Assembly: GCA_045601385.1 (NCBI GenBank)
Contig: JAZRZM010000049.1
Location: forward strand, 5,874 to 69,873
Length of the DNA: 64,000 nucleotides
Origin: Clostridia bacterium
GTDB lineage: Bacteria; Bacillota; Clostridia; Christensenellales; DTU072
Reading direction: 5' to 3'
The position numbers were made by a program, and so were the translations under genes. Shown one piece after another: positions 1 to 64,000 of the stretch (positions are counted from its first letter, which is position 1; each line of letters starts with the position of its first letter). The notes beneath the pieces were generated by a model. It was not told the origin of the DNA, did not search any database, and saw nothing but the letters and a program-made list of their open reading frames with translations.

Positions 1-1
1 A

Positions 2-553
2 CTGATGATCGCGGCGACAAGAAAAGTTCCGCTTGCCGTGTGGAAGAGGTTGATTCTTTTTGCGATCGCGTTTTCCGTAGCTTCTTTTGCGTGCGGCACA
101 CTCGTCGACGTATTGAAAAAAGGCGTCGGCAGGGTGCGTTACCGTACCCTTTATTGGGGCGAAAAGAACGGGGTGGGAAACGGTTTTGCCGATTATACAC
201 CCTGGTATAAAAAGACGGGTAACGGCGCATATTACGAAGGTACGGAAGTGAGCAAGTACCACGACGCCTTTAACTCGTTTCCCTCTCACCATACGCGCGC
301 CGCAGGTCTTTCGTACGCGTCGATTATGCTGATCGACGTTTTGCCCGTGCGAAAAAAAGGGCAAAAAGCGATCCTTTGGATCGCGCCGATTCTTTGGACG
401 GGACTTACCGCTGTCGGCAGAATCGTCGCCGGGGCGCACTACTTTTCCGACGTGCTGATCGGAGGTACGTCGTCTTTTGTGTGTATGATTTTGTCGAGAG
501 AGATTTTTATTTGCCGCTTTTCGCACGTCAGAGGGTTCTTTAAGCGCAAGTAG
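2..553 (+). CDS. PAP2-superfamily phosphatase (membrane protein), probably 5'-truncated by the window edge
   Basis: The frame stays open to the window edge (codon 2-4 CTG). PAP2-like motifs are KKGVGRVRYR / SFPSHH / GRIVAGAHYFSD, following the KxxxxxxRP - PSGH - SRxxxxxHxxxD pattern with RP->RY and SGH->SHH. It is a clear paralogue of 2003..3028 (shared TPWY...AFNSFPS block). Confidence 0.7.
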   Translation: MMIAATRKVPLAVWKRLILFAIAFSVASFACGTLVDVLKKGVGRVRYRTLYWGEKNGVGNGFADYTPWYKKTGNGAYYEGTEVSKYHDAFNSFPSHHTRAAGLSYASIMLIDVLPVRKKGQKAILWIAPILWTGLTAVGRIVAGAHYFSDVLIGGTSSFVCMILSREIFICRFSHVRGFFKRK

Positions 554-575
554 AGCGTATTTTGCTCTCTATTTA

Positions 576-604
576 TTGACATTATTTACATAATTATATA
601 TAAT
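576..604 (+). promoter_or_regulatory. sigma-70-type promoter for the mrp / C_GCAxxG / PAP2 operon
   Basis: Perfect TTGACA (576-581), 17-nt spacer, TATAAT (599-604). AGAGG RBS at 618-622 and ATG at 634. Confidence 0.6.
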
Positions 605-633
605 TACTGTAACAAAAAGAGGTAAGGTAAAAA

Positions 634-1452
634 ATGTCTGAATGTAATCATGATTGTTCGAGTTGTTCGGAAAAATGCGACAACAAAATCGTCGTCGAAC
701 CGCAGAACAAAGGCAGTAACGTAAAAAACGTAATCGCCGTCATCAGCGGAAAAGGCGGCGTCGGTAAGTCCTCGGTGACATCCATGCTCGCCGTCTATCT
801 GAATAAAATCGGCAAAAAAACGGCTGTTCTCGACGCCGATATTACCGGTCCGTCCATACCGAAAGCTTTCGGCGTAAAAGGGCAGGTCTACGGCGACGAA
901 AACAACAATCTGTACCCCGCCGAAACGGCTACGGGTATCAAACTTATGTCCCTGAATCTCCTCGTTGAGTCGGAAACCACCCCGGTCGTATGGCGCGGGC
1001 CCGTGATCGCCGGGTGTGTAAAACAGTTCTGGACGGACGTCGTCTGGGGCGACGTGGACGTGATGATCGTCGATTGTCCCCCGGGTACGGGCGACGTGCC
1101 GTTGACCGTTTTTCAGTCGTTGCCGATTAAAGGTATCGTCGTCGTCACCACACCGCAGGACCTCGTGTCCCTGATCGTCGAAAAAGCGGTCAATATGGCG
1201 GATATGATGCATGTTCCCATTCTCGGCGTCGTGGAAAATATGTCCTATTTCGTTTGCCCCGATTGCAATAAAAAGCATTATCTTTTCGGAGAAAGCAAAC
1301 AGGAAAAGATCGCCTGTGTGTGTCGTACCGACAACGCGCTTCAACTCCCCCTGTCTTCCGATTTTGCCACAAAATGCGACGAAGGGAAGGTGGAAGAAGC
1401 GGACGTAACGGCGATGAAAGGCTTTGTCGAGAATATTTTGAAACAACTATGA
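634..1452 (+). CDS. mrp: Mrp/NBP35 (ApbC-type) P-loop ATPase, Fe-S cluster carrier
   Basis: Deviant Walker A SGKGGVGKSS, N-terminal Cys cluster CNHDCSSCSEKC, and the conserved MSYFVCPDC (CxxC) motif. RBS is present. Confidence 0.85.
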   Translation: MSECNHDCSSCSEKCDNKIVVEPQNKGSNVKNVIAVISGKGGVGKSSVTSMLAVYLNKIGKKTAVLDADITGPSIPKAFGVKGQVYGDENNNLYPAETATGIKLMSLNLLVESETTPVVWRGPVIAGCVKQFWTDVVWGDVDVMIVDCPPGTGDVPLTVFQSLPIKGIVVVTTPQDLVSLIVEKAVNMADMMHVPILGVVENMSYFVCPDCNKKHYLFGESKQEKIACVCRTDNALQLPLSSDFATKCDEGKVEEADVTAMKGFVENILKQL

Positions 1453-1892
1453 CGAGAAAAGAACGCGCGCAAGAACTGTTTTTATCGGGTTATAACTGCG
1501 CCCAAGCGACTGCCGGCGCTTTTGCCGACCTTGTCGATTTGCCGTTCGACACCCTGATGAAGATGACGTCGGCGTTCGGCGGCGGCATGGGGCGTCTGCG
1601 CGAGGTATGCGGAGCGATGTCGGGGATATCGACCGTGCTCGGACTTGTGCGCGGATATGACCGTGCCGAAGACGCGGACGGGAAAAAAGCCCTGTATGCC
1701 TTTGTTCAGCGCGCCGCGGCGATGTTCCGTGAACAAAACGGTTCGATTATTTGCCGCGATCTTGTCGGACAAAACGTGCCGCACGGAGGTGAGCCGACTG
1801 CGCGGACGGCGGATTTTTATAAAAAGCGTCCCTGCGTCGAACTGGTCGGTTCGGCGGCGGAGATTTTGGAAAAGATTTTGGAAGAGATATGA
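1449..1892 (+). CDS. C_GCAxxG_C_C family redox-active protein
   Basis: Start MTRKERAQELF at 1449 overlaps the mrp stop (ATGA). Family motifs are GYNCAQA, EVCGAMSG, ICRDL and RPCVELV. The upstream part of track ORF 1320..1892 overlaps mrp and is discounted. Confidence 0.75.
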   Translation: MTRKERAQELFLSGYNCAQATAGAFADLVDLPFDTLMKMTSAFGGGMGRLREVCGAMSGISTVLGLVRGYDRAEDADGKKALYAFVQRAAAMFREQNGSIICRDLVGQNVPHGGEPTARTADFYKKRPCVELVGSAAEILEKILEEI

Positions 1893-2002
1893 CAATCGAA
1901 GACGGTTTTTCTTTTGCGCATCATGTAAAGGAGAAACCGACTTTTCATATAGAAGACGTTATTCCGAACGATTATTTACGGAAGACGTCAAAGGAGAAAA
2001 CT

Positions 2003-3028
2003 ATGAAAAAGAAAACGATTATCGGAGTTTCGGTTTGGGCGGCGATTTTTATCGCGCTTATGGTTGTCGCGGCGTTCTTTGATTTGGAAATCAACAAGGC
2101 ACTCGGCGATAAAGACAGCATTTTCGGGCAGTTTTTCCGCCTTTTCGGCGAATTGACGGGCTGGATTATTTTGCCGATAGCGGGCGCGATTTTGTTTCAG
2201 GCGACGGACAGAAAGACAAAAGCAGGCGTAGTCATGGCGATCGTTTGGCTGATTGTCACTCTCGTCGGCTGGTATCTTTCCGTCAATTACGTCCTCGAAG
2301 AATTCATCGGCACGTCCTACGACGGGTATGAAAGTCCCTACGCGCTCCTGCCCTTGTATAATGTGATTTTTGCTTTGTTCTTTACGTTCTGCACCGTTTT
2401 CGGTACGGCGAAAATCGATAAAAAACTCATGAAAAAACTCGCCGTATTTGCCTTTGCTATGCTGATTGCGCTCGCTTTGTCGCAGATTTTGGCTAACGTG
2501 ATGAAAATCATGTGGTCGCGTCAACGTTTCCGCAACTTGCCTATTGGCAACGGCGGCGAATCGGCGGAAGGTTTTACGCCCTGGTACCACCCCAACTTCG
2601 GTAAAAACAAGGGCACGAATTATTTCCCCGACAGTGCCGGCATGAAAGAAAGCGACGCATATAAGTCGTTCCCGAGCGGACACTCGGCGGGCGCGGCGAT
2701 GACCTTTATTCTCGTCATGCTGCCCGATATGTTTGAAAAACTCAAAAAATATAAAGTTTGGTTTTATGTCGGACCGGCGGTTTATACGATACTTGTCATG
2801 ATTTCCCGTATCGTCAATCGCGCGCATTATCTTTCCGACGTAACCGTCGGCGCGACAATCGGTGCCGTCTCTTGTTTCGTTGCCATTCCGATTGCAAAAA
2901 AACTGTTCCGCCTTGTCGGTAAAAAAATAGGTATCGCTTGCCCTTGCCAATGCGCTTCGTGCGCGGCGCAAACCTCGTCCGAATCGGAGACGGATAATTC
3001 CGAAACAGTCGAAGCGGAAGAAAAATAA
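2003..3028 (+). CDS. PAP2-superfamily phosphatase, polytopic membrane protein
   Basis: ATG 2003 (MKKKTIIG) is preceded by AAGGAG at 1991-1996. Multiple TM helices. PAP2 motifs are KIMWSRQRFR / SFPSGHSAGAA / SRIVNRAHYLSD. The C-terminal tail is Cys/acid rich (CPCQCASCAA...). Confidence 0.8.
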   Translation: MKKKTIIGVSVWAAIFIALMVVAAFFDLEINKALGDKDSIFGQFFRLFGELTGWIILPIAGAILFQATDRKTKAGVVMAIVWLIVTLVGWYLSVNYVLEEFIGTSYDGYESPYALLPLYNVIFALFFTFCTVFGTAKIDKKLMKKLAVFAFAMLIALALSQILANVMKIMWSRQRFRNLPIGNGGESAEGFTPWYHPNFGKNKGTNYFPDSAGMKESDAYKSFPSGHSAGAAMTFILVMLPDMFEKLKKYKVWFYVGPAVYTILVMISRIVNRAHYLSDVTVGATIGAVSCFVAIPIAKKLFRLVGKKIGIACPCQCASCAAQTSSESETDNSETVEAEEK

Positions 3029-3067
3029 TCCGTTTTGAAAAAGCATAATCGGAGGTAATTTTTACCG

Positions 3068-4675
3068 ATGCTACTAAAATGTCCGAACACAAATCAATCG
3101 ATGTATTCGTTTATTGCGGACAGCAATAAAGAAGATAAAAAAGCGGTTAAGGTCGTATATTTTAATCACAAAATCACGTTTGAAAAACTGTATAAAGACG
3201 TGGACAGCGTGGCGTTATATCTTACCGAACACGGCGTCAAGAAAGGGGACAGCGTCGTTTTGTGCCTGCCCAATATTCCGCAAGCGGTTATCGCATTGTA
3301 CGCTATCAACAAAGTAGGCGCGATCTGTAACGTCGTTCACCCGAAAATCGGCACGCTTGCGCTTTTGAAAATCATCCACGAAACCGCGACGAACTGGGTG
3401 TTCTGTTACAGTTCGGCAATCATGGATCACGCGAAAGAACTCAGAAAAGCCGGCGTCAATATCGTGCATTGCCGTATCAGTCAGTATATGCCGTTCGGGT
3501 TACCGAAAATTGTATTATCGGTTACGGAAATAGCGGCGCGCAGGTTCTCTACCATCGACTTTTCCCAGATGACGGTAAAAAACGGCGACGTCGAAGATCA
3601 GGCAAGAGGGGAAGACGTGGCGGTCTATCTGCACAGCAGCGGCACGACGGGAGATCCGAAGACGGTCATGCTTTCCAACTACGCCATGAACGAACTCGCC
3701 GGCAAGGGCTGTAATGCGGTCGGGAGCGAAACGGGGATCGGAAAAGGCGATACGAATCTTATGCTTTTGCCGCTTTTCCACGGTTTCGGCTTGGGTGTAT
3801 GTTTGCATTGGCCCATGTTCTTCGGCGTCAATATTCTTTTGCCGTCGTTTGACGCGATCAAAGCTGTTGCCGTATTGCGTAAATATAAGCCGAACGTTCT
3901 CTCTTGCGTGCCGAGCATGCTCAGAAGAATGTACAAACTGTCGGCGTTCTCCGGCGAGCACCTAAAAAGTATCAAGAGCGTATACGTCGGCGGGGACAAA
4001 CTGGACGACAAACTGCGCCAAGACGTCGAAAACTGTTTTCGCAAAAACGGCAGTCTCGGACTGGTGTACGAGGGCTTCGGTTTGAGCGAAATGGCAAGTA
4101 TGTCTCACCTGAATATTTTGCACTTTAACGACGGAACGGTCGGTCAACCCTCTCCGACGGTGCGCCAGAAAATTATGCGTGCCGACGGAACCGAATGCGA
4201 ACCTTTTGAAGAAGGCGAACTCTATTTGTCGGGGACGCAGATGATGACGGGCTATCTGAATCAGACTACGCCCTTTGTCAAAGACGCCGACGGTACCGTT
4301 TGGTTCCCGACGGGTGACTTCGGCTATCTCGGGGAAAAGGACTCTTTGTATTATCGCGGCAGGTTAAAGCGCCTTATAAAAATCGGCGGCGTCAATATCT
4401 TCCCGCAAGAAGTGGAGACCGTCGCGGCAAATATGAAAGAAATCGAGCAAGCCTGCGCCGTTCGCGTCAAAATCGATGGAAAACCGGCAATTAAACTGCT
4501 TGTCGTCCTTAAACCCGGCGTGCGCCTGACACCGATGCTTAAATCGAAAATAAAAGACGCTGTTCGGGATAATATCCTGCCGTATGCAGTACCGCGCGAA
4601 ATTGAAGCGGTGAGTTCGATTCGCTTAAGCGGGATGGGTAAATGCGACTACCGCTCCTATGAGGAGCAGGTATAG
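3068..4675 (+). CDS. AMP-dependent synthetase/ligase (acyl-CoA synthetase family)
   Basis: AMP-binding signature LHSSGTTGDPK, YEGFGLSE, and TGD...GRLKRLIKIGG near the C-terminus. GGAGG at 3051-3055. Confidence 0.85.
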   Translation: MLLKCPNTNQSMYSFIADSNKEDKKAVKVVYFNHKITFEKLYKDVDSVALYLTEHGVKKGDSVVLCLPNIPQAVIALYAINKVGAICNVVHPKIGTLALLKIIHETATNWVFCYSSAIMDHAKELRKAGVNIVHCRISQYMPFGLPKIVLSVTEIAARRFSTIDFSQMTVKNGDVEDQARGEDVAVYLHSSGTTGDPKTVMLSNYAMNELAGKGCNAVGSETGIGKGDTNLMLLPLFHGFGLGVCLHWPMFFGVNILLPSFDAIKAVAVLRKYKPNVLSCVPSMLRRMYKLSAFSGEHLKSIKSVYVGGDKLDDKLRQDVENCFRKNGSLGLVYEGFGLSEMASMSHLNILHFNDGTVGQPSPTVRQKIMRADGTECEPFEEGELYLSGTQMMTGYLNQTTPFVKDADGTVWFPTGDFGYLGEKDSLYYRGRLKRLIKIGGVNIFPQEVETVAANMKEIEQACAVRVKIDGKPAIKLLVVLKPGVRLTPMLKSKIKDAVRDNILPYAVPREIEAVSSIRLSGMGKCDYRSYEEQV

Positions 4676-4898
4676 CACGCCTCTTTACGTACGCAAAAAT
4701 ATTTTAATAACACAATATAAACTTCGATTGTTACCTTTTGATAAAAGCGGATATATAATCGGAGTTTTTTGCGTACTTTCGCGAAAACGCTCTCGTAGTG
4801 GACCGCCACAACTTCGCTTGTTTTCATTAAAATACGAAATAAAAAGACAAAAAAAGACGTTTTTTAAGGAATACGATCTTTTATACTTATGGTCGTAT

Positions 4899-5672
4899 AT
4901 GGCACGCGTAATCGTATTTACATCGGGAAAAGGGGGCGTCGGCAAGACGACTTGCGTTGCGAACGTCGGGCGCGCTCTTGCTTCGCTCGGCAGAAGGACC
5001 GTTTGCGTCGAAGGAGATATCGGCTTGAATAATCTCGACGTCGCTTTGGGGGTGGAAGACAGAGTGCTGTACGACGCCGGCGAAGTCGTGCGAAGAAAAG
5101 CCACGATTGAACAGTGCCTTGTCGAAGTCGCCGATAAACTGTTTTTGTTGCCGGTGACGACGTGTTCCGTTTCTTCGGTATCGACCGATGATTTTGTCGG
5201 CATTGTTCGCCGCATGAAAGAAGATTTTGACTATATCCTGATAGATTCTCCCGCCGGTATAGAAGACGGTTTTCATCGCTCGGTTGTCGGCGCGGAAGAG
5301 GCGATTCTCGTGACCACGCCCCACTTGACAAGCGTACGGGACGCCTACAAGACCGTCCGTTTTTTGTCCGGATACGGCATACAAAAAATAGGCTTGATCG
5401 TCAATAGAGTACGCGGAGAATACGTCCTCGACCGCTCCATGCTTTCTCCCGGTGACATCGCCAAGACGCTCCGCCTTTCTTTGTGCGGCGTCCTGCCCGA
5501 AGACGATTTTATCAACTTGCACGGGTTTGCCGACGTGACCGAACAAAGCACGGGCGTCGGATATAGTTTTTATCTCATCGCGCAGTGTATCGATACCGGC
5601 GAAAAAAAACTTTATGATTGTACCCGATCGCAAAAAAGTCTGAAAAATCGCATTAAAAGGTGGTTTTCATGA
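4899..5672 (+). CDS. minD: septum site-determining ATPase MinD
   Basis: MARVIVFTSGKGGVGKTT deviant Walker A at the N-terminus, ParA/MinD fold length (257 aa), and a basic amphipathic C-terminus (LKNRIKRWF). The upstream 80 codons of track ORF 4659.. are discounted. Confidence 0.85.
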   Translation: MARVIVFTSGKGGVGKTTCVANVGRALASLGRRTVCVEGDIGLNNLDVALGVEDRVLYDAGEVVRRKATIEQCLVEVADKLFLLPVTTCSVSSVSTDDFVGIVRRMKEDFDYILIDSPAGIEDGFHRSVVGAEEAILVTTPHLTSVRDAYKTVRFLSGYGIQKIGLIVNRVRGEYVLDRSMLSPGDIAKTLRLSLCGVLPEDDFINLHGFADVTEQSTGVGYSFYLIAQCIDTGEKKLYDCTRSQKSLKNRIKRWFS

Positions 5673-5905
5673 AGGAATCTGCCGAATTAAAACGCTTAAA
5701 GCGCGTTATCCTCGCCGATAACCTGCGTATCCCGAACGGGATGACCGACATGTTGAAAAACGATTTAATCGCGCTCCTCGACGGCTATTTTGATTTGCAA
5801 AAAGAGTCCGTTCATCTCGATTTGTCCGTGTCCGAAGACGGCGCGTACAAAATCGAATGGAAAGCGACGGCAAACGCGCTCAAAACGTTCAGGAGCGTTC
5901 AATAA
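5669..5905 (+). CDS. minE: cell division topological specificity factor MinE
   Basis: ATG 5669 overlaps the minD stop (ATGA), with AAGGTGG upstream. It is 78 aa with an MinE-like LKRLKRVILADNLRIPNGMTDMLKNDLIALLDGYFDL core. Confidence 0.7.
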   Translation: MKESAELKRLKRVILADNLRIPNGMTDMLKNDLIALLDGYFDLQKESVHLDLSVSEDGAYKIEWKATANALKTFRSVQ

Positions 5906-5942
5906 AAAAAAGCGAATTTTGTAATAAATTCGCTTTTTTTTT
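5904..5942. terminator. bidirectional rho-independent terminator between minE and the convergent operon
   Basis: A-run, then stem GCGAATTT (5912-5919) / AAATTCGC (5926-5933) with a 6-nt loop, then a T-run 5934-5942. Confidence 0.8.
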
Positions 5943-5955
5943 ACTTATATGCGTT

Positions 5956-8733
5956 TTATTGTAAATCCTTGACGCGCAGAACAGGCGCGACGCCGCCGCC
6001 GGTCAGAAAGACGCTGAACGATTTATTGGCGCGCCCCATGTGTTTTACGCCGTACACCGACGAACTGAAAAAGCAACTCGGCGAGCGTAGCCAGTACCAT
6101 CCCGTTTGATCGTACAAGCCGCCTTCATCACGGTATGCGCCTTGACACTGTGCGTAGGGCGTCGTTTCTTTGATACGTTCGGCGTCATAGATGGCGGCGT
6201 GCTCGAAGACGTATTGCGGATCGGTTACTTCGTATTCGCTGAAAAACCAGACTTTGTCGCGAGTTACTTCCTGCGTTTGCTCGTTATCCGCAAAGCGGTT
6301 TTCTCCTTCGTTCCAGAAAGACGTGTTTTCATAGGGGTTCGTTGATTCTGCGTCGTTGATCAGCGTCGTGGGCAGAATTTTTTCCTGTTGTTCCTTGTTA
6401 AAAGCGGTGTTGTAGAATGTATCGTTAAGCCACTTACGAATGGTGCTGTAATAATAATTGTTGGCAAAAACGTCTTTTACGATGTCGGGATTATCGTTAT
6501 AGCGGTCGCCGTCCGATCTTTCTTCGCACGTATCCTGGAAAGAGCGACTGTCGAGAATCAGTTGGGCGACCATTATGGCAGTATTATTATCCTTATCGGC
6601 TGTTTTGACCGCCCATTTTATCGGATCGAATCGGAACCAGTAGACCTGCTCGGTTTCGTAGCCGTTTTCGTATTGATAACTATTATCGGCGGAAGAGGAC
6701 GTTTGCGTCGTCTTCGGGCGGTATTGCGTAAAGTACACGCCGCGGTATTTGTCTTGATTATATTTGATGTCGATATACCACATGTATTCGACGTCGTTTT
6801 CCCCGTCGATATAGTAGTCGTAAGACGTCCATTTTTTCGCGTCTCCGTCTTTCGGCAAGTCGCCCGCGAGTCTGTTCAATTCGTCCGTTATATCGGTGCT
6901 TTCGACCACCGACTGCGGATACATGCCGAAGCAGATAAAGTCGCCTTGCTGATAATACGTCAGTTTTTCATGACATTTTTTGCAAACAAAATCACAGTCC
7001 ACGTCGTGATCGGACGTGTTGCAAACGGTGCAAACGCAGTTTTCGTACCGGTGAACGTACCGATTGCAGTTTTGGCAAAAGCAGTTTTTGTCGAGTTCGT
7101 GAACGCTGTAATCGCAGACGCGGCATTCGCAGCGGAAGAAAGAGTGCGCTTCCTCGTGACAGACGGTGCAAACGCAGTCTTCGTCGGGTGTGTGCGCGGT
7201 CAGACCGCATTTAAGGCAAATACAGTTTTTATTCGGTGTGTGACAGGTATATCCGCATTCCGAGCATACGCAACCGACAAAAGAATGGACGTATTGTTTG
7301 CAGGTGGTGCAATAGCAGTCGTCTTCCACGGTATGGAAAGAGCGGTCGCATTCGGAGCAGTAGCAGTGATTGTCTATCGAGTGATGCGTCTCTCCGCAGT
7401 TGTAGCAACGGCAGTTACGATCAACGATATGGGCGCTTTCTCCGCAGACTATACAAATACAGTCGTCGTTCGGCGTGTGATTTTGCGCGCCGCATACGGT
7501 ACATTTGCAGCCGTCATAGGTGTGTATCGTTTCGTAACAAACGACGCATTCGCAGTGTTCGTTGAGCGTGTGTTGCGTGGTACGGCATTTTTTACAAACG
7601 CAATTATCGTTCAGTGTGTGAACCGTTTGACGACATTTTGTGCAAACACAGTTTTCGTCCGTTGTATGTTCGGTCAGACCGCAATGAAGACAAACGCAGT
7701 CTACCATCGTATGACAGGTCGAGCCGCAACGGAGGCAAATGCAATTCAGGTTAAGTTCGTGTATGTGTTTTTGGCAAACGGAACAATAGCAGGAGTCGTC
7801 GAGGACGTGGGTAGAATAGTCGCATCGGGTGCATTCGCAGTCGACAAGATTGTGACAAATAAGACCGCAACGGAGACACTCGCAGTTTTTATCCAATTCG
7901 TGCATGTTCGGTTTGCACCGTGCCGAGATGTAAAGGACTTCGCTTTCCGACGCGAGCGTGTAGTGGAAGACGGGTTCGGACGATACTTTTTCTTCTCCGA
8001 TGTACCAGCCGTCGAAGTAATCCTCACTTCCCGTATAGTCGAACGTCAATTCTTCGCCGACTTTGTAATATGCCGTTTTGTTGCCGAAAATGCAAAAACC
8101 GTCCCTTACCACGACGTTTTTTGCCATCACGTTGAGTGAAATGGGGTAGTTTCCCCACACGTCCTGCACGGTGGCGGTACATTCGCCTTCTTCGTCCGCG
8201 TCCCAGTCAAGCACGTTCTTGACGTATGCTTTCATGACGCTTCCGTCCGTATAAGAAACAAAATACGGTATTTCCGCTTCGACAGCCGAACAGCCGAGAC
8301 AAACGCTCGATTTCCCGGGAACGAATTTATCGACCGTTTTTTTGTTCGCCGAGGCGTAAAGATTGTTTTTGTTATATATTGTCGCGGTGTTGTACGAAAA
8401 AGAAATCAGTCTGCCGCCGTCGTCAAAAACGCAAATGATGCTTTTGTACGGGTTTGCCGACTTACCGCCGTTTGACCATGTCTGATAATAAATAAGACTG
8501 TCCATGCCGTCGAACGTCTTTTGGCTTTCGCACGAATTACCCAGAATCTTTTTGACGGCAACTTGCGTCATCCCCAGTTCTACTTTATCTGTTTTTGCAG
8601 AACGGAAAGGGGAAGTGAAGAAGCCGCCGAGAAAGAGCCCTGCGGCGAGCAATACGAACGCGGCGACGCAGGATACGACGACAACGATTGTCTTTTTGTT
8701 TTGTTTTTTTCTGTTTTTTTTGTTTTTGGACAT
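5956..8733 (-). CDS. membrane-anchored surface protein: Lys-rich N-terminus + TM, Listeria-Bacteroides-type repeat, about 20x Cys3-His tandem array, C-terminal WYWLRSP module
   Basis: ATG at 8733 (MSKNKKNRKK...) has GGAGG about 11 nt upstream. TM segment is TIVVVVSCVAAFVLLAAGLFLGGFF. YFDGWYIGEEKV matches the Flg_new/InlB-B-repeat motif. The Cys/His repeat array covers residues 302-612 of the track ORF. The C-terminus (VWFFSEYEV ... GWYWLRSP ... GVAPVLRV) resembles the module I recall as DUF6273. Confidence 0.8.
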   Translation of the reverse strand: MSKNKKNRKKQNKKTIVVVVSCVAAFVLLAAGLFLGGFFTSPFRSAKTDKVELGMTQVAVKKILGNSCESQKTFDGMDSLIYYQTWSNGGKSANPYKSIICVFDDGGRLISFSYNTATIYNKNNLYASANKKTVDKFVPGKSSVCLGCSAVEAEIPYFVSYTDGSVMKAYVKNVLDWDADEEGECTATVQDVWGNYPISLNVMAKNVVVRDGFCIFGNKTAYYKVGEELTFDYTGSEDYFDGWYIGEEKVSSEPVFHYTLASESEVLYISARCKPNMHELDKNCECLRCGLICHNLVDCECTRCDYSTHVLDDSCYCSVCQKHIHELNLNCICLRCGSTCHTMVDCVCLHCGLTEHTTDENCVCTKCRQTVHTLNDNCVCKKCRTTQHTLNEHCECVVCYETIHTYDGCKCTVCGAQNHTPNDDCICIVCGESAHIVDRNCRCYNCGETHHSIDNHCYCSECDRSFHTVEDDCYCTTCKQYVHSFVGCVCSECGYTCHTPNKNCICLKCGLTAHTPDEDCVCTVCHEEAHSFFRCECRVCDYSVHELDKNCFCQNCNRYVHRYENCVCTVCNTSDHDVDCDFVCKKCHEKLTYYQQGDFICFGMYPQSVVESTDITDELNRLAGDLPKDGDAKKWTSYDYYIDGENDVEYMWYIDIKYNQDKYRGVYFTQYRPKTTQTSSSADNSYQYENGYETEQVYWFRFDPIKWAVKTADKDNNTAIMVAQLILDSRSFQDTCEERSDGDRYNDNPDIVKDVFANNYYYSTIRKWLNDTFYNTAFNKEQQEKILPTTLINDAESTNPYENTSFWNEGENRFADNEQTQEVTRDKVWFFSEYEVTDPQYVFEHAAIYDAERIKETTPYAQCQGAYRDEGGLYDQTGWYWLRSPSCFFSSSVYGVKHMGRANKSFSVFLTGGGVAPVLRVKDLQ
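6970..7902 (-). repeat. in-frame coding tandem repeat, 45-48 nt period, encoding C-x-C-x2-C-x4-H units (19 clear + 1 degenerate)
   Basis: The first Cys of each unit falls at track residues 308, 323, 339, 355, 370, 386, 402, 418, 433, 449, 465, 481, 497, 512, 528, 544, 559, 575, 590 and 604. Spacing is 15-16 aa except 14 aa before the degenerate last unit. The units are diverged at nucleotide level, but Cys and His positions are invariant. Confidence 0.9.
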
Positions 8734-8755
8734 TGTCCTGCTACCTCCGTACTTT

Positions 8756-9583
8756 TTATTTGAAAAGTACCAAATTTGTTGTAATAAAATCGACGCCCAT
8801 ATCAATCAGTTTTTGCGCGTCGGACGGACTGTTTACCGTCCAAGCCGCCGCTTGCGCACCGTTTCTGTGGGCTGTTTTGACGACGCTTTTCGTCATGGAA
8901 GAATAATCGACGGAAACGTTTTTTCCTACGGCTGCACGGCACAGTATGCTTACCTGTGACTTTCCGCCGCCGAAAAGAAGTTGCGTCACCGCTTTTTTAT
9001 CGGTCTTTTCCACGTAATCGAGTAGCGATTTATAAAAACTGATATAGACGATCTTGTCGCCGTCCAGTTTTTCGTTGGCTTTTTGCATCAGTTCCGCCAC
9101 TTGCGCTGCGGTCATGCTCTCGTCTTTCAGTTCGATAACCGCCGCTTTTCCGCCGTTTTTGCATATATCGAGATACGTTTCGAACGTGGGGCAGTATTTG
9201 TCTCCTACGGCTGTCGCATTTCCTTTTTTGTCGGGATCGAGCGGCTTGGTCGTCGCTTCCGCTTCGGTGAGCGACTTGACGGAAACAGTCTTGTCTGCAA
9301 ACGGTTTTTCGTCGTGACAGCATACGAATTTGCCGTCTTTGGTTACCCATACGTCCGTTTCTATGCCCCAAAAGAAGGTCTCCCGAGCCGCTCCCTCAAA
9401 AGACTCCGCGGTGTTCTGATAATAGACGTCGCTCAGTCCGCGGTGTGCGATAAAACGCACGGTTTCGTTCGGGTTATAGTCGTTTTCGGTGTTTTTGCAA
9501 ACGCCTAAATACGTCATAAAACCGCCGCTTCCGAGAAGGACGGCGCTTACAAAACAAATAAGTACAATGCGCAGTATTTTCAT
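8756..9583 (-). CDS. glycerophosphodiester phosphodiesterase family protein (N-terminal signal/anchor)
   Basis: ATG 9583 (MKILRIVLICF...) overlaps the stop of the upstream gene (ATGA). GDPD motifs are IAHRGLS and WGIETDVWVTKDGKFVCCHD. Confidence 0.8.
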   Translation of the reverse strand: MKILRIVLICFVSAVLLGSGGFMTYLGVCKNTENDYNPNETVRFIAHRGLSDVYYQNTAESFEGAARETFFWGIETDVWVTKDGKFVCCHDEKPFADKTVSVKSLTEAEATTKPLDPDKKGNATAVGDKYCPTFETYLDICKNGGKAAVIELKDESMTAAQVAELMQKANEKLDGDKIVYISFYKSLLDYVEKTDKKAVTQLLFGGGKSQVSILCRAAVGKNVSVDYSSMTKSVVKTAHRNGAQAAAWTVNSPSDAQKLIDMGVDFITTNLVLFK

Positions 9584-10611
9584 TTTTTCCCCAGACATAA
9601 GCCAATAAGATCCTTTATTTTTGCGGTAGCGAGACAAGTCACGGTGTCTGCGGAGCCGTAATAGATTTTTACCTCGCCGTTTTCCTCGGCGACCATGCCG
9701 CACGGAAAAATGGCGTTGTTACGGAACCCGCCCGTCCGTTCGTACGGCGCTTCCGGCATCAGAAGCGGCTCTTGATATACGCCGAGCACCTTTGTCGGAT
9801 CGACCGGATCGAGGAGCATGATACCGGCGCAATATATTTTTTTCCACCGTCTTTCCCAGCCGTTTTTGAGCAGGCGACAGTCTTTTTTGACGGCGTGAAA
9901 GAGGACGAGCCAGCCGTCGCTTGTCCGTATGGGCGGCGCGGCGGGACCTACTTTGCAGTTGGAAAAAGGCACTTCTTCCTGCGCGAGAATCAGTTTGCTG
10001 TCGCCCCAGAAGACAAGGTCGGGCGACGATGACGCCCACATATCGAACAGTTCTCTTCCGCCGCGCGAATAAACGGGCATCGGACGTTCGAGTCGCATGT
10101 ATTTTCCGTTTATTTTTTCGGGGAAAAGCACCATATTCCGGTTGTCCGGTACACTCAGCGAAATGATTTCGTATCCCGTCAGATCGTCGAAAATCCTTGC
10201 GACGCCGCCGCGCAGTCCGTGTTTCGTGTCCTGCGCAAAGCACATATACAGGACGTCTTCGATGACGATAAGCCTCGGATCGTACATCCTGCCCACTTCG
10301 TCGCTATGTACGTCTTCGTAGCGGATAAAAGGAACAGGCTGCGGCGAAAAATGTATGCCGTCGTCGGACAGGGCAAGCCCGATATGCGTGTGCAGGCGGC
10401 GACCGACGCCGTAGCGGAAGTCGTCGCGGAAAGCCATCACGTATTTTCCGCGGAACTTGGCGACGCCCGCGTTGAAAATAAGCGTCGCTTCGTACGGGAT
10501 GTCTTTTGCTGTCAGGATAGGATTCTTTTCATACCGAACGACTTTATCGGTCGGTTTCCACCCATACGAACGCAGAATTACGCTTGACCACAGTGCCGAC
10601 AAACCTTTCAT
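9580..10611 (-). CDS. glycoside hydrolase family 130 protein (mannoside phosphorylase / beta-mannosidase type)
   Basis: GH130-like blocks: NPILTAKDIPYEATLIFNAGVAKFRGKYVMAFR, YDPRLIVIEDVLYMCF, GPAAPPIRTSDGWLVLFHAV and IYYGSADT. AAGGGGA RBS. Confidence 0.8.
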   Translation of the reverse strand: MKGLSALWSSVILRSYGWKPTDKVVRYEKNPILTAKDIPYEATLIFNAGVAKFRGKYVMAFRDDFRYGVGRRLHTHIGLALSDDGIHFSPQPVPFIRYEDVHSDEVGRMYDPRLIVIEDVLYMCFAQDTKHGLRGGVARIFDDLTGYEIISLSVPDNRNMVLFPEKINGKYMRLERPMPVYSRGGRELFDMWASSSPDLVFWGDSKLILAQEEVPFSNCKVGPAAPPIRTSDGWLVLFHAVKKDCRLLKNGWERRWKKIYCAGIMLLDPVDPTKVLGVYQEPLLMPEAPYERTGGFRNNAIFPCGMVAEENGEVKIYYGSADTVTCLATAKIKDLIGLCLGKK

Positions 10612-10612
10612 T

Positions 10613-11566
10613 TCAGTCCCCTTGCGTTTGAGAATTATAATAAGAAACCGCGTCTTGTATCAAAGAATCAATCGTAAAGTATTTGCTGTTGCGGTAGTTT
10701 GTCATGAATCCGCGCACCGTTTCTATGCCGAGATCGTTCGTTTTTGCCGGTTCGTCGATATAAAGACCGCAGCCGAAGCCGATCTGGTAGGTTTTGCCGT
10801 CGAGGCTGAACGTGCCGTACGTTTCGACGCCCGTTTGGGGATCGGCGTCGTATTCATAGGTAAAAGGAACCGTCTTCACGCTCGGATGTTCGAGGTCGCT
10901 TTTCAGCATGCTGTATATGGTCGCTTGTCTCGTGATACCGTCGATATCCGCGATGTAGTAGACGTAGGGATCGTCGAAGAGATTGTTTTCGTTCGGTTGC
11001 GCGTAAGAAAGGACGTTTATTCCGGTGAAAGGATAGACGTCGTAAGCGCAGTACGAGAGCGTTTGTCCCATTTGCTGCGAAGCGTAGGAGATGTCCGTCA
11101 CGTCGCTGACGCGTTCGTATTTAACGTTCGTGGTGTAGTTTACTTTGGCAATATGCGTCGATTCTTTACGCAAAAAACATCCTTCGTCGGTGCTGTAATC
11201 GACGTAAAGCCCGAACGAAACGCCGTACGACGAATATCCGAGTTTGTCCGAAAAATCGATATAAGAGACTTTGTCTTTGTCGTTTTTGGTGTAAGTGACG
11301 GCAAGTTGCTGACACGTCAAGGGGGTGTCCTTGTCCTGATAAACGTATAACGCGAAGTCGCTCCCGTCAAGAACGATGTAGGAGACGATTTGGTTTTGCG
11401 CGAGCAGATCGGTCGCCTCTTCTTCCGTTCTTAACTGTTTTGTTTGTTCGACTAAAACGTACGTTCCGGTAATTTTTTCCAGTTTTGCAGGGTTACACGA
11501 CGTAAAAAGAACGGCAATAAATGCGAGGAGTAGCGCGAATAACGCAATTTTCGATACTTTTTTCAT
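10613..11566 (-). CDS. lipoprotein of unknown function
   Basis: ATG 11566 has GGAGG upstream. Lipobox in MKKVSKIALFALLLAFIAVLFTSC. No recognisable domain. The stop lies 1 nt from the GH130 start. Confidence 0.65.
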   Translation of the reverse strand: MKKVSKIALFALLLAFIAVLFTSCNPAKLEKITGTYVLVEQTKQLRTEEEATDLLAQNQIVSYIVLDGSDFALYVYQDKDTPLTCQQLAVTYTKNDKDKVSYIDFSDKLGYSSYGVSFGLYVDYSTDEGCFLRKESTHIAKVNYTTNVKYERVSDVTDISYASQQMGQTLSYCAYDVYPFTGINVLSYAQPNENNLFDDPYVYYIADIDGITRQATIYSMLKSDLEHPSVKTVPFTYEYDADPQTGVETYGTFSLDGKTYQIGFGCGLYIDEPAKTNDLGIETVRGFMTNYRNSKYFTIDSLIQDAVSYYNSQTQGD

Positions 11567-11684
11567 AAAACATAACCTCCAAAATCGAATTCGAGTTTTA
11601 TTCGCGAAAATAATTGAAAAAACTCTATATATATGATACACTATTATTTGTAAAAAGTAAATAAAAAGGAACGAATATACCCGT

Positions 11685-12482
11685 ATGGAAAATGCCAATT
11701 ATACCATCGCGCTTCTGATCGACACCGACAACGTGTCGGCAAAATACATGGAAGCGCTCGAAAAAGAACTGATTATTCTCGGCAAAGTCACTTATCGACG
11801 TATGTACGGAGACTTTACCAGGCAAGGCGCCGAAAGTTGGCGCGCCCTTGTTAATGAGTTTTCGATTACTCCCGTTCAGCAGTATACCTATACGACGGGC
11901 AAAAACGCGACCGATCACAGAATGGTCATCGACGCGATGGATATCCTCTATTCCCATAACGTCAACGCGTTCTGTATCTTGTCAAGCGACAGCGATTTTA
12001 CCGGGCTTGCAAAACGTCTGCGCGAGTCGAACATGTTTGTTATCGGTGCCGGAGAAAGAAAGACGCCCGCTTCTTTCGTCAAAGCGTGTAACCGCTTCTT
12101 TGTCTTGGAAGACTTGCTTGGGAAAGACGAAAACGTCAAAAAAAGCGAACCGAAAACGCGTAAAAAGGTAACCAAAGACACAAAACAAGCACAACAACAG
12201 CAGCCGTCCGTATCCGCGGCGACGCCTGAAAAAGAAAAAACGGTCGAAGAAGTCACCAAACCGCTGACCAAGCGGGAGGTAGAAAAATTTGTCACCAAGA
12301 TACTTGCCAACGGCTCGCCGAGGATGTCGCTCGAACTTCTGATCAATAAGATTTATCAAGCCTATCCCCAGTTCGATTTCAAGACGTTCGGCGCGAAAAA
12401 ATCGTATGACTTTTTCAGCGAAAAGAAGTTTACGATTACTTCGGGCGACAATAACAACCTGTTTATAGAATTGAAACAATAA
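11685..12482 (+). CDS. NYN (LabA/DUF88-type) nuclease-fold domain protein with C-terminal OST-HTH/LOTUS-like domain
   Basis: NYN blocks are IALLIDTDNVS, YGDF and AFCILSSDSDFTGLAKRLRESNMFVIGAG. A low-complexity K/Q/E linker follows, then a C-terminal ~70-aa domain (LTKREVEKFVTKILANGSPRMSLELLINKIYQAYPQFDFKTFG). Confidence 0.75.
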   Translation: MENANYTIALLIDTDNVSAKYMEALEKELIILGKVTYRRMYGDFTRQGAESWRALVNEFSITPVQQYTYTTGKNATDHRMVIDAMDILYSHNVNAFCILSSDSDFTGLAKRLRESNMFVIGAGERKTPASFVKACNRFFVLEDLLGKDENVKKSEPKTRKKVTKDTKQAQQQQPSVSAATPEKEKTVEEVTKPLTKREVEKFVTKILANGSPRMSLELLINKIYQAYPQFDFKTFGAKKSYDFFSEKKFTITSGDNNNLFIELKQ

Positions 12483-12516
12483 AAATATTTCGATTAAAAA
12501 AAGGAGTTATAAAAAA

Positions 12517-13467
12517 ATGGCAAACTACATCGGTATCGACATCGGCGGTATGAGTATCAAAGCCGGTATTGTCAACAAAAAGGGAGAAATCCTCGCAAAA
12601 GATTCTATCGTACCCGACGTTCGGGCGGGACAGGAAGCGATGGCGAAGGATATGTATCGCCTTTGCGAAAACGTGGCGAAAAAAGGGGGGCTTTCCATGG
12701 ACGGTATCGACGGTATCGGCTTCGGCAGTCCCGGTACGGTCGATACGAAAAAGGGCGTCATTACGTTTGCCGCCAATCTCGGATTTTATAAATTCCCCCT
12801 TTTGAAAGAGTTTGCGAAATATTGGAAAGGGAAAACCGCCGTGGGAAACGACGCCAACTGCGCCGCGTACGGAGAAACGATATTCGGAAGCGGAAAGAAT
12901 AAAACCGATACGATTTTTATCACGCTCGGTACGGGCGTGGGTACCGGGTTTGTCATCGACGGCAAGATCCTGACCGGCTATAAAGGCGCCGGGACCGAGG
13001 GCGGACATATCTGTATCCGTATGGGCGGAGAGAAGTGCAGTTGCGGCGAAAGGGGGTGCTGGGAAGCGTACGCGTCGGCGACCGCGCTTATTGCCCAGAC
13101 CGAAAATGCCATAAGTAAAAACCCCGATTCCGCTATGGTTGCCTTTGCCGAAAAAGAAGGCGGAGTCAGCGGAAAAACGGCGTTTGAGTGCGCCAAACAG
13201 GGTGATAAGGTGGCCTTAAAGGTTGTAAACACATATTGCAAATACGTCGCCACGGGCTTGGTTCTTTTGATTAACCTTTTCCGTCCCGAAGTCGTCATGA
13301 TCGGCGGCGGCGTCAGCAACGCGGGCGACTTCTTTATTGATAAAGTAAAAGCGATCGTAAAAAAACATTGCTTCGGAAAGAAGGTAAATAAAGTGCCCGA
13401 AATCGTGCGCGCGCAACTGGGTAACGACGCCGGCATCATCGGTGCCGCCGCCCTTGTTATGGATTAA
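12517..13467 (+). CDS. glcK: ROK-family glucokinase
   Basis: IGIDIGGMSIKAGIV ATP-binding start, ROK Zn motif CSCGERGCWEAYAS, and GGGVSNAG. Confidence 0.85.
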   Translation: MANYIGIDIGGMSIKAGIVNKKGEILAKDSIVPDVRAGQEAMAKDMYRLCENVAKKGGLSMDGIDGIGFGSPGTVDTKKGVITFAANLGFYKFPLLKEFAKYWKGKTAVGNDANCAAYGETIFGSGKNKTDTIFITLGTGVGTGFVIDGKILTGYKGAGTEGGHICIRMGGEKCSCGERGCWEAYASATALIAQTENAISKNPDSAMVAFAEKEGGVSGKTAFECAKQGDKVALKVVNTYCKYVATGLVLLINLFRPEVVMIGGGVSNAGDFFIDKVKAIVKKHCFGKKVNKVPEIVRAQLGNDAGIIGAAALVMD

Positions 13468-13488
13468 AAGAAAAAAAAGGAAAGAACT

Positions 13489-15270
13489 ATGGACGAAAAA
13501 CTGCGCCCCTATCTGCCCCTTGTCGACAAACCGGGGCGGTATACAGGCGGCGAATATAATTTACCCGATATGACAAAACCGTGCAACGTGCGGTTTTGTC
13601 TTTGTTTTCCCGACGTATACGAAGTCGGCATGTGCAACGTGGGCGTATCGATTCTGTACGATATCCTCAACAAAGACGACTCCGTCGTATGCGAGAGGTG
13701 CTTTGCGCCGTGGCGCGACATGGCGGCGATTATGCGTGAAAAAAAGATTCCGCTTTCTTCGATCGAGACGGGGAAGCCTTTGCTTGACTTCGACGTAGTC
13801 GGTTTTTCCGTGCCGTATGAGATGAGTTATACTTCGGTTTTGTATATGCTCGATCTTGCCGGCATACCGTTCCGTGCCAAGGACAGAGACGACCGTTTTC
13901 CGCTGATTGTCGGCGGCGGTCCGAGTTCGGCAAACCCCGAACCCATTATCGACTTTTTCGATTTGTATTTTATCGGCGAGGGGGAAGAAACCGACCTTGC
14001 TTTTTGTAAAATCGTCGAAAAGTACAAGGGAGACAAGGAAAAAATATTGCACGAGGCCGCAAAAATCGACGGTATTTACGTCCCGAGCGAGTGTCGCATC
14101 GAAAACGGTATATGCGTGACGAAAGTCAAAAAAGCCGTTGCCGATCTGAAAAACGCGCCGTATCCGGATAAACCGCTTGTGCCGAATATAGAAATCGTCC
14201 ACGATAGGGCGGCGGTCGAACTGTATCGCGGGTGCTATGCCGGATGCCGTTTTTGTCAGGCGTGCTTTTTCTACCGTCCGATACGGTACCGCGAAAAGGA
14301 AACGGTTATCGAACTTGCCAAACGACTTGTCAAAAACACCGGGTTTGAAGAACTCGGTCTGATCAGCCTGTCGAGCGGCGATTACGAGCCGATTTATGAA
14401 GTCCTTGCCGAACTCGGCAAACTCAAAGACGAGCAGAACGTCAGTTTGCAACTGCCCTCTCTCCGCTTGGACAGTTTTACGGCAAACCTTATGAGCGGCG
14501 CGAAAAAACTGTCTCTTACTTTCGCTCCCGAAGCGGGTACGCAACGGCTCCGCAACGTCATCAATAAAAACATCACCGAAGAAGATATCGACGGCAGTAT
14601 GAAATTGGCTTTCGGTATCGGCTACCGAACCGTCAAACTGTATTTTATGTCCGGACTTCCGACCGAGACGGACGAAGATATCCTCGGCATTGCGGAAATG
14701 GTGCGCCATATCCGTTATCTGTACATGCAGACGACGGGCAGAAAGGATATATCGATTAACGTCAGCGTCGCCGTCTTTATTCCGAAACCGGTTACGCCTT
14801 TTCAGTGGGCGGCGCAAATAAGTCTTGACGAAATGAAACGCCGTCAGGATCTCTTGAAAAAAGAATTGTACGCGATAAAAGGCGTTCACTATTCGTGGCA
14901 CGGCGCCGAGATGTCCGTATTCGAAGGCGTCTTTGCCCGCGGCGACAGAGCCCTTTCGTACGCGGTGGAGTCGGCATACAAAAAGGGCTGCTACCTTGAC
15001 GGTTGGACGGAATACTTCGACGAACAAAAATGGTGGGACGCTTTGGACGAATGCGGCGTGGACGTAAATAAATATACCGGCGCGCGTGAAAAAGACGAAG
15101 TGTTGCCTTGGGATTTTATAGACTTCGGCACGACGAGAAACTATCTTTACGCCGAATACGAAAAAGCGCTTTTGGGCGAAACGACAAAACCGTGCAAACA
15201 TGATTGTAATGCGTGCGGCGCGGCGAGAATGGGTAAGTGCCGCCAGTATAAAGGAGAGGAGTCATGCTGA
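13489..15270 (+). CDS. B12-binding-domain radical SAM protein (TIGR03960-like family, function unknown)
   Basis: N-terminal B12-binding-like domain, radical SAM cluster motif CYAGCRFCQAC, length 593 aa. It is followed by the partner gene typical of this family. Confidence 0.8.
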   Translation: MDEKLRPYLPLVDKPGRYTGGEYNLPDMTKPCNVRFCLCFPDVYEVGMCNVGVSILYDILNKDDSVVCERCFAPWRDMAAIMREKKIPLSSIETGKPLLDFDVVGFSVPYEMSYTSVLYMLDLAGIPFRAKDRDDRFPLIVGGGPSSANPEPIIDFFDLYFIGEGEETDLAFCKIVEKYKGDKEKILHEAAKIDGIYVPSECRIENGICVTKVKKAVADLKNAPYPDKPLVPNIEIVHDRAAVELYRGCYAGCRFCQACFFYRPIRYREKETVIELAKRLVKNTGFEELGLISLSSGDYEPIYEVLAELGKLKDEQNVSLQLPSLRLDSFTANLMSGAKKLSLTFAPEAGTQRLRNVINKNITEEDIDGSMKLAFGIGYRTVKLYFMSGLPTETDEDILGIAEMVRHIRYLYMQTTGRKDISINVSVAVFIPKPVTPFQWAAQISLDEMKRRQDLLKKELYAIKGVHYSWHGAEMSVFEGVFARGDRALSYAVESAYKKGCYLDGWTEYFDEQKWWDALDECGVDVNKYTGAREKDEVLPWDFIDFGTTRNYLYAEYEKALLGETTKPCKHDCNACGAARMGKCRQYKGEESC

Positions 15271-15926
15271 TTACTTTTCGTTTTTCAAAGCAGGATAACG
15301 GCACTTTCGTTGCCCATACGGATATATTAAGAGCCCTGAATCGTACTTTTCGCAGGTCCGGTATCGTCGTAAATTACAGCGACGGTTTCAATAAGCACAT
15401 GCTTTTGAAGATGACGCAACCGCTTCCTTTGGGAATAGCAAGTAACGCCGAGTACGTGACGGCGGACGTCGCTACGGCAATCGGCACGGAAGAGTTTCTG
15501 ACGCTTTTCAATGAAAATTGTCCTCCGTATTTGCACGCCGAAAAAGCGTACGTCACGACGGAAAAACCGAAACTCGCCTCGTTTATTACGGCAAGCAAGT
15601 ATTTTTTCCGCACCGAAAAAGCGATTTTTGCCGCCGATAAAATCGAGCGGTGCAAGGACGCTTATTCTTTTTCGTATACCCACCGCGACGTGACCAAAAT
15701 AATCGACGCGGCGAGTATGCTCCACGCTGTCAAGGTGCGTGAAGACGGCGTCGTCGCGTTGATGAGTTCGGGCAGCGTCAATCTCCGTCCCGATTCTCTT
15801 GCCGAGGCGTGGAACAGGGACTTCGGTCTTTCCGTTCGCCTTTGCGACATTGTGCGCTGTGAACAATACCTGTCGGACGGGAATAAATTCCTTTCCGCGA
15901 CGGAATATATGGAGAAACTCTCGTGA
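15264..15926 (+). CDS. radical SAM-linked protein (TIGR03936 / DUF2344-like)
   Basis: AGGAGAGGAG RBS. The start overlaps the radical SAM stop by 7 nt. The N-terminus (FRFSKQDNGTFVAHTDILRALNRTFRRSGI) is typical of the family as I recall it. Confidence 0.7.
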   Translation: MLITFRFSKQDNGTFVAHTDILRALNRTFRRSGIVVNYSDGFNKHMLLKMTQPLPLGIASNAEYVTADVATAIGTEEFLTLFNENCPPYLHAEKAYVTTEKPKLASFITASKYFFRTEKAIFAADKIERCKDAYSFSYTHRDVTKIIDAASMLHAVKVREDGVVALMSSGSVNLRPDSLAEAWNRDFGLSVRLCDIVRCEQYLSDGNKFLSATEYMEKLS

Positions 15927-16879
15927 GGAAAGTTTTTATTCGTCAAGAAACCGACTTTTTGGAATATGCTTTGTACGACGGCAACAAACTGTGCCGATTC
16001 GACCGCTTGAACGAAGACTTTTTTTCGGGCAGTATCGTTCTCGGTAAAGTACGGTTCGTCAAAAAGAACGTCGGGGTGTTCGTTGACGTCGGCATGAAAA
16101 AGGATGGCATTTTGTCCTATCGGACGGGAATCGAGCCCGGCGATTTCGTCGTGGTGCAGATAAAAACCGAGCCGAGCGAAGAGAGGGGGTGTTCTTTGAC
16201 CGAGAAACTCACCTTGCCCGGCAAATATCTCGTCTACACGACGGTGGACGAATATAATTTTTCGCACGAAATACCCGAAGATAAAAAAATAGCGTTCTTT
16301 TCCGTTCCTCGCCCGAAAAAAGGCGGATTTGTCTTTCGCTCCTTGGCAAAGGACGCTCCGCTTGACGCCGTCATAGAAGAGGCCGCGCGACTTGAAAAAT
16401 GCTTTGAGGATATCGTTTCGTCCGCCGAAAATTGCTATACGATAAAATTTTTGTATCGGGAAACGGCTTTGCAACTTGCCGAAAATCTTGCCGAAGAGGT
16501 CGTTTGCGGCTTCGATTCGATCCAAAAAGACATCGCCACCCTTTCACAAAGAAAAGTCGAAACGCAAGGCGTCGAACTTGTTTTCGATAAAACGGAAGGC
16601 GCGACCGTCGTCGACGTCAATTTTCATACCTTTCGCACCACCGACAAAAACCCGATTTTGCAAGCCGACCTTATCGCGATCGAAGAGTTCGCCCGTCAGA
16701 TTCGTTTGCGTAACATCGGCGGAATTATCCTTTTTGATTATATCAGCGTTACGACCAAAGAAGACAGCGATTTCCTTTTTGAAAAAATGAAAGAGTGTTT
16801 GACAGGCGACTTCGCCCGTACGACGTGTGAGCAAGCGGAAAGGGCGGGGTGCTTTCTCATTACCCGCAACGCAAGATAG
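15923..16879 (+). CDS. RNase E/G-family ribonuclease, short form (318 aa) lacking the C-terminal Zn-link/small domain
   Basis: GTG 15923 overlaps the upstream stop (GTGA). S1 domain: GSIVLGKVRFVKKNVGVFVDVGMKKDGIL. Catalytic core aligns to RNase G: TEGATVVDVN ... ARQIRLRNIGGIILFDYIS ... GCFLITRNAR. The ORF stops right after the ITR(K)R motif. Confidence 0.75.
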   Translation: MRKVFIRQETDFLEYALYDGNKLCRFDRLNEDFFSGSIVLGKVRFVKKNVGVFVDVGMKKDGILSYRTGIEPGDFVVVQIKTEPSEERGCSLTEKLTLPGKYLVYTTVDEYNFSHEIPEDKKIAFFSVPRPKKGGFVFRSLAKDAPLDAVIEEAARLEKCFEDIVSSAENCYTIKFLYRETALQLAENLAEEVVCGFDSIQKDIATLSQRKVETQGVELVFDKTEGATVVDVNFHTFRTTDKNPILQADLIAIEEFARQIRLRNIGGIILFDYISVTTKEDSDFLFEKMKECLTGDFARTTCEQAERAGCFLITRNAR

Positions 16880-17204
16880 CGGCATATTTCGGTGATTTAA
16901 CCCGAAGCGTTCACTTGCAGTACTTTCGGTACAGCGGCGTTCCGTTTCGACTGAAATCCCTCGAAATCTGCCGCTATCTCATTACGATTTGACACAGGCG
17001 TTCACTTGCAGTACTTTCGGTACATCGGCGTTCCGTTTCGGCTGAAATCCCTCAAAATCTGCCGCTATCGCATTATACGTTTTGCCTGAATCTATTTAGT
17101 GCGAATTTGTATGGTGGCGTTTCGTTTCGACTGAAATCCCTCGAAATCTGACGTTATCGTTTTTTTGATTAAACCGAATTTTCGGTACAGCGGCGTTCCG
17201 TTTT
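16874..17204. repeat. intergenic repeat cluster: two full 72-nt copies, two partial copies and one inverted terminal copy (MITE/REP-like)
   Basis: Copies at 16907-16978 and 16998-17069 are about 95% identical (GCGTTCACTTGCAGTACTTTCGGTACA.CGGCGTTCCGTTTCG.CTGAAATCCCTC.AAATCTGCCGCTATC). Partial copies lie at 17116-17159 and 17181-17203. Segment 16875-16904 is the imperfect reverse complement (about 24/31) of the copy end 16948-16978. Confidence 0.85.
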
Positions 17205-17221
17205 GTCCGCAGTTGTGGTAT

Positions 17222-17977
17222 TTATTCGTTTTCGTAGTAGTAGCGGTTGCGGTGTTTTCCTTTTTTGGGAATAAAAAGCACGATCAGAATGACGATAAGG
17301 ACGACGCCGACGCCACCGATGACGATGATTTTTACCACGTCGCTTTTGTCGGCTTCCTGAATCGGTTGCGAGGTCGGTTCGGTCGTTTGGGGAATATTTC
17401 CCGTCGGTTCGTCCGTTTTTTCTTTTTCGGGTATAAACGGTTCTATGACGACGGACGGGGTGTCGCATAGGGACGAAAGGACATATCCGCGCGCTTCTCC
17501 GTAGCCGACATAGTACCACGTTTCATCCGATATTGGGTAACTGCCGAGGTAGGTAAAGGGTTCCGATACCGGTATTTGCGGACAGTTTTCGTCTTCGGCG
17601 AGTTCGGGCGAAGAGCGCATGCGCAGGGCGGAAAAGGAGGCGTATTTCGGCGAAACGTGCATTGTTTTTGCGGTGCCGTTTGCTTCGGCGTGGTAACCGG
17701 TCGTTTGTACCAGACTGCGTGCGACTTTTCCCGTGACGCCGTTAAAACAGACGGTATAATAACTCTCGTCCATTCCGGTTATGGCGGCGAAATAGGTCTC
17801 GGGCAAAAGAAAAAGTCTCCGCCCCGTTTCGCTGTCGAGCAGCCATACTTCTTTTGCGATGATAATATAGGGGTTTCCTGCGGCGACGCACGGTTCGTTT
17901 GAAAAAGAGCCGCACGGAAAAAAAGTGCCGACAAAAAGGACATAGAGTACGGTTGCGACAGAGAGTATCCGTTTCAT
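17222..17977 (-). CDS. secreted/membrane-anchored protein with SH3b-like repeats
   Basis: N-terminal signal peptide MKRILSVATVLYVLFVGTFF and C-terminal TM VVKIIVIGGVGVVLIVILIVLFI followed by KKGKHRNR. Two SH3_3-like segments (e.g. MRSSPELAEDENCPQIPVSEPFTYLGSYPISDETWYYVGYGEARGYV). Confidence 0.6.
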   Translation of the reverse strand: MKRILSVATVLYVLFVGTFFPCGSFSNEPCVAAGNPYIIIAKEVWLLDSETGRRLFLLPETYFAAITGMDESYYTVCFNGVTGKVARSLVQTTGYHAEANGTAKTMHVSPKYASFSALRMRSSPELAEDENCPQIPVSEPFTYLGSYPISDETWYYVGYGEARGYVLSSLCDTPSVVIEPFIPEKEKTDEPTGNIPQTTEPTSQPIQEADKSDVVKIIVIGGVGVVLIVILIVLFIPKKGKHRNRYYYENE

Positions 17978-18030
17978 ACGTACGAACAGTATAACGCCTT
18001 TTTACCGAAAAAAATGTCTGTAAAAAAAGA

Positions 18031-18054
18031 AAAAAAGCGGATTTCCGCTTTTTT
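18031..18054. terminator. bidirectional rho-independent terminator
   Basis: AAAAAAGCGG-ATTT-CCGCTTTTTT, a perfect 10-bp stem flanked by A/T runs, immediately downstream of the acetyltransferase gene. Confidence 0.75.
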
Positions 18055-18088
18055 GACAAGGGACAAAAATACGCTTTTTGTTCGCGGA

Positions 18089-18817
18089 TTATTTTTGAAA
18101 CAGTCTGTTTTTCATCATATATTGATTATACTCGGCGGGGTTTTGTCCGTGTCGCAGGCGCATCGGCTTTGCGGGGACGCCGGAAACAAGGGTAAAGTCA
18201 TCCACGCTTTTTGTGACGACGGATCCTGTCGCTACGATCGCGCCTTTTCCGACGATGATACCGGGTAGAATCGTGCAGTTTGTGTAGAGTTTGGCATAGT
18301 CCGAAATATGTACGGGGGCGTAAGAGCGGACCATGTGGTCGATTTCGGAATGAGAGTGGGTAAAAATCTTGACGTATTCGGTCATCATCGCAAAGTCGCC
18401 GAACGTAACGCCGCCCTTGCTGTCAACGTAGCAACCCATATTCCAGGATACGTTTTCGCCTACTTCGATGTTTTCGCCGAAGTTGAATCGACATCCCTCG
18501 GCGGCGACAAAGCCGTCTCCGCATTTTTTGAACAGTTTTTTGGCGATAAGTTGGCGGTAAGGGATAGCGAAAGCGCAGTTGATCCCGATAGGGGATTTGT
18601 CGATAAGTTCCCACAAAATATGCAGGTTCCGCTTTTCTTCGGTGTGTCCGATTTCATCCGAAAGGGGCATATAGTCGTTCCAAAGCCGATATTCCGACAA
18701 GTCCTCCGCGCTTACGGATAAACCGATCTCGGAAAGGACGCGCGAAGCGTTCGGACAGGTGACAGGTTCTGTCAAAATTTTTTGTATTCTATCGAGTTTT
18801 TCGGATACGACGCTCAT
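18089..18817 (-). CDS. left-handed beta-helix (hexapeptide repeat) acyl/acetyltransferase
   Basis: Hexapeptide-repeat region GENIEVGENVSWNMGCYVDSKGGVTFGDFAMM ... CTILPGIIVGKGAIVATGSVVTKSVDDFTLVSGVPAKP. Confidence 0.7.
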   Translation of the reverse strand: MSVVSEKLDRIQKILTEPVTCPNASRVLSEIGLSVSAEDLSEYRLWNDYMPLSDEIGHTEEKRNLHILWELIDKSPIGINCAFAIPYRQLIAKKLFKKCGDGFVAAEGCRFNFGENIEVGENVSWNMGCYVDSKGGVTFGDFAMMTEYVKIFTHSHSEIDHMVRSYAPVHISDYAKLYTNCTILPGIIVGKGAIVATGSVVTKSVDDFTLVSGVPAKPMRLRHGQNPAEYNQYMMKNRLFQK

Positions 18818-18831
18818 TTTACACCTTTTTT

Positions 18832-19272
18832 TTATAATTTGTCACCGTCGACGAGAGGCGTTATTTTTATTTCGCCGTCTTCCCGTTCGGGCGCGGCGGT
18901 CGGTTTGATTTTTGCGTCTATGACGGGCAAAAAGTAAGGCGGCATGCCGGCGTTGACGATCATCGTGGAGACGGTGGAGCGTAAATAGGGATACAAAAAG
19001 TTCGTCCCCTGCATACGGAGCGAGTCGATGTCGGTCATTTGTGTAATGACAAACTGTCCGAAAATTTTGACCGAAAAGTCGAACGGCGTCGGTTTTTCTT
19101 CGGTGTTTTCCACTTTCGACGACAGGATCAGAAAGTAGTTTTCTTTTTCGATTTTCAATTCCACACGAATTTGCGGAACGATTTGAAAATTGCGCGTCTC
19201 GGCGGCGACGCGATCGTTGCGACGAAATGCCATTTCTTCCACGCGGTATTGTATGAATCTTAGGTTTTCCAT
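18832..19272 (-). CDS. SecB-like chaperone family protein
   Basis: 146 aa. NFQIVPQIRVELKI ... GTNFLYPYLRSTVSTMIVNAGMPPYFLPVIDAKI aligns by eye with the E. coli SecB block [33 protein letters not shown]. Acidic C-terminal tail. Confidence 0.65.
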   Translation of the reverse strand: MENLRFIQYRVEEMAFRRNDRVAAETRNFQIVPQIRVELKIEKENYFLILSSKVENTEEKPTPFDFSVKIFGQFVITQMTDIDSLRMQGTNFLYPYLRSTVSTMIVNAGMPPYFLPVIDAKIKPTAAPEREDGEIKITPLVDGDKL

Positions 19273-19285
19273 TTTTCTCCGTCAC

Positions 19286-19690
19286 TCAAATGTTAATGTC
19301 GTTTGTTCCGATCAGTTTTTCCGCTTCGTCGGTTTTGTCTACGCGGAAAATCATATATGCCTTGTTTTTCTCCGCCGAGGGGAAAGCGTATGCATATTCG
19401 ATGGAAATGCCCGCGTCCGACAGTTTTTTGACCGCGCTCGCAAGACCTCCCGGACGGTCGTCCACGGTAGATACGACGACCTCGTTTACCTTAATGGTGT
19501 AGCCGCCTTTTTTCAGCATTTCCGCCGCGCTGTCGGGATCGGAAACAATAACGCGCAGTATGCCGTACGTGATGGTGTCGGCAATGGACAATGAGCGCAG
19601 GTTAATGCCGCAACGAGCCAAAAAATCCGCCGTTTCGGCGAGTTTTCCGCCTTCGTTTTCTACCATGATGGAAATCTGTTTTATTTTCAT
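19286..19690 (-). CDS. ACT domain-containing protein
   Basis: 134 aa with two ACT-like halves (ISIMVENEGGKLAETADFLARCGINLRSLSI; VVSTVDDRPGGLASAVKKLSDAGISIEYAYAF). This is the usual partner of PaaK in anaerobes. Confidence 0.75.
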   Translation of the reverse strand: MKIKQISIMVENEGGKLAETADFLARCGINLRSLSIADTITYGILRVIVSDPDSAAEMLKKGGYTIKVNEVVVSTVDDRPGGLASAVKKLSDAGISIEYAYAFPSAEKNKAYMIFRVDKTDEAEKLIGTNDINI

Positions 19691-19754
19691 CTTTTACTCC
19701 TTTATTCGATACATAATCACTTTATGACGGGTGACGTCGGGATATAATCGCTTT

Positions 19755-21059
19755 TCAGTCGATCAGATTCCGTTTATCGACGACGCGCTTTGCCTTGTTT
19801 TCGCTTCTTTCGATCGAGCCTACCGGCACGAGGTGGACTTTTGCGCCGATACCGATCATATTACGGATAGCGAGCGTCAAGGCTTTTTCTTTTTCGGCGA
19901 TTTCGCGGACGGTGTCGGAAAAATCTTCGGATGACAGTTCGGTATAGACGTCGAGCGTGTCGTTGTTATCGACGCGGTCTACTTCGATGCGGTAGTTCGG
20001 CGCGTAACCGAGGGACAGAAGCACCGTTTCGATTTGGGAGGGGAAGACGTTTACGCCGCGAATAATCAGCATGTCGTCCGATCTTCCCATCGGTTTTGCC
20101 ATTTTGATAAACGTTCTTCCGCAAGAGCATTTTTCCCGTTTCAATACGCAGATGTCCCGCGTGCGATACCGCAGCATCGGAAAAGCCTCTTTGTCCAGCG
20201 CGGTAAAGACGAGTTCACCTTTTTCGCCCTCGGGCAGGACCTCTCCCGTCTCCGGATTGATGATCTCGGCGATAAAGTGGTCTTCGTTGATGTGCATTCC
20301 GTTTTGTTCGCAACATTCAAAAGCGACGCCGGGACCGCTCAATTCGGTCAGTCCGTAAATGTCGTACGCCTTGATGCCGAGAGACTGTTCTATGCTTTTG
20401 CGCATGGCTTCCGTCCAGGGTTCCGCGCCGAAAATACCTATTTTTAAGGGGTTTTGTTCGGGTTTTATGCCCATATTTGCCAGCGTTTCTCCGATATATG
20501 CGGCGTAGGAAGGGGTGCAACAAAGTATGGTCGCGCCCAGGTCCTGCATAAACTGTATTTGCCTTTCGGTGTTTCCGCTCGACATAGGAAGCGTCATGCA
20601 ACCGACTTTTTGCGAACCGCCGTGGACGCCCATACCGCCCGTAAAGAGCCCGTATCCGTATGCGATTTCGCAGGTGTCTTCTTTGCTTCCCCCCGCCGCT
20701 ACGATGGCGCGCGCACAGCAGTCTTCCCACAGGTCGAGATCGTGTTGCGTATAAAAGGCGATGACTCTTTTCCCCGTCGTTCCGCTCGTCGAATGGATGC
20801 ATACGACCTCCGACTTCGGTACGGCGAGAAAACCGTCCGGATAGGCTTCGCGCAGGTCGTGTTTGGACATAAAAGGCAGTTTATTAAGGTCGTCGATAGA
20901 ATGAATATCGGACGGTTTTACGCCTTTTTTATCCATTAAATCGCGAATATACGCCACGTTTTCGTACGCGTGTTTGACTTGTTTAACAAGTTTTTCGCTC
21001 TGCGTCGCCTTGATTTGTTCGACCGAAGCGCATTCGATTTCCGGTTGAAAATAGTTCAT
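19755..21059 (-). CDS. paaK: phenylacetate-CoA ligase family protein
   Basis: Start MNYFQPEIE (seventh codon of the track ORF). HSTSGTTGKR AMP-binding motif. The PaaK-type N-terminus (IRDLMDKKGVKPSDIHSIDDLNKLPFMSKHDLREAYP) and C-terminus (RSENKAKRVVDKR) are present. Confidence 0.85.
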   Translation of the reverse strand: MNYFQPEIECASVEQIKATQSEKLVKQVKHAYENVAYIRDLMDKKGVKPSDIHSIDDLNKLPFMSKHDLREAYPDGFLAVPKSEVVCIHSTSGTTGKRVIAFYTQHDLDLWEDCCARAIVAAGGSKEDTCEIAYGYGLFTGGMGVHGGSQKVGCMTLPMSSGNTERQIQFMQDLGATILCCTPSYAAYIGETLANMGIKPEQNPLKIGIFGAEPWTEAMRKSIEQSLGIKAYDIYGLTELSGPGVAFECCEQNGMHINEDHFIAEIINPETGEVLPEGEKGELVFTALDKEAFPMLRYRTRDICVLKREKCSCGRTFIKMAKPMGRSDDMLIIRGVNVFPSQIETVLLSLGYAPNYRIEVDRVDNNDTLDVYTELSSEDFSDTVREIAEKEKALTLAIRNMIGIGAKVHLVPVGSIERSENKAKRVVDKRNLID

Positions 21060-21328
21060 ATAAAAATAAGTCCTCACTCCGATTCGCGGAATATTTACCG
21101 TTTTTCGATTTTTTTAATTATCATATCATTTTCACGTTGTCGTGTCAAATTTTATCCCGTTTTTTTTATAAAAAAAGGGCTTTTGCGACAGTCGCAAAAG
21201 GTATTATTACCCGTTTGCGGCGAAATATAGTTTTTCCGTAGGAAAAAGCGCACGAAAAGTTGACGGAGAAAAAAAATAGTGATACTCTATAAAGAGATTT
21301 TATCATATACATATAAGGAGTTACGGAT

Positions 21329-22330
21329 ATGAAAGAATATAATGTGGCTGTTGTCGGCGCAACCGGCATGGTCGGAAACAAATTTTTGCAAGTGCTTACC
21401 GAAAAGAAATTGCCGGTCAAGAACTATTATCTCTTCGCCTCGGCAAAGAGCGCGGGCAAAGTCATCTCGTTTATGGGCAAGGACCATACCGTCATCGAAC
21501 TGACCAAAGAAAATATCCTCGATAAGGATATCGACTTCGCTTTGTTCAGTGCCGGCGGCAGTACGTCGAAAGAGTTTGCGCCCGTTTTTGCCGAACACGG
21601 TACGATCGTTATCGATAATTCCAGTCAATGGCGTATGGATCCGAACGTCCCGTTGATCGTGCCCGAAGTCAATGCCGAAGACGCGAAAAAACATCATAAC
21701 ATCATCGCAAACCCCAACTGCTCTACCATTCAGGCGGTCGTCGCTCTGAAACCGCTTCACGAAAAGTACGGCATCAAGCGCGTCGTGTATTCTACCTATC
21801 AGGCGGTCAGCGGCGCGGGCGTCGCCGGATATAACGACCTCGTCAGTCAGGCAAAAGAGGGCGAAACCAAAAAGTTCCCGTACCCGATTTTCGGAAACTG
21901 TATCCCGCATATCGACGTTTTCCTCCCCAACGGTTATACCAAAGAGGAAGAAAAAATGATTAACGAAACCAAAAAGATTCTGAACGATTATTCGATGAAA
22001 ATCACCGCGACGACCGTTCGCGTACCCGTGCGTTACGGTCACAGCGAATCGATCAATATCGAATTCAATAAGCCGTGCACCCTCGAAGGTATCCGCGAGT
22101 GCTTCGCTTCTCAAAAAGGGATCGTCGTCGTCGACGACGTCGCAAACGGCAAGTATCCTATGCCGCTGTACGCCGAAGACACCGACGACGTTTACGTCGG
22201 TCGTATCCGTCTGGACGATACCGTTGAAAGCGGCTGCAACATTTGGGTTGTCGCGGACAATATCCGTAAGGGCGCGGCTACGAACGCCGTTCAGATCCTC
22301 GAATATCTGATCGCCGAGGATAATAAGTAA
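21329..22330 (+). CDS. asd: aspartate-semialdehyde dehydrogenase
   Basis: VAVVGATGMVGNKF NAD(P) motif, active-site block IANPNCSTI, length 333 aa. AAGGAG RBS. Confidence 0.9.
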   Translation: MKEYNVAVVGATGMVGNKFLQVLTEKKLPVKNYYLFASAKSAGKVISFMGKDHTVIELTKENILDKDIDFALFSAGGSTSKEFAPVFAEHGTIVIDNSSQWRMDPNVPLIVPEVNAEDAKKHHNIIANPNCSTIQAVVALKPLHEKYGIKRVVYSTYQAVSGAGVAGYNDLVSQAKEGETKKFPYPIFGNCIPHIDVFLPNGYTKEEEKMINETKKILNDYSMKITATTVRVPVRYGHSESINIEFNKPCTLEGIRECFASQKGIVVVDDVANGKYPMPLYAEDTDDVYVGRIRLDDTVESGCNIWVVADNIRKGAATNAVQILEYLIAEDNK

Positions 22331-23073
22331 TGAAGATACTCGTTTACGGTGTGGGCGGCACCATGGGGCGCTTCGTCGTCCGTTCTGCCGAAGAAAGGGG
22401 CGTAACCGTCGCATGCGGCGTGGATAAGTACTATGTCGGCTCCGACTATGCGTTCCCCGTCTACAAGGACTGCTCCGCTATCGCCGAAAAACCCGATTGT
22501 ATCATTGATTTTTCGGTGCCGCAGGGCATATACGACTATTTGCCGTACGCCGTAAAGAACGGCATTCCGTGCGTTATCGCGACGACGGGTTTTGCGCCCG
22601 AAGACGAAAAATATATCGCAGACGCGGCAAAAAAAATCGCTGTACTCAAATCGGGCAACCTCTCGTACGGTATCAATCTTCTGTTGCACCTGACCAAGGA
22701 AGCGGCAAAAGCGACCGCGGAAAAAGCGGAAATCGAGATTATCGAACAGCATCACGATAAAAAAGCGGACGCGCCCAGCGGCACGGCTCTTCTTCTTGCC
22801 GACGGAATCAAGTCCGTTTTGCCCGAACGCGAAAACAAACTCGGTCGGAGCGGAAAAGGAAAGCGCACCAAGAACGAAATCGGTATCCACGCCATACGCG
22901 GCGGTACTGTGGTCGGCAAGCACTCCGTCCTTTTTATGATGGACGGCGAGGTCATCACTTTGACGCACGAAGCCGAAAACAAGTCCATCTTGTCGGGTGG
23001 CAGTCTCACCGCGGCGGAGTTTATCGTTCGGCAAAAACCCGGTTTGTACACATCCGCCGATATGTTTAAGTAA
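22330..23073 (+). CDS. dapB: 4-hydroxy-tetrahydrodipicolinate reductase
   Basis: MKILVYGVGGTMGR and the DapB signature EIIEQHHDKKADAPSGTAL. The start overlaps the asd stop. Confidence 0.9.
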   Translation: MKILVYGVGGTMGRFVVRSAEERGVTVACGVDKYYVGSDYAFPVYKDCSAIAEKPDCIIDFSVPQGIYDYLPYAVKNGIPCVIATTGFAPEDEKYIADAAKKIAVLKSGNLSYGINLLLHLTKEAAKATAEKAEIEIIEQHHDKKADAPSGTALLLADGIKSVLPERENKLGRSGKGKRTKNEIGIHAIRGGTVVGKHSVLFMMDGEVITLTHEAENKSILSGGSLTAAEFIVRQKPGLYTSADMFK

Positions 23074-23093
23074 GTTTTTTTTCGGGAAAAAAC

Positions 23094-23133
23094 AAAAGCC
23101 TTGCCGTTTCATTTTTCGGCAAGGCTTTTTTTA
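23094..23133. terminator. bidirectional rho-independent terminator after dapB / after the convergent lipoprotein gene
   Basis: Stem AAAAGCCTTGCCG (23094-23106) / CGGCAAGGCTTTT (23117-23129) followed by a T-run. Confidence 0.85.
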
Positions 23134-23145
23134 TGAAGCGTTCGG

Positions 23146-24864
23146 TTATTCAAGCGATTCCAGATACAATTCCACGTCGCTTTTTTCCAGGCGTTTTTCG
23201 GCGTCTTTATCGGCTTCTTGCAGCATGGCGACGACGTTTTTGACAATGTCGGAAGATTCGTTTACCGTGGTCAGGAAGGATACGCCGAGATCGATATTAT
23301 ATATGATTTGGTTCGTCTTGATATAGTCCTGTAATTCGAGAATACCGTTCGTGCCTTTCAGCGTGTCCTGTTTGGTTAGCAGGTTGCCGAACTTGCAGAA
23401 GAGGTCGAAGTCGAAAAACACGTTTGTAAAAAAGTCTTCGGTAATGGAAAAACGCAAAGTGCTTTTCTTGAACGTGACGCTTCTGATAACATACGCGAGC
23501 GCGTTGTAGACGTCAAACTTTTTCGTTTCGGTAAGTCCGATATTCTCGTTTTGTCCGTTCAGAACGGCAAAATCGCTTGTAAGTACGCGCATAGCAAGGT
23601 CGCCGAGATTATAAATCTCAAACGAACAGAGATAGCCGGACGAATAGAAATAAACTTTTTTATCGTAAAAATACACGCCGCGCGTCATCACGTCTTGCCC
23701 GTTCAGATATTCGCAGAAAATAAAATTATCTTCGTCGTTTGCCTGAAACATCTTTGTCGTGGCGCGCATGGTATAGGTGTTCGCCGAGCCGGTATCGTTG
23801 TATTCGCTGAGCGGAATGGATACCGAATAGATACCGTCTTTGTAGGACTTAAACTTTTCGCGTTCGGCGACGTGGGACGTTTGCGCAAAGGGAATGGCTA
23901 TTGCCGAATAGTCGTTTCCGAACGATATTTTTTCGGCGGAAACAGCCACGTTCAGATCGTGACCTTGGAAGAGTTTGTTTTTGGACTGTGATGTTTTTAT
24001 AATAAAATCAAACGAAAGTGCGGAAATGACGCCTTTTTTCGTTTCAAAATAAAGGTTCATCGAGCCTTCGGGCAGGTTGCGTTTTACTACGTCGATTTCT
24101 TCCACGCCGAAGATATTGGCGATAAACTTTTGAAGGCGCGCCGCTTCCTTTGCGTCTTTGACAAAGGTGGACAGTTTTTCGGACAGTTGATAGACGCTTT
24201 CGGCAAGATTGATGTCGAGCGAAAAACTGTATTCGTCGGTGCTTCTGCGATACTTGCCGACGGTCGGACTGTCGGTGACGACGCAGGTGGCAAGTCCCAT
24301 GGCGATCGTCGAAAGCATGGCGTTTCCGGTGGGATTATTCATTTCGTACGGGAAAAAGTCCTGTTCCCAAAAAGTGTCGGGCAAGTCGATACTGATTTTG
24401 TTATCGTTCCCGGCGGATACGTAAATCACGTTTTTGTAAATATACGCCGCGATCGAACAAAACTCCGGTTTGGCGGATTCGTCGGTAAATATCTCCGCCG
24501 AAAGAATGGTCGTTTCTTTCGGAGAGTCGGTTTTGTATTTGGCTTTGAGAACAAGCCAAACCGCAGTGTCGTCGCACTTGATTTTGATTTTCGCGTCGGC
24601 GGTGAGGACGTTATTTTTTTTGCGAATGGATTCTTTTGAACCTTGATAAGCGACTCCGGCGCACCCGACGACAAGGTTCTGATAGACGTCCCGCGTGCTG
24701 TCGAGCGTTTCCCAACCGTTTTTTTCCTCGGCAGAGGGCGTTTCGGTCGGTTTTTTATCGTCGCCGCCGTTATCTCCGCCAAAGAGAGAACAGGAACAAA
24801 GGGTAAGACATAAAGTCAGTACAGTAAAAAGCATTACAAAAACCGTTATTTTTTTTGTACGCAT
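23146..24864 (-). CDS. large lipoprotein of unknown function
   Basis: GGAGG RBS. Lipobox in MRTKKITVFVMLFTVLTLCLTLCSC. 572 aa with no domain I recognise. Confidence 0.65.
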   Translation of the reverse strand: MRTKKITVFVMLFTVLTLCLTLCSCSLFGGDNGGDDKKPTETPSAEEKNGWETLDSTRDVYQNLVVGCAGVAYQGSKESIRKKNNVLTADAKIKIKCDDTAVWLVLKAKYKTDSPKETTILSAEIFTDESAKPEFCSIAAYIYKNVIYVSAGNDNKISIDLPDTFWEQDFFPYEMNNPTGNAMLSTIAMGLATCVVTDSPTVGKYRRSTDEYSFSLDINLAESVYQLSEKLSTFVKDAKEAARLQKFIANIFGVEEIDVVKRNLPEGSMNLYFETKKGVISALSFDFIIKTSQSKNKLFQGHDLNVAVSAEKISFGNDYSAIAIPFAQTSHVAEREKFKSYKDGIYSVSIPLSEYNDTGSANTYTMRATTKMFQANDEDNFIFCEYLNGQDVMTRGVYFYDKKVYFYSSGYLCSFEIYNLGDLAMRVLTSDFAVLNGQNENIGLTETKKFDVYNALAYVIRSVTFKKSTLRFSITEDFFTNVFFDFDLFCKFGNLLTKQDTLKGTNGILELQDYIKTNQIIYNIDLGVSFLTTVNESSDIVKNVVAMLQEADKDAEKRLEKSDVELYLESLE

Positions 24865-24896
24865 ATTCGTTTACCTCCGCTGATTGTTTTTTGTGT

Positions 24897-26621
24897 CTAT
24901 TTCAGTTTCTCCATTTCCGTGTTGATGATATTTTGTACGTATGCCGTTACGTCGCCCAAAGCGACGTTTTCGTTTACCGATTTATCTCTTGTACAGACTT
25001 CCGCCGTGCCTTGGGTAAGACCGCGCGGACTTATCACGACGCGGATAGGAAGTCCCATCAGGTCGCAGTCGGAGAACTTGTATCCCGCCGAGACGTCTCT
25101 GTCGTCGAAGAGGACTTCGATACCGGCGTTTTTCAGTTCTTCATAGATTCTTTCCGATTCTTTACGGACGTTTTCGTCATCGAGGCGCAGACCGCAAAGG
25201 TAGACGTGCCACGGGCAGATGCTCATCGGCCAGATGAGTCCCTTGTCGTCGTGACTTTCTTCGGCGACCGAAGCGAGCGCCCTGCCGATACCGATGCCGT
25301 AGCAACCCATGATCGGGTTGAAGCCGACGCCGTCTTTGCCGAGGACGGTCATATTCATCGCTTTGGTGTACTTGGTGCCGAGTTGGAAAATGTTGCCGAC
25401 TTCGATACCGTTTTCGAGGGTGAGCGGTTTGCCGCAAACGGGACAAACGTCTCCGGCGCAAACTTTGGATATATCGACGAATTCCACGTCTTTTACGTCG
25501 CGGTCAAAGTCGATACCCGTCAGGTGGTAGCCGTCTTTATTGGCTCCGCCGACGATATTGTTCGCACCGCGTAAGGATTCGTCATAATATACGCCGGCAA
25601 GTGTGGACGCGTCCAGCCCGACGCAACCGATATTGCCCGCGTGCAATACGTCCGAACCGGTGATGTCGGCGGGGACGATCTGACTTTTCAGAATTTTGGT
25701 CAGTTTGCTTTCGTTGATTTCAAGGTCGCCGCGGACAAAGCATACGACGACTTTTTCGGTGCCTTTCAAGAAGTAGCAGACCGCTTTTGCCGTTTTTTCT
25801 TTGGAAATACCGAGGAAAGCGCATACTTCGTCGATGTCGTGCGCCTCGCCGGTAAATACCTCTTGCAAGGGCGCGGAGACTTCGTCGCGTACCGTTTTGC
25901 GCACGGTGGTCGCCACTTCCATATTGGCTTTGTAGCCGCATTCGGGACAGATGACGATCGTGTCTTCGCCGATGCCGGTAAGGAGCATGAATTCGTGCGC
26001 GATACTGCCGCCCATCATGCCGGTGTCGGACTTGACGGCGACCACTCTCTTCATGCCGATGCGACGGAAGACGTTTTCGTACGCTTTGTAGGCGCGATCG
26101 TAGTATTTTTGCAGATCTTCCATATCGTTATGGAAAGAATAGGCGTCTTTCATGATGAATTCGCGCACGCGGATCAAACCGCCGCGGCTTCTCGCCTCGT
26201 CGCGGAACTTCGTCTGAAACTGATAAATCATAAAGGGCAGTTGCTGATAACTGTTGACGGCGTCGCGTGAAAACTGTACGGCGGCTTCTTCGTGCGTCAT
26301 ACCGAGGACCATATCGCGCCCGGCGCGGTCCTTAAAGCGAACCATCTCGTCGCCGATGGAAAAGTATCTTCCGCTTTCCGCCCAAAGGTCCTTGGGCATT
26401 ACGACGGGGAAAGAGACTTCCTGTCCGTCGATTTTGTTCATTTCGTCGCGAATGATCGCTTCGATTTTTTGCGCGACGCGTTTTGCGGGCATGGCAAGCG
26501 ACCAGATACCGTTGCTGACGAGTTTGATGTATCCGGCTCGTACAAGCAAAGCGTGGCTCGCCGCCGTTGCGTCCGCAGGCGACGTCTTGGTGCGTTCGCC
26601 TACCAATTTTGACAATAACAT
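24897..26621 (-). CDS. proS: proline--tRNA ligase (bacterial type with editing insertion)
   Basis: N-terminus MLLSKLVGERTKTSPADATAASHALLVRAGYI. Class II motifs (FRDEARSRGGLIRVREF; GCYGIGIGR). 574 aa. Confidence 0.9.
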   Translation of the reverse strand: MLLSKLVGERTKTSPADATAASHALLVRAGYIKLVSNGIWSLAMPAKRVAQKIEAIIRDEMNKIDGQEVSFPVVMPKDLWAESGRYFSIGDEMVRFKDRAGRDMVLGMTHEEAAVQFSRDAVNSYQQLPFMIYQFQTKFRDEARSRGGLIRVREFIMKDAYSFHNDMEDLQKYYDRAYKAYENVFRRIGMKRVVAVKSDTGMMGGSIAHEFMLLTGIGEDTIVICPECGYKANMEVATTVRKTVRDEVSAPLQEVFTGEAHDIDEVCAFLGISKEKTAKAVCYFLKGTEKVVVCFVRGDLEINESKLTKILKSQIVPADITGSDVLHAGNIGCVGLDASTLAGVYYDESLRGANNIVGGANKDGYHLTGIDFDRDVKDVEFVDISKVCAGDVCPVCGKPLTLENGIEVGNIFQLGTKYTKAMNMTVLGKDGVGFNPIMGCYGIGIGRALASVAEESHDDKGLIWPMSICPWHVYLCGLRLDDENVRKESERIYEELKNAGIEVLFDDRDVSAGYKFSDCDLMGLPIRVVISPRGLTQGTAEVCTRDKSVNENVALGDVTAYVQNIINTEMEKLK

Positions 26622-26637
26622 ATTTTTATCTCCGTAT

Positions 26638-26991
26638 TCAGTCTTCTACGACTATTTTCCATTCTCCGACATACATATCGTCGCGTTCTTCGACGGTATA
26701 CACTTTGACGGTGTACGTTCCCGCTTCGGTAAATTTGCCGTCCTTGTCGAGTTTAAGGGCGTCTGCGTCGTCTCCGACAAAGACGAGGTTTTTGTCTACG
26801 TTATACGTTTTTTCGTTCGCGGTGGCGGTGACGGTGATGTCGCCGGAAGCGTAAACGTCGCCGATCTTGTACGTTTTTTCGGCGATAACGAAGTCGTGGA
26901 GATCGCTTGCGTCGTCTTTGCAGGCGACGAGAGCAAAGCAGGATACGGTAAGCACGATGATCAGTGCGATGACGGTGATTGTTTTCTTCAT
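26638..26991 (-). CDS. small lipoprotein with a single Ig-like/MBG-like domain
   Basis: AAGGAG RBS. Lipobox LTVSCFALVAC. The GTYTVKVYTVEE segment resembles MBG/Big-type beta-sandwich repeats. Confidence 0.6.
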   Translation of the reverse strand: MKKTITVIALIIVLTVSCFALVACKDDASDLHDFVIAEKTYKIGDVYASGDITVTATANEKTYNVDKNLVFVGDDADALKLDKDGKFTEAGTYTVKVYTVEERDDMYVGEWKIVVED

Positions 26992-27102
26992 AAATTCTCC
27001 TTATAGTCCATTTCGATAAATGGATATATATATATTCTCAAACTAATTATATAGATAAAACGCGTTTTTGTCAATGTCGCGTCGGCACTTTCCCGAAAAA
27101 AC

Positions 27103-27130
27103 TTGAAAAAAAATATCCTTGTAGTATAAT
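27103..27130 (+). promoter_or_regulatory. promoter positioned for a leaderless transcript of the 27137 gene
   Basis: TTGAAA (27103-27108), 16-nt spacer, TATAAT (27125-27130). The A of the ATG lies 7 nt after the -10. No Shine-Dalgarno in between (ATACCT). Confidence 0.5.
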
Positions 27131-27136
27131 ATACCT

Positions 27137-28042
27137 ATGGAAAAATATTTGCCCGAGGGCTTTTCGGTCGGACATGCGAACGACGAATACACCGGAGTCA
27201 CCTGCGTCCTTTGCAAAGAAGGCGCCGTCGCGGGATGCGACGTGAGAGGCGGCGGACCGGGTACGCACGAAACGGATTTGTTAAAGAACGAAAAAGCAAT
27301 GGAAAAAATAAACGCCGTTCTTCTTTGCGGTGGCTCTGCTTACGGACTCGGCGCCGTGGCGGGCGTGATGGAAGAACTGCGCTTGCAAAACGTCGGGTTT
27401 CCGGTGGGCGATAAAGTCGTGCCCATCGTCTGCGGCGCGGTCATATTCGATCTGAACGACAAAGACTATCACTATCCGGACAAAACGTTCGGACAGACCG
27501 CCGTAAAAAACGCGACGGACATGCCCGTCTTCGGAGACGTCGGCGTCGGGAAAGGTGCGACGGTCGGTAAAATACGCGGTATGGATTACGCGTGCAAAAG
27601 CGGAATCGGTATCGGTACGGTGACGGTAGGAAAAAGCACGGTGACGTGCCTTGTCTGCGTCAATGCGCTCGGCGATATTATCGACGAAAAGACGGGAGCG
27701 GTTTTGCTCGGCGCACGGAAAGAAAACGGCTTTCTGAATACGACCGACTATATCCTGTCGGGTAACGACGCTTCGGGAGTATTTGGCAAAAACACAACGA
27801 TAGGGTGCCTGATGACGGACGCTACGGTTACCAAAGTGCAGGCAAATAAACTCGCTTCTATCGCGCATAACGGACTTGCGAGGACGATTTCGCCCGTGCA
27901 TACCGACCTTGACGGCGATACGATTTTTTGTATGGCGAGTTGTAAAAACGGCGAGGAAGACTTCTTGCAGATGGAAGTCGCCGCGCAAAAAGCCGTCGCG
28001 CTTGCCGTCCGCGACTGCGCGACAAGATCAATCGGAAAATAA
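27137..28042 (+). CDS. P1/S58 (DmpA-type) family aminopeptidase
   Basis: [42 protein letters not shown] is the typical family N-terminus. 301 aa. Confidence 0.8.
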
Positions 28043-28064
28043 TAAAAAAAGGAGATATATCACT

Positions 28065-28601
28065 ATGAACAAGTATCAAGGGACACAAACGGAAAAGAAC
28101 CTTCTTGCGGCATTTGCCGGCGAATCGCAGGCGAGAAACAAGTACACCTATTTTGCTTCCGCCGCCAAGAAAGAGGGGTTCGAGCAGATCTCGGCTATCT
28201 TTACCAAAACCGCCGATAACGAGAAAGAACACGCGAAAATGTGGTTCAAAGAACTGAACGGTATCGGATCGACCGCCGACAACCTCGCCGCCGCCGCAGA
28301 CGGAGAAAACTTCGAGTGGACGGATATGTACGAGGGTTTTGCCAAGACCGCCGAAGCGGAAGGTTTTGCCGATCTTGCCAAAAAGTTCCGCATGGTCGGT
28401 GCCATCGAAAAAGCGCATGAAGAACGCTACCGCGCCCTGCTTAACAACGTCGAAACGGCGAAAGTCTTTGAAAAAAGCGAAGTAAAGGTGTGGGAATGCA
28501 GAAACTGCGGACATATCGTCGTCGGTACGAAAGCGCCCGAAGTATGCCCCGTTTGCAACCACCCGCAAGCCTATTTTGAAGTAAAGGAAAACAATTATTG
28601 A
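28065..28601 (+). CDS. rbr: rubrerythrin
   Basis: ATG 28065 after AAAGGAG. The N-terminus is ferritin-like ([23 protein letters not shown] ... EKEHAKMW). The C-terminus is rubredoxin-like (CRNCGH...CPVCNH). Confidence 0.9.
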
Positions 28602-28659
28602 GAAAATAAGAAAAAGCGCTAACAACGCTTTTTTTTATGTCCAAAAGGAGAACCAACCT

Positions 28660-31600
28660 GTGAAAAAGAAAGTTTTTGCCATGGCGACAGCCCACCTCGA
28701 CACCGTTTATAAGTGGCCTTTGGAGCGTTCTCTGAACGATTTTATTCCGAAGACGCTGAACGAGAATTTCAAACTGTTTGAAAAATATCCTCATTACCGT
28801 TTTAACTTCGAGGGCGCGTATCGGTACGAATTGATGGAGGAGTATTACCCCGAGTCGTTTGAAAAAATCAAAGAGTACGTCGCGCAAGGCAAATGGAATC
28901 CCGTCGGCAGTTCGTACGAAAACGGGGACGTCAACGTGCCGTCTCCCGAAGCGCTTTTCCGCAATATTCTGTACGGAAACGGCTATTACGAAAAGGTTTT
29001 CGGTTTAAGGAGCCGCGATATATTTTTGCCCGACTGCTTCGGGTTCGGGTATGCCTTGCCGTCGATTATGAGCCACGCGGACTTGCGGGGGTTTACCACG
29101 CAAAAGTTGACTTGGGGTTGCACGAAGGGCATTCCTTTTCACATCGGCAGGTGGTACGGCGTAGACGGGAGTTGGGTGTACGCCGCCGTCGATCTCAATC
29201 AATACAACCGCGACCTTAATTTTGATTTTATCCGTAAAAGATTGGACGGCAACGCGAAGAAAGGATTGGACGTCGCAGCCATTTATCACGGCACGGGCGA
29301 TAAAGGAGGCGCGCCGAGTGAAAAGTCTGTTCAGGCTTCCGAAAAAGCGATTTCGGATAGCGAAAAGAACGGTTTTGAATTTGTAAACGCCACGCCCGAC
29401 GAGTTGTTCGATTACATAGATTCTTTACCCGAAGATAAAAAGAGGGTTTTACCCGAACACATGGACGAACTGACGATGATATATCACGGTGCGGGCAGTT
29501 ACACCGCGCGCGCCATTTCGAAGAGGTGGAATAAGCGTAATGAGATCCTTGCCGGTATGTGTGAAAGCGCGTCCGTTTTCGCCGAGATTCTCGGTCAAAA
29601 AGATTATCCGAAAGAAGCGATCGATTCCGCGTGGAAACGCGTCATAAAGCACCAATTCCACGACGATATTACCGGTACGAGTCTGCAAGAAACGTACAAA
29701 AGATCGTGGAACGACTATGGCGTATCTCTGAATGTGTTTGCCAATGAATACAACGCCGCGTGCGAAAAAATCGTTTCCCGAATGGATACGACGGGAGACG
29801 GCCTTGTCGTCGTCGTTCATAACCCCGTCGAATACAATAGCGACGGGATACTGCGCGTTACGACCGATTTTAAGTCGGAATACGTTTGCGTTCGCAATGC
29901 GAAAGGGCAAGAAGTGCCGTCCCAGATAGCGGGCGGCGTCGTCCTTTTTAAGGCGTCGGTCGCGCCGTGCGGATTTGAAAAATACGTCCTGACTGAAGCG
30001 GAAAAACCTTATGCCGATTCCGCTTTGAAAGTCTCTTCGGACGCTCTTGAAAACCAAAAATATTCGGTGAAACTTGACAAAAACGGCGATATTTGTTCGA
30101 TTTTCGATAAACGTCTCGGTAAGGAAATGCTGCGCGAGCCACTTTCGTACGACATTTTCCCATACAACGGCGATCATGAGTTCCCCGCATGGACGATTCG
30201 GTATTCGGCGCTGAAACGCAAGCCTGTCAAGCCGCAATTTGTTTCGGCGCAGGTTATCGAGGACGGCGCGGCGCGCGTTGCCGTTCGGATCACGCAGAAG
30301 CACGGGAAATCGCTTATACGTTTTACCGTTTCCCTTGCCGACGGCGGCGAAGCGGTGGAGATAAGAGAGGAAACCGACTGGCGCAGTTTCCGTCGCCTTG
30401 TCAAACGGCGTTTTTCGTTTACTTGCGGCAACGGGCAAGCGACCTACGACTTGGGGTTGGGCGCGATATCGCGCGGCAATAATACGCCCAAGTGCTACGA
30501 AGTACCGGCGCAGAATTGGGCGGATATTACCGATAAGTCGGGAAAATACGGCGCGACCGTATTCAGCGAATGTAAATTCGGTTGGGACAAACCCGACGAA
30601 TGTACCCTGCGTTCGACGGTTTTGCACGCGCCGCGATATAACCACGTCCCGAAAGACTCGGCGCAGAGCAAAATGGAAATGGGCTTGAATCGCTATGCGT
30701 ACGCCGTTTTTTCTCACGAAGGCGCGGTCGGAAAAGAAACGCAGAAAAAAGCGAAGAATTTTGTCACGCCGATGACCTGTTTCGTCTGTAAAAAACACGA
30801 CGGAGTCCTCGGCTCGGCGTATAGCCCGATCGGTCTTTCCGACGACGGCGTTCTTCTGCGCGCGCTGAAAAAATCGGAAGACGGTCTTGGCTACGTCGTA
30901 CGGTTTGGCGAGGGCGAAAACAAGGATCATTCTTCCGTTCGGTTCCGCCTCGGCTCGGGCATACAAAAAGCCGTCGAAGTCTTCGCTTCCGAAAAGCCGC
31001 GGCAAAACGCGACCGTGGAAAACGGCGAACTTGTCTTCGATATGAAGCCGTACGAAGTCAAGTCTTTCTTACTGTTTGTTCAAAAAGACGAATCGACAAA
31101 AAGCGACGACGTTTGTCTTGCTTTGCCCGATTCTTTCGATCCGACCACCCCGAACGATAATCGGAAAAACGTTATCAAAAACACCGATTTCAGTCTCCCA
31201 AAAGAGTTATGGAAGGATACCGTAACATGCGGAAACGTCCTTTTTGAGACGTCGGCGACAATAGCCGACGGACAAAAAGTCATCCTGCCGACAGGGACGG
31301 AAAGGCTGTTTTTCCTTGCCTCTTCTTTGCAGGAGGGGAAGACGGCATGTTTCAAAGTCGGCGCACAAGAAAAACAGATCCGTATCGCCGCCGCAAGGGA
31401 GCGGCTTGCACGGTGGGATCTTATCGGCGCGAAAGAACTTGCCTCCGTCGGTCTCGATACGGTCGCCGAAGAGTTTACGCACACCCACTCCGTTTCGGGT
31501 GATAACCGCGGCAATATTTTCTATGTTTTTTGTTACGAACTTGACGTGAGCGGCGCGGAAGAAATTACTTTGCCGCAGGATAGCGACATCGCATTTTTCG

Positions 31601-31749
31601 GTATGACCGCTTCCCGTCGTGAAAAAAGTTGCGTCCCCTGCGGCGTATGGTACGATACCGCGCCCGAGGGAAGATCGTTCGACTACAAGGATGATTTTAT
31701 TTCTTTCTTCCACGAGTTGAAAAGAAAACTGTTTGGCAAGACTTTTTGA
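28660..31749 (+). CDS. glycoside hydrolase family 38 alpha-mannosidase
   Basis: GTG start after AAGGAG. N-terminal ATAHLDTVYKW metal-site motif. 1029 aa with GH38-like architecture (N-terminal catalytic, central and C-terminal beta domains). Confidence 0.8.
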   Translation: MKKKVFAMATAHLDTVYKWPLERSLNDFIPKTLNENFKLFEKYPHYRFNFEGAYRYELMEEYYPESFEKIKEYVAQGKWNPVGSSYENGDVNVPSPEALFRNILYGNGYYEKVFGLRSRDIFLPDCFGFGYALPSIMSHADLRGFTTQKLTWGCTKGIPFHIGRWYGVDGSWVYAAVDLNQYNRDLNFDFIRKRLDGNAKKGLDVAAIYHGTGDKGGAPSEKSVQASEKAISDSEKNGFEFVNATPDELFDYIDSLPEDKKRVLPEHMDELTMIYHGAGSYTARAISKRWNKRNEILAGMCESASVFAEILGQKDYPKEAIDSAWKRVIKHQFHDDITGTSLQETYKRSWNDYGVSLNVFANEYNAACEKIVSRMDTTGDGLVVVVHNPVEYNSDGILRVTTDFKSEYVCVRNAKGQEVPSQIAGGVVLFKASVAPCGFEKYVLTEAEKPYADSALKVSSDALENQKYSVKLDKNGDICSIFDKRLGKEMLREPLSYDIFPYNGDHEFPAWTIRYSALKRKPVKPQFVSAQVIEDGAARVAVRITQKHGKSLIRFTVSLADGGEAVEIREETDWRSFRRLVKRRFSFTCGNGQATYDLGLGAISRGNNTPKCYEVPAQNWADITDKSGKYGATVFSECKFGWDKPDECTLRSTVLHAPRYNHVPKDSAQSKMEMGLNRYAYAVFSHEGAVGKETQKKAKNFVTPMTCFVCKKHDGVLGSAYSPIGLSDDGVLLRALKKSEDGLGYVVRFGEGENKDHSSVRFRLGSGIQKAVEVFASEKPRQNATVENGELVFDMKPYEVKSFLLFVQKDESTKSDDVCLALPDSFDPTTPNDNRKNVIKNTDFSLPKELWKDTVTCGNVLFETSATIADGQKVILPTGTERLFFLASSLQEGKTACFKVGAQEKQIRIAAARERLARWDLIGAKELASVGLDTVAEEFTHTHSVSGDNRGNIFYVFCYELDVSGAEEITLPQDSDIAFFGMTASRREKSCVPCGVWYDTAPEGRSFDYKDDFISFFHELKRKLFGKTF

Positions 31750-31827
31750 CGATTTATCGCAAAAAAAGAAACGGTCCCGAAAGAGTAATCGGAACCGTTT
31801 TTTATTGTCTTTTGTCGTAACTTTTTT

Positions 31828-33222
31828 TTACAGTTTTGTCACCAGGACGCCTTCGCGCGTATCTTTGATAGCGTACCCGAGGGCTTCGATTTCGGCGCGA
31901 ATTTTGTCGGCGCGGTCAAAGTCTTTTTCTTTTTTGGCGTTTTTTCGTTCTTCGATGAGGTCGGCGACTTCTTTGGGATAATCGCACGACGCGTTTTCCT
32001 GCTTGGGCGGTTGGACTTTGTCAAAGCCGAGCCCGAACACGCGGTCGAAATCAAGCGCGAGCGCGTAGACGTCTTTGCTCTTCGGTTCTTTCAAAAGATT
32101 AAACAGTATGCCGAGCGCCAGCGGAATGTTCAGATCGTCGTTGATCGCTTCGCAGAACTTTTGCTTGTAAGAGGCGAGTTTTTCCTCGTCGGCGGCGACG
32201 TCGGCGATTTTGTGCTGATACAGTTGCGCCATAATTCTTTCACGGCTCGTTTTTGCCGAGGTCAGTCCCTCGAAAGTAAAGTTGAGTTTGTTCCGGTAAT
32301 GGGCGTTCAGGCAGAAGAAACGGTAGTCGATCGGATCGTATCCTTTTTCGCGCAGTTGAGCGATGGTGTACACGTTGCCGAGGCTTTTGCTCATTTTGCC
32401 GCCGTCTACCATCATAAATTCGCCGTGCATCCAGTAATTGACCGTCTTTTTGCCGGCGCGCGCTTCGTTTTGCGCAATTTCGTTTTCATGGTGAACGGGA
32501 ACGGCGTCGATACCGCCCGAATGAATGTCGAACACTTCGCCGAGATATTTGCGGCTCATCGCGCTGCATTCGATATGCCAACCGGGGAAACCCATTCCCC
32601 ACGGGCTTTCCCATTGCATAATGTGGTTTTTATCGGCTTTTTTCCACAGCGCAAAGTCCGCCGGATGGCGTTTTTCACTGTTTTCTTCGACGCGTGCGCC
32701 CGCTTCTTTATCGTCGAGCGTCTGTCCCGACAGTTGACCGTACGTGGGAAACTTTTGAATATCGAAGTAAATGCCGTCGGTTATTTCGTATGCGTAGCCT
32801 TTTTCGAGCAGGGCTTGGACGAATTCGATCATTTCCGGTATATGCTCGGTGGCTTTTGCGATGATTTCGGGGCGGCCGATATGAAGCGCGTCGATATCCT
32901 TAAAGAAAACGTCGGTGTAGTACGCGGCGATTTCCCACGGCGTTTTTTTCTGTTCGCGCGCGGCTTTCGCCATTTTGTCTTCGCCTTCGTCTCCGTCCGA
33001 AAGGAGATGTCCTACGTCGGTGATGTTCATCACGCCTTTTATTTTATAACCGTCGTAGCGCAGAACCCGACGGATGATGTCCATAAAAATATAGGTGCGC
33101 AGGTTGCCGATATGGGCATAACTGTATACCGTCGGACCGCACGAATACATGCGGACGCATTTTTCGTCAACGGGGACGAATTCTTCTTTCTTTCTCGATA
33201 AAGTATTATAAACTTTCAGCAT
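31828..33222 (-). CDS. cysS: cysteine--tRNA ligase
   Basis: HIGH-type motif YAHIGNLR and KMSKS motif GKMSKSLGN. 464 aa. Confidence 0.92.
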
Positions 33223-33450
33223 AATTACATCCTTATTATAATATTATGTACTGCACTTCCCGTTTTTGTCAGCGTAAATAGGCGTGCTTAGGACGATCGG
33301 AGTGACATAAGTGCGCTTAGTTTTTGCGAAAACGGAGCGTAGGCGTACTGACGTACGGTAGTCGACGTTTTCACAAAAGCCGACAAAAACTACAATTGTA
33401 ATCCGTATTCTTATTTTCGTCGGCGTAAATAGGCGTGCTTAGGGCACTCC

Positions 33451-34863
33451 TTATTGGGGGTTCTTTTTGCGGTTGAACGGATCGTGAACCTTGTTGCCTT
33501 TGGGCAGGTGCGTGGGCAGTTTCTTAAAGCGGTTTCTGAACAGGAACGGTAAGATGAGCAGAAGTACGCACAGTACTGCGGGCAGCAAGTAGGTAAGGGA
33601 TAGTCCCACCGTCTGAATCGGTCCTTGTTCGGCGACGTCTTCGGCAAACTCGACGACCGCAAAAGCGTCCGCGCCGGACAGTCCGGTAAAGTATAACTTC
33701 AAAGCGGTGCCGAGGGCGGTTCCTTCGCACGAAGCAAGCGCGGGACAAATCATCGCCAGCGCGCTCATCAGTAGGGTAAACAGCGTCGTGCCGTGGATCC
33801 TTCTCGACGTATATGTAAACAGGCGGATAAGGTTCATTACAAACAGTACGATCGTCATCAGGAAAGCGACGATGGTAAACATAATCGTTCCGTATACGCC
33901 GATGTGGTTATAGATGACGCCGAAATCGTATTCGCCGTTTTCGTTCTTCTGAATTTTCAGATCGTCCGCTTTTGTTCCCGACAAAAATACCTGATAATAG
34001 ACGCTGTCGCCTTGGAAGAAAGGCAGATTCTCGATAAAGTCGATTCTCGTCTTGGCAAGCATCTTGGTCTTAAACCACGCTTTCACGATGTCGGCGGTGT
34101 CGATATAGAGCATCGTGCAACCGACGTCGCGGTACAAATCGACCGTCTCGGGTACTTGCGGATCGTCCGAATCCTCGGGATAAAACTCGAAAGGAACGCC
34201 GTCTTCTATTTCCCAGCCCGTCTCCGATATGTCGGCGTCATAAATGCCTCGAGGCCAGTTGCCGTCGTTGGGGATAATGAAGTGGGTGTAGTCGGCGGGA
34301 AAACCGTTTTCGTCCTCTTCTTCGGACAAAGGTCCGATGCGGTACATGACGAAAGTGCCGAAGTCGATGCCGATCGTGTCCGTTATCGTTTGGTTAATAT
34401 CTTTGGGGAAGAAAAAGCCGACGATGAAGCAGAGCGCAAGCAGCGCGGACAAAATCGTCATAATCAGCGGCAGAGCAAAGCCGTAGTATCTCTTTTTACG
34501 GAACGCCGACTCGTAGTCGAAGTCCATATTGTTATAACTGTTGTTATAGATCTTGCCGCCGCTGACCGAGGCGTAAGCGCGGGTGGAAAGCGTCTGCTCT
34601 TGCGACAAAGCCGCCGCCGCTTTCAGTTCGTTAAAAATAATATCGCCGTTATAAGAACCCGTTTCGACTTTTTTGAGCATGGCTTTATAGTGGTCTTTGT
34701 TCTTTTTCAGACGCGACCTTTCGTACGGTGTTTCACACTCGCGCAGAGCCACCGTCATTTCTTTGATTTTCCGACGAAGTAATTCCGCCAAAGCCACGTC
34801 GTCCTGTTCGTTCCACAGTTGCGACTTTCTGGCGTTTGCCACGTTGCGGACCTTAACTGCCAT
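33451..34863 (-). CDS. polytopic membrane protein of unknown function
   Basis: AGGAGG RBS. Charged helical ~130-aa N-terminus, then about 5 TM segments with a large acidic loop (residues ~170-330). No recognisable family. Confidence 0.6.
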   Translation of the reverse strand: MAVKVRNVANARKSQLWNEQDDVALAELLRRKIKEMTVALRECETPYERSRLKKNKDHYKAMLKKVETGSYNGDIIFNELKAAAALSQEQTLSTRAYASVSGGKIYNNSYNNMDFDYESAFRKKRYYGFALPLIMTILSALLALCFIVGFFFPKDINQTITDTIGIDFGTFVMYRIGPLSEEEDENGFPADYTHFIIPNDGNWPRGIYDADISETGWEIEDGVPFEFYPEDSDDPQVPETVDLYRDVGCTMLYIDTADIVKAWFKTKMLAKTRIDFIENLPFFQGDSVYYQVFLSGTKADDLKIQKNENGEYDFGVIYNHIGVYGTIMFTIVAFLMTIVLFVMNLIRLFTYTSRRIHGTTLFTLLMSALAMICPALASCEGTALGTALKLYFTGLSGADAFAVVEFAEDVAEQGPIQTVGLSLTYLLPAVLCVLLLILPFLFRNRFKKLPTHLPKGNKVHDPFNRKKNPQ

Positions 34864-34918
34864 GTTTTCCTCCTTGCTGTCAAGTCGACGAATCGAAATA
34901 ACATAGTTATACGCTTAT

Positions 34919-34947
34919 ATTATAATACTATATTCATTATTTTGCAA
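34919..34947 (-). promoter_or_regulatory. sigma-70-type promoter for the 33451..34863 gene
   Basis: On the minus strand: TTGCAA (34947-34942), 17-nt spacer, TATAAT (34924-34919), about 55 nt upstream of the ATG. Confidence 0.5.
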
Positions 34948-34980
34948 GAGGAAAAAATCACTTTTTCGGGAGCGGCGATA

Positions 34981-35336
34981 GCACTCTTTTTTACGTTCGC
35001 AAAAAAAATAATATATTATATAACATGCGTTATCGTCGGTTATCGAAAGAGGACAAAAATCATAGTTTTTGCGAACTTCCGCAAAAATTGCGAACGCAGT
35101 AGTCCGCTACAGCTGTCCTTATTTTCGCGGAAAAAAAGCGCACTCTTGCCGCTCCCCCGCACCGCACTCTTTTTTACGTTTGCAAAAACAAAAAATAATG
35201 CGGCGTACCATACGATATTATCGTTCGAAAAAGAGGATAAAAATCATAGTTTTTGCGAACTTCCGCAAAAATTGCGAACGCAGTAGTCCGCCACAGCAGT
35301 CCTTATTTTCGCGGAAAAAAAGCGCACTCTTGCCGC
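34981..35336. repeat. two tandem copies of a ~183-bp non-coding unit
   Basis: Units at 34981-35152 and 35164-35336. The 3' ~105 bp are near identical (..AAAATCATAGTTTTTGCGAACTTCCGCAAAAATTGCGAACGCAGTAGTCCGC.ACAGC.GTCCTTATTTTCGCGGAAAAAAAGCGCACTCTTGCCGC). The period is not a multiple of 3. Each unit holds a perfect 8-bp hairpin TTTTTGCG-AACTTC-CGCAAAAA (35066-35087 and 35249-35270). Confidence 0.85.
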
Positions 35337-35450
35337 ATCACTGCCGTAAGGCAATATAACTGCCGCAGGCAATATCACTGCCGCAAGGCAATATCACTGC
35401 CGTAAGGCAATATCACTCGCCGCAAGGCGAATATCGCTTCCCGAACGGCG
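35329..35450. repeat. array of 5-6 direct 18-21-bp units, each containing a short palindrome/mini-hairpin
   Basis: Units begin at 35341, 35360, 35378, 35397 and 35416: CTGCCGTAAGGCAATATAA / CTGCCGCAGGCAATATCA / CTGCCGCAAGGCAATATCA / CTGCCGTAAGGCAATATCA / CTCGCCGCAAGGCGAATATCG. A degenerate unit lies on each side. Stem TGCC/GGCA closes GTAA or GCAA (GNRA-type) loops. Confidence 0.85.
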
Positions 35451-35565
35451 CGTACGGTTGCCCGAACCGTTTCGTTGGGGATAGGAATCGCCGTTTCCGG
35501 CAAAATATGTTGCCGTCGCTACAAAATAATTTTTTTGGGTTGTAGTGTAATATTTTTGCAAAAAA

Positions 35566-35654
35566 CCACTATATCTTGTGCGTTAAAAAAAAATTACGAT
35601 AATTTCGTATATGTGACAAAATCACTATACAATTTATTTTTCCTATGGTATAAT
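35566..35654 (+). promoter_or_regulatory. nrdG-nrdD promoter with candidate NrdR boxes
   Basis: Extended -10 TGGTATAAT (35646-35654) and -35-like TATACA (35626-35631). CCACTATATCTTGTGC (35566-35581) matches the NrdR-box consensus acaCwAtATaTwGtgt, as I recall it, at 13/16. A weaker box TCACTATACAATTTAT (35622-35637, 11/16) overlaps the -35. Confidence 0.45.
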
Positions 35655-35686
35655 CCATAAAGAAACAAAATTGGGGAGGCGCGGTC

Positions 35687-36373
35687 GTGGTAATAGCCGG
35701 TTTGCAAAAAATGACGTTGCTGGATTTCCCGGAGCGCGTCGCATGCACGGTTTTCACACCCGGATGCAATTTTCGTTGCCCGTTTTGCCATAACGCGAGC
35801 CTCGTGGACGTGAAAGAAATCGAAAAGACGGACGAAGAAGTCTTTTTTGCCTATCTTGCGAAGAGAAAAGGCGTCCTCGACGGCGTGGCGATTACGGGCG
35901 GAGAACCGACTTTGCAACCCGACCTGATTCCTTTTATAAGAAAGATAAAGGACGCGGGGCTTGCCGTCAAACTCGATACCAACGGTTCGCGTCCCGACGT
36001 CGTCAAGGCGATCGCCGCGGAAGGGCTGGTTGACTACTATGCGATGGACATCAAAAATTCGCCCGAAAAGTACGCTTTGACGGCAGGATGCGACGTCGAT
36101 ATGAAAAGCGTCAACGAAAGCATAGACTTTTTCCTCGGCTCGGACGTTTCGTACGAATTCAGGACGACCGTGGTGAAAGGGTTTCACGAGGAAGCCGATT
36201 TTACGGCGATCGGCAAACGGATCGCCGGAGCCAAACGGTACTTCTTGCAGAAGTTTACCGACAGCGGAGATATCCTGGGGCATACGGGAAGCGCCTTTTC
36301 GGATGAAGAAATGCGCGCTTTTGCGGAAATCGTGCGTCCCTATGTCCCGAGCGTGCAGACGAGAGGGATTTGA
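35687..36373 (+). CDS. nrdG: anaerobic ribonucleoside-triphosphate reductase activating protein (radical SAM)
   Basis: GTG start 7 nt after GGGGAGG. LLDFPERVACTVFTPGCNFRCPFCHN (CxxxCxxC). GVAITGGEPTLQPDL. Confidence 0.88.
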   Translation: MVIAGLQKMTLLDFPERVACTVFTPGCNFRCPFCHNASLVDVKEIEKTDEEVFFAYLAKRKGVLDGVAITGGEPTLQPDLIPFIRKIKDAGLAVKLDTNGSRPDVVKAIAAEGLVDYYAMDIKNSPEKYALTAGCDVDMKSVNESIDFFLGSDVSYEFRTTVVKGFHEEADFTAIGKRIAGAKRYFLQKFTDSGDILGHTGSAFSDEEMRAFAEIVRPYVPSVQTRGI

Positions 36374-36440
36374 ACGCGGCTTTTTTACATAACGAAATAA
36401 AACGGAAAAAAAGAAATAAGGAAAGTTTTGGAGGAAAGAA

Positions 36441-38822
36441 ATGTATCAGGTAATAAAAAGAGACGGTAAAGTCGTAGAATTCGACATTGCAAAAATCGCC
36501 GCGGCGATTCAGTCGGCGTTTAACGGACAGAATAAGCAGACGCATCCGTCGGTCATCGATTTTCTTGCGCTTCGCGTTACAAGCGACTTCGAAAGCAAGA
36601 TAAAAGACGGCAAAATCGCCGTTGAAGACATACAGGACAGCGTCGAGTCCGTGCTTGTTCAGGCAGGCTATGCCGACGTGGCAAAAGCCTATATTCTGTA
36701 TCGTAAGCAACGGGAAAAGGTCCGTAACGTCAAAGCGAACATCCTTAACTACAAAGAACTCGTCGACAGTTACGTCAAGGTATCCGACTGGCGCGTGAAG
36801 GAAAACAGCACCGTCACTTATTCGGTCGGCGGCTTGATTCTTTCCAACTCCGGAGCCATCACCGCGAACTATTGGCTCAGCGAAATTTACGACGAAGAAA
36901 TCGCGGCGGCGCACAGAAACGCCGATATCCACTTGCACGACCTGAGTATGTTGACCGGGTATTGCGCCGGTTGGTCGCTCAAACAGCTTATCAAAGAAGG
37001 TCTCGGCGGCGTCACGGGCAAAATCACGTCCGCACCGGCAAAACATCTTTCCACCCTTTGCAATCAAATGGTCAACTTCCTCGGCATTATGCAAAACGAA
37101 TGGGCGGGCGCGCAAGCCTTCTCTTCGTTCGATACCTATCTTGCGCCTTTTGTAAAAATCGATAATCTTTCCTATTCCGAAGTCAAGCAGTGCGTCGAGA
37201 GTTTTATCTACGGCGTCAATACCCCGTCGAGATGGGGCACGCAAGCGCCTTTCTCCAATATAACACTCGACTGGACCGTCCCGAACGACCTTGCCGAACT
37301 GCCCGCGATCGTCGGCGGTAAAGAAATGGATTTTTGCTATAAAGATTGCAAAAAAGAAATGGACATGGTCAATAAGGCGTTTATCGAAATCATGATCGAA
37401 GGGGACGCCAACGGGCGCGGTTTCCAATATCCCATTCCGACTTATTCCATCACGCGCGACTTCGACTGGTCGGAGACCGAAAACAACCGCCTCTTGTTCG
37501 AGATGACGGCAAAATACGGCACGCCTTATTTCAGTAACTATATCAACAGCGATATGCAGCCGAGCGACGTCCGCAGTATGTGCTGTCGTCTCCGTCTCGA
37601 TTTGAGAGAACTTCGCAAAAAATCGGGCGGTTTCTTCGGAAGCGGCGAAAGCACGGGGAGCGTGGGCGTCGTCACGATCAATATGCCCCGTATCGCCTAC
37701 CTTGCCAAGGACGAAGAAGACTTTATGGCGCGTCTTGACAAACTCATGGACATCAGCGCGCGCAGTCTGAAAATCAAGCGTACCGTTATCACCAAACTGC
37801 TCGACAGCGGTCTGTATCCTTATACGAAACGCTATCTCGGCACTTTCAATAACCATTTCTCGACCATCGGTCTTATCGGTATGAACGAAGCCGGACTCAA
37901 TGCGAAATGGATCGGCAAGGATATGACGCACGTCGAAACGCAGGAGTTTACCAAACGCGTCCTCAATCATATGCGCGAGAGACTGAGCGATTATCAAGAA
38001 AAATACGGCGACTTGTACAACCTCGAAGCCACGCCTGCCGAATCGACGACGTATCGTCTCGCCAAGCACGACAAAGAGCGTTATCCCGATATCGTCACCG
38101 CGGCGAAAAACGACGGCGTACCGTATTATACCAATTCGTCACACCTCCCCGTCGGCTACACCGACGATATCTTCGAGGCGCTTGACATTCAGGACGAATT
38201 GCAGACGCTGTACACCTCCGGTACCGTTTTCCACGCTTTCATCGGCGAAAAAATGCCCACCTGGAAGAGCGCGGCGGATCTCGTGAGAAAAATCGCGCAG
38301 AATTACAAACTGCCTTACTATACCCTTTCCCCGACCTATTCCGTATGCAAAAACCACGGCTATATCGCGGGCGAAAAGTATACCTGCCCCGAGTGCGGCG
38401 AAACGACCGAAGTATACAGCCGTATCACCGGATATTATCGTCCCGTGCAGAACTGGAACGACGGCAAACGTCAGGAATACGCCGACCGTCTCGAATACAA
38501 TATCGCCACGAGCAAACTGAATAAAAACGAACGCGTGAAAAAAGAAGACGTATGCGCTTGCGACGACGCGGCTCCGTGCCAAAGCGGCGAGGCGGAACGT
38601 ATTCTTGTCGCTTCCAAGACTTGCCCGAATTGCAAACTTGCGGCGTCCGAACTTGACAAAGCGGGTATCCAATATAAGAAAATCTACGCGGAAGACGAAC
38701 CGCAGACCGTAAAGGACTTCGGCGTGCTTTCCGCTCCGACGCTCGTTATTTTACAAAATAACAAAATCGAAAAGATCGAGAACGTCAGCAACATTATCAA
38801 ATATATCCGCACCGGTAAATAA
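36441..38822 (+). CDS. nrdD: anaerobic (class III) ribonucleoside-triphosphate reductase with C-terminal thioredoxin-fold extension
   Basis: N-terminal ATP-cone (MYQVIKRDGKVVEFDIAKI), Zn site C..H...CPEC, and glycyl-radical motif YSRITGYYRPVQNW. After the normal C-terminus there are a further 107 aa (38499-38819) containing CPNC and a Trx/Grx-like beta-alpha pattern. Confidence 0.9.
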   Translation: MYQVIKRDGKVVEFDIAKIAAAIQSAFNGQNKQTHPSVIDFLALRVTSDFESKIKDGKIAVEDIQDSVESVLVQAGYADVAKAYILYRKQREKVRNVKANILNYKELVDSYVKVSDWRVKENSTVTYSVGGLILSNSGAITANYWLSEIYDEEIAAAHRNADIHLHDLSMLTGYCAGWSLKQLIKEGLGGVTGKITSAPAKHLSTLCNQMVNFLGIMQNEWAGAQAFSSFDTYLAPFVKIDNLSYSEVKQCVESFIYGVNTPSRWGTQAPFSNITLDWTVPNDLAELPAIVGGKEMDFCYKDCKKEMDMVNKAFIEIMIEGDANGRGFQYPIPTYSITRDFDWSETENNRLLFEMTAKYGTPYFSNYINSDMQPSDVRSMCCRLRLDLRELRKKSGGFFGSGESTGSVGVVTINMPRIAYLAKDEEDFMARLDKLMDISARSLKIKRTVITKLLDSGLYPYTKRYLGTFNNHFSTIGLIGMNEAGLNAKWIGKDMTHVETQEFTKRVLNHMRERLSDYQEKYGDLYNLEATPAESTTYRLAKHDKERYPDIVTAAKNDGVPYYTNSSHLPVGYTDDIFEALDIQDELQTLYTSGTVFHAFIGEKMPTWKSAADLVRKIAQNYKLPYYTLSPTYSVCKNHGYIAGEKYTCPECGETTEVYSRITGYYRPVQNWNDGKRQEYADRLEYNIATSKLNKNERVKKEDVCACDDAAPCQSGEAERILVASKTCPNCKLAASELDKAGIQYKKIYAEDEPQTVKDFGVLSAPTLVILQNNKIEKIENVSNIIKYIRTGK

Positions 38823-38827
38823 GACCT

Positions 38828-39748
38828 ATGACAAGAGATGTTATTGTAATCGGAGCCGGCGTCGCCGGAATGACCGCCGCGCTGTACGCCCTCCGCAACG
38901 GGAAAAGCGTCCTCGTGCTGGAAAAGGAATCGATCGGCGGACAGATAGCCACGTCCCCCCGCGTCGAGAACTTCCCCACCTTGCAGTCGATTGCCGGGAG
39001 CGAACTGTCCGACAAACTGTACGACCAAATCATGTCCCACGGCGCCGAGTTTGAGTTTGGCGGCGTGACCGAAGTAAGGAAGAACGGCGAAGGCGACTTT
39101 TCCGTCGTGACCGAGTACGGAGACGAGTTTTCCGCGCGTTCCGTCATTATCGCTTCGGGTGTGCATCATAAAAAAATACGTCTGCCGCGCGAAGACGAAC
39201 TGGTCGGCAAAGGTATATCCTACTGCGCCGTTTGCGACGGGGCGTTTTATAAAGGAAAAGACGTCGCTCTGATCGGCGACGGCAATACCGCCTTGCAGTA
39301 TTCTTTGCTCCTCAGTAATTATTGCAACAAAGTCTACGTTTGCACTTGGTTTGACAAGTTTTTCGGCGACGCGTCTTTGGTAAAGGCTCTGCGCGCTCGG
39401 GAGAACGTCACCGTTATTCCCGACTGCTGTTTGTCCGCTTTCGTGGCGGATGACCGTCTGACGGGACTTGATTTTAAGTACCGCGAGAAAGAGGGCGGTT
39501 TCCGTCTCGACGTGGAAGGTTGTTTTATCGCTATCGGACAGGTGCCGGATAACAAGCCGTTTGAAAACCTGACCGACCTTGACAAAGACGGCTATATTGT
39601 CGCCGACGAGTCTTGCCGTACCCGTACCGACGGTTTGTTCGTCGCGGGCGACTGCCGTACGAAAAAAGTCCGTCAGTGTACCACCGCCGCCGCCGACGGC
39701 GCATGCGCCGCCGTCGCCGCGGCAAGTTATATCGACGCGTTATTATAA
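38828..39748 (+). CDS. trxB: thioredoxin-disulfide reductase family flavoprotein
   Basis: FAD motif VIVIGAGVAGMTAA, redox-active CAVC (YCAVCDGAFY), second dinucleotide motif LIGDGNTALQ, and C-terminal GLFVAGDC. Starts 5 nt after the nrdD stop. Confidence 0.85.
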   Translation: MTRDVIVIGAGVAGMTAALYALRNGKSVLVLEKESIGGQIATSPRVENFPTLQSIAGSELSDKLYDQIMSHGAEFEFGGVTEVRKNGEGDFSVVTEYGDEFSARSVIIASGVHHKKIRLPREDELVGKGISYCAVCDGAFYKGKDVALIGDGNTALQYSLLLSNYCNKVYVCTWFDKFFGDASLVKALRARENVTVIPDCCLSAFVADDRLTGLDFKYREKEGGFRLDVEGCFIAIGQVPDNKPFENLTDLDKDGYIVADESCRTRTDGLFVAGDCRTKKVRQCTTAAADGACAAVAAASYIDALL

Positions 39749-39763
39749 AATCCGTTATCGTAT

Positions 39764-39807
39764 AAAAAAACAGCCTCCGTCAAAAAAACGGGGGCTGTTT
39801 TTGTTTT
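39764..39807. terminator. bidirectional rho-independent terminator (trxB / convergent methyltransferase)
   Basis: A-run, stem CAGCCTCCG (39771-39779) / CGGGGGCTG (39789-39797, one G-U), then a T-run. Confidence 0.8.
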
Positions 39808-39818
39808 GAATATAAACT

Positions 39819-40682
39819 TTACTTGCCAAAAGAAGCGAACGCACTGCAACCGCACGGAAGAACGAGCCCGTCTTCGCACGGCAAACCGATTTCGTCCGCG
39901 TCGGTAACGTGCGGCGTATCGCGGAATACGATATCGAGGATGTTTTTCATAACGGTCGGTTGAAGTCCCGTCGTGTAAGAATTGATTAAAAAGAATAAAG
40001 GGGTATCCGAAACGACTTGTTTGGTTAGCGAAACGAGGTCAAATATCTTTTCTTCCAGCTTCCACATTTCACCTTTCGGACCTCTGCCGTACGCAGGGGG
40101 ATCCATCAGAACCGCGTCGTAAAACTTGCCGCGGCGCATTTCCCGTTCGACGAATTTTACGCAGTCGTCTACGATAAATCGGGCGTTTGTCAAGTCGGCG
40201 GAAGAGAGTTCGGCGTTTCTCTTTGCCATTTCGCACATGGCTTTTGCGGCGTCTACGTGGCACACGCTCGCACCGGCTTTCAGGCAGGCGACCGTCGCAC
40301 CGCCGGTGTAGCCGAAGAGGTTGAGGACGCGTATGGGGCGGTCGGCTTTCTTGATGAGGTCGGTCATTCGCGCCCAGTTGACGGCTTGCTCGGGGAAAAT
40401 ACCGATGTGCTTGAAGTTCATCAGTCGGAGTTCAAAAGTAAGATCGCGCCAGTGGACGAGAAAATTATCTTTGACGGGAACGAATTTTTGCCATTCGCCG
40501 CCCCCTTTACTGCTCCTTTTATAAACCGCGCTCAGTTCGCGATAGTGTTCCATATCGCAGGCAGGCTTCCAAATAACCTGCGGATCGGGACGTAAAAAGG
40601 TATACCCGGCGATTTTTTCGAGTTTTTGTCCGTCTCCCGTCGTAATCAGTTTGTAGTCTTTCCATTCTTCGTTGATTTTCAT
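39819..40682 (-). CDS. class I SAM-dependent methyltransferase (RlmI/RlmK-like core)
   Basis: SAM motif VLNLFGYTGGATVA and the DPPAYGRGPKGE motif (DPPxF/Y-type). The start overlaps the upstream gene's stop (ATGA). Confidence 0.75.
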   Translation of the reverse strand: MKINEEWKDYKLITTGDGQKLEKIAGYTFLRPDPQVIWKPACDMEHYRELSAVYKRSSKGGGEWQKFVPVKDNFLVHWRDLTFELRLMNFKHIGIFPEQAVNWARMTDLIKKADRPIRVLNLFGYTGGATVACLKAGASVCHVDAAKAMCEMAKRNAELSSADLTNARFIVDDCVKFVEREMRRGKFYDAVLMDPPAYGRGPKGEMWKLEEKIFDLVSLTKQVVSDTPLFFLINSYTTGLQPTVMKNILDIVFRDTPHVTDADEIGLPCEDGLVLPCGCSAFASFGK

Positions 40683-43306
40683 GTTCCGATCACCTTTTTC
40701 TCTATTTCCGTTTTTATTTTTTCCCAGTCGGGATATTTGATTTTTTCCAAACGCAAAACCATTCGGTTTGCCGCGACGTAATCGCCGTTTGCCATCAGGT
40801 CTTTGATAAGCGCAAGGATGATAAGACCGATTTCCCGTTGTATTTTATCTCTCTTTTCGATAAAGAAAGGCAAATCGGAGTCGGCGATAAATCCTTCTTC
40901 GCATAAGCCGAACAGACGGTCGATTTCGAGTATTCTTTTTTTCAAATCGGTCGTCGGACTGTCGATGTATCTTCGATAAACGTCCAGGTCGCTCTCCGCT
41001 CTTTTTGCGGTCAGTTTGTACTTGCCCGACAGGTAGGAAAAGTCGAATTCGATATCGTATTGGGCGAGCGTCTTGCGAATCAGATTGTTGCTTGTTTTCA
41101 GATTGTTTACGGCGGAATTGTATTCGTATTCTTTCCAGACAAGAAAAAGCAGTCGATTGCGGTCGATGCCTTCGGGGAAAAGTTGATACAACAAAAACAA
41201 TTCTTTACAGCGTTTTGTTTTCCAATGAATTTCTTTTTTCCCGGCAAGAACGGTCGAGTTTCCGAAAAAGCGGATATAAAGCGGTTCCGTGCCCGCTCCT
41301 TTTTCCGTTTTGTTTTGAATCGTCGCCCGCAAGCGAGCGGTATATTCCGACATGATTTTTTTCTCTTCGGCGGTGGCAAGTATGGTGAGAAAACAACGTG
41401 GGAATATCGCGATAAGGTTTCCGTACCCGTTGTTTTGGGCAGCCAAAAGAATATTATTTACCCGTTCGAGCGTTGTTTCCGACTTATCTTCTTCAAGGGT
41501 TCGGGACAGACTAATCCCTTCGGATAAGAAAGAAAATACGTTCGGACTATTTTGAAACGGTTCTTGCGCCGAAGCGTACGCCGTCGCTTCCGTTTTCTTT
41601 CCTTCAAGCCAGCGGCAAAAAGAGAGTGAAGAGCGCAGCAAAGGCAGAACGGGAGCGTAGTTTATCTTGCAACGTTCGATGTAAAAGCAGATGATGTTTT
41701 CGGCGTATTCGTACCAGCCGATTTCGGCGGCGAGTAAGGAGTGAAGTGCCGCTCTGAAAGCCTGCGTCGGCAGGTTTTCGCAGTCCGATACCGAAAAGGG
41801 CGGCAGAGTTTTTTCGGCGCGTTTTTTTTGCCCATGGCATAGGTCGGTAAGGACGGAAAAGACCTTTTCGGCGTTTGGTTCGCATAAGGGGAGCGCGTCG
41901 CTTTCCTCGGTATTTTGCGTCAAAAAGGGATTGCCGAGTAGGTATTCCCATATTCTTATTTCCGAAAAACGGAAGAAAGGGAAAGCGGCGCGCAGCGTTT
42001 TGAGGTAGGCGGAGCCGAGGTCGTATCGACCGAGAATGGACGCCACGTCCGCCGCCGCTAAAATAAGGTCGAGATAGTGCGGGTTCGACGCGATGTCTTT
42101 ACGCGTCAGCGCCTCTTTGCACCTTTCAAAAAAAGGCGTTTTTTTGGCGAGTTCGAACCGTTCGAGGTAGTTGAGACATGCGTTCAGTTCGGCATATTGC
42201 AAAAAATCGTCGTCGTTGCAAGTGTTTATTTCCAAGCAAAATTCGTCCAGCGTGTGCGCTTTTTGGGAAGATAACTGCCGATAATAGTATATTTTTTTCA
42301 GCGGAGCGGGATAGTCGGATAATGCCGCCGACCGTTCTTTTCCCCATTTCAACAGGGCAAGAATCGGTTTGAGAGAGTCGTTTTCCTCCGGATAGGGTAA
42401 GAGGAGGAGCGTTTCGATTATAAAGGGCATTTTTGCCGTTTGCAATAAAACCTCCGCCGCTTTTTCGACGTAGTTTGCGCGCGTCAGACACAGGGCGTGG
42501 TAAAAGCATTTTTCCGCGTCTCCTTTTTGCAAGCAGTACGCAAGATACTTGTCGTATATCTCTTCGTCCGTTTCGTCCCCGTCCCACTCTGAAAATGCGT
42601 CGTGAAATTCGGGTGCGAAACGAAAAACGTTGCCCGTTCGGAGCATGGCGAAACGATAATTTTTCGCGATGTGACTCAATAAATCCAAAGCGCCGTCATA
42701 AAGCGTGTTGACGAATTCTCCGTCAACGTAGGCGCAACGGGAAATGCGACTTAAAAACCGTTTTTCTTCTTCGCTTAAACCGCTTTGCAAAGTCTCCGCG
42801 TCAAAAGAAAGGGGGGGATCCTGTTCGCAGGAAAGAACCCTCGGAAACATTTTTGCCGGAAGCGCGGAAGCAAAATCGGGACAAACTTCGCTCGAAAAAA
42901 CGATACGGACCGTTTCCGGACAGGAAAGCATCAATAAAAACAGAACGTCTCTGTCGTCCGAATGCAGATTGTCGAGACCGCATATAAAGACAAGAGAACC
43001 GCTTTTAAGGTTCCCGATTATTTCGTTTACGATTACCGGACGGTATTTTTCCCGATTTTTCCGATAGAGCGAAATCAATTCGTTGCGGACGTTTTCTTTC
43101 AGTACGTTTTTATATAAAGATACCGCAAGTCCCTCGACTTCCCATTGCATATTGCAGATAATGCACGAGCCGAAATTGTTTATAAGATCGGGCAGAAAGT
43201 CAAGCGCGGACGGCTTTGTCGGACAAACAAGCAGGACGGACGACTTTGCGGACAAAATCCCGTTTATGATTTTATTGTTTCGCTCTTTCCGCGCTTGAAT
43301 ATCCAT
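40679..43306 (-). CDS. large SARP/BTAD-type transcriptional regulator (helical-repeat middle, C-terminal winged helix + BTAD)
   Basis: C-terminal OmpR/SARP-like wHTH: IRFFGNSTVLAGKKEIHWKTKRCKELFLLYQLFPEGIDRNRLLFLVWKE...NNLKTSNNLIRKTL. A BTAD-like helical domain follows. No Walker A was seen in the N-terminal region. The start is uncertain (M at 43306 preferred; 43324 or 43426 possible). Confidence 0.6.
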   Translation of the reverse strand: MDIQARKERNNKIINGILSAKSSVLLVCPTKPSALDFLPDLINNFGSCIICNMQWEVEGLAVSLYKNVLKENVRNELISLYRKNREKYRPVIVNEIIGNLKSGSLVFICGLDNLHSDDRDVLFLLMLSCPETVRIVFSSEVCPDFASALPAKMFPRVLSCEQDPPLSFDAETLQSGLSEEEKRFLSRISRCAYVDGEFVNTLYDGALDLLSHIAKNYRFAMLRTGNVFRFAPEFHDAFSEWDGDETDEEIYDKYLAYCLQKGDAEKCFYHALCLTRANYVEKAAEVLLQTAKMPFIIETLLLLPYPEENDSLKPILALLKWGKERSAALSDYPAPLKKIYYYRQLSSQKAHTLDEFCLEINTCNDDDFLQYAELNACLNYLERFELAKKTPFFERCKEALTRKDIASNPHYLDLILAAADVASILGRYDLGSAYLKTLRAAFPFFRFSEIRIWEYLLGNPFLTQNTEESDALPLCEPNAEKVFSVLTDLCHGQKKRAEKTLPPFSVSDCENLPTQAFRAALHSLLAAEIGWYEYAENIICFYIERCKINYAPVLPLLRSSLSFCRWLEGKKTEATAYASAQEPFQNSPNVFSFLSEGISLSRTLEEDKSETTLERVNNILLAAQNNGYGNLIAIFPRCFLTILATAEEKKIMSEYTARLRATIQNKTEKGAGTEPLYIRFFGNSTVLAGKKEIHWKTKRCKELFLLYQLFPEGIDRNRLLFLVWKEYEYNSAVNNLKTSNNLIRKTLAQYDIEFDFSYLSGKYKLTAKRAESDLDVYRRYIDSPTTDLKKRILEIDRLFGLCEEGFIADSDLPFFIEKRDKIQREIGLIILALIKDLMANGDYVAANRMVLRLEKIKYPDWEKIKTEIEKKVIGT

Positions 43307-43349
43307 GACAATATGGTAAAACATCGGTAAAATTTTGTCAATGATTCGG

Positions 43350-43493
43350 TTGACTTTTTTGTAAAAAACGTTATAATAAAAATAAAGACACGAAGTCTTA
43401 CGAGGCGGATTCGAAGACCGCCGCAAACAAAGTCCGAAGGCGTATTGTTTCCCGAATAGCGGAGAGCAATGCGCTTTTTTTTACGGGGTAAAA
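43350..43493 (+). promoter_or_regulatory. promoter plus ~110-nt structured leader upstream of the ABC importer
   Basis: TTGACT (43350-43355), 16-nt spacer, TATAAT (43372-43377). The leader contains several mutually exclusive short stems and a hairpin plus T8 run (about 43459-43483) just before the RBS and ATG 43494. Confidence 0.4.
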
Positions 43494-44534
43494 ATGATTG
43501 AGCGTTACAAAAATAGGATAGGTGTGAAAGTGGGCGTCACGGCTTGTATGGCGACGCTTGTAATGATTGCTTTTGTGTGCGCGACGTTCCTTGGTGGAAC
43601 GGATATACCCTTTTCGGCCGCCGTAAAAGGTTTGTTCGGAGTCGGCGAAAAGTCCGTTGTGCTGATTATGCGTAACGTTCGGTTGCCGCGCGCGATTTGC
43701 GCTCTTCTCGTTGGGTTTTCGCTTGCGCTTTCGGGGTGTCTTATGCAGACTTTTTTGCATAATCCCATGGCTTCTCCCTCGACGATGGGGGTGTCGAACG
43801 CCGCCGTGCTGGGTGCTTCGCTTTTTATCGTCGCTTTTGGCGGCAGGATAAAAAGCGGCTTTTTGCAGGCGGCTTCGACGGGGCTTTTTGCCTTTTTGTT
43901 CGCCGCGTTATCGGTTGTGCTGATCCTTTTGTTTTCGGCAGGGAAAAAACGTTCGGCGGAGACGATCGTTTTGTGCGGCGTTGCGCTCGGCGCGTTTTTT
44001 TCGGCAGGCAGCACCGTTTTGCAATATTTTGCCGAGGATACCGAAGTGAGCGCGATCGTTTTTTGGACGATGGGCGATCTGTCGGCGGCGGACGGGAGCG
44101 ATCTTATCGCCGTCGGCAGTTTGTGCGCTCTGTCCTTGGTTGTTTTTTCGGTTCTTTCGGGCAGACTGAACGCGATGGCAATGGGAGAAGAAACGGCTGA
44201 AAGTCTGGGTATAAACGTGCCGCTATTTCGCTTTTTGGGCTTGCTGTGCGCCTCTTTACTGTGCGCGGCATGCGTTTCCGTCGTGGGACTTATCGGCTTT
44301 GTCGGGCTGGTTTCGCCGCATATCGCCAAAAAAGCGGTCGGCGCCGATCATCGGTTTACTTTGCCCGTTTCGGGACTGACGGGCAGCCTTTTTATGCTTT
44401 GCGGCGATATTCTTTCGCGCGTGATCGCACCCGGTATCGTTCTTCCCGTCGGCGCGATTACCTCGGCTGTCGGCGCGCCTTTGTTTTTATGGCTTTTGTT
44501 GTCAAAAAGGAGGGGAAAATGGCGTTTGAAGTAA
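43494..44534 (+). CDS. FecCD-family ABC transporter permease (iron-siderophore/heme/B12 type)
   Basis: RLPRAICALLVGFSLALSGCLMQTFLHNPMASPSTMGVS is a typical FecCD block. About 9-10 TM segments. Confidence 0.85.
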   Translation: MIERYKNRIGVKVGVTACMATLVMIAFVCATFLGGTDIPFSAAVKGLFGVGEKSVVLIMRNVRLPRAICALLVGFSLALSGCLMQTFLHNPMASPSTMGVSNAAVLGASLFIVAFGGRIKSGFLQAASTGLFAFLFAALSVVLILLFSAGKKRSAETIVLCGVALGAFFSAGSTVLQYFAEDTEVSAIVFWTMGDLSAADGSDLIAVGSLCALSLVVFSVLSGRLNAMAMGEETAESLGINVPLFRFLGLLCASLLCAACVSVVGLIGFVGLVSPHIAKKAVGADHRFTLPVSGLTGSLFMLCGDILSRVIAPGIVLPVGAITSAVGAPLFLWLLLSKRRGKWRLK

Positions 44535-45280
44535 AAAATATTTCTTTTTCCTATCGAAAAAAAACCGTTTTGAAAAACGTTTCTTTTTCGGTCGGCGAGG
44601 GAAAAATCTGCGCTTTGCTCGGAAAAAACGGCGCGGGAAAAACGACTCTTTTGCGCATTGCGGACGGCATTCTTTCGCCCGAAAGCGGCTCGGTTTGGCT
44701 TAAAAACGAGAATATTACCGCGATGAAAGGCTACCGACGCGCCAAAATAGTTTCTTACGTCGCGCAAAGTTTTGAACCGGGGGAGGGGACGTGCTTCGAG
44801 GCGGTGTTGTCGGGTAGAATTCCGCACAGTCTGTCCGGTACGACGAAAGACGATCTTGAAAAGACGGAAAACGCGCTGCATGAAATGAATATCGCCCATC
44901 TTTCCATGCGAAAATGCGACGAACTGTCGGGCGGAGAACGTCAAAAAACGGCGATGGCGCGCGCTTTTGCACAAGACGGAAAACTTTTTTTGCTGGACGA
45001 ACCGACGGCGAACCTCGACGTGGCAAGTCAGATAGAATCCCTTTCCCGATTGCGAAAAAAGATAAAAGAAAGCGGTGCGGTCGCCTTATGTTCGACGCAC
45101 GACGTCAATCTTGCGTTGCGCTTTGCCGACGAATTCGTCCTTATGAAGGACGGCTCGGTGTTTGCGTGCGGCGGCGAAGAAATCGTTACCGAAAAAAATC
45201 TTTCGGCTGTTTTCGGATATAACTTGTCCGTCGTTATCATAGACGGAAAAAAATACGTTTTTACGGAGGTTGAACCGTGA
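44519..45280 (+). CDS. ABC transporter ATP-binding protein
   Basis: ATG 44519 after AAAGGAGGGG. Walker A GKNGAGKTT, signature LSGGERQ, Walker B LFLLDEP. Confidence 0.88.
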   Translation: MAFEVKNISFSYRKKTVLKNVSFSVGEGKICALLGKNGAGKTTLLRIADGILSPESGSVWLKNENITAMKGYRRAKIVSYVAQSFEPGEGTCFEAVLSGRIPHSLSGTTKDDLEKTENALHEMNIAHLSMRKCDELSGGERQKTAMARAFAQDGKLFLLDEPTANLDVASQIESLSRLRKKIKESGAVALCSTHDVNLALRFADEFVLMKDGSVFACGGEEIVTEKNLSAVFGYNLSVVIIDGKKYVFTEVEP

Positions 45281-46392
45281 AAAAAAAATCGGCTGTCGCG
45301 GCGGCTTTTCTTGTCGTATTGCTGCTATTGTGCTCCGCTTTTTTTGCTTGTGAAAAAAAGCAAACGGCGGATTCGGTCGTCGATCTTATCGGACGTGAAG
45401 TGGTCGTACCCGAAAAGGTAAATAAGGTCGTCTGCGTCGGCGCGTCTGCGCTCCGACTCTATATGTACGTGGGTAATATCGATTATTTGTGCGGCGTAGA
45501 GGACTTTGAAAAAGGAAATAAAATGCCCGTTCGTCCCTATTTTTTTGCGTATGAAGACTTAATCGGGACTTTGCCGAGCGCCGGTAGCGGCGGTGCGAAT
45601 TCGACTTTCGACGCCGAAAAAATCCTTTCGTGCGCACCCGACGTCGTCTTTACCACCTATAACGACGTAGGCGACGTCAACCGCTTTCAGCAAAAAACGG
45701 GTATCCCCGTGGTTTGCCTTTCTTTGGGCGGATCGGACGTCTTCGGCGGCAATCTGAAACGCTCTTTGGATCTTGTCGGACGCGTCGTCGGCGAAGAAGA
45801 AAGGAGTCGTGAAGTCATCGCGTACATTGACGAATTACAACGCGATTTGGTATCGAGAGCAACGCTTTCAAAGGAAAAACGGTCGAAAGTCTATCTTGCG
45901 TGCAACACCTATAACGGCGGCAAGGGCGGTATATGCGATACGATGCGTCGCTTTACGCTTTTTGATGTTTTATCGGCTGTAAATGTAGCCGCCGATACCG
46001 ATTATGGCACAAACAATCCGACGCTTGACATAGAAACTTTATTGATGAAGAATCCGGACGTTATTTTTGCCGACGCGTTTAATCGGGACAAACTATGGAC
46101 GGAATACGACGGTAAAAAAGAGATTTTCGGCGCGATGAAAGCGTTTTCGACGGGCAAAGTTTATTATCTTATGCCGTTTAATCAATATTATACGAACGTC
46201 GAGACGGCGTTTTGCGACGCTTACTATATCGGTTCGGTCTTGTATCCGGACGCTTTTTCCGACGTTTCGATCGATCGAAAATTCGATGAAATCTGCGCGC
46301 GGTTTTTACGCAAGGAATGCGACTATTTTAATCGGGCGAAAGCCCTTTGCCCCGACGGTTTTGAGCGAGCCGATTTTTCAGTCGTGAAGTAG
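45277..46392 (+). CDS. ABC transporter substrate-binding lipoprotein (BtuF/FhuD-like, PBP type 8)
   Basis: GTG overlaps the upstream stop. Lipobox LLLCSAFFAC. IGREVVVPEKVNKVVCVGASALRLYMY is typical of this binding-protein class. Confidence 0.8.
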   Translation: MKKKSAVAAAFLVVLLLLCSAFFACEKKQTADSVVDLIGREVVVPEKVNKVVCVGASALRLYMYVGNIDYLCGVEDFEKGNKMPVRPYFFAYEDLIGTLPSAGSGGANSTFDAEKILSCAPDVVFTTYNDVGDVNRFQQKTGIPVVCLSLGGSDVFGGNLKRSLDLVGRVVGEEERSREVIAYIDELQRDLVSRATLSKEKRSKVYLACNTYNGGKGGICDTMRRFTLFDVLSAVNVAADTDYGTNNPTLDIETLLMKNPDVIFADAFNRDKLWTEYDGKKEIFGAMKAFSTGKVYYLMPFNQYYTNVETAFCDAYYIGSVLYPDAFSDVSIDRKFDEICARFLRKECDYFNRAKALCPDGFERADFSVVK

Positions 46393-47253
46393 GTTTTCGA
46401 TATCGGCAGGAAGCGGAGAAGAAAAAGTCAGTTCCTCTCCGGTCGTCGGGTGGGTAAAAGAAAGATAGAAAGAGTGGAGCGCGGGGCGCGCGATCAGCGC
46501 GGTTTCTTCGCCGTACAAGAAGTCTCCGACAAGCGGATGTCCGATCGAGGCGAAGTGTACCCGTATCTGATGGGTTCTGCCCGTTTTCGGCGTGACTTCG
46601 AGCAGGGTTTTGTCCGCGCCGCATAAGACGGTTTTGTATTCGGTTCGGGACGCCTTGCCGTCCGCTCTTATCTCCCGCGCGAGACTTTTTTCGGTTTTCC
46701 GTGCGATCGGTTTGTCGACGCACCCTTGCGCGGGCGTGACTTGTCCGACGGCGACGGCGAGATACTTACGGACGAATTTTTCGGTATGCAGGGCGCGGAT
46801 CAGAATGTCGTGGCAATAGCCGTTTTTTGCGACGACCATTAAGCCCGACGTCCCTTTATCGAGGCGGTTTACCGGGTGGAAGACGGTGTTTTTCCACCGA
46901 TGAGACAGGGCGGAAGCGACGGTGTGCGTGCCGCTTTCTATCGGCCCTTGGGTGGCGAGTCCGGCTTGCTTGTCGATGACGGCGATGTCTTCGTCCTCAT
47001 AGACGACGGTAAGAGGAATATCCTCGGGCGGCGCGACCGACTTCGGCGGTTCGTCTTCGATAATCGCTTCCAATACGTCGCCTTTTTTTACGCGGACGTT
47101 GACGTGGACGCTTGTTTTGTTCAGAGTGATGCCGTCCGGACGTCTTTTCAGCCGCGCGATTCTGCCCGAACCGAAAAAGAATGCTTTTTTCAGCACCTCG
47201 TCCACTCTTTTTCCGTCAAAAATGTCGTTTATTTCCGTTTTCAGCGTTCGCAT
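46378..47253 (-). CDS. RluA-family pseudouridine synthase with N-terminal S4-like domain
   Basis: Catalytic motif VNRLDKGTSGLMVVAKN and C-terminal GRTHQIRVHFASIGHPLVGD. Confidence 0.85.
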   Translation of the reverse strand: MRTLKTEINDIFDGKRVDEVLKKAFFFGSGRIARLKRRPDGITLNKTSVHVNVRVKKGDVLEAIIEDEPPKSVAPPEDIPLTVVYEDEDIAVIDKQAGLATQGPIESGTHTVASALSHRWKNTVFHPVNRLDKGTSGLMVVAKNGYCHDILIRALHTEKFVRKYLAVAVGQVTPAQGCVDKPIARKTEKSLAREIRADGKASRTEYKTVLCGADKTLLEVTPKTGRTHQIRVHFASIGHPLVGDFLYGEETALIARPALHSFYLSFTHPTTGEELTFSSPLPADIENLLHD

Positions 47254-47343
47254 AACGGTATTATAGCATATTTTTCGGAGAACCGAACGGAAAACTTTGC
47301 CCGATTTTTTTTCTTAAATATCGTTATAATTTTATAATATATA

Positions 47344-47372
47344 TTGCGCGTGCGCACAAACTGTGTTATATT
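47344..47372 (+). promoter_or_regulatory. promoter positioned for a leaderless transcript of the 2146-aa surface protein gene
   Basis: TTGCGC (47344-47349), 17-nt spacer ending in TGT (extended -10), TATATT (47367-47372). ATG 47379 lies 7 nt downstream. There is no SD, and the intervening ATACCT is identical to that at 27131-27136. Confidence 0.45.
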
Positions 47373-47378
47373 ATACCT

Positions 47379-50300
47379 ATGAAAAAGTCGAATGCTGTTA
47401 TTTTCGGATTTTTGATTGTGTTCTCGGTGCTGTTTTGCGTACTTTCGGCGGCGTTTTGCGCGTCGGTCGGAGGGGCGAAAGCCGGGTTTATTTATAACGA
47501 TACCGATGTTTTTGCCGTTCGGTCGGCAGAAGATTACGTCGCTTTGAGCGCGCTGAAAGATAAGGATTTTTCGGGCAAAACGATTCGGCTGTACGCCGAT
47601 ATCGACGTGACGAATATCGAATTTACCTTCGGCGACTTCGACGGCGATTTTGACGGCAACGGACACGTTCTTTCGGGCGCGACCAAGAGACTTTTTTCCA
47701 AAATCAAATCAAACGGCAGGATAAACGATCTTATTTTTGCGGACTGTGATCTGACGGACGAATGTGCGCTTTGCACGGTCAATTTCGGCTATGTCGGCGG
47801 CGTCTCGTTGTACGGCGGACAAAACGCGGCGACGGTAAAGGGCGTCGTAGGAGAGAACGCCGGTACCGTAGAATACGTAAGCAGTTTTCTTACCGTTACT
47901 TTTTCGGGTGATACGTTCCGTGCGCTGTGCGGAAAGCAGACTCCGTCCGGCAGTTTGAGCGGCAGCGGTTTTTACGGCTCCGTTCTTTCGACGAAAAGCG
48001 ACGGCGAAGTATCGGTTTTCGCGTTCTGTTCGCAGGAAGGCGGCAGTTCTTCGACGGTGACGGATTGCACGTTTGCCGCCGATGTCGTTTCGGCGGGGGC
48101 GGACGTAACTTTCGGCGTATATAATCAGTACTGTTCCGATTGCGCTGTGCTTTGCGCCTTTGACGCGCCGTCGTTTTCTTTGCGCGGCTACTATGCCGAC
48201 GTGTTCGACTTCGTTTATACCGACGGGACGCTTTCGCAAAAGGTTTCTTACGATTCTTTAAGCGACGAACAAAAAGCCGAGACCGTGACGGTAGCGGACG
48301 CGGGAAATCAACTCCTTTATGCGGACGACGAAGGCTTTGCGAAAAAACGCGTTCTTCTCGATTCTTCTTTCGGGCTGAACGGCGTGTCAGACTGTTATAC
48401 CGCTTTGTTTGAAAAGACGGGGACGACCGAAACGCCCGTTTTCGGCGCGCCGACCGTTCGCGTTTACGACGCCGACAAGCAATACTTTGCCTGTACGCCG
48501 AATAACCTGGGCGACAAACTCGGCGACGGGTTTTTGAAACGGGACGGCGTGTACCCCGTGGTCGCGGACGTCTTGCCCGGGAGAGGAACGCAAGCCGATC
48601 CCTTTGTTATAGAAACGGCCGAAGTTCTGTTCCGCCTCCGTTCCGCGCTTTCTTTCGGCGGAACGGTTTATGTCGAATTATCGGACAATATAGACGTATT
48701 TAGCGCGAATAACGCCGTTTCCTCGCTTTTTTCGCAGGCGGTCTCGACGGCAAACGACCTTTCGGGCGTGCCGACCGTCTGCCTGAATCTGCTCGGAAAC
48801 GGCTATACCGTTTATCCGTGCACGGCGCTGTTTTGCGGCGGCTTTTCGGTGACGGGCGACGACTTTTTAACGACGACTTTCGGCGAAAAATACGGATATG
48901 TGACGGGAGAAACGCAGAAAGCGGTTACGCCCGACGGCGATTTTGACGGCAACGGAACGCAATCCGATCCGTACGTACTCGAAAGCGCGGCGCACCTTGT
49001 TTCTTTTATACAGGACGAAACGAAAAACGCGCCCGATAAATACGCCGTATTCGGTCGACATATCGTCGTCAATTCGCAAAAAAGCCACGGAAACAAACTC
49101 GGTTTGAGCGAAAAAACGCTCCTTTGCGAACTGGACGGATGCGGCTACGGCGTCCTCGGACTTGCCGACGAACCGCTTTTGGGCCAAATCGGCGCGAGCG
49201 GCTGTCTGAAAAACGTTCGTATGGACGTGTACGGAGAACGCAAAACGGACGGTATCGTTTGTCTTGAAAACAGCGGACGTATCGAAAAAGTCCTTCTTGT
49301 CGGCACGCAGTCGGCGGAGGCAGCGTTCGTTTCCGTAAACGGCGGCGCAATCGAAAAATCGGTATGCGAACTGGTCGCCGATTACGCTTTCTTTGCCACC
49401 GATAACGGCGGAACGTGCGCTTACTGTATCAACAACGCGCCCTGCGCGCATTTTTCGGGCGATTCGGACGGAATACGGCAATGTATTTCGATGACGACGC
49501 AACATAAATATCAACTGATAAACGGCGAAATCACGGACGAACGCGAGGCTGCCGATTATATCGCGCTGCAAGAAAACGGCTTTGACGCGGACGTGTTCGC
49601 CTACGAATGCGGTTCGGCAAGTCTGCCCGTTCTGCGTGAAAAAGGCGGCGTGTACAAAACGGAAAACACCGAAGAACTGACCGTGCCCGAAACCGTCGTT
49701 TTCGACGAAACGTATACGTATACGGCGGAAGACTTTACCGACGCGGACGTCGTGTTCGACTTTACCGCGACCGTATCGGGACAGCCTGCGGACGACGCGA
49801 CCATACATAACGCCGGGACGTATACGCTGACTTTCTTCTTTGAAGAAACGACCGATACTTTGCCGCGTAAAGAGACGAGAACGATGACGATTACGAAAAA
49901 ATCGCTCAATTCGCCCACCTTGCAGAATGTCGATTTTGCCGCGCTCAACCTTATCTATACGGGCGCGGGCAGGACTGCCGCCGAGTTGACGCCGAGCGGC
50001 GACGCTTTTGCGACTTTAACAAGCGATTACGGCTTTTCGGCGACTTTTGCCTATACGAAAAATTCTTCTCCGACGACGCCCGAAGACATGATCGGCGCGG
50101 GAGAATACTATCAGACGATGACGGTTTCGTCGCGCAACTATTCGCTTACGCAACAATCCCGTAACAGATTGGTTACGATCGCAAAAAAGACCGTCGTTTT
50201 ACACGTGGACGGAGAAAAAACGACGGAATACGACTCGGACGCGTCGTTCGGCGGCTTTACCGTTTCGGCGGAAACGGTCGGCAGGGACGAAGGCGTCGCG

Positions 50301-53300
50301 ATTTCCGTTTTGATCGGAGACGGCTACGACGACTTTTTCGTCTGTTCGTACCAAAAAGGCGATAACGCCGGCAGCGAATACACCGTTTCGTACGACGTAG
50401 GAAGCATTACGCTCGACGACTATATACTGACGACCGAAGGGGGGCGGACGGGCAGTCTGACCGTCGTAAAAGCCCCGATCGAACAGGGCGACATAGTTTT
50501 CTACGGCGCGACGAAAGGACAAAACGGCGCGTTTGAAAAAGTCTACGACGGTCAAGAAACCACCCTGCTCGCTTCGGGCGTACCGACGGGTGTGACGTGT
50601 TCGTATGAAAATAACGTCGTCAAAAACTACGGCGTTTACAGCGTGAAAGCGATTATCGGCGACGAGAGCGATAACTATATTCCGCTCGAACTGACGGTCA
50701 ACGCTTCCGTTGCGAAAAAACAACTTTCTTTTACGGCAAACGACGTCGAAAAAGAATACGGATACGCGATAAACGCCGCTGATTTTACCTATGTTTACGA
50801 CGGACTGTGCGAAGAAAGTCCGACTTCGGCAGGTTTGTCCGTCACCGCTTTTCCGCAAAATCTGACGGCGGCGCAAGTGCCCGAAAAAGGGACGTACATT
50901 ATCAAAATCACCGTAACGGGCAGTAATCCGAATTATGCCGTCATGACGACGGACGGAGAATTGACTATCACGAAAATTTCGCTGACAAAACTGTTTGAAA
51001 ACAACAAAACGGGGCAAAAGAGCAATTTTGACGACGCGACGGTGACGTATTCGGGCGAAAAATACGTGCGAACAATCGACTGCTTTTCTTCCGAAGAGTA
51101 TCTTGTTTCGTACCGCTATCTGAAAAACGGAGTCGAAGTATCGACAAACGGCGTAACAAACGCCGGAACATACGTCGTGGAAGGGACGGTCACGCCGAAA
51201 AACGACGGGAGCAGTTATAAAGAAACGATCTATACCTGCGCGCTCGTTATCGAGCGGCAAACGACGAAAATCACTTTGTCGAAGACTTCTTACGAGTACC
51301 CGTACGTCGTGGGCGGCGGAACGGACTATCACGACGAAAAATATTTTCCGTATACGACCGATATTCCGACGGGCGGCGTCGTAAACGTGTTTTTCGGATA
51401 CAGCGAAGCCGTACATGCCGGGACGTATATCGATTTTATCACTTATCGGTACGTCGGGGACGAAAACCATTCGGGGTGCGAAGTTTCCGCTACGTTGACG
51501 GTCGCTCCGCTTGCCGCAACGGTTTCCTGGACGCGGGAATACGAATACGAGGCGGAGGGGCTTTATCCGGTGCTTATTTCGGCGACGGACGGAGAGGGTA
51601 ACGCGTATACCGAACTGACCTCGTCGTCGTTCTCGTTTTCGTACGTTGACAAGTTCGGTACGTTTTACGATTTCGGCAAGACGGTGCGCGCCGCAGGCAA
51701 GTATACGATGACGATACGGTGCGACAATACCGACTACGTCCCGACCGAGACGGAGTTTGAAGTGGAAATCGTGCCGATTACCATAGAAATATCTTTCGGC
51801 ACTTCGTCGGAACTGTCTTTTCTGACGTTTACCTACGGTACGACGGGCGAATACAATTACGTCAATCCCGCTACCGGCAAGCCCGCTTCGTATTACATTT
51901 CGGCGGCGGGCGACTTTATCACGTATAAAAACTTCCCCATACCGGGCACGACGGATACGATCGATTTGAGATTCCGCCTGTCGCGGAGCGAGTTTTCGGG
52001 CGGGTACTTTGACGCGGAGACGTACACGCTGTCGGAGAGCCTGTTGGAAATGCCGTCGAGTTTTCGCTTTGTCTTTGCGTCGGGGACGAATAATAAAGTC
52101 ACCGTTTTGCCGAGAGAACTGAAAAACGTCTGGTATCGGCGCGGCAAGGTCGTCAGCGGCGAAGTGACGCTCGATTATATCGCGGCGGCGCAGAACGGGG
52201 ACTTTTCGTGCAAGTTTTTCGACGGAGAGACCGAAGTCGACGCGGCGACGACAAGATACGCCGTCGCTATGCAAAACGATAAACACGTCTCGGCGGATCT
52301 TGTGCACGCGGGGAAATATACCTTGCGCGCGAGCGTCAATAACAAAAACTATTCTCTTGCCGCAAGCAACGCGGTTTTGTCCGTCGTCATACGGAAAGCC
52401 GTCCTGCAAATCACCGTCGCAAAAGATATGAAGGTAAAAGAACGCGAAGTGTTTTCCGATATACGCTATACCTTTTCGCCCGAATTGATCGGGATTGACA
52501 AGGGGAAAGACCTGACCGAATTGGACGGCGCCGTCCTTACCGTTTTGTGCGATTATAACGGAAAAGCGAACGTCGGGGAGACGTTCGGCGTCGGTATCGA
52601 CTTTTCTTCGACCGATTACGACGCCATTGTCGTGGGGTACGGAAAGTTGACCGTCGTCAGCAACGTTTATCCCGAATACGTCCTGGCAAGTCGGACGTTT
52701 ACTTATGACGGTACCTATCATACGCTGTCGGTCGGGACGACGATAGACGGCGTTGCGGTCGCTTATTCTTACGACGGGGACGGGAAGAACGTCGGCAGGA
52801 TCAACGTCGGGACATATCTTGTCACGGCGACGGTCACGTACCCGACGGGCAGAGTGAGTTCGACTTCGGCAAGAATGACGATCAAAAAAGCGACGCCCGT
52901 TATCGACGTCGTACAGAATTACGCCTTGTATCGGGCGGGGGAAGAAACCCTTTTGCGAGACGATATGATTCTTGCGAGCGCGGTTTTTGAAGGAACGGAG
53001 AAAAAGATCCCCGGTCGGTTCACTTTCGGCGAGCCTCGGTCGGCTTTGCAAAACGGCGACAGAACCTACAAAGCAAAGTTTATTCCCGACGATACCGCCA
53101 ATATCGAGACGGTCGATACCGTGTCGGTGCCGATTCGCTCTTTCCGCGTCGATTCGACGATGATCCGATTCAAAAACAAGACGGGTTATTCTCTGACGTC
53201 GGACGGCATTTCCATATCGGAAAGGGTAACGGCGGAATTGGATACCTCGTCGGTGCCGTTCGTCGCGGACAGACTGTTTGCTTATCAGGACGGGCTGAAA

Positions 53301-53819
53301 GTGTCCGAATACGTCTTCCGTAAAGAGGGCGAAGTGACGATCGAGATACGGTTTGACGACGAAACGGCGTACAAAACGGTATGGAAGGTCAACGTCAAGC
53401 AGGAAGAAACGGACGAACCGACAGGCAAGGTAGGCGTCGGCATTCTGTCCCTTACGAGCGTTATGTTCGACGGCGACGTCTGCTACGTCCGTAAAGGCGG
53501 CGGTATTATTAAGTTAAAGCCCGAATACGACGATAAGTGCGAGTTGTATATAAACGGTTCCAAAGTGGGCGGCGGCGGAATGCCCGTGTCCGAAAGGGAT
53601 ACGCGTATCGTCGTGCAAATCAAATACAACCACATCGACGCTTTCCTGAAAGAATATACCGTTCGGGAATGGGTGGAGACGGGAAACGAAGGCGGTTCGA
53701 CCGAAAACGGTGGCGGCGGCTTGCCGACGTACGCGATCGTGCTGATTTCCGTCGGGGGCGGACTTATTCTGCTGCTCGGCTTGTCGTTCCTTATTTTGCG
53801 TAAAAAATTGTTCAGATAA
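47379..53819 (+). CDS. giant cell-surface protein (2146 aa): signal peptide, three FDGNGH/GLUG-like beta-helix modules, many MBG-like Ig repeats, C-terminal TM anchor
   Basis: Signal peptide MKKSNAVIFGFLIVFSVLFCVLSAAFCA. Motifs FGDFDGDFDGNGHVLSG, GTQADPFVIETAEVL and DGDFDGNGTQSDPYVLESAAHL. Repeated ..KVYDG...Y..G.Y.V.. beta-sandwich units fill the middle. C-terminal LPTYAIVLISVGGGLILLLGLSFLILRKK. Confidence 0.85.
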   Translation: MKKSNAVIFGFLIVFSVLFCVLSAAFCASVGGAKAGFIYNDTDVFAVRSAEDYVALSALKDKDFSGKTIRLYADIDVTNIEFTFGDFDGDFDGNGHVLSGATKRLFSKIKSNGRINDLIFADCDLTDECALCTVNFGYVGGVSLYGGQNAATVKGVVGENAGTVEYVSSFLTVTFSGDTFRALCGKQTPSGSLSGSGFYGSVLSTKSDGEVSVFAFCSQEGGSSSTVTDCTFAADVVSAGADVTFGVYNQYCSDCAVLCAFDAPSFSLRGYYADVFDFVYTDGTLSQKVSYDSLSDEQKAETVTVADAGNQLLYADDEGFAKKRVLLDSSFGLNGVSDCYTALFEKTGTTETPVFGAPTVRVYDADKQYFACTPNNLGDKLGDGFLKRDGVYPVVADVLPGRGTQADPFVIETAEVLFRLRSALSFGGTVYVELSDNIDVFSANNAVSSLFSQAVSTANDLSGVPTVCLNLLGNGYTVYPCTALFCGGFSVTGDDFLTTTFGEKYGYVTGETQKAVTPDGDFDGNGTQSDPYVLESAAHLVSFIQDETKNAPDKYAVFGRHIVVNSQKSHGNKLGLSEKTLLCELDGCGYGVLGLADEPLLGQIGASGCLKNVRMDVYGERKTDGIVCLENSGRIEKVLLVGTQSAEAAFVSVNGGAIEKSVCELVADYAFFATDNGGTCAYCINNAPCAHFSGDSDGIRQCISMTTQHKYQLINGEITDEREAADYIALQENGFDADVFAYECGSASLPVLREKGGVYKTENTEELTVPETVVFDETYTYTAEDFTDADVVFDFTATVSGQPADDATIHNAGTYTLTFFFEETTDTLPRKETRTMTITKKSLNSPTLQNVDFAALNLIYTGAGRTAAELTPSGDAFATLTSDYGFSATFAYTKNSSPTTPEDMIGAGEYYQTMTVSSRNYSLTQQSRNRLVTIAKKTVVLHVDGEKTTEYDSDASFGGFTVSAETVGRDEGVAISVLIGDGYDDFFVCSYQKGDNAGSEYTVSYDVGSITLDDYILTTEGGRTGSLTVVKAPIEQGDIVFYGATKGQNGAFEKVYDGQETTLLASGVPTGVTCSYENNVVKNYGVYSVKAIIGDESDNYIPLELTVNASVAKKQLSFTANDVEKEYGYAINAADFTYVYDGLCEESPTSAGLSVTAFPQNLTAAQVPEKGTYIIKITVTGSNPNYAVMTTDGELTITKISLTKLFENNKTGQKSNFDDATVTYSGEKYVRTIDCFSSEEYLVSYRYLKNGVEVSTNGVTNAGTYVVEGTVTPKNDGSSYKETIYTCALVIERQTTKITLSKTSYEYPYVVGGGTDYHDEKYFPYTTDIPTGGVVNVFFGYSEAVHAGTYIDFITYRYVGDENHSGCEVSATLTVAPLAATVSWTREYEYEAEGLYPVLISATDGEGNAYTELTSSSFSFSYVDKFGTFYDFGKTVRAAGKYTMTIRCDNTDYVPTETEFEVEIVPITIEISFGTSSELSFLTFTYGTTGEYNYVNPATGKPASYYISAAGDFITYKNFPIPGTTDTIDLRFRLSRSEFSGGYFDAETYTLSESLLEMPSSFRFVFASGTNNKVTVLPRELKNVWYRRGKVVSGEVTLDYIAAAQNGDFSCKFFDGETEVDAATTRYAVAMQNDKHVSADLVHAGKYTLRASVNNKNYSLAASNAVLSVVIRKAVLQITVAKDMKVKEREVFSDIRYTFSPELIGIDKGKDLTELDGAVLTVLCDYNGKANVGETFGVGIDFSSTDYDAIVVGYGKLTVVSNVYPEYVLASRTFTYDGTYHTLSVGTTIDGVAVAYSYDGDGKNVGRINVGTYLVTATVTYPTGRVSSTSARMTIKKATPVIDVVQNYALYRAGEETLLRDDMILASAVFEGTEKKIPGRFTFGEPRSALQNGDRTYKAKFIPDDTANIETVDTVSVPIRSFRVDSTMIRFKNKTGYSLTSDGISISERVTAELDTSSVPFVADRLFAYQDGLKVSEYVFRKEGEVTIEIRFDDETAYKTVWKVNVKQEETDEPTGKVGVGILSLTSVMFDGDVCYVRKGGGIIKLKPEYDDKCELYINGSKVGGGGMPVSERDTRIVVQIKYNHIDAFLKEYTVREWVETGNEGGSTENGGGGLPTYAIVLISVGGGLILLLGLSFLILRKKLFR

Positions 53820-53842
53820 AGGTAAAAAGGAGTGTTTTTGCT

Positions 53843-56800
53843 ATGAAAAGAAAACTATTGATTATCTTTGCTACGGTGCTTGTACTCTGTACGGCTATCC
53901 TGTGCGCTTCGTGCGACTTCGATCTCGAAAGCCTGCTCAACGGTCAGAGCGTGCCTTCCGGAGAAAAGCCGTACATCACGGGGCTACGCGTGACGAAAGC
54001 CGCCGCGGGCTTTGAAGACAGTTTCGAGTACACCTACAACAGTCAAGGGACTAACCCGATGGCTGTCGGCGCGGACGAGATCTACTATCTCATTATCGAA
54101 TACAACAACCCTGCTGAGTACGCTATCAGCAGCGTCAAGGTCAACAATATCACCTACCGCGATAATCAGTTCGTTTCGTCGCTGTCGGACAAAACGCAGA
54201 CCTGTTTGCAGTTTGCCACCGACAAGACGGTCAAGACGGAGACTTTGCAATACACCGTCAACAGCGCGTTCTTTACCGCAAACGGTACGACCGATAAGAT
54301 CAAGTGGGGCGAGGGCGTCGAACATTCCGTTTCGGTGGCGGTTCACCCGTATTTTACCTTAAAACTCAATTATATGAACGCCGATAACCGCGCCGGAAAA
54401 TCGGTCGAGAACAAAATCGACGAGCGTACCAAAGTCTACTACCGTACCGAAATGAACAACTATATTGCGGCTCCCGACTACGAGGGCGAGACGACCGTCC
54501 CGACAAAAGCGGGCGGATGGGTTTTTTCGGGTTGGTATACCGATCCGCGCGGACCGGAGTACGGAAAATTGATTTTGGATACCGACGTCTATTCGTTCTG
54601 GTGCGATATGACTTTGTACGCTTACTACGAAAGAATGTACGAAGTCAAAATCGAACCGCTTTTGACCGAAATCGAACACGTCTACAACAAGGGCGGGCAG
54701 GAATTTACGAAGAAGTTTTCTTCGGGCGCCGTCCTGTCGGGAAGAGAATTCGGTAAAGGCGTCGAAAACGCCACCCATAACTACTCCTTGGAAATACCCG
54801 ACACCATTATGGTGGAGACCTTGACCGTCACGCAGAACGTGCGTAACGACGGCATGCCTATGTTTTCCGTCAGCGTCACGGGGAACGAATATCCCGTCGT
54901 GCGGCTCGAAAACAACATTTTTAAGGGCTATAACACCCTTACCGCCGCGACCTGCGGCAAGTACGTCGAGTCGATCGGTTACGGCGCGTTCCGCGGTTGT
55001 ACCAAAATGGCGACGCTCTCGTTCTCGGACGGAAGCGTCTTAAAAAGAATAGGCGACTACGCTTTCGAGAGTACCGAAGTACTCGGTGCGTCTTCGCCGT
55101 TTACCCTGCCTGCGACGGTCGAGTATCTCGGCTTGTGCGCCTTCCGTTACAGCGGTTGGGGCTTGACGAGAAACAGCGGCAGCGGTCAGGGCGGCGAATC
55201 GGTTTTGCAGATCCGCCCCACTTGGAAATATATCGGTTACAAATGTTTTTCCGATACGAAGTTCAGACAGATCGTCTTCAAAGCCGGTTGCCACTTTGAC
55301 AGTCAGATCGGCGCGGCGGAAGGAAAGAACGACGAAAGCGCGCTTGACGAAGACGGCATTTCGGGCAGCAACACTTTCCGCGTCGGGCAAAACCGTATCG
55401 GCGCGCGTCTTTTTGAGCAGTGCTATAACATAAGCAACGTCGTCTTTGAAAGTAACGGCAGCGACGGACTCAATATCATCCCCGATTACTGCTTCGACGC
55501 CGGTTCCTGGTACGACGATCCGAAAAGACCGTTCGCCTGTATCGGTTATATTTCTTTCGGCGAGGGGCTGGAAGTAATCGGCGAAAGAGCGTTCAATTAT
55601 CAGGTCAAGATTCCCGAACTTCCTTTGCCGAAGTCCCTTAAAGACGTCGGCAGATACGCTTTCTATAACTGTATCGCCGTCACCAATCTGAACTTCGAGC
55701 GCGTCACCTTGCAGGACATCGCGCGTAAAGGTACCGTCAGCCTCGCTTTGACCAACGACAGCCGTCTGGAAATCATCCGCGGTGGCGCGTTCGCCAACCT
55801 CGCCGGTATCGACGTCGTGTATATCACTTCGCAGTACTTCCGCTTGTACGGAAACGGTCCTTTCCAGGGCTGTCCCCGTCTGAAATGTATCATTTTCAAT
55901 AATATTCAGGACGTCTTGCCCACGGGATTCAAGTCCTCCAAAGAAAAATTCGGCTATGCGGTCGAAAGCGGAGAAATCAACGACGACGAAATTCTGCTCG
56001 GACATAAGCAGTCCGATTTTACCTACGGCACGGCGGCTTCGGGCGAACTGACGAGCGACGAAGAAGATATGGACACGACGGGAGACGAATTTGCCATCAC
56101 CTATTCCAACCCCATCCGCATCTTCTGCCCCTCCGTCAGTACAGACGCGTTGAAAAAAGATATGCTGATCGGTAAAGAGGTGACCGCGGGCAGTCAGTCT
56201 TCGGGCACGAAATCCTTTAACAGTCAGGTTTTTGTCCACCCGCTTGAAAATATGTATAACTTCAAATACGTCGCCGGCGGCGAAGAGCAGAACGTAACCG
56301 TCGCCGTGCAGGAAATATACAAGTCCAGCAACGGACAGCCGACAAGTACGAGAATCGGTTACAGCCTCGTCTATTGGGACGTGCGTTCGACGGAAATCGT
56401 CTTGCCGACGGCAGGCGACCTCAACTTGCAAAGCGAAATCGTCGAAATCGCGGCGTACGCTATCCCGACCAGTTGCGTTTATCTGAAAATCCCGTCCTGC
56501 TACACCCGTATCGAACACGACGCCTTTAACAGTTGTCGCAGTCTTTCGACCGTCGAATTCGAGGATATAAACACCCTTGCTTATATCGGACAGTACGCCT
56601 TTATGGGGACTTCGATCAGGACGTTTACCGGCGGTACTTCCTTAAAGGTCATCGGCGACTACGCCTTTAAGAGTTGCAAGAGCCTCATATGGGTTGACTT
56701 GAAAAACACTTTGATCGAGAACAAATACGACGGACGTATGGGCGCGTATTATCAATATAAATACGAATACGAATTGGACGACTATGACGAAGATTACAGC

Positions 56801-57163
56801 AACTCCCTCGGAGCAAGTTGCTTCTCGGCGTGTAAGAATCTGAAATGGATCTACCTGCCGAAGAATATCGCCCGACTCAATTCGAGTACTTTCGCCGGGT
56901 GCAGTTCTCTCGATACCGTCATTATTCCGACGTCAAACGTCAGCGAAGTCATCAGCGGCAACGATAAAGACAGGTTCTACGAGACGGGACAAGCGGCGGC
57001 GGTGTATCCGTCGGGAAAACTCAATCAGATTGCCATCTACATTCACTTCCGTATGGATACCGTCCACAAGACTCTGCTCGCGCCCGAGTTTATAAGGGAT
57101 CAGGCGTACCACACCTTCGATCCCGATACCGGCAGCGGCATACCCGACAAACCCAACGCATAA
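53843..57163 (+). CDS. surface lipoprotein with Listeria-Bacteroides repeat and BspA-type leucine-rich repeats (1106 aa)
   Basis: AAGGAG RBS. Lipobox LCTAILCASC. Flg_new-type motif GGWVFSGWYTDPRG. Many LRR_5-like units (IGYGAFRGC..L..L.F, IGDYAFES.., IGERAFNY.., IGQYAFMGT.., IGDYAFKSCKSL). Confidence 0.85.
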   Translation: MKRKLLIIFATVLVLCTAILCASCDFDLESLLNGQSVPSGEKPYITGLRVTKAAAGFEDSFEYTYNSQGTNPMAVGADEIYYLIIEYNNPAEYAISSVKVNNITYRDNQFVSSLSDKTQTCLQFATDKTVKTETLQYTVNSAFFTANGTTDKIKWGEGVEHSVSVAVHPYFTLKLNYMNADNRAGKSVENKIDERTKVYYRTEMNNYIAAPDYEGETTVPTKAGGWVFSGWYTDPRGPEYGKLILDTDVYSFWCDMTLYAYYERMYEVKIEPLLTEIEHVYNKGGQEFTKKFSSGAVLSGREFGKGVENATHNYSLEIPDTIMVETLTVTQNVRNDGMPMFSVSVTGNEYPVVRLENNIFKGYNTLTAATCGKYVESIGYGAFRGCTKMATLSFSDGSVLKRIGDYAFESTEVLGASSPFTLPATVEYLGLCAFRYSGWGLTRNSGSGQGGESVLQIRPTWKYIGYKCFSDTKFRQIVFKAGCHFDSQIGAAEGKNDESALDEDGISGSNTFRVGQNRIGARLFEQCYNISNVVFESNGSDGLNIIPDYCFDAGSWYDDPKRPFACIGYISFGEGLEVIGERAFNYQVKIPELPLPKSLKDVGRYAFYNCIAVTNLNFERVTLQDIARKGTVSLALTNDSRLEIIRGGAFANLAGIDVVYITSQYFRLYGNGPFQGCPRLKCIIFNNIQDVLPTGFKSSKEKFGYAVESGEINDDEILLGHKQSDFTYGTAASGELTSDEEDMDTTGDEFAITYSNPIRIFCPSVSTDALKKDMLIGKEVTAGSQSSGTKSFNSQVFVHPLENMYNFKYVAGGEEQNVTVAVQEIYKSSNGQPTSTRIGYSLVYWDVRSTEIVLPTAGDLNLQSEIVEIAAYAIPTSCVYLKIPSCYTRIEHDAFNSCRSLSTVEFEDINTLAYIGQYAFMGTSIRTFTGGTSLKVIGDYAFKSCKSLIWVDLKNTLIENKYDGRMGAYYQYKYEYELDDYDEDYSNSLGASCFSACKNLKWIYLPKNIARLNSSTFAGCSSLDTVIIPTSNVSEVISGNDKDRFYETGQAAAVYPSGKLNQIAIYIHFRMDTVHKTLLAPEFIRDQAYHTFDPDTGSGIPDKPNA

Positions 57164-57187
57164 AGACAAAGGAGAACGGATTTTATT

Positions 57188-58951
57188 ATGGAAAGACTAC
57201 TGACGCCCTTCGGGGAAAAAATCAACCGCGACAAGCCGCTCGACGACTATCCGCGTCCGCAACTTGCGCGTAAATCGTGGCAAAACCTCAACGGAAGATG
57301 GCGGTATGCCATTCGCAAAAAAGGAGAAGAAAGGGGAGAATACGACGGCGAAATCATTGTCCCGTTCAGCCCCGAGACCATTCTTTCGGGCGTGGAAAAG
57401 ACGGTCAAACCGACCGACGTACTCTATTACGAAAGAGAGTTTTTCTGCGAAAAGGAAAACAAAAAGCAACTTCTTCACTTCGGCGCGGTCGATTACGAAT
57501 GCACCGTGATTATCAACGGACAGACGGTCGGAAGCCACAAGGGCGGCTATCTTCCCTTTACTTTCGACGTCACGGGCTTTGTGAAAAAAGGCAAGAACAC
57601 CTTGCAGGTCGAAGTGACCGATCCGAGTGACGAAGGGGTACAGGCGCGCGGAAAGCAATGCACCAAGCGCGGCGGCATCTGGTACACCGCGCAGTCGGGT
57701 ATATGGCAGACGGTGTGGATGGAAGAAGTCGGCGATAATTATATCGAGACCGTTCTGTTCACCCCCGACATCGATCGAAAAACGGTGACGGTCGACATTG
57801 CCTTTTCTGCCGTGGCGGATGTGTGCACGGTGGAAATAAGCGATCGTGAGGGCGTCGTCGCCACGGCAAAAACGAATAAAGGAAAAGCGATAATAGGTAT
57901 CGACAACCCGACGTTATGGAGCCCCGAAAACCCGTTTTTATACGACGTAAAGATCACGTCCGCCGGCGGAGACGAAGTGACTTCGTATTTCGGTATGCGC
58001 AAGTTTTCGATCGGAAAGGATGAAAAAGGCGTGACGAGACTTTGTCTTAACAATAAACCGTATTTTCAGAACGGACTGCTCGACCAGGGGTATTGGAGCG
58101 ACGGCTTGTATACCGCGCCGAGCGATGAAGCGATGATCTACGACATACGGACGATGAAAGACATGGGCTTTAATATGCTCCGCAAGCATATCAAAATCGA
58201 ACCGCTCCGCTGGTACTACCACTGCGACAGACTCGGCATGATCGTGTGGCAGGACGCCGTATCGGGCGGCGGCATTTACAAAAAGATCGTCACCACCGTT
58301 TTGCCGGCGATCGATCTTGCTTTCTGTAAAAAAATCGTCCGTCTGAAAGACGCGGAGAAGAACTATAAACTGTTTTCACGGGAAGACGAAGAGGGCAGAA
58401 AGGAATACTATCGCGATTCCAAAGAGATGATCGCTCTGTTAAAGAACGTCGTCTCCCTTGCCGTTTGGGTGCCGTTCAACGAGGGCTGGGGACAGTTCGA
58501 TTCTCAAAAAGCGTACGACTTTTTCAAAAAAGAAGACGGGACGAGAATCATCGACCACGCGAGCGGATTCCACGATCAGGGCGCGGGCGATCTGAACAGT
58601 TTTCACATCTACTTTACGGCGTTTTCTTTCCCGAAGTTCGACAAAAACGACGACCGCCCCATTGTGCTTTCGGAGTACGGCGGTTTCAGCCTGTCGATCG
58701 ACGGGCACATGTTCAATAAAAAGACGTTCGGCTACCGCAAGTTTTCCGATCCGAAAAAATATGCGGCGGCGATGCGCGCGCTCTTTGAAAAGAAAGTCGT
58801 CCCCTCTATCGAAAAGGGACTGTCGGCGACCGTGTATACCGAGGTTTCCGACGTCGAGGACGAAAGCAACGGACTCTTGACCTTTGACCGCAAGGCGATG
58901 AAAATATCGGTCGAAGAAATGAAAAAAATAAACGAAAAGGTTAGGTTATAA
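57188..58951 (+). CDS. glycoside hydrolase family 2 protein (paralogue 1)
   Basis: GH2-type N-terminal sugar-binding domain (YPRPQLARKSWQNLNGRWRYAI ... GGYLPFTFDVT). TIM-barrel blocks (GFNMLRKHIKIEP, VPFNEGWGQFD). Confidence 0.8.
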   Translation: MERLLTPFGEKINRDKPLDDYPRPQLARKSWQNLNGRWRYAIRKKGEERGEYDGEIIVPFSPETILSGVEKTVKPTDVLYYEREFFCEKENKKQLLHFGAVDYECTVIINGQTVGSHKGGYLPFTFDVTGFVKKGKNTLQVEVTDPSDEGVQARGKQCTKRGGIWYTAQSGIWQTVWMEEVGDNYIETVLFTPDIDRKTVTVDIAFSAVADVCTVEISDREGVVATAKTNKGKAIIGIDNPTLWSPENPFLYDVKITSAGGDEVTSYFGMRKFSIGKDEKGVTRLCLNNKPYFQNGLLDQGYWSDGLYTAPSDEAMIYDIRTMKDMGFNMLRKHIKIEPLRWYYHCDRLGMIVWQDAVSGGGIYKKIVTTVLPAIDLAFCKKIVRLKDAEKNYKLFSREDEEGRKEYYRDSKEMIALLKNVVSLAVWVPFNEGWGQFDSQKAYDFFKKEDGTRIIDHASGFHDQGAGDLNSFHIYFTAFSFPKFDKNDDRPIVLSEYGGFSLSIDGHMFNKKTFGYRKFSDPKKYAAAMRALFEKKVVPSIEKGLSATVYTEVSDVEDESNGLLTFDRKAMKISVEEMKKINEKVRL

Positions 58952-58958
58952 ACGGAAA

Positions 58959-60743
58959 ATGATACAGCAATTATTGACGCCGTATGGCGAAGCCGTAAAC
59001 AAAACGCTTCCACTTGACGACTATCCGCGTCCGCAATTTGTGCGTGATAACTGGCAGAACCTGAACGGCGAATGGGACTATGCTATCTGCAAAAGCGACG
59101 AGGTTTTTTCGGAGTATACGGGCAAAATTCTCGTGCCGTTCAGCCCCGAATCGTCCCTTTCGGGCGTGGGAAGAGTGCTTTTGCCGGACGAAACGCTTTA
59201 TTACAGACGGGAATTTACCTTTCATAAAACGGGCGAGGCCGCGCTTTTGCACTTCGGCGCCGTCGACTATGCGTGTACGATTACTTTGAACGGACTGGTT
59301 ATCGCCCGACACAAGGGCGGATATACCGGCTTTACGCTGAACGTTTCGGGGCTTTTGAAAGAGGGATCGAACGTACTTGAACTTGCCGTGACCGATCCGA
59401 CCGATACGGGCTGTCAGGCATGCGGAAAGCAAAAACTGAATCGCGGCGGCATTTGGTATACGCCGCAGTCGGGTATATGGCAAACGGTATGGCTGGAACA
59501 AACGGTAAAAAACTATATCAAACGATACCGCTACACCCCCGACGTAGACGCGGAAACGCTCACCGTAGAACTGACCTTTGCGGAGGAAAAAGAGGGCTAT
59601 ATTTTTTCCGTCGAACACGGCGGACGGGAATATCGCTATTTTTCGGGCGGCGAAAACGTTACGCTCAAAATGGGCGACATTATGCGTTTGTGGAGTCCCG
59701 AAGATCCGTATTTATACCGCGTCAAAATCACGACGCAGTCGGGAGAAATCGTTCGGTCGTACTTTGCCATGCGCAAGATTTCGACGGAGAAAATAGGCGG
59801 TTTTACGCGGATAATGCTCAATAATAAGCCGTATTTTCAGAAAGGTTTGCTCGATCAAGGGTATTGGAGCGACGGTTTGTATACCGCGCCGAGCGACGAA
59901 GCGATGATATGCGACATAAAGACGATGAAGGACCTCGGGTTCAATATGCTCCGTAAGCACATCAAAGTCGAGCCGCTCCGTTGGTACTACCACTGCGACA
60001 GGCTGGGTATGCTCGTATGGCAGGATATTGTCAGCGGATCGCACTTTTTTGAGGCGCGCGACGGCAAACACCCCGTTTTGCAACCCGAAAGAGAGGGTAA
60101 AAAGGTAAAAAAGAAGATTGTTTCCGACGGCGGCGAAAACTACGATTATCTTGGGCGTGACAGTATGGAAAGCCGCGCCGAATACCGCAAGGAAGCCGAA
60201 CGGGAAGTCAAAATGCTCTACAACACGCCGTCCGTCGTTCTGTGGACGACCTTTAACGAGGGGTGGGGACAGTTCGACGCGAATTATGCCTGCGCGATGG
60301 TGAAAGAATGGGACAAAACCCGTCTCGTCGATCACGCGAGCGGCTGGTTCGATCAAGGCGGCGGCGACGTCAACAGTATCCATAATTACAGCAAAAAACC
60401 GAAGTATCGGAAGTACTCGGACGACGACGGGCGCGCGCTCGTTTTGTCGGAATACGGAGGGCTGACTTTCCGTCCCGACGTCGAACACGTCTTCGATCCC
60501 GACGCGCTCACGGGTTACCGCCGTTTCCGCGGTAGCAAGAACTGTACGAAAGCCTTTGTCAAACTGCAAAAACGGCTTCAAAAAGCCTTTTTGAAAGAGG
60601 GACTTTGCGCGTCGGTCTATACGCAGGTGTCCGACGTCGAAGATGAACTCAACGGCATGCTGACGTACGACAGAAAGGTATTGAAAATGGACGCGCGCCT
60701 CGTCAGAAAAGCCAACGACGCGCTCGGTAAGGTAGGTAAATAA
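58959..60743 (+). CDS. glycoside hydrolase family 2 protein (paralogue 2)
   Basis: Collinear with 57188..58951: YPRPQFVRDNWQNLNGEWDYAI, GGYTGFTLNVS, GFNMLRKHIKVEP and TTFNEGWGQFD. Confidence 0.8.
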   Translation: MIQQLLTPYGEAVNKTLPLDDYPRPQFVRDNWQNLNGEWDYAICKSDEVFSEYTGKILVPFSPESSLSGVGRVLLPDETLYYRREFTFHKTGEAALLHFGAVDYACTITLNGLVIARHKGGYTGFTLNVSGLLKEGSNVLELAVTDPTDTGCQACGKQKLNRGGIWYTPQSGIWQTVWLEQTVKNYIKRYRYTPDVDAETLTVELTFAEEKEGYIFSVEHGGREYRYFSGGENVTLKMGDIMRLWSPEDPYLYRVKITTQSGEIVRSYFAMRKISTEKIGGFTRIMLNNKPYFQKGLLDQGYWSDGLYTAPSDEAMICDIKTMKDLGFNMLRKHIKVEPLRWYYHCDRLGMLVWQDIVSGSHFFEARDGKHPVLQPEREGKKVKKKIVSDGGENYDYLGRDSMESRAEYRKEAEREVKMLYNTPSVVLWTTFNEGWGQFDANYACAMVKEWDKTRLVDHASGWFDQGGGDVNSIHNYSKKPKYRKYSDDDGRALVLSEYGGLTFRPDVEHVFDPDALTGYRRFRGSKNCTKAFVKLQKRLQKAFLKEGLCASVYTQVSDVEDELNGMLTYDRKVLKMDARLVRKANDALGKVGK

Positions 60744-61252
60744 TGATAAACGAAAGTACGGACCGCGTTCTTATCGCCCTGCGTGACAGCGGCGTGGGAA
60801 AAACAAGCACCGTCGTCACGCGTCAGGAACTGACGAAACGTCTTGACGGCGATTTCACTCGGAAAGAACTGGACGAATGCGTCGAAAAACTACGCACGCT
60901 CGAATACGTAGCGTCTACCTACACCGACGAAAACGTGTACTGCCTGTGCTTTTTGCCCCGCGGAATGGCGCGGTGCGACCGAATCGACGAAGAGGAAAGA
61001 GAACGTCGGCGGCAGGAACAACGGGCGCGCGAAGTCGCCGAAAAACAACGCGAACTGTCCAAAAAAGGCAGACAAAGCGAAGTCGTCGAGATCATAGGAC
61101 AGACGGACGAATCGGGGCAAACGGTTGTGCCGACCGTCATCGAAGCGCCGAAAATGCCTGTGGCGAAAATCGTGCTGACCTGCGCGCTTTCGTCCTTTTT
61201 CGGCTGTATCGTCGCCGGTGTAATCTGCTTCTTTTTGGCAAAAATATTATAA
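60743..61252 (+). CDS. small C-terminally membrane-anchored protein, unknown function
   Basis: ATG overlaps the GH2 stop (TAATG). ~80-aa helical (wHTH-like?) N-terminal domain, a strongly charged ER-rich linker, and C-terminal TM VLTCALSSFFGCIVAGVICFFLA. Confidence 0.55.
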   Translation: MINESTDRVLIALRDSGVGKTSTVVTRQELTKRLDGDFTRKELDECVEKLRTLEYVASTYTDENVYCLCFLPRGMARCDRIDEEERERRRQEQRAREVAEKQRELSKKGRQSEVVEIIGQTDESGQTVVPTVIEAPKMPVAKIVLTCALSSFFGCIVAGVICFFLAKIL

Positions 61253-61273
61253 AATACGGAGTAAATAAACAAT

Positions 61274-61648
61274 ATGGTATTGGAAAAGAAAGAGAAAAAA
61301 CTGATGGACGTCGTATACGAAGCCGTCAGCGGAACGCCGAAGGGACAACTGCTTATCTCTCCACGCGACCTTCTCGAAAAAGTCACCTATCGAATCGAAT
61401 TTTCGGAAAGCGATCTGGAAACGAACCTCAACAGGCTTGTGCTGGATAATTATTGCTCGTACGAAAAAGTGCGTACCACGGGCGGAGAAACGATGTATCT
61501 TATATCTTTGCGGAGCGCGGGGCTCAGTTATTTCCGCGATAAGCAGATCGCTCGCCGCAAAATGATAACGAAAATCATCATCACGCTCCTGATCGCCGCC
61601 CTGTCGGTGTCGGCAAAGAATATCATTCAACTGATCTTTTTCAGTTAA
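61274..61648 (+). CDS. small C-terminally membrane-anchored protein, architectural paralogue of 60743..61252
   Basis: Same layout: ~85-aa N-terminal domain, basic linker [10 protein letters not shown], and C-terminal [19 protein letters not shown]. Confidence 0.55.
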
Positions 61649-61677
61649 GAACAACACACGGAAGAAGTAAAAGGGAA

Positions 61678-63639
61678 ATGGACAAATTCGAACTTGTCAG
61701 CGCATATAAGCCGTGCGGCGATCAACCGCAGGCGATCGAAAAACTCTGCGAGGGACTCGACGACGGACTCAGGACGCAAGTGCTTCTCGGCGTTACGGGA
61801 TCGGGCAAGACGTTTACGATGGCGAACGTCATCGCGCGTATGAACCGCCCTACGCTCGTCATCGCGCACAACAAGACGCTGGCGGCGCAACTGTGCAACG
61901 AATTCAAAGAGTTTTTTCCGCATAACAGGGTGGAGTACTTTGTCTCGTATTATGACTATTACCGCCCCGAGGCGTACATTCCGTCTACCGACGTCTATAT
62001 CGAAAAGGATATGAGCCTGAATGACGAAATCGATAAACTGCGCCACTCAGCGACCGCTTCATTGGGCGAACGGCGCGACGTAATAGTGGTCGCTTCGGTA
62101 TCCTGTATATACGGTTTGGGAGCCCCGCAAGAATATTTTAATCAAATGATATCGCTGCGCCCCGGTATGATTATCGATCGGGACGACCTTATTGACAGGC
62201 TGATAAAATTGCAGTACAAACGGTCGGAATACGACTTTGTACGCACGACTTTTCGGGTGCGCGGAGACCGCCTCGAAATTTTTACCGCGTCGTCTACGAA
62301 CACGGCGATCCTCGTGGAGATGTTCGGCGACGAGATAGAGGGCTTGTACGAAGAAGACGCGACCACGATGCAGATTCTGTCCGAACTCGAACACGCCGCG
62401 ATTTTCCCTGCGACGCACTACGTCGTGGGCGATGAAAAAATGGAATCCACGTTAGCCAAAATACGCGCCGACCTTACCAAAGAGTGCGCCGCGTTTACGG
62501 CGGAAAACAAACTGCTCGAAGAGCAAAGGCTGCGCGAGAGAGTCAACTACGACCTGGAAATGCTGCGCGAGATAGGCTATTGCAGCGGCATAGAAAACTA
62601 TTCGCGCTACTTTGACGGCAGGTCGCCCGGAGAGCCGCCGTTTACTTTGATGGACTACTTTCCGAAGGACTTTTTGCTGTTTATCGACGAGTCGCACATG
62701 ACTTTGCCGCAACTTAGGGCAATGTACGCAGGCGATGTCGCGCGCAAAAAGAACCTTGTCGACTACGGTTTTCGTCTGAAAGCCGCTTACGACAACCGTC
62801 CCCTCAATTTTGAAGAATTCAACGGGCGGTTCTCGCAAATGATATGCGTCAGCGCGACGCCGGCGGAGTACGAACTTGCCGAGCAGGGACAGATCGTCGA
62901 ACAGTTTTTGCGCCCGACGGGGCTTGTCGATCCCGAAATCGAGATTCGGAAAATCGAAGGGCAAATCGACGATCTTATCGGAGAAATCAACGATACCGTC
63001 GCCAAAAAAGGTCGGGTGCTCGTCACGACGCTTACGAAAAAAATGGCGGAAAGTCTGACCGTATATCTGTGCGAGCGGAACATAAAGGCGACCTACATGC
63101 ACAGCGACATCGACACGCTGGAAAGAATCGAAATCATCAACAAACTGCGCCTCGGCGAAACCGACGTCGTGGTCGGGATCAACCTGCTTCGGGAGGGACT
63201 GGATATTCCCGAAGTGATGCTGGTAGCCATTCTCGACGCCGACAAAGAGGGCTTTTTGCGTTCGCGGCAGGCCTTGATTCAGACGGTGGGCAGAGCGGCA
63301 AGAAACGCCGAAGCGCGGGTTATTTTATACGCGGACGTGATGACCGACAGCATGAAAGCGGCGATCGAGGAGACGTCGCGCAGACGGGCGATTCAGATAG
63401 CCTACAACACCGAACACGGCATTACGCCGCGGACAATCGTCAAAGAAATCAAAAACAGCGTTGTTATCACGCGAAAGAATACCGAAAAAAGCGGCTTGAC
63501 AAAGGACGAAATGATACGCGAAATCGAACGCCTGACGGGACTTATGAAAGCCGCCTCGGCGCAACTTGACTTTGAAACATGCATAACGCTCCGCGAACAA
63601 ATCGCCGCGTTGAAAGAAAAATTACGAAACAGGAAATAG
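61678..63639 (+). CDS. uvrB: excinuclease ABC subunit B
   Basis: [10 protein letters not shown], Walker [13 protein letters not shown], helicase motifs, and the C-terminal UVR domain ([15 protein letters not shown]). Confidence 0.93.
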
Positions 63640-63646
63640 ATTTTTT

Positions 63647-64000
63647 ATGGATAACATTGTCATTAAAGGTGCGCGTCAGCACAACCTGAAAAACGTGGAC
63701 TTAACCTTGCCACGAGACAAACTCATCGTTTTTACTGGTTTGAGCGGCAGCGGAAAATCGAGTCTTGCGTTCGATACGATTTTTGCCGAAGGGCAGAGAC
63801 GGTACGTCGAGAGTCTGTCGAGTTATGCAAGGCAATTTTTGGGGCAGATGGATAAGCCCGACGTCGATCTGATAGAGGGGTTAAGCCCGGCAATCAGTAT
63901 CGACCAAAAGACGACTTCGCGTAACCCTCGGTCGACGGTAGGGACCGTAACCGAGATTTACGACTTTTTGCGTCTTTTGTTCGCTCGTATCGGTGTGCCG
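63647..64000 (+). CDS. uvrA: excinuclease ABC subunit A (5' part only, runs off the window)
   Basis: Not in the ORF track because no stop lies within the window. ATG 63647 gives [64 protein letters not shown]..., the canonical UvrA N-terminus. Confidence 0.9.

Follow-up and report, generated by a model that had tools for sequence, protein, structure and literature searches.

A 925-residue predicted surface protein with about 20 tandem Cys3His units, a possible zinc-binding stalk for a DUF6273 head

Small zinc modules built from cysteine and histidine are regarded as intracellular, and extracellular proteins usually rely on disulfides. Judged from sequence and at the motif level only, the closest known motif to the repeat described here is the retroviral CCHC zinc knuckle (PF00098; HIV-1 NCp7). 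Another related arrangement is that of the SV40 small t antigen, in which the three Cys of a C-x-C-x2-C triad sit on one Zn together with an upstream Cys103 or His122 in the crystal structure (PMC1945078). At the level of protein architecture, the repeat stalk is a concept described for fibrillar adhesins and Periscope proteins (PMC8201768, PMC9210967), where a tandem array of varying copy number separates the membrane or wall anchor from a putative binding domain at the distal end. The fold of the DUF6273 domain is described as C-type-lectin-like in phage receptor-binding proteins, and the domain as a DGR target (PMC10743442); it also makes up the N-terminal domain (residues 31–322) of the Thomasclavelia ramosa IgA protease 9qa6 (PMC12402451).

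The gene of the protein analysed here lies in a 64-kb stretch of DNA, the whole of which was analysed (hereafter the window), and has the following features:

8744..8748, minus strand: GGAGG, a Shine-Dalgarno-like sequence 10 nt 5' of the ATG at 8733, read from the sequence
5956..8733, minus strand: entire coding region, 925 codons and a stop, for a surface protein predicted to be anchored in the membrane as type II (N-in, C-out), from the open reading frame and its translation
8614..8733, minus strand: residues 1–40, a Lys/Arg-rich N-terminal tail (MSKNKKNRKKQNKK) followed by a predicted signal-anchor segment, from hydropathy
8068..8613, minus strand: residues 41–222, an N-terminal ectodomain with no assigned function, weakly matching BamE and common to the relative P0082
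7918..8067, minus strand: residues 223–272, a divergent beta module resembling InlB B-repeats or Listeria-Bacteroides repeats, from weak BLASTP matches
7900..7917, minus strand: residues 273–278, a leading half-site Cys273-x4-His278, five residues ahead of the first Cys triad, read from the sequence
7006..7899, minus strand: residues 279–576, 19 tandem units of 15 or 16 aa with the pattern linker(4–5)-C-x-C-x2-C-x4-H, from a regular expression, a shuffle test, AlphaFold2 and a repeat profile
6970..7005, minus strand: residues 577–588, a degenerate 20th unit DVD-C-DFV-C-KK-C-H, read from the sequence
5959..6969, minus strand: residues 589–925, a C-terminal head module with DUF6273 and WYWLRSP near its end, from Pfam, relatives, AlphaFold2 and Foldseek
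5900..5946, no strand assigned: hairpin GCGAATTT-tgtaat-AAATTCGC with A and T runs on either side, from the sequence and as an inverted repeat by blastn

The start codon of the 925-aa protein is the ATG at 8733. A preliminary description of this DNA placed the array at residues 302–612 because it counted from an upstream TTG at 8805; positions 6970..7902 correspond to residues 278–588. An identical 925-aa protein is present in the public collection, where it forms a singleton cluster, and no related locus is found in species-representative genomes. As for other proteins of the window, seven of ten that were looked up are singleton clusters at 90% identity and the remaining three are absent from the collection. 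The ten open reading frames around the array gene (1889–15270) are housekeeping genes. The hairpin at 5900..5946, between the convergent minE and array genes, is probably a bidirectional intrinsic terminator to judge from its sequence; it is not among the matches of a simple terminator scan, and the promoter and terminator scan gives counts that are not above those of shuffled sequence. NrdD is encoded within the window, and its presence identifies the host organism, an uncultured gut bacterium, by gene content as an anaerobe.

The domain order is TM segment, ectodomain, B-repeat-like module, array and DUF6273. The sole hydrophobic stretch covers about residues 15–40 (hydropathy windows above 1.6 occur solely from residues 12–25 onwards) and follows the Lys/Arg-rich tail, in agreement with the earlier reading of a Lys-rich N-terminus and one TM helix. 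An N-in, C-out orientation is predicted from the positive-inside rule and from homologues. The array is likewise predicted, as proposed before, to lie outside the cytoplasm, given the signal-anchor and the lipoprotein signal peptides carried by relatives that share this layout. The N-terminal ectodomain matches BamE weakly (E 0.005, under the Pfam cut-off) and is 27% identical across 264 columns (E 6e-20) to P0082, a protein that has only three Cys3His units. The adjoining residues 223–272 match B-repeat units of P0003, P0005, P0009 and P0042 weakly by BLASTP (E 1e-3 to 0.1, 30–48% identity, 31–65 columns); these four proteins carry PF09479/PF18998, and neither family matches residues 223–272 in Pfam at E ≤ 10. 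The flanking modules proposed at the outset are retained in the form of a beta domain of stalk type on one side and a DUF6273 head on the other, while the more specific 'Listeria-Bacteroides repeat' is undetected by Pfam and has only a weak BLASTP match (E about 1e-3).

The regular expression C.C..C.{4}H has 19 matches in the array, between residues 284 and 576 (7006..7884 of the window); outside the array it does not match in any of the six frames of the 64 kb. When the array's own residues are shuffled 20,000 times, the motif count averages 0.2 and never exceeds 4, against 19 observed. The degenerate 20th unit reads C580-x3-C584-x2-C587-H588 (residues 580–588). These results bear out the 19 clean copies and one degenerate copy counted in the preliminary description, and its unit length of 15–16 aa also stands, with 15 aa at six junctions and 16 aa at 12; the variation is confined to the linker from the His to the next Cys. 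The four ligand positions are invariant in all 19 units, while non-ligand identity between units averages 15% and nucleotide identity of the unit cores 53%. Tandem Repeats Finder reports no DNA tandem repeat in 6970–7902, so that the heavy divergence noted between units is upheld. T, L or S predominates at the position after the second Cys and T, E or S at that after the His; a fourth Cys is present in a few units. In composition, 63 of the array's 311 residues are Cys, close to the earlier estimate of about 60, and 27 are His, well short of the 40 that had been given. Each of the 19 Cys triads has a His 4–5 residues upstream, including the first one (H278). The additional Cys-x4-His (C273, H278) ahead of the first unit had been omitted from the preliminary description.

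The Cys3His unit matches nothing in Pfam or NCBIfam, and in the PDB there is neither a sequence match to the protein's own sequence nor a significant fold match. A published description of the repeat was not found in the literature on such Cys motifs, on zinc-knuckle surface proteins or on extracellular zinc fingers. Judged by these searches, the repeat falls outside every described family, as had been supposed. The repeat profile picks up 18 stretches within the 925-aa protein. Its best matches among PDB sequences are HIV-1 nucleocapsid CCHC knuckles (whole-sequence E 0.011, per-stretch E 1.9–3.9), aligned Cys on Cys and His on His and sharing the Gly that follows the second Cys. When a unit is read from C2 onwards, the array has the same C-x2-C-G-x3-H-x4/5-C spacing as the retroviral knuckle, Gly included: C2-x2-C3-x4-H is exact in 19 of 19 units, and the His is separated from the next Cys by x4 at six junctions and x5 at 12. 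This spacing, C2-x2-C3-G-x3-H-x4/5-C1', had been overlooked in the initial inspection. However, several differences set the array apart from the knuckle: (i) two thirds of its junctions are x5, whereas the knuckle spacing is x4; (ii) its knuckles would stand back to back, one residue apart; (iii) it is without the base-stacking aromatics after the first Cys and after the His; and (iv) its predicted context is extracellular, whereas that of the knuckle is nucleic-acid binding. PF00098 (zf-CCHC) is absent at E ≤ 10 from the whole protein, the array alone and a 74-aa piece.

Polyomavirus small t has an identical Cys triad with a fourth ligand upstream, where each triad of the array has its preceding His. 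By contrast, its two sites are set in alpha helices, with Cys at the helix N-termini, and it has no tandem array; PDB searches find no sequence or fold similarity between the two. The AlphaFold2 model of four units, built without metals from a shallow alignment that consisted partly of the protein's own repeats as non-overlapping 4-unit blocks, has a mean pLDDT of 86 and is helix-free, with only isolated short beta bridges in DSSP. Foldseek returns nothing significant for this model (best E 3.8 in the PDB and 0.014 in BFVD, the latter to a phage 'NOA36' protein). The non-significant PDB list consists mostly of Zn-binding proteins (TFIIH, HDAC6 ZnF-UBP, L37e, PRORP and a RanBP2-type finger).

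The head module is more readily placed. PF19789 (DUF6273) matches residues 757–921 with 55.1 bits, against a gathering cut-off of 23.5 (E 1.1e-14), and the C-terminal 338 aa are conserved throughout in relatives. The AlphaFold2 model of the head has a pTM of 0.82, and Foldseek gives it a single significant match in the PDB, to the T. ramosa IgA peptidase 9qa6 (E 1.2e-5, probability 1.0, 272 columns). The likeness to this protease and to the phage DGR targets is limited to the head and does not extend to the repeat. We also considered whether the protein could be a DGR variable protein. A sensitive blastn search with 5901–6500 as query finds no template-repeat copy of the 3' end of the gene within the window, and the ten flanking open reading frames (1889–15270), all of the housekeeping type, include no reverse transcriptase. 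With nothing in these searches to indicate that a DGR works on the gene, we reject this candidate.

A profile search that covered 1.84 billion representative proteins exhaustively yields only 179 relatives, which fall into two groups. The first, from gut Clostridia, comprises lipoproteins and surface proteins with 1–11 units, in which the array precedes the same DUF6273 head or adjoins BspA-type leucine-rich repeats. The second comprises small proteins without a signal peptide, which begin M-x3-C-x4-H-x-W-x-G-C-x-C-x2-C. A signal peptide is absent in 87 of 148 relatives, and in 58 of these 87 the array begins no more than 25 residues from Met1. Relatives from many genomes retain the Cys and His columns, whose loss would have counted against the initial interpretation. 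Many relatives of the surface class carry the array directly upstream of DUF6273 in copy numbers of 1, 2, 3, 4, 7, 8 and 11, and those with a single unit (P0003 and P0005) have a stalk made of many B-repeats instead. The array of the 925-aa protein is the longest (the runner-up has 11 units), so that copy number ranges from 1 to 19–20. A position upstream of DUF6273 combined with varying copy number is how stalk modules behave, and the array shares with fibrillar adhesins and Periscope proteins a position that separates the anchor from a putative binding domain at the far end. It differs in two respects: known stalk domains have Ig-like or other beta-sandwich folds of 70–100 aa, whereas the units here are of a 15-aa metal type; and Periscope repeats are nearly identical in DNA, which permits length variation by recombination, whereas the present units are only about 53% identical.

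The explanation that we consider rather probable is that the array consists of about 20 tiny Cys3His modules held by structural Zn(II), which form a semi-rigid extracytoplasmic stalk presenting the DUF6273 head. The N-terminal signal-anchor would hold the protein in the membrane, and outside it would follow the small ectodomain, one B-repeat-like module and the Cys3His rod. Each module would most probably carry one structural Zn(II), and the rod would carry the head past the cell wall to bind a putative ligand. We infer metal binding, the identity of the metal as zinc, the rigidity of the rod, its spacer role and ligand binding by the head from the sequence patterns and comparisons given above.

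The preliminary description left open whether the units are metal knuckles or a disulfide ladder. A metal-free stalk of the latter kind, or one relying on other thiol chemistry with the His serving for packing, would suit the fourth Cys of a few units, and extracellular Cys-rich repeats are often disulfide-bonded in other organisms. We nevertheless regard it as quite unlikely and favour knuckles. The odd number of Cys in a unit, three, and the invariance of the His would fit a tetrahedral S3N site better than disulfides. With 87 of 148 relatives lacking a signal peptide, the module would have to fold in a reducing cytoplasm, which argues for metal-dependent folding. The resemblances in sequence and fold, though weak, are mostly to zinc-binding proteins. 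Moreover, the host is of the strict-anaerobe type (NrdD), which makes reduced extracellular thiols plausible.

If the units do bind metal, they could serve as a metallothionein- or zincophore-like store, buffer or scavenger (of Zn, Cu, Ni, Co or toxic metals) rather than as a spacer. The Cys and His content, the some 20 sites per molecule (a sizeable sink) and the occurrence of C-x-C-x2-C in the metallothionein literature are consistent with such a role. However, structural sites are indicated by the strict periodicity of 3 Cys to 1 His, by the fixed spacing and by the confidently ordered model, no metallothionein family (BmtA/SmtA type) appears in Pfam scans at E ≤ 10, and metal transport or regulator genes are absent beside the array gene. 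Among relatives the array is a module of variable number between surface domains, and storage makes little sense where there is a single unit; we therefore think this reading unlikely. Binding of extracellular DNA or RNA at the surface by CCHC knuckles of the nucleocapsid or CNBP kind is suggested by the best PDB matches of the profile, with their C-x2-C-G-x3-H-x4-C spacing, but the stacking aromatics of nucleocapsid knuckles are not conserved, the array is net acidic (44 Asp+Glu versus 24 Lys+Arg) and Pfam zf-CCHC does not match, all of which makes it very improbable. A redox-active or iron-binding surface wire, built from rubredoxin-like Fe sites or working as a relay of redox-active thiols, seems hardly credible: a designed miniature rubredoxin is among the weak PDB sequence matches (E 0.22), but rubredoxin-type sites have four Cys whereas the array always has one His ligand, electron-transfer genes are absent from the neighbourhood, and relatives use the array as an interchangeable linker. 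For the 'metal sink or redox-active surface' that was originally suggested, we found nothing in support.

For the structural zinc stalk, the register of the putative sites can be read in several ways. Candidate ligand sets per metal are C2, C3, H and C1' (retroviral-type), the previous H with C1, C2 and C3 (small-t-type), the in-unit C1, C2, C3 and H, and interleaved sets such as C3, H, C1' and C2' or C1, H, C2' and C3'. Half-sites occur at both ends of the array. At the ends of 241 related arrays, a leading His is present in 93%, a leading Cys plus His in 63% and a two-ligand element past the last His in 58%. These extra half-sites make it probable that a metal site and the unit as originally delimited do not correspond, and suggest that putative sites straddle the 15/16-aa unit boundaries and staple neighbouring units together. 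A co-loss analysis does not discriminate between registers: C1 is present with a probability of 0.39 where the previous His alone is kept, and of 0.51 where the His of the unit itself is the only one. A tentative extension, which we hold to be somewhat doubtful, is that each Zn is shared between neighbouring 15-aa repeats, so that the array forms one continuous, interlocked rod of a new fold class and not a string of separate beads.

Annotation pipelines miss the Cys3His module, and the proteins that contain it are called 'hypothetical' in every source. With 179 representative clusters, among them the unstudied group of small proteins without signal peptides, it forms a family for curation. 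If our explanation is true, a 15-aa module is to be added to the stalk domains known from fibrillar adhesins, and its compact, modular and length-tunable rod could be of use in protein engineering. Strict anaerobes would then be able to use zinc as an extracellular cross-link. On the more tentative reading of shared Zn sites, strictly anaerobic gut Clostridia would have a zinc-stapled rod in the place that disulfides or Ig-like stalk domains take in aerobes, and surface proteins with about 20 Zn each would make the architecture of the cell surface depend on how much zinc the gut offers.

The Cys3His array lies in a 925-aa surface protein encoded on the minus strand (5956..8733), and starting at an ATG (8733) that lies 10 nt downstream of a GGAGG; the public protein collection contains an identical copy. 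The regular expression C.C..C.{4}H gives 19 tandem matches (residues 284–576, window 7006..7884), followed by a degenerate unit (C580-x3-C584-x2-C587-H588), and no match outside the array across the six frames of the 64-kb window. Shuffling the array residues (n = 20,000) gave a mean of 0.2 motifs and never more than 4, compared to 19 in the real sequence. These findings agree with the preliminary description in the number of units (19 clean and one degenerate) and the window coordinates of the array (6970–7902), while its residue numbers, counted from an upstream TTG rather than the ATG, are off by 24. Its estimate of ∼40 His also needs correction: the 311 array residues include 63 Cys and 27 His, and the other 614 residues of the protein just 12 Cys and 3 His. 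Units are 15 aa long at 6 junctions and 16 aa at 12, with length variation confined to the linker between His and the next Cys. Tandem Repeats Finder detected no DNA repeat in the array, and pairwise unit cores share 53% DNA identity and 15% identity at non-ligand residues. This bears out the heavy divergence noted earlier in codons and residues, and indicates that the units are old.

No described domain includes this repeat, as the preliminary description had suspected. Pfam and NCBIfam scans of the surface protein, its array by itself, a 74-aa fragment and ten relatives left the array unmatched; phmmer against all PDB sequences found no match to it; literature searches returned no description; and all sources that name a relative use 'hypothetical protein'. 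The repeat is genuine, rare and without a curated family, and its copy number here is by far the largest known.

The protein is ordered as anchor, ectodomain, B-repeat-like module, 20 Cys3His units and DUF6273 (PF19789) head, with the following parts outside the array:

N-terminus: MSKNKKNRKKQNKK, then the sole hydrophobic segment of the protein (hydropathy)
Residues 41–222: ectodomain without assigned function; BamE match below the Pfam cut-off
Residues 223–272: weak resemblance to the InlB B-repeat units of relatives (E ∼1e-3)
Residues 589–925: conserved 338-aa C-terminal module containing DUF6273 (Pfam 55 bits, cut-off 23.5)

Given MSKNKKNRKKQNKK ahead of the hydrophobic segment, the positive-inside rule predicts a signal-anchor with most of the protein outside. 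The ectodomain has a counterpart in the relative P0082 (E 6e-20), which carries just three Cys3His units. A Listeria-Bacteroides-type repeat had been proposed before the array; residues 223–272, at this place, have the weak B-repeat likeness, but Pfam detects no B-repeat family in them. The WYWLRSP-type module proposed after the array is present as the DUF6273-containing module. Its AlphaFold2 model (pTM 0.82) has one significant fold match in the PDB, the Thomasclavelia ramosa IgA peptidase (9qa6, E 1.2e-5), the N-terminal domain of which is DUF6273 (PMC12402451). The DUF6273 fold of phage proteins has been described as C-type-lectin-like and as targeted by diversity-generating retroelements (DGRs; PMC10743442). 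The present locus shows no sign of a DGR: there is no template repeat in the window, which contains no second copy of the 3' end of the gene.

We then searched for relatives. A double-unit profile (A1, 32 columns), run against 1.84 billion representative proteins, retrieved 179 proteins at E ≤ 1e-3, of which 36 reached E ≤ 1e-10; the surface protein ranked first (18 stretches) and P0015, with 11 units, second. A two-unit DNA pattern scanned in one genome per species (185,579 species) yielded at least 80 loci. Among the loci listed, those that proved genuine after translation have 2–9 units and belong mostly to Christensenellales, Oscillospiraceae, Ruminococcus and unclassified Clostridia of human and ruminant gut origin, with a few in Bacteroidales, Actinomycetes, Armatimonadota and Acidobacteriia; the others listed match by chance, in repetitive DNA rich in GC.

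The relatives fall into two classes. Class S proteins have a signal peptide or lipoprotein signal (e.g. lipobox LVAC in P0003 and P0006, LSAC in P0017 and P0025). In many of them the array follows B-repeats immediately upstream of the DUF6273 module, and in others it adjoins BspA-type leucine-rich repeats. Copy number in this class is 1 (P0003 and P0005), 2, 3, 4, 7, 8 or 11, and 19–20 in the surface protein here; in the single-unit relatives the remainder of the stalk is a long B-repeat run. The relatives show the Cys3His unit acting as a variable-number spacer module. Class C (87 of 148 relatives) comprises short proteins (median 233 aa) without a signal peptide, and in 58 of the 87 the array starts ≤25 residues from Met1, typically as M-x3-C-x4-H-x-W-x-G-C-x-C-x2-C-G-x2-R-D-E-x-H-x-W. 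In the small proteins of this class (P0023, P0027–P0029, P0035 and ∼80 more), which come from several phyla, are named only 'hypothetical' and match no Pfam family, repeats of 16–19 aa then follow (C-x-C-x2-C-G-x2-R-D-E-x-H-x-W).

Other Cys/His repeats were also seen. In P0014 and P0022, C-x-C-x2-C-x4-H alternates with C-x2-C-x3-C-x-H as a regular two-unit super-repeat. Four DUF6273 proteins (P0008, P0011, P0012 and P0013) carry, C-terminal to the head, a different ∼37-aa tandem repeat (H-x13-C-x12-C-x2-C, one His and three Cys; e.g. ATCTEEGSYDEVVYCSVCGEELSRE), apparently a second kind of Cys3His stalk module.

The ends of 241 non-redundant arrays bear on which ligands share a site. A His lies 3–7 residues ahead of the first triad in 93% of them, and an additional Cys 1–5 residues ahead of this His in 63%; the leading half-site of the surface protein is C273-x4-H278. 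Past the last His, 58% have a two-ligand element, either C-x2-[CH] (90 arrays) or C-x-[CH] (49 arrays); the second form is usually the G-x-Y-C-R-H junction to DUF6273. The single units of P0003 and P0005 read C-x2-H-x5-C-x-C-x2-C, the downstream His being absent. Arrays do not simply start and stop with C-x-C-x2-C-x4-H plus linker, the unit originally delimited. The ligand total is thus close to 4(n+1), as expected if each site draws on two neighbouring units. Candidate partitions (C1–C3 and H in unit order, primes for the next unit) are (i) the retroviral type, C2,C3,H,C1'; (ii) the small-t type, H(previous),C1,C2,C3; (iii) interleaved, C3,H,C1',C2' or C1,H,C2',C3'; and (iv) in-unit, C1,C2,C3,H. 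In a co-loss analysis C1 was retained in 93% of cases with both flanking His and 2% with neither, and in 39% with the previous His only and 51% with the unit's own His only. The number of sites is ∼20 whichever partition holds.

The gene has housekeeping neighbours: PAP2, an AMP-ligase, MinD and MinE to one side, and to the other a GDPD phosphodiesterase plus a GH130 enzyme. Further features of the window are:

5900..5946: hairpin with a perfect 8-bp stem (GCGAATTT / AAATTCGC) and A and T runs either side, between convergent minE and the surface-protein gene
35367..35439 (-): Gut-1 RNA (Rfam RF01706, 53.9 bits, gathering score 50), the window's sole Rfam family
40679..43426 (-): 915-aa ORF, no Pfam family at E ≤ 1e-5
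47379..53819 (+): 2146-aa ORF, signal-peptide-like N-terminus, no Pfam match
53843..57163 (+): directly after it, 1106-aa BspA-type leucine-rich-repeat protein, lipoprotein-like N-terminus

The strong hairpin looks like a bidirectional terminator, but is missing from the results of a simple terminator scan. The last two ORFs form a second group of large surface proteins (47379..57163), neither with the Cys3His repeat. Gut-1 RNA and the anaerobic ribonucleotide reductase NrdD, also encoded in the window, indicate that the organism is an anaerobe, probably from a gut. Its lineage is barely sampled: of ten other window proteins looked up, seven are sole members of 90%-identity clusters (∼15 billion proteins), the exact sequences of the other three are not in the collection, and the genome is not among species-representative genomes.

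The preliminary description left a choice between metal knuckles and a disulfide-laddered stalk. The unit is most likely a metal site, because (i) four ligand positions are invariant against nearly free variation elsewhere, (ii) each unit has an odd number of Cys, (iii) the His never varies and (iv) class C proteins have to fold in the reducing cytoplasm. These points also make a metal-free disulfide stalk quite improbable. The spacing has two precedents. One is SV40 small t antigen, in which every C-x-C-x2-C triad, spaced as in our unit, binds one Zn through all three Cys and an upstream Cys or His (PMC1945078). Read from C2, the unit becomes C-x2-C-G-x3-H-x4/5-C, the spacing of a retroviral CCHC knuckle, and the best PDB matches of the profile are HIV-1 nucleocapsid chains with ligands aligned (whole-sequence E 0.011, per stretch 1.9–3.9), a likeness that is significant at the motif level only. 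The array has no Pfam zf-CCHC match, lacks base-stacking aromatics and is net acidic (44 Asp+Glu versus 24 Lys+Arg), and nucleic-acid binding is accordingly very unlikely. That the array serves as a metal store or buffer is unlikely, considering that relatives with a single unit exist and that no neighbour gene is for metal handling. We give hardly any credence to a redox or iron wire.

AlphaFold2 modelling of four units together with the half-site ahead of them, with non-overlapping blocks of this array and relatives' arrays as the alignment, gave a confident model (mean pLDDT 86) with only short beta bridges; these lie at linker positions 2–3, at C2 and the residue that follows C1, and at a distance of three residues past C3. 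Foldseek found no significant match to this model in the PDB or BFVD (viral predicted structures); zinc-binding proteins make up most of the weak PDB hits. The top BFVD neighbour is A0A8S5PQU4, a 379-aa podovirus protein 'NOA36' (E 0.014, non-significant, 84 columns); this phage protein may carry a Cys-rich repeat of a similar kind.

On balance we favour a zinc-stabilised Cys3His rod as a stalk presenting a ligand-binding DUF6273 head. Each unit would hold one Zn(II), the chain would form a semi-rigid rod taking the head across the cell wall, and the head would bind a ligand. If sites span two neighbouring units, the units would be stapled together. The repeat joins two known ideas, the small Cys/His zinc module and the tandem stalk of a surface adhesin, and we suggest, tentatively, that an interlocked, extracellular, anaerobe-specific zinc rod could represent a new fold class.

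Follow-up and report, generated by a model that had tools for sequence, protein, structure and literature searches.

A class III ribonucleotide reductase with a fused redoxin domain beside a TrxB-type reductase gene in a Clostridia bacterium: a candidate for recycling by protein thiols

Organization of the locus

The window, by which we mean the whole analyzed stretch of 64,000 nt from contig JAZRZM010000049.1 of a Clostridia bacterium (assembly GCA_045601385.1), contains the genes nrdG, nrdD::redoxin, and trxB, in this order on the + strand and as one predicted unit. The genes and their flanking signals are as follows.

35567..35580, no strand assigned: NrdR-box-like palindrome (13/14 positions match)
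35626..35654, +: promoter-like sequence of the sigma70 type, recognised by pattern alone (TATACA-17-TATAAT, extended -10)
35687..36373, +: nrdG, radical-SAM activase of the NrdG2 type, 228 aa (TIGR02495, 207.8 bits, cut-off 131)
36441..38822, +: nrdD::redoxin, class III ribonucleotide reductase (RNR), 793 aa (NF006126/PRK08270, 1143 bits, cut-off 548; TIGR02487 above cut-off)
38828..39748, +: TrxB-type flavin disulfide reductase, 306 aa (TIGR01292, 296 bits, below the cut-off of 343)
39766..39802, +: intrinsic-terminator-like hairpin of 15 pairs, separating trxB from a convergently oriented methyltransferase gene

The nrdD reading frame is unbroken, and its product belongs to the PRK08270 group of class III RNRs, as judged by the profile score above the cut-off, the glycyl-radical motif, the Zn site, and the adjoining nrdG. 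The Pfam NRDD domain stops at residue 686 and leaves a tail of 107 aa (38499-38819), which confirms the extension past the usual NrdD end claimed in a preliminary description of this DNA; the thioredoxin reductase-type gene that it placed 5 nt downstream of the nrdD stop codon is also there, with a CAVC motif. The fused gene is the sole RNR found in the genome (one PF13597 match and no PF02867 match; 95.8% complete). The upstream palindrome was compared with what we take to be the NrdR-box consensus: scores of at least 12 were found upstream in 15 of 20 loci of relatives versus 6 of 400 shuffles, a second NrdR-like box often lay 31–33 nt away in the relatives' loci, and an nrdR gene was found in the genome. 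The promoter was the top of eight consensus matches in the region (shuffle mean, 3.6).

Active site of the RNR core and the possible use of formate

The residues relevant to catalysis were located as follows.

36447..36716, +: ATP-cone, residues 3–92 (PF03477, E = 1.6e-24)
36963..36965, +: C175, beta-A cysteine (T. maritima C125; alignment to 4coi; invariant in 40/40 sequences)
37578..37589, +: finger loop M380-C381-C382-R383 (alignment to 4coi; SCCR in T. maritima)
38025..38027, +: E529, active-site glutamate (T. maritima E495; alignment to 4coi; 71/71 rows)
38346..38432, +: Zn site C636/H639/C649/C652 and glycyl-radical G664 (sequence reading; invariant in the alignment)

In the alignment to 4coi, to which similarity is distant (E = 4e-39), C381 and C382 correspond to T. 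maritima C329 and C330, and SMCCRL occurred in all 38 fused and all 33 unfused rows, which had been chosen on SMCCR. NrdD2 of Wei et al. is defined by a Cys pair and a Glu, as summarised in PMC4493059; here, C175, C381/C382, and E529 provide the third cysteine and the active-site glutamate of this type, in which a Met is allowed. MCCR and E529 rule out the formate-type NrdD1 (single-Cys MGCR, no Glu), and the NrdD3 signature (QCCR/A with neither Met nor Glu) was not matched. Thioredoxin-only subclades have the Glu and lack the finger-loop Met (PMC9669993), whereas M380 is present in this enzyme. MCCR together with a Phe at the I359 position is consistent with NrdDh4, and the fusion of strain TWA4 (see below) was labelled NrdDd.

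Enzymes with such Met-containing sites are equipped for formate or thioredoxin alike (PMC9669993), and since the finger loop keeps its Met, the residue comparison proposed in the preliminary description cannot separate the two routes: the redoxin-type Cys pair and Glu are there, but so is the Met of the formate mechanism. Its claim of a thiol-dependent NrdD therefore stands in part, with the Cys pair, the Glu, the Trx-fold domain, and the trxB operon in favor, while with M380 retained formate may serve as reductant, possibly as a second donor.

A stronger version of this alternative, which we consider unlikely, is that formate is the catalytic reductant through a C175-M380 thiosulfuranyl route and that the redoxin and TrxB only keep the active-site or Zn cysteines reduced, or aid activation or repair after oxygen. 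The second finger-loop cysteine and E529 are conserved here, whereas single-Cys formate enzymes have neither, but the retention of M380, the reported activation of E. coli NrdD by thioredoxin (PMC4390871), and the superoxide-reductase and ferritin genes that follow the fusion in two loci (L042, L049) are all consistent with it. As for formate supply, the genome encodes Fhs, but no canonical PFL or other RNR was found in it (95.8% complete), and PFL occurs in 21 of the 34 fused genomes of the class sample, 13 having no match. By Fisher tests, which ignore kinship, fused genomes carried PFL no less often than genomes without this NrdD type (59/88) and more often than unfused-only genomes (8/26). 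PFL is thus not depleted in fused genomes, and the fusion as an answer to a lack of formate found no support.

The fused redoxin domain and its spread

The tail consists of two parts and contains the motifs CACDDAAPC and TCPNCK.

38499..38591, +: linker containing 3 Cys (about 31 aa), predicted flexible (pLDDT <50 at residues 696–717)
38592..38819, +: NrdH/glutaredoxin-like domain with C728-P-N-C731 (38622-38633) and P766 (38736-38738)

Searched alone, the tail scored 24.6 bits with PF00085 (Thioredoxin), above the cut-off of 23.5, and 18.2 bits with PF00462 (Glutaredoxin), under its cut-off of 22.9. A model of the domain from a 61-row alignment had a pLDDT of 96 and the order beta-alpha-beta-alpha-beta-beta-alpha, with four strands, the CxxC opening helix 1, and a Pro ahead of strand 3. 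Its structural matches were thioredoxins, the Trx-like protein 3zij, and E. coli NrdH 1h75 (Z 10.1, rmsd 2.0, 70 residues aligned), with GST N-domains sharing the top rank. The CPNC domain previously described as thioredoxin- or glutaredoxin-like was thus upheld by the profile match and by the modelling check suggested for it, as a thioredoxin/NrdH fold. A glutaredoxin proper, recycled by glutathione, was rejected, because PF00462 scored below its gathering cut-off and no gshF/gshA-like gene was matched in the genome (TIGR01435; 95.8% complete), which favors a TrxB route over glutathione. Both CPNC cysteines and the Pro were invariant in 61/61 rows, picked by the CxxC pattern, and the CxxC was kept in all 34 fused loci of the class sample. 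The redoxin domain is under purifying selection, with dN/dS of 0.093 over 23 pairs (every pair ≤0.20), compared with 0.040 for the core.

The Cys-rich linker noted earlier is present, but its cysteines are not conserved. Among 31 linkers of the class sample (16–57 aa; the linker pattern missed 3 of the 34 fused loci), 13 have no Cys and nine have two or more, and two other sets contained 5/22 and 17/53 Cys-free linkers; an essential, class I-like shuttle of linker cysteines is thereby ruled out. Cys is nonetheless enriched in the linkers (4–5% versus 1.6%). No docking of the domain on the core was seen in the full-length model, whose active site was too poorly modelled for this (pLDDT 63; <50 at residues 355–406).

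The survey proposed in the preliminary description recovered NrdD C-terminal Trx fusions in 34 of 149 sampled genomes of the class, about a quarter, all in one clade; outside the class, some Anaeroplasma and Fibrobacter carry the fusion. In other genomes, the domain was in frame with NrdD at 54 of 55 loci, the remaining one being cut by a contig end, and so reflects neither chance nor misassembly. Within the class sample, trxB adjoined 18 of the 34 fused and none of the 29 unfused loci; close relatives have it next to nrdD at 21 of their 22 complete fused loci, and 50 of 55 further loci carry it downstream. Because the fusion originated about once, these adjacency counts are not independent events. 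Domain loss in L118 was considered on an NrdD tree that left out the frameshifted L155, and was not adopted because the AU test leaves a fused-only clade standing (p = 0.48). The unfused nrdD at L127 has a free glutaredoxin gene alongside. The 66 short matches to the domain, and 13 read of 150 representatives, were mostly fragments of fusions; P0183 and P0184 may be free-standing copies. The domain often scores below the Pfam cut-off, which is probably why the fusion has been overlooked so far, and what was listed once in 2018 turns out to be a widespread clade.

The TrxB-type reductase, a proposed mechanism, and known systems

The reductase has the features of an NTR-fold disulfide reductase: the FAD motif GAGVAG, the redox motif CAVC (39224-39235), and the Trx-binding GKG. 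A degenerate pyrophosphate motif, GDGNTA (39275-39292), stands where GGGxxA is expected, and TWFD (39344-39355) replaces HRRD; in the alignment to solved TrxBs, the wider motifs read GDGNTALQ and TWFDKFFG. The NADPH signatures of NTR are GGGxxAxE and HRRDxxR (PMC5627308); both are replaced, and the criterion of PMC10880999 makes the enzyme a non-NTR. These substitutions contradict the earlier proposal that the unit would need only NAD(P)H, and a self-contained chain from NADPH through TrxB and the fused redoxin to NrdD is very improbable at this locus, although ordinary TrxBs are its closest solved relatives by score (209 bits versus 118 for 6gna/6gnc). HRR is retained in 12 of 80 linked TrxBs, so an NADPH chain is likely in some relatives and is possibly ancestral. 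The TRi signature TQ/NGK is missing as well, TWFD being found instead. We take 6gna/6gnc to be the clostridial FFTR; the NAD(P)H motifs are absent here, yet ordinary TrxBs outscore that enzyme.

HRR was missing in 68 of the 80 linked TrxBs, and the HRR-less ones grouped in a separate, supported clade (22 rows, SH-aLRT 95) in a tree that contained no FFTR and whose 20 non-adjacent TrxBs (18 with HRR) were hand-picked. A single clade of all adjacent TrxBs, with support of just 26, was not accepted. Four more non-adjacent TrxBs in fused genomes were TRi-like or otherwise HRR-less, and a sister TrxB subtype has QNL in common with PDB 7jyp. Three TrxB subtypes can be told apart: GDx/TxFD, to which the present enzyme belongs, GGG/QNL (the sister subtype), and HRR; the sister subtype occurs at locus L071 of Anaeroplasma bactoclasticum ATCC 27112, a cultured organism that carries the fusion. 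The lineage that may be co-inherited with the fusion apparently has no name. With both NADPH motifs lost, the electrons probably come from ferredoxin/flavodoxin or from NADH. On the motifs, reduced ferredoxin or flavodoxin would be on balance the likelier source, NADH an uncertain but possible one, and NADPH an unlikely one; PFOR and small ferredoxins are encoded in the genome.

It is also conceivable, if rather improbable, that the domain serves as reductant of NrdD but depends for its own recycling on something other than the adjacent TrxB, for example an FTR-like Fe-S protein with ferredoxin, or free thioredoxin, while trxB is a general reductase riding in the operon. This TrxB is the only one found in the genome, which also encodes a free WCGPC thioredoxin (TrxA), so it may be the housekeeping enzyme; in contrast, 5 of 18 genomes of the adjacent type have a second TrxB elsewhere. 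An FTR-like protein of 65 aa (PF02943, 28.9 bits, cut-off 22; motifs CPC/CMC/CHC) is encoded in this genome, but PF02943 was found in none of the four other fused genomes tested. Likewise, 16 of the 34 fused loci have no adjoining trxB, and the correlation between domain and TrxB distances is no more than moderate (rho 0.40; core–TrxB 0.45), whereas the separate clade of HRR-less linked TrxBs argues against a mere passenger.

We therefore favor, as the probable reading, a thiol-recycled class III RNR of the NrdD2 type with a tethered redoxin, fed by TrxB from a donor other than NADPH; this design probably lets the RNR run on protein thiols in place of formate. The anatomy, residues, fold, conservation, linkage, and motif loss were computed, and the electron-transfer steps are proposals. 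NrdG installs the glycyl radical in this family and would put it on G664. A finger-loop thiyl radical would then initiate catalysis, and E529 would act as acid/base; on the model of N. bacilliformis, C175 and one of C381/C382 would supply two electrons and become a disulfide. The CPNC domain on its flexible linker would re-reduce this disulfide, either in its own chain or in the other subunit of the dimer, and would itself be re-reduced by the co-transcribed TrxB-type flavoenzyme, with electrons most likely from reduced ferredoxin/flavodoxin, or from NADH, rather than NADPH. More tentatively, in this genome and the other carriers of the fusion, the three genes may form a dedicated dNTP module that combines the tethered redoxin, an MCCR RNR, and a TrxB lineage that has abandoned NADPH, this subtype running on ferredoxin/flavodoxin.

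The locus places a candidate reductant on the RNR's own chain, with its candidate reductase encoded next door, and adds a TrxB lineage with a predicted change of electron donor. If the proposal is correct, DNA-precursor synthesis would draw directly on low-potential electrons from PFOR. The large MCCR group, 83% of double-cysteine class III RNRs, which may use formate or a redoxin (PMC9669993), would then be redoxin-driven or switch between formate and thiols; the characterised redoxin-using class III RNRs have SCCR or QCCR. Redoxin-driven NrdDs and redoxin–RNR fusions both have precedent, and the finding thus extends known chemistry.

The preliminary description knew of no characterised example of the fusion. 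None of the papers covered by our literature search was a biochemical study of it, but the fusion itself is listed in one of them, the 2018 survey PMC6187632, as a Table S1 row (grx::nrdD of Lachnospiraceae bacterium TWA4, WP_082039398.1, NrdDd). That protein likewise has a Grx domain in NrdD and plausibly belongs to the fusion clade of this locus; it is known from this one database row, which comes without experiment, domain order, or trxB. In Facklamia ignava Grx::ATP-cone::NrdB, the Grx domain was shown to act as reductant of the RNR (PMC6187632), but this fusion is class I, N-terminal, and on the radical subunit, and the organism has gshF.

The protein reductant of T. maritima was not identified in PMC4493059. 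NrdD2 of Neisseria bacilliformis and Thermotoga maritima share the beta-A Cys, the double-Cys finger loop, and the active-site Glu with the present enzyme, which differs in having MCCR rather than SCCR, an ATP-cone, a fused redoxin, and a linked TrxB without NADPH motifs. In Methanosarcina barkeri, an NrdH-like redoxin is presumably tied to the RNR locus in the operon, together with a ferredoxin:disulfide reductase. Its NrdD3 is similar in using a small NrdH-like redoxin, probably with a non-NADPH electron source (PMC9176816), but has QCCR/A without Met or Glu (PMC9669993), a redoxin that is a separate protein, and a reductase that is an Fe-S protein, not a flavoprotein. D. vulgaris TRi, which is reduced by neither NADH nor NADPH (PMC5627308), resembles the TrxB of this locus in the acidic residue in the pyrophosphate motif and the loss of HRR; TRi, the clostridial FFTR, and T. 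maritima TrxR all keep the CxxC and the Trx-binding GKG and have lost HRR, as here. The present lineage differs from these NAD(P)H-independent or NADH-type TrxRs in having TWFD/TLFD rather than TQ/NGK, and both 5nii and 6gna/6gnc score below ordinary TrxBs against it.

Organization of the locus and the NrdD C-terminus

The layout of the following features suggests that nrdG, nrdD, and trxB are co-transcribed.

35567: NrdR-box-like palindrome
5′ of nrdG: promoter-like site (pattern match)
35687–36373, +: nrdG, NrdG2 type
36441–38822, +: nrdD, 793 aa, PRK08270 group
NrdD residues 3–92: ATP-cone
NrdD residues 121–686: NRDD domain
38828–39748, +: TrxB-type gene
3′ of trxB: hairpin, 15 pairs

The palindrome, which resembles the NrdR-box consensus, was found again in 15/20 relatives' loci versus 6/400 shuffles, and nrdR is present in the genome. 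Upstream of nrdG, the stretch 34819–35359 seemingly contains a duplicated segment, with like translated motifs occurring twice.

NrdD continues for 107 residues C-terminal to the NRDD domain, and the Trx-type domain proposed for this extension was borne out: in a tail-only profile search, the tail exceeded the Thioredoxin cut-off (24.6 versus 23.5 bits) and did not reach that of Glutaredoxin, and residues 718–793 were predicted to form a minimal thioredoxin fold (pLDDT 96), whose Foldseek matches were mainly thioredoxins. In a wide structure search, GST N-domains, 3zij, and NrdH (1h75) were level at Z 10–11, which settles the fold but not the subfamily. Both Cys residues and the Pro were invariant in 61/61 rows, which had been chosen by the CxxC pattern; independently of that pattern, CxxC was kept in 34/34 fused loci, found with a query made up mostly of the core. 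A search with the C-terminal region listed 120 matches, every one with CPNC, which a query of this kind would be expected to favor. The dN/dS of the domain was 0.093, versus 0.040 for the core (23 disjoint pairs).

The linker is disordered in the predicted model and 16–57 aa long. It had been described as Cys-rich, which holds for linkers overall (4–5% versus 1.6%, with CxC, CC, and CCCC runs at 38499–38591 and in homologs) but not for each of them, since 13/31 class-sample linkers have no Cys. One 309-aa fragment (P0188) carries the CPNC domain twice among short repeated linkers.

Distribution and descent of the fusion

The nrdD::redoxin feature is real, conserved, and common. The preliminary description had suggested a survey for such fusions and adjacent trxB genes; when 149 genomes drawn evenly from the class (≥90% complete) were scored, 34 had the fusion, 26 only an unfused relative, 1 a partial match, and 88 no match at E 1e−60. 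In a draw from the phylum, the fusion occurred in 13/200. Most of the carriers with names are Clostridia MAGs from gut or rumen; Anaeroplasma bactoclasticum and Fibrobacter are also represented. In a 71-row core tree, rooted by midpoint only, all 38 fused rows lay, together with a single unfused row, on one side of a long branch (SH-aLRT 100), and a clade of fused rows only was not rejected by test.

trxB adjoins nrdD in 18/34 fused versus 0/29 unfused loci. The flanks covered some 1.5 kb in 29 of the fused loci and some 3.5 kb in all others, or less where a contig ended; among close relatives, it is adjacent in 21/22 complete fused loci. This pattern reflects one inherited event, not many. 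Gene order is mostly nrdG-nrdD in fused loci and nrdD-nrdG in unfused loci. In two loci (L042, L049), the place of trxB after the fused nrdD is taken by genes for desulfoferrodoxin and ferritin, and three genomes (L123/L147, L125/L148, L131/L149) have a fused plus an unfused NrdD with the MCCR finger loop. At another locus (L127:5956–6183, −), a free CHYC glutaredoxin gene immediately precedes an unfused nrdD with the MCCR motif; the glutaredoxin shares 25% identity over 55 aa with the fused domain. A close unfused nrdD relative broken across three frames (L155:3564–5645) is a pseudogene or an assembly error. The complete nrdG-nrdD::redoxin-trxB unit also occurs near an integrase-like ORF in an unverified “bacteriophage” record (L186:1025–5344, MT835493.1), which may be bacterial DNA.

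The preliminary description knew of no characterized fusion. Literature searches found no characterization and nothing beyond PMC6187632, but that paper already lists one grx::nrdD, from Lachnospiraceae bacterium TWA4, unaccompanied by experiments. Domain order cannot be read from the labels of its table, in which the F. ignava entry too departs from the actual order. The available portions of PMC9669993, PMC4493059, PMC5627308, PMC4390871, PMC9176816, PMC10880999, PMC9025218, PMC8395237, PMC5704485, PMC12288474, and bioRxiv 2022.04.23.489257 describe neither the clade with the C-terminal fusion nor the TrxB linked to it.

Active site and candidate reductants

In an alignment to 4coi, C175, C381-C382, E529, and G664 correspond to C125, C329-C330, E495, and G621 of T. 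maritima NrdD, and the first four of these residues agree with the NrdD2 definition (PMC4493059). The proposed distinction between a redoxin-type Cys pair plus Glu and the formate-type Met/Cys was only half upheld: the Cys pair and Glu are there, but M380 stands where T. maritima NrdD has Ser, and MCCR enzymes, which make up 83% of double-Cys sequences, are equipped for either reductant (PMC9669993). Catalysis by formate, with the redoxin in a maintenance role, is unlikely. It is favored by PFL, present in 21/34 fused genomes, 59/88 genomes without this NrdD type, and 8/26 with only the unfused relative; the fusion does not track a lack of formate, and these counts tell against the thiol reading. 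In the host genome (95.8% complete), no canonical PFL was found (the one glycyl-radical enzyme scores 69 versus 994 bits), nor any gshF/gshA-like match; it does carry PFOR and Fhs along with small ferredoxin-like ORFs. A glycyl-radical enzyme of 723 aa, encoded together with an activase (L002:37–3059), falls under the cut-off of every named family.

The likeliest route, which we think probable, is that the active-site disulfide would pass to the tethered CPNC domain, which would be recycled by the linked TrxB drawing on a donor other than NADPH; formate may serve as an additional route. The window NrdD and TrxB are the only RNR and the only TrxB found in the genome, which has one free WCGPC thioredoxin. 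Recycling of CPNC by another reductase is distinctly unlikely; a possible candidate is a 65-aa minimal ferredoxin:thioredoxin-reductase-like protein (L185:1516–1710, −; CPC/CMC/CHC; PF02943, 28.9 bits), encoded elsewhere in the genome, where an aminopeptidase gene and a long ORF flank it, and not found in the 4 other fused genomes searched.

The linked TrxB and known reductases

The NADPH motifs of thioredoxin reductase are GGGxxAxE and HRRDxxR (PMC5627308). Since the window TrxB has GDGNTALQ in place of the former and TWFD in place of HRRD, NADPH is unlikely as its donor, the NAD(P)H-only supply first proposed for the unit is not supported, and a plain NADPH chain is highly improbable; ferredoxin/flavodoxin or NADH are candidate donors. 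HRR is kept in 12/80 distinct linked TrxB motif stretches. Of 80 loci with all three parts, 26 are of GDx/TxFD type, 42 of GGG/Q[ND] type, and 12 of HRR type. In a 50-row TrxB tree, the 22 HRR-less linked rows formed one clade (SH-aLRT 95), with the 8 linked rows that have HRR outside it; in a hand-picked set, 18/20 unlinked TrxBs retain HRR. TRi-like reductases with a TNGK/R/Q motif (L181, L182, L183) occur elsewhere in fused genomes without adjacent trxB.

Among known low-Mr reductases, T. maritima TrxR favors NADH, and D. vulgaris TRi accepts electrons from neither NADH nor NADPH (PMC5627308). This TRi has GEG and TQGK, the window TrxB GDGNTA and TWFD; QNL occurs both in the Q[ND] subtype and in PDB 7jyp. 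The system extends redoxin-dependent class III RNR, and its altered reductase is the most informative feature.
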